A stretch of DNA of 18,610 bases from Promethearchaeota archaeon (lineage in GTDB: Archaea > Asgardarchaeota > Lokiarchaeia > Sigyniarchaeales > SOKP01): the NCBI GenBank assembly GCA_008080735.1, contig SHMW01000084.1, positions 1 to 18,610 of the forward strand, written 5' to 3'. A model generated the notes under the pieces. It ran no database searches, was not told the origin of the DNA, and was given only the letters and a program-made list of their open reading frames with translations. The first letter of the stretch is position 1, and the number at the start of each line of letters is the position of its first letter. The position numbers and the translations under genes were made by a program. Positions 1 to 18,610 of the stretch are shown piece after piece.

Positions 1-47
1 ATTATAGAGGAGATGCGGTAGCAAGATCTCGAAAGAAATATTTATAA
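1..47 (+). CDS. Possible 3' end of a gene entering from the left edge (...YRGDAVARSRKKYL*)
   Basis: Frame starting at nt 3 is open to TAA at 45-47 and is more GC-rich than the AT-rich DNA after it. Too short to assign a family. Confidence 0.3.
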   Translation, partial: YRGDAVARSRKKYL

Positions 48-220
48 CAATTCAGGAATTATGCAAAAAATGCATAAGATAAGATCCGTAGTTTGGTATA
101 AAAAATACATGAGAAATATTCCAATCGGGATTTTTATGAAAAAAATATGTAATTAAGTTATAGTACATCACATGAAAAATAAAATTCTAAATTTTAAATT
201 CTCAACAAATAAAATCGATC

Positions 221-244
221 GGGTGGACAAATCCTACCCTTTTT
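221..244 (+). terminator. Possible hairpin plus T-run (GGGTGGA-CAAA-TCCTACCC-TTTTT)
   Basis: 7-bp GC-rich stem with a 1-nt bulge and 4-nt loop, followed by T5, in an otherwise very AT-rich spacer downstream of the SDR gene. Function unproven. Confidence 0.25.
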
Positions 245-321
245 GATTAATGATATTAGAATCTGGTTTTAAATAGTTCAAATACATGAGAGATTTATTA
301 GATTATTATTTTAGAAAAGTC

Positions 322-1179
322 TTAGAACTTTGCTCCAAATAATTTTTTGAAGATTTTTTCTATTCTTTTACGAGATAAAAGCCGATGCATAATTGGCAGC
401 ATTTTAACGCTGGGACCTATAATGTATACCGGTTTCCATTTGTTCGCTTGAATTATTTTCTTATACACTTTATCCGCAAATTTCGAAGGAGGCCACAAAT
501 TAAAATTTTCTTCAAGCTGATCACCCGGATTAGAAAAATATTTTTGATATAAAGGACGCAAATCGGGAGGGATTGACTCCCATAACGCAACTTCTTCTCC
601 TTTAGAAAATCCAGTCATTTTTGTTTTAACTCCGCCCGGTTCCAGTGCAGTCACTTGAATTCCAAACGGTTCCATTTCCATTCGCAGGTGACGAGTTAAT
701 GCTGCTAAAGCACTTTTAGACACTGGATATGTACATCCAAGAGGTATGGTGAGATAGACTGAAGTAGAGGTCACAATGATGATTCTAGCATTTCCATGTT
801 TTCGAAGTTGGGGAAGGAATGTTTGGACTATGCGTATAGGCCCCCAAAAATTCACCTCCATTAGGAAGTGGAATGCTTCTAGATTTACCGTCTCAACTGG
901 ACCTGGTGCGCCTGTCATGGCTGCGTTATTAATCAGCAAACTTAATCCCGTATCTCCTAATGCGCCTTTCACTTTCTCTGCTGCTTCAAGAATAGCATTT
1001 GGATCTGCTACATCACACTTCATCATAGTAAGACGAGATGATGCCGCTTTAAGTAAATCATCTGGTGGAGTTCTGTTATAAGTTCCGAATACACGCCATC
1101 CTATTTGATCTAACTTCAATGATAAGGCTTTTCCAATTCCCGTTGCTGCTCCGGTAATAAAAACACTATTTTCACTCAT
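322..1179 (-). CDS. Classical short-chain dehydrogenase/reductase (retinol/17-beta-hydroxysteroid dehydrogenase-like subgroup)
   Basis: TGAATGIG Rossmann motif, LINNAA, MEVNFWG, catalytic Ser region (VTSTS), YPVSK (YxxxK), LRMEMEPFGIQVTALEPG. Confidence 0.92.
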   Translation of the reverse strand: MSENSVFITGAATGIGKALSLKLDQIGWRVFGTYNRTPPDDLLKAASSRLTMMKCDVADPNAILEAAEKVKGALGDTGLSLLINNAAMTGAPGPVETVNLEAFHFLMEVNFWGPIRIVQTFLPQLRKHGNARIIIVTSTSVYLTIPLGCTYPVSKSALAALTRHLRMEMEPFGIQVTALEPGGVKTKMTGFSKGEEVALWESIPPDLRPLYQKYFSNPGDQLEENFNLWPPSKFADKVYKKIIQANKWKPVYIIGPSVKMLPIMHRLLSRKRIEKIFKKLFGAKF

Positions 1180-1629
1180 TGATCTATATATCTTTATTAT
1201 AAATTATGTTGATGATTATATTATTGTAGGAATTGAATATAAATGTTTAATAGCAGGTCGATTTAGTTAAACATAGCAATCCTACATACTAACTAGGAAC
1301 GAAATGTTAAGAATAAAAATGATCGAAAAAATTAATTTCTATTTTGATTTTCTCAATATTTTATTTCCTTTATTCTTTAATTATAGGTTTAAAAAAGTTT
1401 ATACCAATTTAATTATAATATTTTTCATCATGGATGGATAATAACAAATTTAACCTCTCACCAAAAAATTGGAGGGAGATCCTAAATGTATTATCTTTTC
1501 CACGATTTTAGACCATCAGTTGAAGAAATAGTTCATGTAGATTAACTATCCATAAACTTAATAATTCATCAATCTATCTTTTTCATAATCATTTTAACTA
1601 CCTAAATCAAGAAGTAAAATTATATCCCC

Positions 1630-1968
1630 ATGAAATATTATTCTGAAGACCAGATGAAGAATATCCGTATGAAAGTCGAAGAAGAAGTTCTTAAATGGGA
1701 GGGGATTTCTACAACAAAAATGTTTGGATGCCCTTGTTATAAGGTGAACGACAAACTGTTTGGATTCTTGGTTACAAGCGGGATAGTGCTTACCAAATTC
1801 CCCAAACAAGAAAAACCCAGAATTTCTCAAGAATTCGACACGGGACCATTTCGAGCGGGAAACAGAACGATGCGAGACTGGGTACAAATTCCAATACATA
1901 ATAAAGATTTAGTCCCACAGATTCTTCCCTTTTTACGTAAAAGTTATGTAAATGCCAAAAAAGACTAA
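1630..1968 (+). CDS. TfoX/Sxy N-terminal-domain-like small protein
   Basis: KMFGCPCYKVNDKLFGFL resembles the TfoX_N KMFGxxxxxxxxxxF pattern. The later PF...MRDWVQIP...SY elements also fit. Confidence 0.7.
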   Translation: MKYYSEDQMKNIRMKVEEEVLKWEGISTTKMFGCPCYKVNDKLFGFLVTSGIVLTKFPKQEKPRISQEFDTGPFRAGNRTMRDWVQIPIHNKDLVPQILPFLRKSYVNAKKD

Positions 1969-2233
1969 CAATAACAAAGAAAAAATTCCTTATTTCCTAT
2001 ATAAAGGAAAAAATTGCGTTTGATGCAATCATTATTTTCTAGCGTGGTTCATATAATGAAGGAATAGAGATATCATATAAAACGAGGAAGTGAAAAAATC
2101 TAAGGATGTTTGAACGAGAATTTTCTAATAATGATTATATCTCAAAAGGGCTCTACAAAAATAATAAGGGGATGATAATTTCAGATATTAGTGATTTAGG
2201 TAAATTTAAATGATTCATTTCTACTATAGCCAC

Positions 2234-2694
2234 ATGCAGCTATTAAAATATTCCAATCCCACCTATCACATGGAAATCAGTTACCCGTGGGGTGGGAATT
2301 TATAGAGAATCATATGGGTTTTGTAGGTGCTATCATCTCTCCGCTTAAAGACGACACAGATACCTTTCGAGAAAATGTATGATACACGTTGAGGATTTAA
2401 GTGGTGTAGAAATAACCTTAAAAGAATACAGCGATCTTACGGTAGGGGATATGAATCAGTTGATTTCCAAATTCAAACTTCTCAAACCGATGGATTTCAC
2501 GACCCTCGCAGGGTATCACAGCCGGAGAATGACCGCAAAAGGTATCCAAGGTAAGTTGAAGTTGCAATGGACATGTACATGGACAATTACAAAAAAATTT
2601 GGCTTATGTATTAACATTTACCGCCAAGCGCGAGCAGCATGATGAATATATCCCTTACTTCGACGAGATGATACAATCTTTCAGAATTCTGTGA
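2234..2694 (+). pseudogene. Frameshifted PsbP-related/DcrB-like (Mog1p/PsbP fold) gene, about 153 aa when repaired
   Basis: Four segments in changing frames join into one coherent protein: MQLLKYSNPTYHMEISYP / VGWEFIENHMGFVGAIISPLKDDTDTFRENV / MIHVEDLSG...TTLAGY...WTCTWTITK / NLAYVLTFTAKREQHDEYIPYFDEMIQSFRIL*. Shifts lie near 2286 (-1), 2379 (-1) and the A7 run at 2591-2597 (+1). An alternative in-frame ATG is at 2210. The listed 87-aa ORF 2379-2642 is only the middle part. Confidence 0.8.
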
Positions 2695-2710
2695 TAAAAT
2701 TTCAAGTCGT

Positions 2711-2750
2711 TATTTTAATTTCCTTTTCTTTCTCCTATTTTTTATTTGGT
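2711..2750 (+). terminator. Archaeal-type oligo-T/pyrimidine terminator
   Basis: TTTTAATTTCCTTTTCTTTTCTCCTATTTTTTATTT tract starting about 17 nt after the reconstructed stop at 2692-2694. Confidence 0.45.
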
Positions 2751-2783
2751 TAACTTCTATGGCATAAAGGTGAAAATAATAAA

Positions 2784-2815
2784 TATTGACATAACCAATA
2801 AATATATGTTAAAAT
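2784..2815 (+). promoter_or_regulatory. Putative promoter/operator of the AE-GRE gene
   Basis: TATA-like TAAATATA at 2799-2806 lies within an imperfect inverted repeat, TTGACATA(2786-2793)-N11-TATGTTAA(2805-2812), about 40-65 nt upstream of the ATG. Confidence 0.3.
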
Positions 2816-2851
2816 AAGTGAAAAATGGATAGTATAAGGAAGAAATAAAAT

Positions 2852-5800
2852 ATGCAGATAACTCAAACATTCACACCGTTTAAAGTCCAACGTAATTGTG
2901 TCTATGATGGACCAGGGATTCGAACAACACTCTTTTTTAAGGGGTGCGGATTAAGATGTGTCTGGTGTCAAAATCCAGAAATGAAATCGTTCCGTGATGA
3001 TGTTCCCCCAGAAAAGAATTATACTATTGAGGATCTAGTAGATCTAATTCTACGAGATAGAGAGTATTACATCCTGAGTGGAGGCGGGGTAACATTGAGC
3101 GGAGGTGAACCATTTCTCCAAGATCCAGAGTGTCTGATTAGATTATTGAAATTATTGAAAGAGGAATACATCCATATTGCAGTTGAGACATCCCTTCACG
3201 TTCCTTGGGACCATATTAATAAATTAGAACCTTATATTGATTTATATTTAGTTGATTTGAAGGTTGTCGGAGATGATCACCTTCATATAAAATATACTAA
3301 CCAAGACAGCAGATTAATCCATTCTAACTTGAAAAAATTGCTCGATAGAAATGCTAATGTGAAATTTCGGATGGTTATGGTGCCGGGATTCAATGATGGA
3401 GAGGATAACATTAAATCCACCGCCCATCTGCTTAAATCACTTAATTATGACTCTCTTGAATTATTAAAATATCATAACTTTTATGAGGATAAAGCACGCC
3501 GTCTTGGTCTCAATTACCAGTCTTTAGGTATAACCAATGAGAAAGCTACTGAATCAATTGAACGTGGGATTAAACTCTTTGAAAAACAAGGAATTAACGT
3601 AAAGTATGTTGAAAGAGATGCTACACTAAAAAAAACCTCTTTTTCACCTCGAGTTAGACAAATTCAAAAAGATATTAGAAATAGCGGAAGGGCCCTGTGT
3701 ATAGAAGCATGTAAATTAAAAACCAAATATTATAAAAAAAACGGTTTTGAGGAACCCACGCCTATTCACCGAGCGGAATGTCTCTCCTACGTTCTGAGAA
3801 ATAAGACGGTGAGAATCTATCCAAAAGAATTACTGGTTGGTAATTTTACCTCGAAAAGGTGTGCAGGACAACTGTGGGAAGAATATTATGGTCCGATTGT
3901 AGCAAGTTTTCTGTATAAGATAGATCGTCTAAAACCAGTACGATTTCAATGCTCATTCAAAGAAAAACTATATTCGTATGTTCGATTATTTCCGTTCTGG
4001 ATGAAGCATAGTCTTTTTAATATAGTATATTCGAAGATACCTGATGTTGTCTCTGCATTAGCAAATGCTTCCGAGACAGTTGCGGGATTTAATAATAATA
4101 TGGCATCGATAGCGCATTTTATCGTGAATTTCGAGCGAACTCTTGAGCTTGGAACGTCTGGGCTGATTAAAAAGCTCAAAAAGAAAAAGGCTGAAAAATC
4201 AGAGAAATATGAGGATTTTTATGATGGAGCAATAATTAGTTTAAAAGCTTTAGAAGCATTTGCCGCGAGGTATTCTAAAGAGCTTACATATCTTAGCCAA
4301 CATGAGTCTAATCGGCAGCGAAAGAAAGAATTGAAAAAAATGGCTGAAATTTGCGAGCATGTTCCTAAAAACCCCGCGCGCACATTTCATGAAGCACTTC
4401 AGAGTATGCTTTTTTTACATATAGCGCTGTGTACCGAATCATATGAAAATGCGATATCATTTGGGCGGCTTGATCAGATCCTTTCCCCATATTATAAAAG
4501 AGATAAAGAAGAGGGACGAATTACATATGAAGAGGCGAAAGAATTACTCTGTTTATTTATTCTTAAAATGGACGAGGTCATTTTGGTAAATGATGGAGAT
4601 AGCTTTCCAAGTCTTAATGGGCTTTTCGAGACGCTCTCTACAGATCAGGCAGTGACTTTTGGCGGCGTTGATAAGGACGGAAAGGATGCCACTAATGATG
4701 TGACATACATGCTGATTGATGCATGTGAATTACAACCTCTTTCAGCCGATATGGCGGCGCGTATTAACAAAAATAGTCCAGAGGAGTACCTAGAAAAAAT
4801 CTCCGAGGTCTACATTAAGGGATGTCCTATACCGCAACTATTCAGCGATGAGATCTATATTGAAACCATCATAAAGCATTATCCAGTATCAATAGAATCT
4901 GCGAGAAATTATTCAATAGTGGGATGTGTAGAACCAAATGCGTCTGATGACCATTTTGGGAATACTGATTGTGCAAATGTAAATCTTACCTTACCCTTAT
5001 TGCAAGCCTTAAAAGGACAAGAGCATGATTTATGGAATAATAAAACAAGTGATGATCTGCTCACACTAATTACAAATTTTGTTATATTTTACCTTAGAGG
5101 AAAAAACCTTGTTTCTAGATTTATATTACGAATTTGTAATAGGTTACGCGAAAGAAGGAAGATTAAATTAGGATTATACAACTATAATCCGCCTTCAAAT
5201 ATGGAGGAATTGCTTGAACGATTCCAGAAACGGTTGAATCATCTTACAAATTCCATCTTAAAAGATCATCAAAAGATTGAAAGGCATCTTCGCCAACACT
5301 TTCCCACGCCTCTTGCCTCCTCACTCTCTAAAGGTTGTATAGAAAGCGGTAGGGATGTATATGAAGGTGGAGCAACGATCAACAGCAGCGGCATTCAAGC
5401 AGTAGGAGTAACTGATGTCGCAGATTCACTATTTGCTATTAATGAGGTTGTTTTTAAGAAAAAGCTCTATTCAATCGAAGATGTTATAGTTGCGATTGAA
5501 AATAATTTTCAAGGATCTCGTAGCCAAAAGATTCGATCTGCATTACTTTCAGTTCCGAAGTTTGGAGAAGAATCTTCTACAGAAACCATAGTTTGGATGA
5601 ATGAAGTATTGAAGATGTACAACAATGCATTGGACTCAGTAGGCAATAGTCCACGAGATGGAAGATATTCAGCGGGCTATTATGCCCTGAATGTATGCAC
5701 TCGCTATGGAAAAAATACACCTGCACTTCCCTCGGGAAGACTTGAAGGAGAGCCACTTGCGAATAGCCTCACACCTCATTATGGAATGGAACAATCGGAT

Positions 5801-6127
5801 CTCTTATCTTCATTGAATTCAATTGCTGGAATTAATTTTATAGAGCATGCTGAGAATGGTTCAACTGCCACGCTAACGATTGACTCTTCTCTATTTCAAA
5901 ATTCAGAGGGAAAAAAGAATCTAGCTAGTCTTATAAACACATTCCTCTCTAAGGGGGGTATGCAACTCCAACCAAACGTCGTCAACCGTGAAATGTTACA
6001 AGATGCCTATGAACATCCCGAGAAGTATCCGAATTTAATGGTTCGTATTGCCGGCTACTGCGCATACTTCAATGAACTTTCTGATGGCATGAAACAAGTT
6101 ATTATCAATAGGGCTTGCTATAAATAA
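2852..6127 (+). CDS. Fusion of a glycyl-radical enzyme activating enzyme (radical SAM, aa ~1-255) and a PFL-family glycyl radical enzyme (aa ~265-1091)
   Basis: N-part: DGPGIRTTLFFKGC32GLRC36VWC39QNPE, GGGVTLSGGEP, AVETS, LVDLK, VPGFND, LLKYH. C-part: PRV..IQ, IHRAE..YVL..IYPKELLVGN, PARTFHEALQ, SFGRLDQIL.PYY, GGVDKDGKDATN, Cys loop GC692VEP, PKFG, TPALPSGR..GEPLANS, Gly loop VRIAG1068Y. Single uninterrupted frame. Confidence 0.95.
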   Translation: MQITQTFTPFKVQRNCVYDGPGIRTTLFFKGCGLRCVWCQNPEMKSFRDDVPPEKNYTIEDLVDLILRDREYYILSGGGVTLSGGEPFLQDPECLIRLLKLLKEEYIHIAVETSLHVPWDHINKLEPYIDLYLVDLKVVGDDHLHIKYTNQDSRLIHSNLKKLLDRNANVKFRMVMVPGFNDGEDNIKSTAHLLKSLNYDSLELLKYHNFYEDKARRLGLNYQSLGITNEKATESIERGIKLFEKQGINVKYVERDATLKKTSFSPRVRQIQKDIRNSGRALCIEACKLKTKYYKKNGFEEPTPIHRAECLSYVLRNKTVRIYPKELLVGNFTSKRCAGQLWEEYYGPIVASFLYKIDRLKPVRFQCSFKEKLYSYVRLFPFWMKHSLFNIVYSKIPDVVSALANASETVAGFNNNMASIAHFIVNFERTLELGTSGLIKKLKKKKAEKSEKYEDFYDGAIISLKALEAFAARYSKELTYLSQHESNRQRKKELKKMAEICEHVPKNPARTFHEALQSMLFLHIALCTESYENAISFGRLDQILSPYYKRDKEEGRITYEEAKELLCLFILKMDEVILVNDGDSFPSLNGLFETLSTDQAVTFGGVDKDGKDATNDVTYMLIDACELQPLSADMAARINKNSPEEYLEKISEVYIKGCPIPQLFSDEIYIETIIKHYPVSIESARNYSIVGCVEPNASDDHFGNTDCANVNLTLPLLQALKGQEHDLWNNKTSDDLLTLITNFVIFYLRGKNLVSRFILRICNRLRERRKIKLGLYNYNPPSNMEELLERFQKRLNHLTNSILKDHQKIERHLRQHFPTPLASSLSKGCIESGRDVYEGGATINSSGIQAVGVTDVADSLFAINEVVFKKKLYSIEDVIVAIENNFQGSRSQKIRSALLSVPKFGEESSTETIVWMNEVLKMYNNALDSVGNSPRDGRYSAGYYALNVCTRYGKNTPALPSGRLEGEPLANSLTPHYGMEQSDLLSSLNSIAGINFIEHAENGSTATLTIDSSLFQNSEGKKNLASLINTFLSKGGMQLQPNVVNREMLQDAYEHPEKYPNLMVRIAGYCAYFNELSDGMKQVIINRACYK

Positions 6128-6175
6128 ATAACGGTATGATAATGAGAGAAGTCTTTTATTCCCCATCAAAATCTC

Positions 6176-6949
6176 CTAATTTTGTTTCATTTGACAAAAA
6201 TTAACTAATTCTCTAGTATCTAGAAACTTTATTTGAATCATTTTCGATTTCCATTCAATTTCTTGATTATAGACCGGATTTCCACGGAGATCAATTGTAT
6301 CCAGATTCTTAAGATTTGCAAGACCCTTTAGTTGATGAATTTCATTAAAAGCGAGATTCAGTCTCTTCAATTTTATTAGATGATCCAGATTTTTTATTTC
6401 CTGTATTTTGTTTCTCTTTAATACCAAAAGAATTAATTCTTTCAGGGAGTCAAGACCTTGAAGCTCCATTATAAAATTTTTTTCAATATTCAGAAATTCC
6501 AGATTATACAGGTGTTCCAAACCCTCTATTTTATGAAAGCGATTGCTTCCGAGATATAATCTCTTTAAATTTTTTAGAGTATCCAATCCACTAATCTTTT
6601 GAATTCGATTATCAAACACATTTAACTCAACCAATTTAGAAAGGGAATTAAATCCTTTGAGTTCTGATATTTTATTATTGTACAGATAAAGATATTGCAG
6701 ATTAGATAATTGGGCCAACCCACTTATCTCCGCGATTTGGTTTAATCGTAAATTAAGAAGCTCCAATTGAGTTAAATCTTCAAGGCCCTTGATCTCTGTA
6801 ATCTCATTATATGATAAATCTAATTCTCTAATATTCCCGAGATTCTCAAATCCTCTGATAAGTGTTATATCCTCAATTCCTAAATTACTCAGATTTAAAA
6901 CTCCATTTCTAAGGAAGTATTTAGAACCTTTATATCTGACATAATCCAT
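6176..6949 (-). CDS. Leucine-rich repeat protein (SDS22-like 22-aa repeats)
   Basis: Eight full LxxLxLxxNxIxxIxGLxxLxx repeats plus partial terminal repeats ending in LDTIDLRGNPV. No signal peptide or TM segment visible. Confidence 0.93.
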   Translation of the reverse strand: MDYVRYKGSKYFLRNGVLNLSNLGIEDITLIRGFENLGNIRELDLSYNEITEIKGLEDLTQLELLNLRLNQIAEISGLAQLSNLQYLYLYNNKISELKGFNSLSKLVELNVFDNRIQKISGLDTLKNLKRLYLGSNRFHKIEGLEHLYNLEFLNIEKNFIMELQGLDSLKELILLVLKRNKIQEIKNLDHLIKLKRLNLAFNEIHQLKGLANLKNLDTIDLRGNPVYNQEIEWKSKMIQIKFLDTRELVNFCQMKQN

Positions 6950-7135
6950 ATTTTAGAGTCTGCTTTTTCTGAATATTATTTTAAGATATACAAGGGAATA
7001 AACAAATCATTTTAAAAATATTAATTCTTATTGGTTTTTATACCAAGGTAGCAATAAACAGCGATGCTCTAAAATTTTTTTCATTAATAAAACCTAACCT
7101 CAGCTTATATATTTCACCAATCAAATTCATTACAT

Positions 7136-8125
7136 ATGAGTAGTCTGAGCATTATCGAGGATTTAATGAGAGAATTTGCGGAAAATACGGGGCTAAATTC
7201 AGAGAGGGATCCAAAAAGATATCTCTGGACAGATGCGTTTGCGGTCTGCAACTTCATCCAATTATTCAAGCAGACAAAAAATGAGAAATATAAAGACTTA
7301 GCAATTGATCTAGTAGATCAAGTTCATTCGATCCTTGGAAAACATCGTGATGATGATCCTCGGGAAGGCTGGCTCTCCAACAACCCTAAACATCCTACTA
7401 AAAATGGTTTGCGAATAGGGAAAGACCTACCTGAAAGAAAACGTGATCAGCCAATCGACCAGCAACTCGAATGGGAGAGAGATGGACAATATTTTCACTA
7501 TTTGACCAAATGGATGGTTGCGTTGATTAGCATAGGGAATTTTCTTGAGGAAGAAACCTATAAGATTTGGGCGTCAGATTTAGTACAAGCCTCGATGAGT
7601 TTCGTCCATAATGAGAGGATGTTTTGGAAGATGAGCATCGATCTCAGCAGACCATTAGTCAGTTCGATGGGACAACACGACCCCCTCGATGGATACACGG
7701 TATTCAGATTAGTTGATATGAATACAGAGGAGGATTTAAGCGAGGAAGTGAACGTTATGTTTAAGATGGCAAAAGGATTGCGTTTAGAGACAGAAGATCC
7801 ATTGGGAATGGGAAGCATGTTGATCGACGCATACAGATTATATAAAATGAATGAGAAAAAGGAATTCATCGATACTATTATTGAAGCTGTCAAATATGGG
7901 ATTCAATATTTCAATGCGAATATTCATAGCTTAGCGTTTCGAGAATTAGGATTAGCAATAGGAATAGACGCAGCGAAACGAATGAATAGGTTAAAAAAAT
8001 ATTGGAATATTTCTGAGAAGTTAAATACCTACTGGGTCAATCATCGAAGATGGGAAGCTCACAAAGACATAAACCAAGTTATGTTGGCGACTAGCTTAGA
8101 CCCAAACCAATATTTAGAAGTTTAA
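7136..8125 (+). CDS. Conserved hypothetical protein, probably all-alpha (alpha/alpha toroid-like) and enzyme-like
   Basis: 329-aa ORF with motif-like blocks RYLWTDAFAV, DGQYFHYLTKWM, WKMSIDLSRPLV.SMGQHDPLDG, LAFRELGLAIG and H.DIN.VMLATSL, which I recall from an uncharacterised microbial family. Confidence 0.75.
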   Translation: MSSLSIIEDLMREFAENTGLNSERDPKRYLWTDAFAVCNFIQLFKQTKNEKYKDLAIDLVDQVHSILGKHRDDDPREGWLSNNPKHPTKNGLRIGKDLPERKRDQPIDQQLEWERDGQYFHYLTKWMVALISIGNFLEEETYKIWASDLVQASMSFVHNERMFWKMSIDLSRPLVSSMGQHDPLDGYTVFRLVDMNTEEDLSEEVNVMFKMAKGLRLETEDPLGMGSMLIDAYRLYKMNEKKEFIDTIIEAVKYGIQYFNANIHSLAFRELGLAIGIDAAKRMNRLKKYWNISEKLNTYWVNHRRWEAHKDINQVMLATSLDPNQYLEV

Positions 8126-8140
8126 AGTCCTTGGGTTAAT

Positions 8141-8557
8141 CTAAATCCATTCTATATTTTTGTATTTTTCTATTCCTTTCAACAATAAGGATTCTATTTC
8201 TTTAAGGAGAGAAGGATTAAGATTATTAATATTAAAGCACGATTTACCTTTTAAAAATTTATCCAAGTCTGGGCTAATATTTTGGAAATCATCTGGATGT
8301 GAATAGATTGGGCTAAAATAGAAACTTACGTAATTTTTCTGTTGAATTACTCCTGCGATGTAAGTCCTTTGTGGGTCTTTTCCAAATAGGCTGACTTCTT
8401 TATTACCATATACATGATAGGCCGGTTTTTGGTCCTTTGCCTTTGAGTCTATATATCGATCTGTGGTATAAAAATCGTTTGAGTGTTTTTCCAACACATC
8501 CTTTATTTTTAGGAAAATCTCATCTAAATTTTTCATATCAGAATTATTAAAACTCAC
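8141..8557 (-). CDS. DUF1801/YdhG-like small protein (alternative ATG start at 8536)
   Basis: AGVIQQKNYVSFYFSPIY and LKGKSCFNI pattern typical of DUF1801-like proteins. Confidence 0.7.
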   Translation of the reverse strand: MSFNNSDMKNLDEIFLKIKDVLEKHSNDFYTTDRYIDSKAKDQKPAYHVYGNKEVSLFGKDPQRTYIAGVIQQKNYVSFYFSPIYSHPDDFQNISPDLDKFLKGKSCFNINNLNPSLLKEIESLLLKGIEKYKNIEWI

Positions 8558-8824
8558 ACATTAAAAAAATTCTCTTATGGTCTAAAAATGAATATCAAAA
8601 TTTCGCGTTGATAAAAAGGTTCTAAGAGAGCTCTTCTTTATTTTTATAAATCTTTTAAAATATAAAAGAAAGGTTCCATAATCGTTTCTCTGGAAACATA
8701 AATATTATGTTTTTTAATCTTTGATTATAAGAATTCTAATATGCTCTGCATTATATTGATTTTTAATATACTTGATTTTAAAGAAAATATCAAAAAGTTA
8801 AAAACAATTTAAAGGTTAAATAAA

Positions 8825-9301
8825 ATGGCAGCAACTAAACTCGTAATCGGTAAAAAAGCACCAGAATTTTGTTTACCCGATATGAACGGAAAAGATGTAT
8901 GTTTAAAAGATTACAAAGGAAAAAATGTAATTTTATACTTCTATCCCAAAGATAATTCACCAAGTTGTACCACCGAAGCAATTGGCTTTACAAATATTTT
9001 GCCTGAATTGCTGGAGCTCAACGCCGAGGTGATTGGAATAAGTCCCGATAACCCAGAATCCCATAAAAAATTCATTGAAAAGAAAAATCTTAAGATCACC
9101 TTACTCAGTGATGAAGATAACGAGGTCTTGGAAAAATATGGCGCTTGGGGAATGAAGAAATTTAGAGGTAAGTCGTATATAGGAGTAATCCGAAGCACCT
9201 ATTTGATTAATAAAGATGGCATAATAGAATATCACTGGCCTAAAGTAAGTGTAAAAGGACACTCTGAAGACGTGAAAGAAAAACTAAGTGAAATTGAGTA
9301 A
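8825..9301 (+). CDS. bcp: BCP/PrxQ-family peroxiredoxin
   Basis: GKKAPEF, LYFYPKDNSPSCTTEA (peroxidatic Cys), GISPD..ESHKKF, LLSD, YGAW, RSTYLI (catalytic Arg), V.GH. Confidence 0.93.
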   Translation: MAATKLVIGKKAPEFCLPDMNGKDVCLKDYKGKNVILYFYPKDNSPSCTTEAIGFTNILPELLELNAEVIGISPDNPESHKKFIEKKNLKITLLSDEDNEVLEKYGAWGMKKFRGKSYIGVIRSTYLINKDGIIEYHWPKVSVKGHSEDVKEKLSEIE

Positions 9302-9466
9302 TTGGTTCGCTACAATTGCTATGATATCGATAAGAAAGGTAATATACATTTATTACTAATTTTATTTAAGTTTGATAAGTGAAGCGTTTAGGCAAATCTG
9401 GTAGGCAATAATATATCAAGCATTTTTTATAAATAATGTGAAAAATATTTAAATATTAATATCGCA

Positions 9467-10975
9467 GTGGATAAAATAATGATTAAAAGTATAAATCCCG
9501 CTACTCTTGAAGAAATTGGAGCAGTGGAAGAAACTCCGATAGAAAAGCTCGATGAAATATTTGAAAATTCTCGAAAAGCTCAAAAGATGTGGGCGAAAGT
9601 TCCCCTAGCTGAACGGGCAAGGAGAGTGGTGGATGTTAATAGAGTTATTTCAACTCAATTTGATGATATTTCGCACTTAATTTCACAGGAGGTCGGAAAA
9701 CCGCCAGATGAAGCATTTGTCAGTGAAGTATACGGCGTAGCAGACTCAACGTTTAATTATTACTCCAATGTGGTGGATATTTTAGGAAGAGAAGAAGAAG
9801 TTCCACTAGGATTTTATGAATCGTTAGATAAGAGAAGTCTGATTATTAGAAAACCAATTGGCGTGATTTGTGTAATAGGTCCTTATAATTATCCCTTTAC
9901 TATTCCATTTCAACAGATCGTTCAGAGTTTGATGGCAGGAAACAGTGTGGTATTCAAACCATCCTCAGAAACCGTCCTTACTGGAAAAAAAATCCAAGAA
10001 ATTTTCGATGAAATAGATTTACCAGAAAATTTGGTACAAACTGTTTTTGGAAGCGGTTCGAAATTAGGGAATCCATTGATTGATAATGCAGAGAAGGTAA
10101 TTTTTACTGGAAGTACCGCTACGGGGAAAAGAATAATGCAGAGAGGAGCAAATACACTCACTGATGTGGATCTTGAGTTGGGAGGTAAATCTGCGATGAT
10201 CGTATTTCCAGATGCGAATCTTGAAAGAGCTGTATTAGCGGCACGATGGGGTTGCTTTACCAATGCGGGACAGGTTTGTGCTTCGGTCAAACGATTATAT
10301 CTTCATAAAGATATATATGACGGATTTCTTGATGATTTAGTCAGAAAAACCAAGGAATTAAAACAAGATATTCCCACCAAACCGAATGTGGATGTTGGAG
10401 CGATGATCAACGAAGAACAATTGAATTGGGTGGAAAAAAGCGTCAAGGCGGGAATTGAAGAGGGAGCTGAAATATTAGTAGGAGGTCGTAGAAATCCAAA
10501 TTTTGAAGGTTATTTTTACGAACCAACAATAATGACTGCAGAGAGCAATGATATGAAAGTCGTTCAAGAGGAGATCTTTGGTCCCGTTTTAGTGGTGCTT
10601 AAATTTGAAGACGAGGAGCAAGTTATAGAGATGGTAAATGATAATCAATATGGGCTAACTTCAAGTGTCTGGACAGAAGATATTGAATTTGGTAAGAAAA
10701 TAGCAGAAGAGATAAATACCGGGTCCATAATGGTAAATGAGGTGGTCTACACGTTCGCGCTCGCACCAACTCCATGGGGAGGGACAAAAAACTCGGGAAT
10801 CGGTAGAACTCATGGGAAATTGGGTTTTTATGAAGTATCCCGTCCTTTACATATAAATATTGATGAGTACAAGGAGCCTGATCTCTGGTGGATGCCGTAT
10901 GATGAGAGTTACAAAGAAATAATCGAGAATTTCAAAAATATCGCATCAAGCTTGGTAGTTAAGGACAATTATTAA
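9467..10975 (+). CDS. NAD(P)-dependent aldehyde dehydrogenase (GTG start; ATG at 9479 is also plausible)
   Basis: SINPAT, PYNYPF, FKPS, FTGSTATG, LELGGKS (catalytic Glu), NAGQVCAS (catalytic Cys), EEIFGP, YGLTSSV, PWGG.K.SGIGR. Confidence 0.96.
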   Translation: MDKIMIKSINPATLEEIGAVEETPIEKLDEIFENSRKAQKMWAKVPLAERARRVVDVNRVISTQFDDISHLISQEVGKPPDEAFVSEVYGVADSTFNYYSNVVDILGREEEVPLGFYESLDKRSLIIRKPIGVICVIGPYNYPFTIPFQQIVQSLMAGNSVVFKPSSETVLTGKKIQEIFDEIDLPENLVQTVFGSGSKLGNPLIDNAEKVIFTGSTATGKRIMQRGANTLTDVDLELGGKSAMIVFPDANLERAVLAARWGCFTNAGQVCASVKRLYLHKDIYDGFLDDLVRKTKELKQDIPTKPNVDVGAMINEEQLNWVEKSVKAGIEEGAEILVGGRRNPNFEGYFYEPTIMTAESNDMKVVQEEIFGPVLVVLKFEDEEQVIEMVNDNQYGLTSSVWTEDIEFGKKIAEEINTGSIMVNEVVYTFALAPTPWGGTKNSGIGRTHGKLGFYEVSRPLHINIDEYKEPDLWWMPYDESYKEIIENFKNIASSLVVKDNY

Positions 10976-10996
10976 TCTCTTTTTTTATCTTTTTTT
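10976..10996 (+). terminator. Oligo-T terminator after ALDH
   Basis: Two T7 runs (10980-10986 and 10990-10996) immediately after the stop, in the short gap between convergent genes. Confidence 0.55.
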
Positions 10997-11004
10997 CGCT
11001 ATTG

Positions 11005-12192
11005 TCATATTCTCATATTAATAAATTTGCCCGTCTTCATTAATGAGCATGGTTCAAAATAGCTCTTATTGTTTTCGCCTGCAAATATTGTTAATTTATC
11101 TGACCAATTTTTATAATTGTGTTTTCCTGGGGTAAAAGGTGCTGGAGTTCCAATCCCAATCTTCATCACCTTTTCGATGATAGAATAGTTCGGCACGATA
11201 TTCTCTTCCAACATTTTACAGGATTCATTCAGCTGGATAGCTAATAGGAGTTCAGGATCTAAGAGTCCAGCTTTTTTGGTTTTATCAATTAAAGGCCTTC
11301 CATCTTCATCATAGGTGTAAAATCCCCTCCCGGTCTTTTTTCCATAATATCCATTCTTCACTAATTCAGTTAGGACATTTCCAGGAGCAAATTCCGGGGA
11401 TACTCGTTTTTCAAAGCTTTTTAGTGCCTTATAATTCGTATCTAATCCCAAATAATCACATAATTCATACGGACCCACTTTCATGAAGGGGTAGGCATCA
11501 GCATCCAATTGTTCTATTGGGATATCCTTCTCCGCTGCTTTATCCGCTAATATATTAAGATATAGATTTCCAGGGATTAGTAGACGGTTTGAGATAAAAC
11601 CTGGAGTATCTTTTTGGATAGGTGCTACAAACATTGTGCCATTTTTGGCGGGGATAGTTTTACAGAATTCTATAGTTCTGTGAAATACCTCGTCTCTCGT
11701 TTTTTCTCCCTTCATCACTTCAATACAACTTTGCATAAAAGGAGGGACGAAAAAATGCATACCGATGGTTTTTTCTGGTTTATTAGAGGCTTCTCCCAAT
11801 TCCGTTATCGTGAAAGTGGAGGTGTTTGACGCAATAATGGTATTACTGCCACTTTGATTCCCAATTTTACTGAGGAGATTTTTTTTTAATTCAATATCCT
11901 CCGGAATGACCTCTATTATTAGATCTGAATTAAACACTTTTCTATCTAATTGGGTCGAACTATTTAATTTGTTAACAATCCTTTCTGCGTCTCCATCGCG
12001 TTGGAAAAAATTTTTTGAACCTAATTTATGGATATATTTTTTTAAGGTGGATCGAGCCTTTTTTAGTGTGGTTTCGGAAATATCAATCAAATTAACTTTT
12101 TCCGCATTTGATAGCAAAAATATTTGTGCAATTCCGACGCCCATCGTACCAGCACCAATTACGGAAATCGTTTTAACATCTGTGTGCGTCAT
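11005..12192 (-). CDS. 3-hydroxyacyl-CoA dehydrogenase family protein with an extra C-terminal helical domain
   Basis: VIGAGTMG, IIEVIPE...K, ASNTST, IGMHFF (catalytic His), PGFISNR, GPYEL.DY.GLD, G.KTG.GFY, then a second LNES..MLEE..V-type C-terminal repeat. Confidence 0.93.
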   Translation of the reverse strand: MTHTDVKTISVIGAGTMGVGIAQIFLLSNAEKVNLIDISETTLKKARSTLKKYIHKLGSKNFFQRDGDAERIVNKLNSSTQLDRKVFNSDLIIEVIPEDIELKKNLLSKIGNQSGSNTIIASNTSTFTITELGEASNKPEKTIGMHFFVPPFMQSCIEVMKGEKTRDEVFHRTIEFCKTIPAKNGTMFVAPIQKDTPGFISNRLLIPGNLYLNILADKAAEKDIPIEQLDADAYPFMKVGPYELCDYLGLDTNYKALKSFEKRVSPEFAPGNVLTELVKNGYYGKKTGRGFYTYDEDGRPLIDKTKKAGLLDPELLLAIQLNESCKMLEENIVPNYSIIEKVMKIGIGTPAPFTPGKHNYKNWSDKLTIFAGENNKSYFEPCSLMKTGKFINMRI

Positions 12193-12427
12193 TTAATTAA
12201 GCTGAAGGATTTTGAATCATTATTTATGATATTTATTATCTCTTGGAAATAAAAATATTAAACCACAAATTAATTTAATCATTTACTTTAGGGGAGTGTA
12301 GTTCATTTTTAAATTCTATAATTATTTGCATTAGAACCAGTATATACAAAAATTAAGTGTATAAATTTAAAAGGATCCAATTTCATTATTTTTAAAAGAA
12401 TCTATTACAGAGGTGTCTATAAATAAC

Positions 12428-12958
12428 ATGTCATTACAAAGTACACGCGAATTTATATTAGAAGAGAAAATAGGTAGCTTGAAAGATAAAGTCTACGTCT
12501 ATAATACAGAGAAAGAAAAGCTGGGATATTTTAAAGGGAAACTAATCAAAATCGGAAATACATTCCGACTTTATGACACGAATGATACTCCACTCTACAC
12601 GATCGATGAGAAATTAATTTCGATGCGCTCCACTTACACTTTTTATAAAGGTGGAGAAAAAGAAGACGAAAATATGCTTGGAAAGATGAAATCGAAACTC
12701 ATCTCAATTAGACCGAAGTATTATTTTGAAGATCCCGATGGAGAGGAATTATTTGAAGCGAAAGGAAAGATTTGGAAATTAAAATATGATATTAAAAAGG
12801 ATGGAGATAAAGTCGCTGAAATCAATCAAAAGCTTTTCAAAAGCATAATTAAGGATAGTTATGGAGTGAAAATAAAAGAGGATGTATCCGATGAGACCGC
12901 CATGATTATATTAGGAATGGTTATTATGCTTCATCATGAAAAAGAAGAGAATGACTAG
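12428..12958 (+). CDS. LURP-one-related/scramblase-like (Tubby C-terminal-like beta-barrel) protein
   Basis: Repeated beta-hairpin pattern (EKLISMRSTY / SKLISIRPKY), G..VAEI.QK...IKDSYGV.I, and a C-terminal hydrophobic helix (AMIILGMVIML). ATG 12428 follows an SD-like GAGGTG at 12410-12415; the ORF track uses GTG 12413. Confidence 0.8.
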   Translation: MSLQSTREFILEEKIGSLKDKVYVYNTEKEKLGYFKGKLIKIGNTFRLYDTNDTPLYTIDEKLISMRSTYTFYKGGEKEDENMLGKMKSKLISIRPKYYFEDPDGEELFEAKGKIWKLKYDIKKDGDKVAEINQKLFKSIIKDSYGVKIKEDVSDETAMIILGMVIMLHHEKEEND

Positions 12959-13131
12959 ATTGGATTACTGAATTAATTTAAACAACTCTTTTACTTTTTA
13001 TTTTCTTGGTATTACTTTTAGCGTGAACTCAATTTTGCAGGAATTCTAAGTTCTAATAGGACTCTGAAAAGAATAAAGCTATAAATTGATTTCATATTTC
13101 TATTTGTATAAACAATCATGAATGGAAAAAT

Positions 13132-13995
13132 ATGAAAATCGATTTCCATTGTCACATCTTCCGTGGATTGAACTCGAAAAGTCAAATAGAGGACCAATTT
13201 AACAAAAAGTTTTCTGGCTATGGATTTTATGAACGTATAAAACAAGGAATAGCCGAGATTAAAACTATTGAAACAGACGATATTATAGAAAAAGTATTAT
13301 ATCATATCAAGCAAGCGAGGTTAGATAAAGTGGTGCTCCTTCCTCTTAGTATAAACGAAAATGAAAAAGTACTTAATTGGAAAAAAAGAGCGCCCGAGAT
13401 ATTCATCCCATTCTTCAATCCTCCGGAGCGACCGATGAAAGGAATCAATACAGAAAAAATACTGAAAAGCGCCATTGAGGAAGATGGGATCAGAGGATTG
13501 AAACTCATGAACCCCTTCCGTGAAAAACACCTAAACGATCCCGTACTATTGGAAGCATTTGAGCTTGCCGAGATTCATGAGTTAATTGTTTTAATGCATA
13601 CGGGATACCCACCTCCGGGAACAAGAAAAAACGTGTTAACATATGCAAATCCGCTGAAAATTGAAGATATCATCCAAAGATTTCCTGAGCTAAAAATCAT
13701 AATCGCGCATATGGGTTATCCATGGGTCGATGTTGCCCTCTCATTGGCAGTCCAATATCCTAATATTTATGTTGATATTAGTAATCTTACTTATATGATG
13801 CCCAAACGTTTAGCGAAGTTCCTTATTCGAGCAAAAGAACTAATCGGAACAGATAAAATTCTTTTTGGTTCAGATGGCTTTGTCCCGGAAATGATCGAGA
13901 TGAGCGTAAACTATTTTGAAGATATTGGTTTTCTTTCAAAAAATGAAATTGATAAGATTCTAGGATTAAATGCCAAGCGATTATTACATCTATAA
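13132..13995 (+). CDS. Amidohydrolase superfamily (amidohydrolase_2-type) metal-dependent hydrolase
   Basis: IDFHCH (HxH), GIRGLKL, LMHTG, FPELKIIIAHMG.P, NIYVDIS, KILFGSD, KILG.NA.RL. Confidence 0.92.
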   Translation: MKIDFHCHIFRGLNSKSQIEDQFNKKFSGYGFYERIKQGIAEIKTIETDDIIEKVLYHIKQARLDKVVLLPLSINENEKVLNWKKRAPEIFIPFFNPPERPMKGINTEKILKSAIEEDGIRGLKLMNPFREKHLNDPVLLEAFELAEIHELIVLMHTGYPPPGTRKNVLTYANPLKIEDIIQRFPELKIIIAHMGYPWVDVALSLAVQYPNIYVDISNLTYMMPKRLAKFLIRAKELIGTDKILFGSDGFVPEMIEMSVNYFEDIGFLSKNEIDKILGLNAKRLLHL

Positions 13996-14133
13996 AGGCT
14001 TGTTTCAGCGCTCATTTTATTTGAGTTAAGGCACTTTTAATCCAATGAAAGGAAATTTTAGAAATATAGAACATAAATATATTCGCAACATACTATTTAA
14101 TAACAAATCAAATAGAAAAAATAGGTGTTTTAA

Positions 14134-14937
14134 TTGAAATTTGTTGATTTATCCATTCCAATAATTAATCCAGATGAGGCGATCTTCGATCCTCCGTTAA
14201 CCCAACCGCAAATAGAATATAGTGCTCATGAAGAGGGTGCGAATCAGATGGGTTTTGTATTTCCTCGATTAAAACCAGAGAATCATCTTCCCGATGGAAA
14301 GGGTTGGGCAACTGAGACAATTACCTTAGGAACTCATAGCGGAACCCATATGGATGCTCCGTGGCATTTTGCTCCTATACAAGATAAGGAAACTGGAGAG
14401 CGCAAAGCGATGACAATCGATGAAATTCCACTTGAATGGTGTATCGCCCCCTTGGTAGTGTTGGATTGTACGGATTATAAAGAGGGATATGTAATGACCC
14501 CTGAAGATGTTGCTAGTAAATTGGAGGCAATTAATCATAAGCTTCAAGAAGGTGATGTGTTATGTGTCCATACAAATGCTCCAAAGCATTACGGAACAAA
14601 AGAGTATATTAATCATGGAGTTGGTGTCGGAAGAGAGGCAACTCTTCATATTCTACGACAAGGAGTCCATATTGTAGGTATAGATGCATGGAGTTGGGAT
14701 GCCCCATTTTCCTTGACTGCGAAGAAATGGAAAAAATCGGTGAGAGCAAAAGAGCCCGATACGTCTTTAATTTGGGAAGGACATTTTGCGGGGAGGGATC
14801 TTGGTTATTTTCAGATGGAAAAAATGTACAACTTAGATAAAGTCCCTCCGACTGGGGCCACTATCTATTGCTTTCCAATCAGAATCGCGCGAGCAAGCGC
14901 AGCGTGGGTTCGTGCTGTGGCAACCATTCCCGAATAG
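14134..14937 (+). CDS. Cyclase family (kynurenine formamidase/isatin hydrolase-like) metallohydrolase
   Basis: VDLS, HSGTHMDAPWH (HxGTHxDxPxH), VGIDAWSWD, H...QMEKMYNL, P..I..ASA...RAVA. TTG start with SD-like AGGTG about 7-11 nt upstream. Confidence 0.92.
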   Translation: MKFVDLSIPIINPDEAIFDPPLTQPQIEYSAHEEGANQMGFVFPRLKPENHLPDGKGWATETITLGTHSGTHMDAPWHFAPIQDKETGERKAMTIDEIPLEWCIAPLVVLDCTDYKEGYVMTPEDVASKLEAINHKLQEGDVLCVHTNAPKHYGTKEYINHGVGVGREATLHILRQGVHIVGIDAWSWDAPFSLTAKKWKKSVRAKEPDTSLIWEGHFAGRDLGYFQMEKMYNLDKVPPTGATIYCFPIRIARASAAWVRAVATIPE

Positions 14938-15046
14938 ATGTCCAATATACTTCTTATTTTCTTTTTTAAACTCGCAAGGGATTTCCTACAATATTAAAAA
15001 TAAGGAGTAATAAAAAATTAAAAATTGATAAATTTTCTTATTTCGC

Positions 15047-17260
15047 TTAATATTCGGTCTCAAAAGTTTCATCTACGAGCTGTTCTGCATCAGCGAACGG
15101 TGCTAGTGCCCCACTCCAGTCTTCCAGTGTTTCAGAATACTTATCTTGAAAAATATTTACAAAATGTTGCAACTGAGTTCGAACTTCTGATGATTGATTT
15201 CCCTTGATAAAGAGCGCTCCAAAGAGCTTTTTGCCATACTCAATTAATATTGTAATATCTCCATGATCAATAGTTTTAAGTGCTTCTGTACTCTTGGTGG
15301 TTTCCTTTATGAAAGACGTGATTGCCGAAAACATTCCAGAAATTAGTCCCGGATCTTGTGCGGCCTCTTCGGAAAATTCGTGATCATATACTCCTCTTCC
15401 ATCCTCATAGATAATATATAATGCTTGTTTTTTCACTCGTTCAAACCGATAGCTGAATTCAGGTTTCCATACCTCAATTCTCCCTTGGTTGTAGAGATAT
15501 TTCAAAACAAAATAAAATCTCTTAATCTCTTCCTCCTGTTGAGGTGTTAATTCTTTCAAGGTTTTGTCTCTTTCTAGGTCAGCCAATAAGGTCTGTACTT
15601 CTTCTCTAGCTTCTTCGGGAGTTGGTTGGGCAGAAAGTAGAGTCTTGGAGATAAAATAGTCGGAATTTTTATCGCGATAATCACTGTATGGTATGTAAGT
15701 GTCCACATTTGTAAAAATGACTTTTTTTACGTACTGTTCATCTATGGGAACATTTGCGATTTTAAACTTCTTGAGTAGATAATAGGTAAAACACCCCCAT
15801 AAGATGATGCTAAATACATATCTCGAATATATATAGGGAATTGCCAGAATGCCCAAGACTCCGCTTAGGTTTGCCTCAAATGCCGCAGTACGTAACGTAA
15901 AAAAGTCGAAGCCAAACAAAGAAGTAAAGCTCACTCTACCAGTTAACCAATATTCATCCGGAGCAAAATTGATTAATGGATTAAATCCAATTATCCGAAA
16001 TATAATTGAGAGTAAAATAACCGCGATCATAAATCCCAAGATACTTGTTAAAATGTCCCTTGAGAAACGAAATGTATAGATTAGGAATATAGTCGTTATA
16101 ATGATTGGAACTATTGCCAGTATGATAGTATCGATGAAAATCAAGAGGTCAAAAAGATAAGCGTCAAGAAGAGTAGGATCGGCATTAAAGAGCCCCGTAT
16201 TAAGAACAGTTTGTGGATCACTGAATATTTCAATAATGATAAAATTAAAAATTAGGGTGATTAGGAAGTAAACCACCGTTGCTATAACTCCAAATACTAA
16301 CCCATAATAAATTCCCGTCTTTTTTGATTCTCGAATTTTTCTTTTTTTGTTTTTCCACCAATCGACTATTTTAATTAGAATAAAGATTGAAATCTGCTCG
16401 AAAATATCTAAAAATAGTATAAAAATACCCGTTGCCATCAGAAAATATGCAAAAAAATACACAATAATATCAATTGACCCTAAATATTCAAGCAAAAACA
16501 AAAATATTGAGATAATTGAAATGGGAGTTCCGACCATATATAAACTTCGAAAAGTCTGTTCTCTCACTCGCTCACCGAAATAACGTCCTTTTATTGCCAC
16601 TTTACTTGAGTATAAAAGCTCGATACTAAAGATGAAGATAGCAAGATATACGAATAAGATTTCCAAAAACCAACCAAGGGCGGTCTCAGAAGTACTTAAG
16701 GAAAAATTCTGAAGGTTTGATACTTTTAAAATTGCTTGGAGGATATAGAGAGATACAGGAAGAAGTACAACCATCAACTTGAATATCTCTTTTTCACGCG
16801 TCCAATCTTTATTTAGCAACTCTTCTTTTATATTCTGGAGAGGGCTTTTTTCAAACTCATAGGTGGTCTGATTTAATATTTCCTCTGTAGTTCCCTCTTC
16901 TTTGCGTATTCGATTCCAAATCATTATAAACGATATTAACGGTGCAACGATGAAGATAAAGGGTAAAATCACCAATGGATAGGAAATGAAAATGGAAATC
17001 AACGAGAAAAAATGTATCGCCATGTAACCTAAGCTCAGCCCTCCTTGATCAGTGGAAACATCTAATTCATTGACGGGATTGTTAATTTGAAAAATAACTG
17101 GGAGAATCCAATAGATAAAATAAAAAATCGAGATTCCAACTACTATTCTCAAATATAACTTTCCAATCGCTCGATTCCAAAGAAATAGGAGGGGTAGAAA
17201 CATTATGATTACTGGTAGAATATTCAGCAAAATCGTAAGTATAATTTCTATCGCACTCAT
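15047..17260 (-). CDS. Polytopic membrane protein (~11-13 TM) with a C-terminal cytoplasmic longin/roadblock-like domain
   Basis: N-terminal ~495 aa consist of long hydrophobic segments. The C-terminal ~125 aa LYIIYEDGRGVY...DPGLISGMFSAITSFIKE...LKTIDHGDITILIEYG...F...F...Y...L.DWSG....F match the longin-like domain commonly appended to Asgard membrane proteins. Confidence 0.85.
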   Translation of the reverse strand: MSAIEIILTILLNILPVIIMFLPLLFLWNRAIGKLYLRIVVGISIFYFIYWILPVIFQINNPVNELDVSTDQGGLSLGYMAIHFFSLISIFISYPLVILPFIFIVAPLISFIMIWNRIRKEEGTTEEILNQTTYEFEKSPLQNIKEELLNKDWTREKEIFKLMVVLLPVSLYILQAILKVSNLQNFSLSTSETALGWFLEILFVYLAIFIFSIELLYSSKVAIKGRYFGERVREQTFRSLYMVGTPISIISIFLFLLEYLGSIDIIVYFFAYFLMATGIFILFLDIFEQISIFILIKIVDWWKNKKRKIRESKKTGIYYGLVFGVIATVVYFLITLIFNFIIIEIFSDPQTVLNTGLFNADPTLLDAYLFDLLIFIDTIILAIVPIIITTIFLIYTFRFSRDILTSILGFMIAVILLSIIFRIIGFNPLINFAPDEYWLTGRVSFTSLFGFDFFTLRTAAFEANLSGVLGILAIPYIYSRYVFSIILWGCFTYYLLKKFKIANVPIDEQYVKKVIFTNVDTYIPYSDYRDKNSDYFISKTLLSAQPTPEEAREEVQTLLADLERDKTLKELTPQQEEEIKRFYFVLKYLYNQGRIEVWKPEFSYRFERVKKQALYIIYEDGRGVYDHEFSEEAAQDPGLISGMFSAITSFIKETTKSTEALKTIDHGDITILIEYGKKLFGALFIKGNQSSEVRTQLQHFVNIFQDKYSETLEDWSGALAPFADAEQLVDETFETEY

Positions 17261-17364
17261 TTTTCTATAATATTAGTTTTTAGTTAATTTTTTGATATGT
17301 AAAATTAAATATATGTAATCCTCAATAATCAAATTAAAAATTTCGAATATTTTAATTCTTGTAT
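17261..17364. promoter_or_regulatory. Divergent promoter region between the membrane-longin gene and the HDAC gene
   Basis: About 100-bp very AT-rich spacer between head-to-head starts, with TATA-like TTAAATATA near 17306-17314. Confidence 0.4.
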
Positions 17365-18468
17365 ATGAATATAAAAAATCAACGACTTGGAATTTTATTT
17401 GATTATGATTTTTCCAAGCAACATAATCCTCCCTACCCTCATCCCGCCTTTATTTCGTATGAGAATCCTTTAAGACTTAAGGTAATTTACAACTATTTCG
17501 AGAAGATTCGTATATTTGAAGATGAGCGTATTATTAAATTAGCTCCGAGAATAATAGGTAAAAAACTTCTTACAATAGCTCATTCGCAATATTATATTGA
17601 TACTGTGAGACGGCTTTCTCAATTCGGAAGCGGCCTATTATCTGAGGAGGTCTTCGTGGTAAAAGACACTTATTTACTGGCTAAAAAAGCAATCGGGGGT
17701 GTGATTGAGTGTATTGATGCGGTCTTGAATAATCGCGTTGATCACGCTTTTGCACTCGTACGCCCTCCAGGGCATCATGCAATGCGTGAGAAAGGTGCAG
17801 GATTATGTATATTTAATAATATCGCAGCATCACTATTGAATTTAAAGAAAAATGGTTATGATAAAAAAATTGCCATAATCGACATAGATGATCATTTCGG
17901 AGATGGAATTGCGCAATATTTTTACGAAGATCCCGATGTACTCTATTTTTCTGTCCATGAATTCGATTTTTTAGAAGGAGATATTGGATTTATAACCGAA
18001 ACGGGTGCTAAGCGGGGCAAGGGTACTACGATTAATTTTCCTATTCCTATGAACACTACGGACGATAATTTTTTAGAATTTATGGATATTCTCAACCCAG
18101 TGTTGAGAGAATTCCGTCCCGAACTGATTATTATAGCAGTAGGAGTCGATATGTATTTTGCAGACCAAATTGGAAATTGTTTGCTTACTAGTAAATCCTA
18201 TTATGATTTCACTTGTAAAATGAAAGAAATAGCAGAAGATTTATGCGATGGTCGGCTGGTCTTTGTATTGGAGGGAGGATATAACCTGATTGGGCTCCCA
18301 ATATGTGTTTATTCCATCATCAGAGCACTCCTTAAAGAGGAATACATATCACACGATTTCGAACACCTAGATTTTTCGAAATTTCGGAGTAATATTGAAT
18401 TACTCAAAATCAAGGAAGCTTTAACAGGTATTTTGAGCGAGTATTGGACATGTTTCGAAAATGAATAA
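17359..18468 (+). CDS. Zn-dependent histone deacetylase superfamily protein (HDAC/AcuC/AphA-like); ATG at 17365 is the likely start
   Basis: E.P.RL, RPPGHHA, GLCIFNNIA, IDIDDHFGDG (Zn ligands D and H), SVH, G...G.G.TINFP, GVD....D.IG, VLEGGY (catalytic Tyr). Confidence 0.94.
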   Translation: MYMNIKNQRLGILFDYDFSKQHNPPYPHPAFISYENPLRLKVIYNYFEKIRIFEDERIIKLAPRIIGKKLLTIAHSQYYIDTVRRLSQFGSGLLSEEVFVVKDTYLLAKKAIGGVIECIDAVLNNRVDHAFALVRPPGHHAMREKGAGLCIFNNIAASLLNLKKNGYDKKIAIIDIDDHFGDGIAQYFYEDPDVLYFSVHEFDFLEGDIGFITETGAKRGKGTTINFPIPMNTTDDNFLEFMDILNPVLREFRPELIIIAVGVDMYFADQIGNCLLTSKSYYDFTCKMKEIAEDLCDGRLVFVLEGGYNLIGLPICVYSIIRALLKEEYISHDFEHLDFSKFRSNIELLKIKEALTGILSEYWTCFENE

Positions 18469-18469
18469 G

Positions 18470-18496
18470 AGAGAAGAATTAAGAAAAAAGGAAAAA
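18470..18496 (-). terminator. Oligo-T terminator for the minus-strand profilin gene
   Basis: A-rich purine tract on the plus strand, reading TTTTTCCTTTTTTCTT on the minus strand, about 22 nt downstream of the TAA at 18518-18520. Confidence 0.45.
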
Positions 18497-18517
18497 TGGA
18501 TCTGAGATGGAATCAGC

Positions 18518-18610
18518 TTATAGAATGGATTCTAATTTTCTTGCAAATTCTTGTACCGTAAACAATGCATCACGCGGACCGACTTGAGGGTTGATATAAC
18601 ACACCAAGGC
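18518..18610 (-). CDS. 3' end of an Asgard (Loki-type) profilin, truncated by the window edge
   Basis: Minus-strand frame reads ...ALVCYINPQVGPRDALFTVQEFARKLESIL*. This matches my recollection of the Lokiarchaeal profilin C-terminus (AL..Y.NP..GPRD.LF.VQE.A.KL): final beta-strand, GPRD turn and C-terminal helix. Confidence 0.8.
   Translation of the reverse strand, partial: ALVCYINPQVGPRDALFTVQEFARKLESIL

Follow-up and report, generated by a model that had tools for sequence, protein, structure and literature searches.

A single open reading frame (ORF) in an archaeal contig raises the question of whether a glycyl radical enzyme (GRE), which is sensitive to oxygen, and the radical-SAM activase that ordinarily turns it on as a protein apart can be made as one natural polypeptide, and, if so, what that polypeptide does and where it came from. 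The ORF, P0001, lies in the 18,610-nt window analyzed here (Promethearchaeota archaeon contig SHMW01000084.1, assembly GCA_008080735.1, positions 1–18,610, forward strand), and its features are collected in Table 1. A sequence-only reading had described an intact activase and an intact GRE in one frame, joined without an internal start or stop, and each of these elements was recovered by motif script, alignment, and profile search: C32/C36/C39 and GGEP (residues 84–87) without a ferredoxin insert in the first half, GCVEP (691–695, C692) and RIAGY (1065–1069, G1068) in the second, and no in-frame ATG, GTG, TTG, or stop codon between residues 246 and 276. The expected Pfam architecture was present in full, with Fer4_12 at residues 19–109, Radical_SAM at 28–184, PFL-like at 266–723 and in a second stretch, and Gly_radical at 970–1074 (E-values across all Pfam matches 1e-13 to 4e-135); both the ORF length and the Pfam scores are far above chance expectation. 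Full-length homologues with 61–69% identity share the identical architecture and are already in public databases, as the earlier reading had suspected, carrying unspecific labels such as ‘pyruvate formate lyase family protein’ or ‘radical SAM protein’. With a probability of about 0.72, P0001 is considered a genuine single-chain system and probable 1,2-eliminase that was fused in bacteria and transferred, as a stand-alone cassette, to an Asgard order.

Table 1. Features of the fused gene P0001 (window coordinates).
Feature	Residues	Position	Strand	Basis
Whole fused gene (P0001)	1–1091	2852..6127	+	1091 codons plus stop; Pfam and profile matches, full-length homologues
Activase (radical-SAM GRE-activating enzyme) domain	1–252	2852..3607	+	TIGR02494, PFL-AE alignment
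CxxxCxxC, predicted ligands of SAM-binding [4Fe-4S] cluster	C32, C36, C39	2945..2968	+	motif script, homologue alignment
Site of ~60-residue 8-Cys ferredoxin-like insert in related activases, empty here	44–56	2981..3019	+	alignment
GGEP, SAM-binding GGE motif	84–87	3101..3112	+	motif script, homologue alignment
Junction, containing A8 run (3628–3635)	252–265	3605..3646	+	homologue alignment, model
Glycyl radical enzyme domain	264–1091	3641..6124	+	PF02901, PF01228, solved relatives, fold match
His aligned with glycerol dehydratase H164	H422	4115..4117	+	hand-mapped from HMMER alignment; invariant in family
Cys loop GCVEP; predicted thiyl radical site and putative general base	C692, E694	4922..4936	+	invariant in 120/120
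Asp aligned with glycerol dehydratase D447	D706	4967..4969	+	alignment; invariant in family
Family-specific insert, two modelled helices, second basic	~728–778	5033..5185	+	comparison of 34 + 32 GREs
Gly loop RIAGY, predicted glycyl radical site	G1068	6044..6058	+	R, A, G, Y invariant; second position I/V

One alternative is that the organism really has two genes and that an error of sequencing or assembly, such as an indel in the A8 run, has merged them into one ORF; that homopolymer sits exactly at the junction. The earlier reading had likewise allowed that such an indel might split the ORF, or that all homologues might prove to be encoded as two genes; instead, a single ORF was found in 30 genome loci and in no fewer than 119 further clusters at 90% identity, and frame and length are unchanged in homologues that have no homopolymer at the junction. 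In 118 of the 120 homologues, the stretch from residue 240 to 280 is 41 residues long, and the junction in the window has exactly the family’s length, with no gap in the alignment. The A8 run itself is confined to the window’s gene, as none of the 18 homologous loci checked has a homopolymer there, and every partial match to the fused gene is truncated by a contig end. Because homopolymer-free homologues share both frame and length, the fusion does not depend on the A8 run and, judged by these comparisons, is no assembly artefact; a two-gene organism behind the single ORF is left with next to no probability. Programmed slippage at the A8 run was also considered as a conserved mechanism and was rejected, as no homologous locus checked shares the run. 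In the structural model, the junction (residues 251–260) has a pLDDT of ~59. The fusion is thus conserved and the catalytic motifs are kept in both halves, in agreement with the reading of a natural one-chain activase-GRE.

The activase half was assigned to the PFLE_PFLC type by TIGR02494 (219 bits, cut-off 174), which outscored the PFLA model (154 bits). Residues 17–250 align with residues 14–243 of the Escherichia coli pyruvate formate-lyase activase (PFL-AE; 3c8f) without any insert, and the domain ends in a modelled strand at residues 249–251. Among 120 homologues, C32 and C36 are each present in 112 and C39 in 116, the remaining sequences having gaps there, explained by start codons miscalled at the methionine equivalent to M44; G84, G85, and P87 are invariant, and position 86 is either E or D. 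An N-terminal DGPG(I/L)R motif, corresponding to the DGPGxR of GRE-activating enzymes, is also present and is invariant in the fused family across bacteria and archaea. The 8-Cys ferredoxin insert is absent from P0001, in which positions 43–101 of the TIGR02494 profile are skipped. Most non-PFL activases carry such a ferredoxin-like insert, the role of which is described as still unknown, whereas PFL-AE and RNR-AE function without it (PMC13450708). The P0001 activase thus resembles E. coli PflA (3c8f/3cb8) in size and in consisting of the radical-SAM core alone, but differs in being covalently joined to its substrate protein and in its descent: in the activase tree, rooted with E. coli PflA, the fused family falls among ferredoxin-bearing activases, which indicates that the insert was lost secondarily. 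This loss might suggest a domain that has decayed or has only a structural role; however, conservation of CxxxCxxC, DGPG(I/L)R, GG(E/D)P, and many further positions is complete in bacterial and archaeal members alike, the TIGR02494 score exceeds its cut-off, and PFL-AE and RNR-AE are active in the same insert-free form, so a remnant appears very improbable.

The enzyme half matched the PFL-like ten-stranded barrel (PF02901, 452 bits) and the glycyl radical domain (PF01228, 84 bits), had 2f3o and 1r8w as its best solved relatives by sequence, and gave a model whose fold matched solved GREs with TMt values of 0.89–0.91. Its C terminus follows the published GRE fingerprint, RVxG[FWY]x6-8[FL]x4Qx2[IV]x2R (PMC13450708), with the Gly loop at 1065–1069 and then L1076, I1084, and R1087 in register; it departs from the pattern only in having K1081 where Q is given, a lysine that is invariant in the fused family. 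The ~50-residue insert in the barrel, modelled as helices at 732–748 and 753–772, is ~40 residues longer than the corresponding stretch of other GREs and was found in all 34 family members compared and in none of 32 other GREs, other fused forms included. TIGR01774, which covers PFL2/glycerol dehydratase (the PFL2-3 subfamily), scored 513–515 bits, below its cut-off of 678, but the alignment spans the whole model, and P0001 was therefore placed as an outlying PFL2/glycerol dehydratase relative. It corresponds to no characterized equivalog, as all eliminase equivalogs scored 225–382 bits against cut-offs of 1000–1150, and it is not a pyruvate formate-lyase proper, its loop having G-C rather than a C-C pair and TIGR01255 scoring 125–127 bits against a cut-off of 994.

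A first point of comparison is Archaeoglobus fulgidus PFL2/PflD (2f3o), which was the best solved sequence relative (366 bits; ~29% identity by Foldseek; TMt 0.91) and which shares with P0001 a single-Cys GCVE loop, Ala-Ile where glycerol dehydratase has Ser-Ile, and an unproven substrate. Unlike P0001, A. fulgidus PFL2 is part of a two-gene system with a separate activase, PflC, described as having Cys-rich ferredoxin boxes (PMC8163825), and it has no insert at the position of residues 728–778. The glycerol (1r8w) and 1,2-propanediol (5i2g, 9rco) dehydratases are also similar in fold (TMt 0.89), and C433, E435, H164, and D447 of glycerol dehydratase have retained equivalents in C692, E694, H422, and D706; however, their activases are separate, encoded downstream, and of a class that generally bears ferredoxin domains. 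In glycerol dehydratase, the His and Asp hold the substrate hydroxyls. H281 and S282 of that enzyme are replaced by N533 and A534 in P0001, so these pocket residues do not reveal the substrate, and the dehydratase equivalog scores are far under their cut-offs.

The Cys-x-Glu, His, and Asp pattern of the GRE 1,2-eliminases (for which glycerol and propanediol dehydratases, CutC, HypD, and sulfopropanediol dehydratases were compared) is present in P0001, and the pocket looks eliminase-like. Retention of E694, H422, and D706 would make a 1,2-elimination, as in dehydratases or lyases, the likeliest reaction, with a small hydroxylated compound as its substrate. A different glycyl radical reaction, whether a new one, a PflD/YbiW-like sugar-phosphate reaction, or the C-C bond formation on hydrocarbons that has been suggested for PflD-like proteins of Asgard archaea, is less probable, yet has an appreciable minority chance: all equivalog thresholds were missed, the nearest relatives likewise have no assigned function, the best solved relative is functionally debated, and the family has both its own insert and K1081 instead of the Q of the fingerprint. 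Against these points stand the single Cys followed by Glu and the H164 and D447 equivalents, and also the absence of X-succinate-synthase-type small accessory subunits, none of which were found in the window or beside the homologues; in the sequence search against solved structures, BSS and MASS were the weakest matches among non-PFL GREs. Gene context gave no hint of a substrate in two bacterial neighborhoods or in Pfam searches of the window’s neighboring genes, and clustering of flanking ORFs across 22 loci revealed no recurrent neighbor. An aldehyde dehydrogenase gene at 9467–10975 lies 3.3 kb away, beyond genes on the opposite strand, and does not recur at homologous loci. A scan for promoters and terminators returned chance-level counts, archaeal promoters being outside its range.

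The fused family is kept in well over a hundred uncultured anaerobes spanning several bacterial phyla and the Asgard archaea, and has three derived traits, namely the fusion, the loss of the ferredoxin insert, and the two-helix barrel insert; its bacterial orthologues include copies from Smithella and Desulfomonilia. It formed one clade in both the enzyme tree (support 100, starred) and the activase tree (94), and the two trees were concordant, with the same sister group. In its nearest unfused relatives, P0129 and P0132, the activase gene lies directly upstream of the enzyme gene, separated by a 13-nt gap or overlapping by 4 nt. The 14 Asgard sequences formed a single clade (99, starred) nested under three starred bacterial nodes, the fused gene was detected in 12 of 400 Asgard genomes, and a search of six further genomes from the same genus yielded no copy. 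The fused gene is probably of bacterial origin, although which way it was transferred hinges on a tree rooted with a long-branched outgroup. It probably arose from an activase-then-enzyme operon, with the ferredoxin insert lost and the two-helix insert gained after fusion, and this stand-alone, one-gene cassette then spread between phyla and reached one Asgard order, most simply via a single transfer.

At the sequence level, the precedent for an activase-GRE fusion is the eukaryotic NrdD-NrdG fusion (class III ribonucleotide reductase plus activase), which has been tied to horizontal transfer (Lundin et al., 2010; PMC3019208). Those proteins similarly combine a glycyl radical enzyme and a radical-SAM activase in one frame, but they belong to another superfamily branch, are eukaryotic, and have the enzyme first and the activase last. 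More similar in layout are three other, independent fusions, P0124 (from metagenomes), P0126 (KAJ3428281.1, from the protist Anaeramoeba flamelloides), and P0261, which also have an N-terminal activase and a C-terminal PFL-like enzyme in ~1050–1136 residues; identity to P0001 is 37–38% for P0124 and P0126 and ~31% for P0261. In contrast to P0001, all three retain the 8-Cys insert and are missing the barrel insert. P0124 groups with the unfused P0132 in the enzyme tree (98, starred), a pairing that points to a fusion event separate from that of the P0001 family.

Self-activation of the fused enzyme, as inferred by analogy with known GRE systems, would begin with a [4Fe-4S] cluster bound by C32, C36, and C39 and SAM bound through GGEP in the N-terminal domain. 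As this domain has no auxiliary clusters, the electron is proposed to come from an external low-potential donor; the resulting 5′-deoxyadenosyl radical would take a hydrogen from G1068, either of its own chain or of the dimer partner, and the glycyl radical would pass to C692 as a thiyl radical that attacks the substrate. When the activase domain was modelled in complex with the enzyme body, ipSAE was 0.51 versus 0.00 for the best control, with at least 93% contact agreement between runs and partner pLDDT of at least 77. Of 80 solved complexes, 58 reach that ipSAE mark, as do 2 of 110 mismatches, and a pass at or below 0.60 is a weak one, so the result lends weak support to docking of the two domains. 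By rough arithmetic from pTM values (0.83 for full-length P0001, 0.85 for the enzyme half alone), placement of the activase may be about as reliable as that of the remaining model. Low pLDDT at the Cys and Gly loops of the full-length model was considered as a sign of an alternative activase-bound state, which was rejected since the loops stayed low when the enzyme half was folded alone (Cys loop <50; Gly loop block mean 56); the low values instead reflect the weakness of a shallow alignment.

Whether the activase acts in cis is not obvious from its placement, because it is tethered to the pre-barrel helices, which usually make the GRE dimer interface, while the glycyl radical domain is at the dimer periphery (PMC13450708). 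Activation in trans is conceivable as well, since the genome encodes three stand-alone activases and, among six PFL-like enzymes, two (on contigs C25 and C24) with no activase nearby. The same imbalance, along with the ordinarily catalytic action of activases on separate proteins, could mean that the fused activase serves other enzymes, or that the polypeptide is cleaved post-translationally; in either case the fusion would be a means of co-expression. This is nevertheless unlikely, given that the trees of the two halves are concordant with a common sister group, the junction has a constant length and fair conservation, the gene stands alone in bacteria, and the homologues have no conserved internal start and no obvious cleavage motif. 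For the single-chain system, a more specific and quite tentative possibility is a self-sufficient one-gene enzyme in which the activase is permanently docked, perhaps via the two-helix insert, and the radical is installed and reinstalled within the same particle; the insert may also recruit an electron donor in place of the ferredoxin domain. If true, this would be the first stable natural activase-enzyme complex fit for structure determination, and would account for the easy passage of the cassette between phyla and domains.

The fused family appears unstudied: no account of a PFL-type activase-enzyme fusion was found in the openly accessible literature searched, a June 2026 review included. 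How an activase gains access to the buried glycine of a GRE has been a standing question since the peptide-bound PFL-AE structure of 2008. The structure of an activase-enzyme complex was called unknown in an earlier paper (PMC4034769), and none was found in a PDB copy of April 2026. Being real, conserved, and apparently unstudied, the fusion could be used to study the activation step in a single chain, and its short, fixed-length junction makes it a ready object for cryo-EM and for cis/trans mixing. The loss of the ferredoxin domain from this family also means that comparison with the ferredoxin-bearing fused relatives could reveal that domain’s purpose. For Asgard biology the significance is modest, the gene being no ancestral trait and one further bacterial gene gained by one order; a self-contained, one-gene radical enzyme is, in addition, attractive for engineering.

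The sequence-only reading held up in its details. A scripted check returned every motif position it had given (C32/C36/C39, GGEP at 84-87, GCVEP at 691-695, and RIAGY at 1065-1069), and inspection of the sequence placed the A8 run at 3628-3635 and found no in-frame start or stop codon around the junction. Pfam placed Fer4_12 and Radical_SAM on aa 19-184 of the window's protein, and PFL-like and Gly_radical on aa 266-1074. The claimed lack of a ferredoxin insert in the activase half was also borne out; this half scored above the curated cut-off of TIGR02494 (219 bits, cut-off 174) while skipping the ferredoxin segment of the profile, and its alignment with the small PFL-AE of E. coli ran end to end.

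Among 5.8 billion cluster representatives searched, 120 matches were listed, one being the window's own protein; at least 119 other clusters share its one-chain, three-domain architecture (1047-1146 aa, 61-69% identity over 96-100% of the query). Fused full-length homologues thus exist, contrary to the possibility that all homologues are encoded as two genes. In the alignment of 120 fused homologues, the Cys loop, Gly loop, and GG(E/D)P motif were invariant, and cluster cysteines were absent only at sequence gaps, which we attribute to putative miscalled starts. The span of aa 240-280 was exactly 41 residues in 118/120 homologues, indicating a structurally constrained junction rather than a loose linker. 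The nucleotide sequences of 18 homologous loci kept the frame although none had an A8-type homopolymer run at the junction, and partial genomic matches all stopped at contig edges. Together, these observations exclude an artefact for the family and make one very unlikely for the window's own copy, in which the A8 run, unconserved in homologues, is probably due to chance in an AT-rich genome. If this run gained or lost one A, in the DNA or during transcription, the reading frame would close some 8 to 20 codons later, and a free activase of about 270-280 aa would result.

The database copy of the window's protein (P0002, 1048 aa) was called from M44, cutting off the cluster-binding cysteines, and the equivalent start was chosen in eight further clusters of 1047-1058 aa; thus, database entries of the fused family can look activase-incomplete. 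This frequent gene-caller start, which removes 2852-2983 of the window, drops CxxxCxxC and the Fer4_12 match. At the other terminus, K1081 (6092-6094), followed by Q1082, was invariant in the fused family; at the position of this lysine, the published fingerprint of the glycyl radical domain gives Q (PMC13450708).

In a 50%-identity library, the fused family collapsed to one full-length representative plus fragments, which marks it as a tight clade; unfused enzymes came no closer than 39% identity. The GTDB species genomes in which a single-ORF copy (49-65% identity) was found belonged to Smithella/Syntrophaceae, other Deltaproteobacteria, Myxococcota, Bacteriovoracaceae, Spirochaetes, Clostridia/Oscillospiraceae, and Sigynarchaeum; matches at ≤32% identity were without exception conventional two-gene operons, with the genes in either order. 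Distribution within the window's own phylum was patchy (12/400 genomes, 10/85 genera, three families of one order), and a search of six further genomes from the window's genus did not find the gene. Phylogenetic analysis of the enzyme domain (IQ-TREE, LG+C20 mixture model, short search) grouped the 14 Asgard rows in one clade (99) beneath three well-supported bacterial nodes, with a Bacillota/Spirochaete group as sister, in agreement with FastTree. Rooting on the outgroup makes a single bacterium-to-Asgard transfer the simplest account, though the long outgroup branches call for caution.

P0129 and P0132, the nearest relatives that are not fused, lie in operons with the activase gene immediately upstream (13-nt gap or 4-nt overlap), and these activases carry the ferredoxin insert. 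An activase tree built without the ferredoxin-insert columns, and with E. coli PflA as root, placed the activases of the fused family in a single clade (94) within the ferredoxin-bearing activases, with P0124, P0126, and the P0132 activase as sister set (91). This placement indicates that both halves share a history and that loss of the ferredoxin insert was secondary. All 34 family members examined, and none of 32 other enzymes, have an insert at aa ~728-778 that is modelled as two helices and counts as a third derived trait. Many activase-then-enzyme operons, from Klebsiella, Aeromonas, Aminicenantes, Oscillospiraceae, Fusobacteriaceae, and Bathyarchaeota (L066-L072, L077, L080, L090, L091), have both genes in one frame with just a single stop codon between them; loss of that codon would fuse the genes.

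Other fusions (P0124, P0126, P0261) retain the ferredoxin insert. P0124 was assembled independently in three samples and pairs with the unfused P0132 in the enzyme-domain tree (98), so the gene pair was probably fused more than once. The anaerobic protist Anaeramoeba flamelloides encodes a 1136-aa ferredoxin-bearing fusion (P0126/P0272; KAJ3428281.1, KAJ6231265.1) labelled 'formate acetyltransferase 3-related'. The ESM Atlas has a 1133-aa fused-type cluster labelled mostly eukaryotic with diatoms commonest, based on only 4 members with known taxon. As the sequence-only reading had cautioned, public databases already contain such fused proteins, under generic names. The literature searched, including a June 2026 review (PMC13450708), gave no account of a PFL-type activase-enzyme fusion, and the sole precedent found is a eukaryotic NrdDG fusion known at the sequence level (PMC3019208). 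It is new here that the Asgard clade is nested among bacterial ones, that the activase lost its ferredoxin insert secondarily, that the family has its own barrel insert and a junction of fixed length, and that independent fusions keeping the ferredoxin insert exist, one in a eukaryote. The finding as a whole is of genuine interest to specialists in radical enzymes; for Asgard biology its interest is modest.

By analogy with the family, the activase [4Fe-4S] cluster would be reduced and SAM cleaved, after which hydrogen would be taken from G1068 and a thiyl radical formed on C692. The June 2026 review names PFL-AE and RNR-AE as the only activases lacking the ferredoxin domain, to which it assigns no function, and describes a dimer interface made by the helices preceding the barrel, with the glycyl radical domain at the dimer periphery (PMC13450708). 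The tether from the activase to the first pre-barrel helix is ~14 residues; with the activase tied to dimer-interface helices and the glycyl radical domain peripheral, neither reach in cis nor dimer retention is obvious. Complex prediction of activase 12-250 with enzyme 331-1091 gave an ipSAE of 0.51 (best control 0.00), passing a mark reached by 58/80 solved complexes and 2/110 mismatches, passes ≤0.60 being weak; runs agreed in ≥93% of contacts, with partner pLDDT ≥77 and no interface listed. This lends weak support to predicted docking of the activase domain on the enzyme body. The pTM was 0.83 for the full-length model versus 0.85 for the enzyme alone, and by rough arithmetic the activase would be placed about as confidently as the rest. 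Low active-site-loop confidence was rejected as an activase-related signal, being low also in the model lacking the activase.

The window's enzyme reached no curated equivalog cut-off and fell short of the PFL2-3 subfamily model; its nearest relatives likewise reached neither, apart from P0129, which attained the PFL2-3 cut-off. The closest solved relatives were A. fulgidus PFL2 and glycerol dehydratase by sequence, and propanediol dehydratase, glycerol dehydratase, and PFL2 by fold. Glycerol dehydratase C433, E435, H164, and D447 are kept as C692, E694, H422, and D706, whereas H281/S282 are replaced by N533/A534, all six being invariant in the fused family. These residues somewhat favor an eliminase-type pocket for a hydroxylated substrate. 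No recurring neighbor gene was found across 22 fused-gene loci, so gene context was uninformative on substrate; apart from the 3-hydroxyacyl-CoA dehydrogenase, no named window neighbor had a relative beside the fusion at other loci.

Features of the window and of other contigs and loci of the source genome
Location	Feature	Strand	Remark
322-1179	short-chain dehydrogenase		
2852-6127	fused gene	+	one open frame, 1091 codons
6176-6949	leucine-rich-repeat protein		convergent with fusion, 48 nt from its stop
7136-8125	329-aa ORF	+	no Pfam family at E ≤ 0.01
8825-9301	peroxiredoxin		
9467-10975	aldehyde dehydrogenase		
11005-12192	3-hydroxyacyl-CoA dehydrogenase		relative adjoins fusion in one other locus
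13132-13995	amidohydrolase		
14134-14937	cyclase		
15047-17260	737-aa ORF	-	no Pfam family at E ≤ 0.01
17359-18468	histone-deacetylase-type protein		
C4:19430-21565	PFL-like GRE		canonical ferredoxin-bearing activase just downstream
C7:64860-66809	PFL-like GRE		canonical ferredoxin-bearing activase just downstream
C23:12329-13915	PFL-like GRE		canonical ferredoxin-bearing activase just downstream
C25:22490-24442	PFL-like GRE		no activase nearby
C24:19020-21005	PFL-like GRE		no activase nearby
L002:3400-4047	N-terminal extension of an enzyme	-	
L004:3400-4056	N-terminal extension of an enzyme	-	

The source assembly holds six PFL-like glycyl radical enzymes (GREs), the fusion being the sixth; the other five were inspected at loci L001-L005 and L008-L010. 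It is possible that the fused activase acts in trans on the orphan enzymes of C25 and C24. Many enzymes of 990-1050 aa carry a ~170-220-residue N-terminal extension with no confident Pfam family (P0142, P0159, P0171, P0180, L078, L084, L087, L089, L094, and two in the table); the C24 copy gave a sub-threshold match to SCP2 (E 0.04, 14.7 bits, cut-off 21.3).
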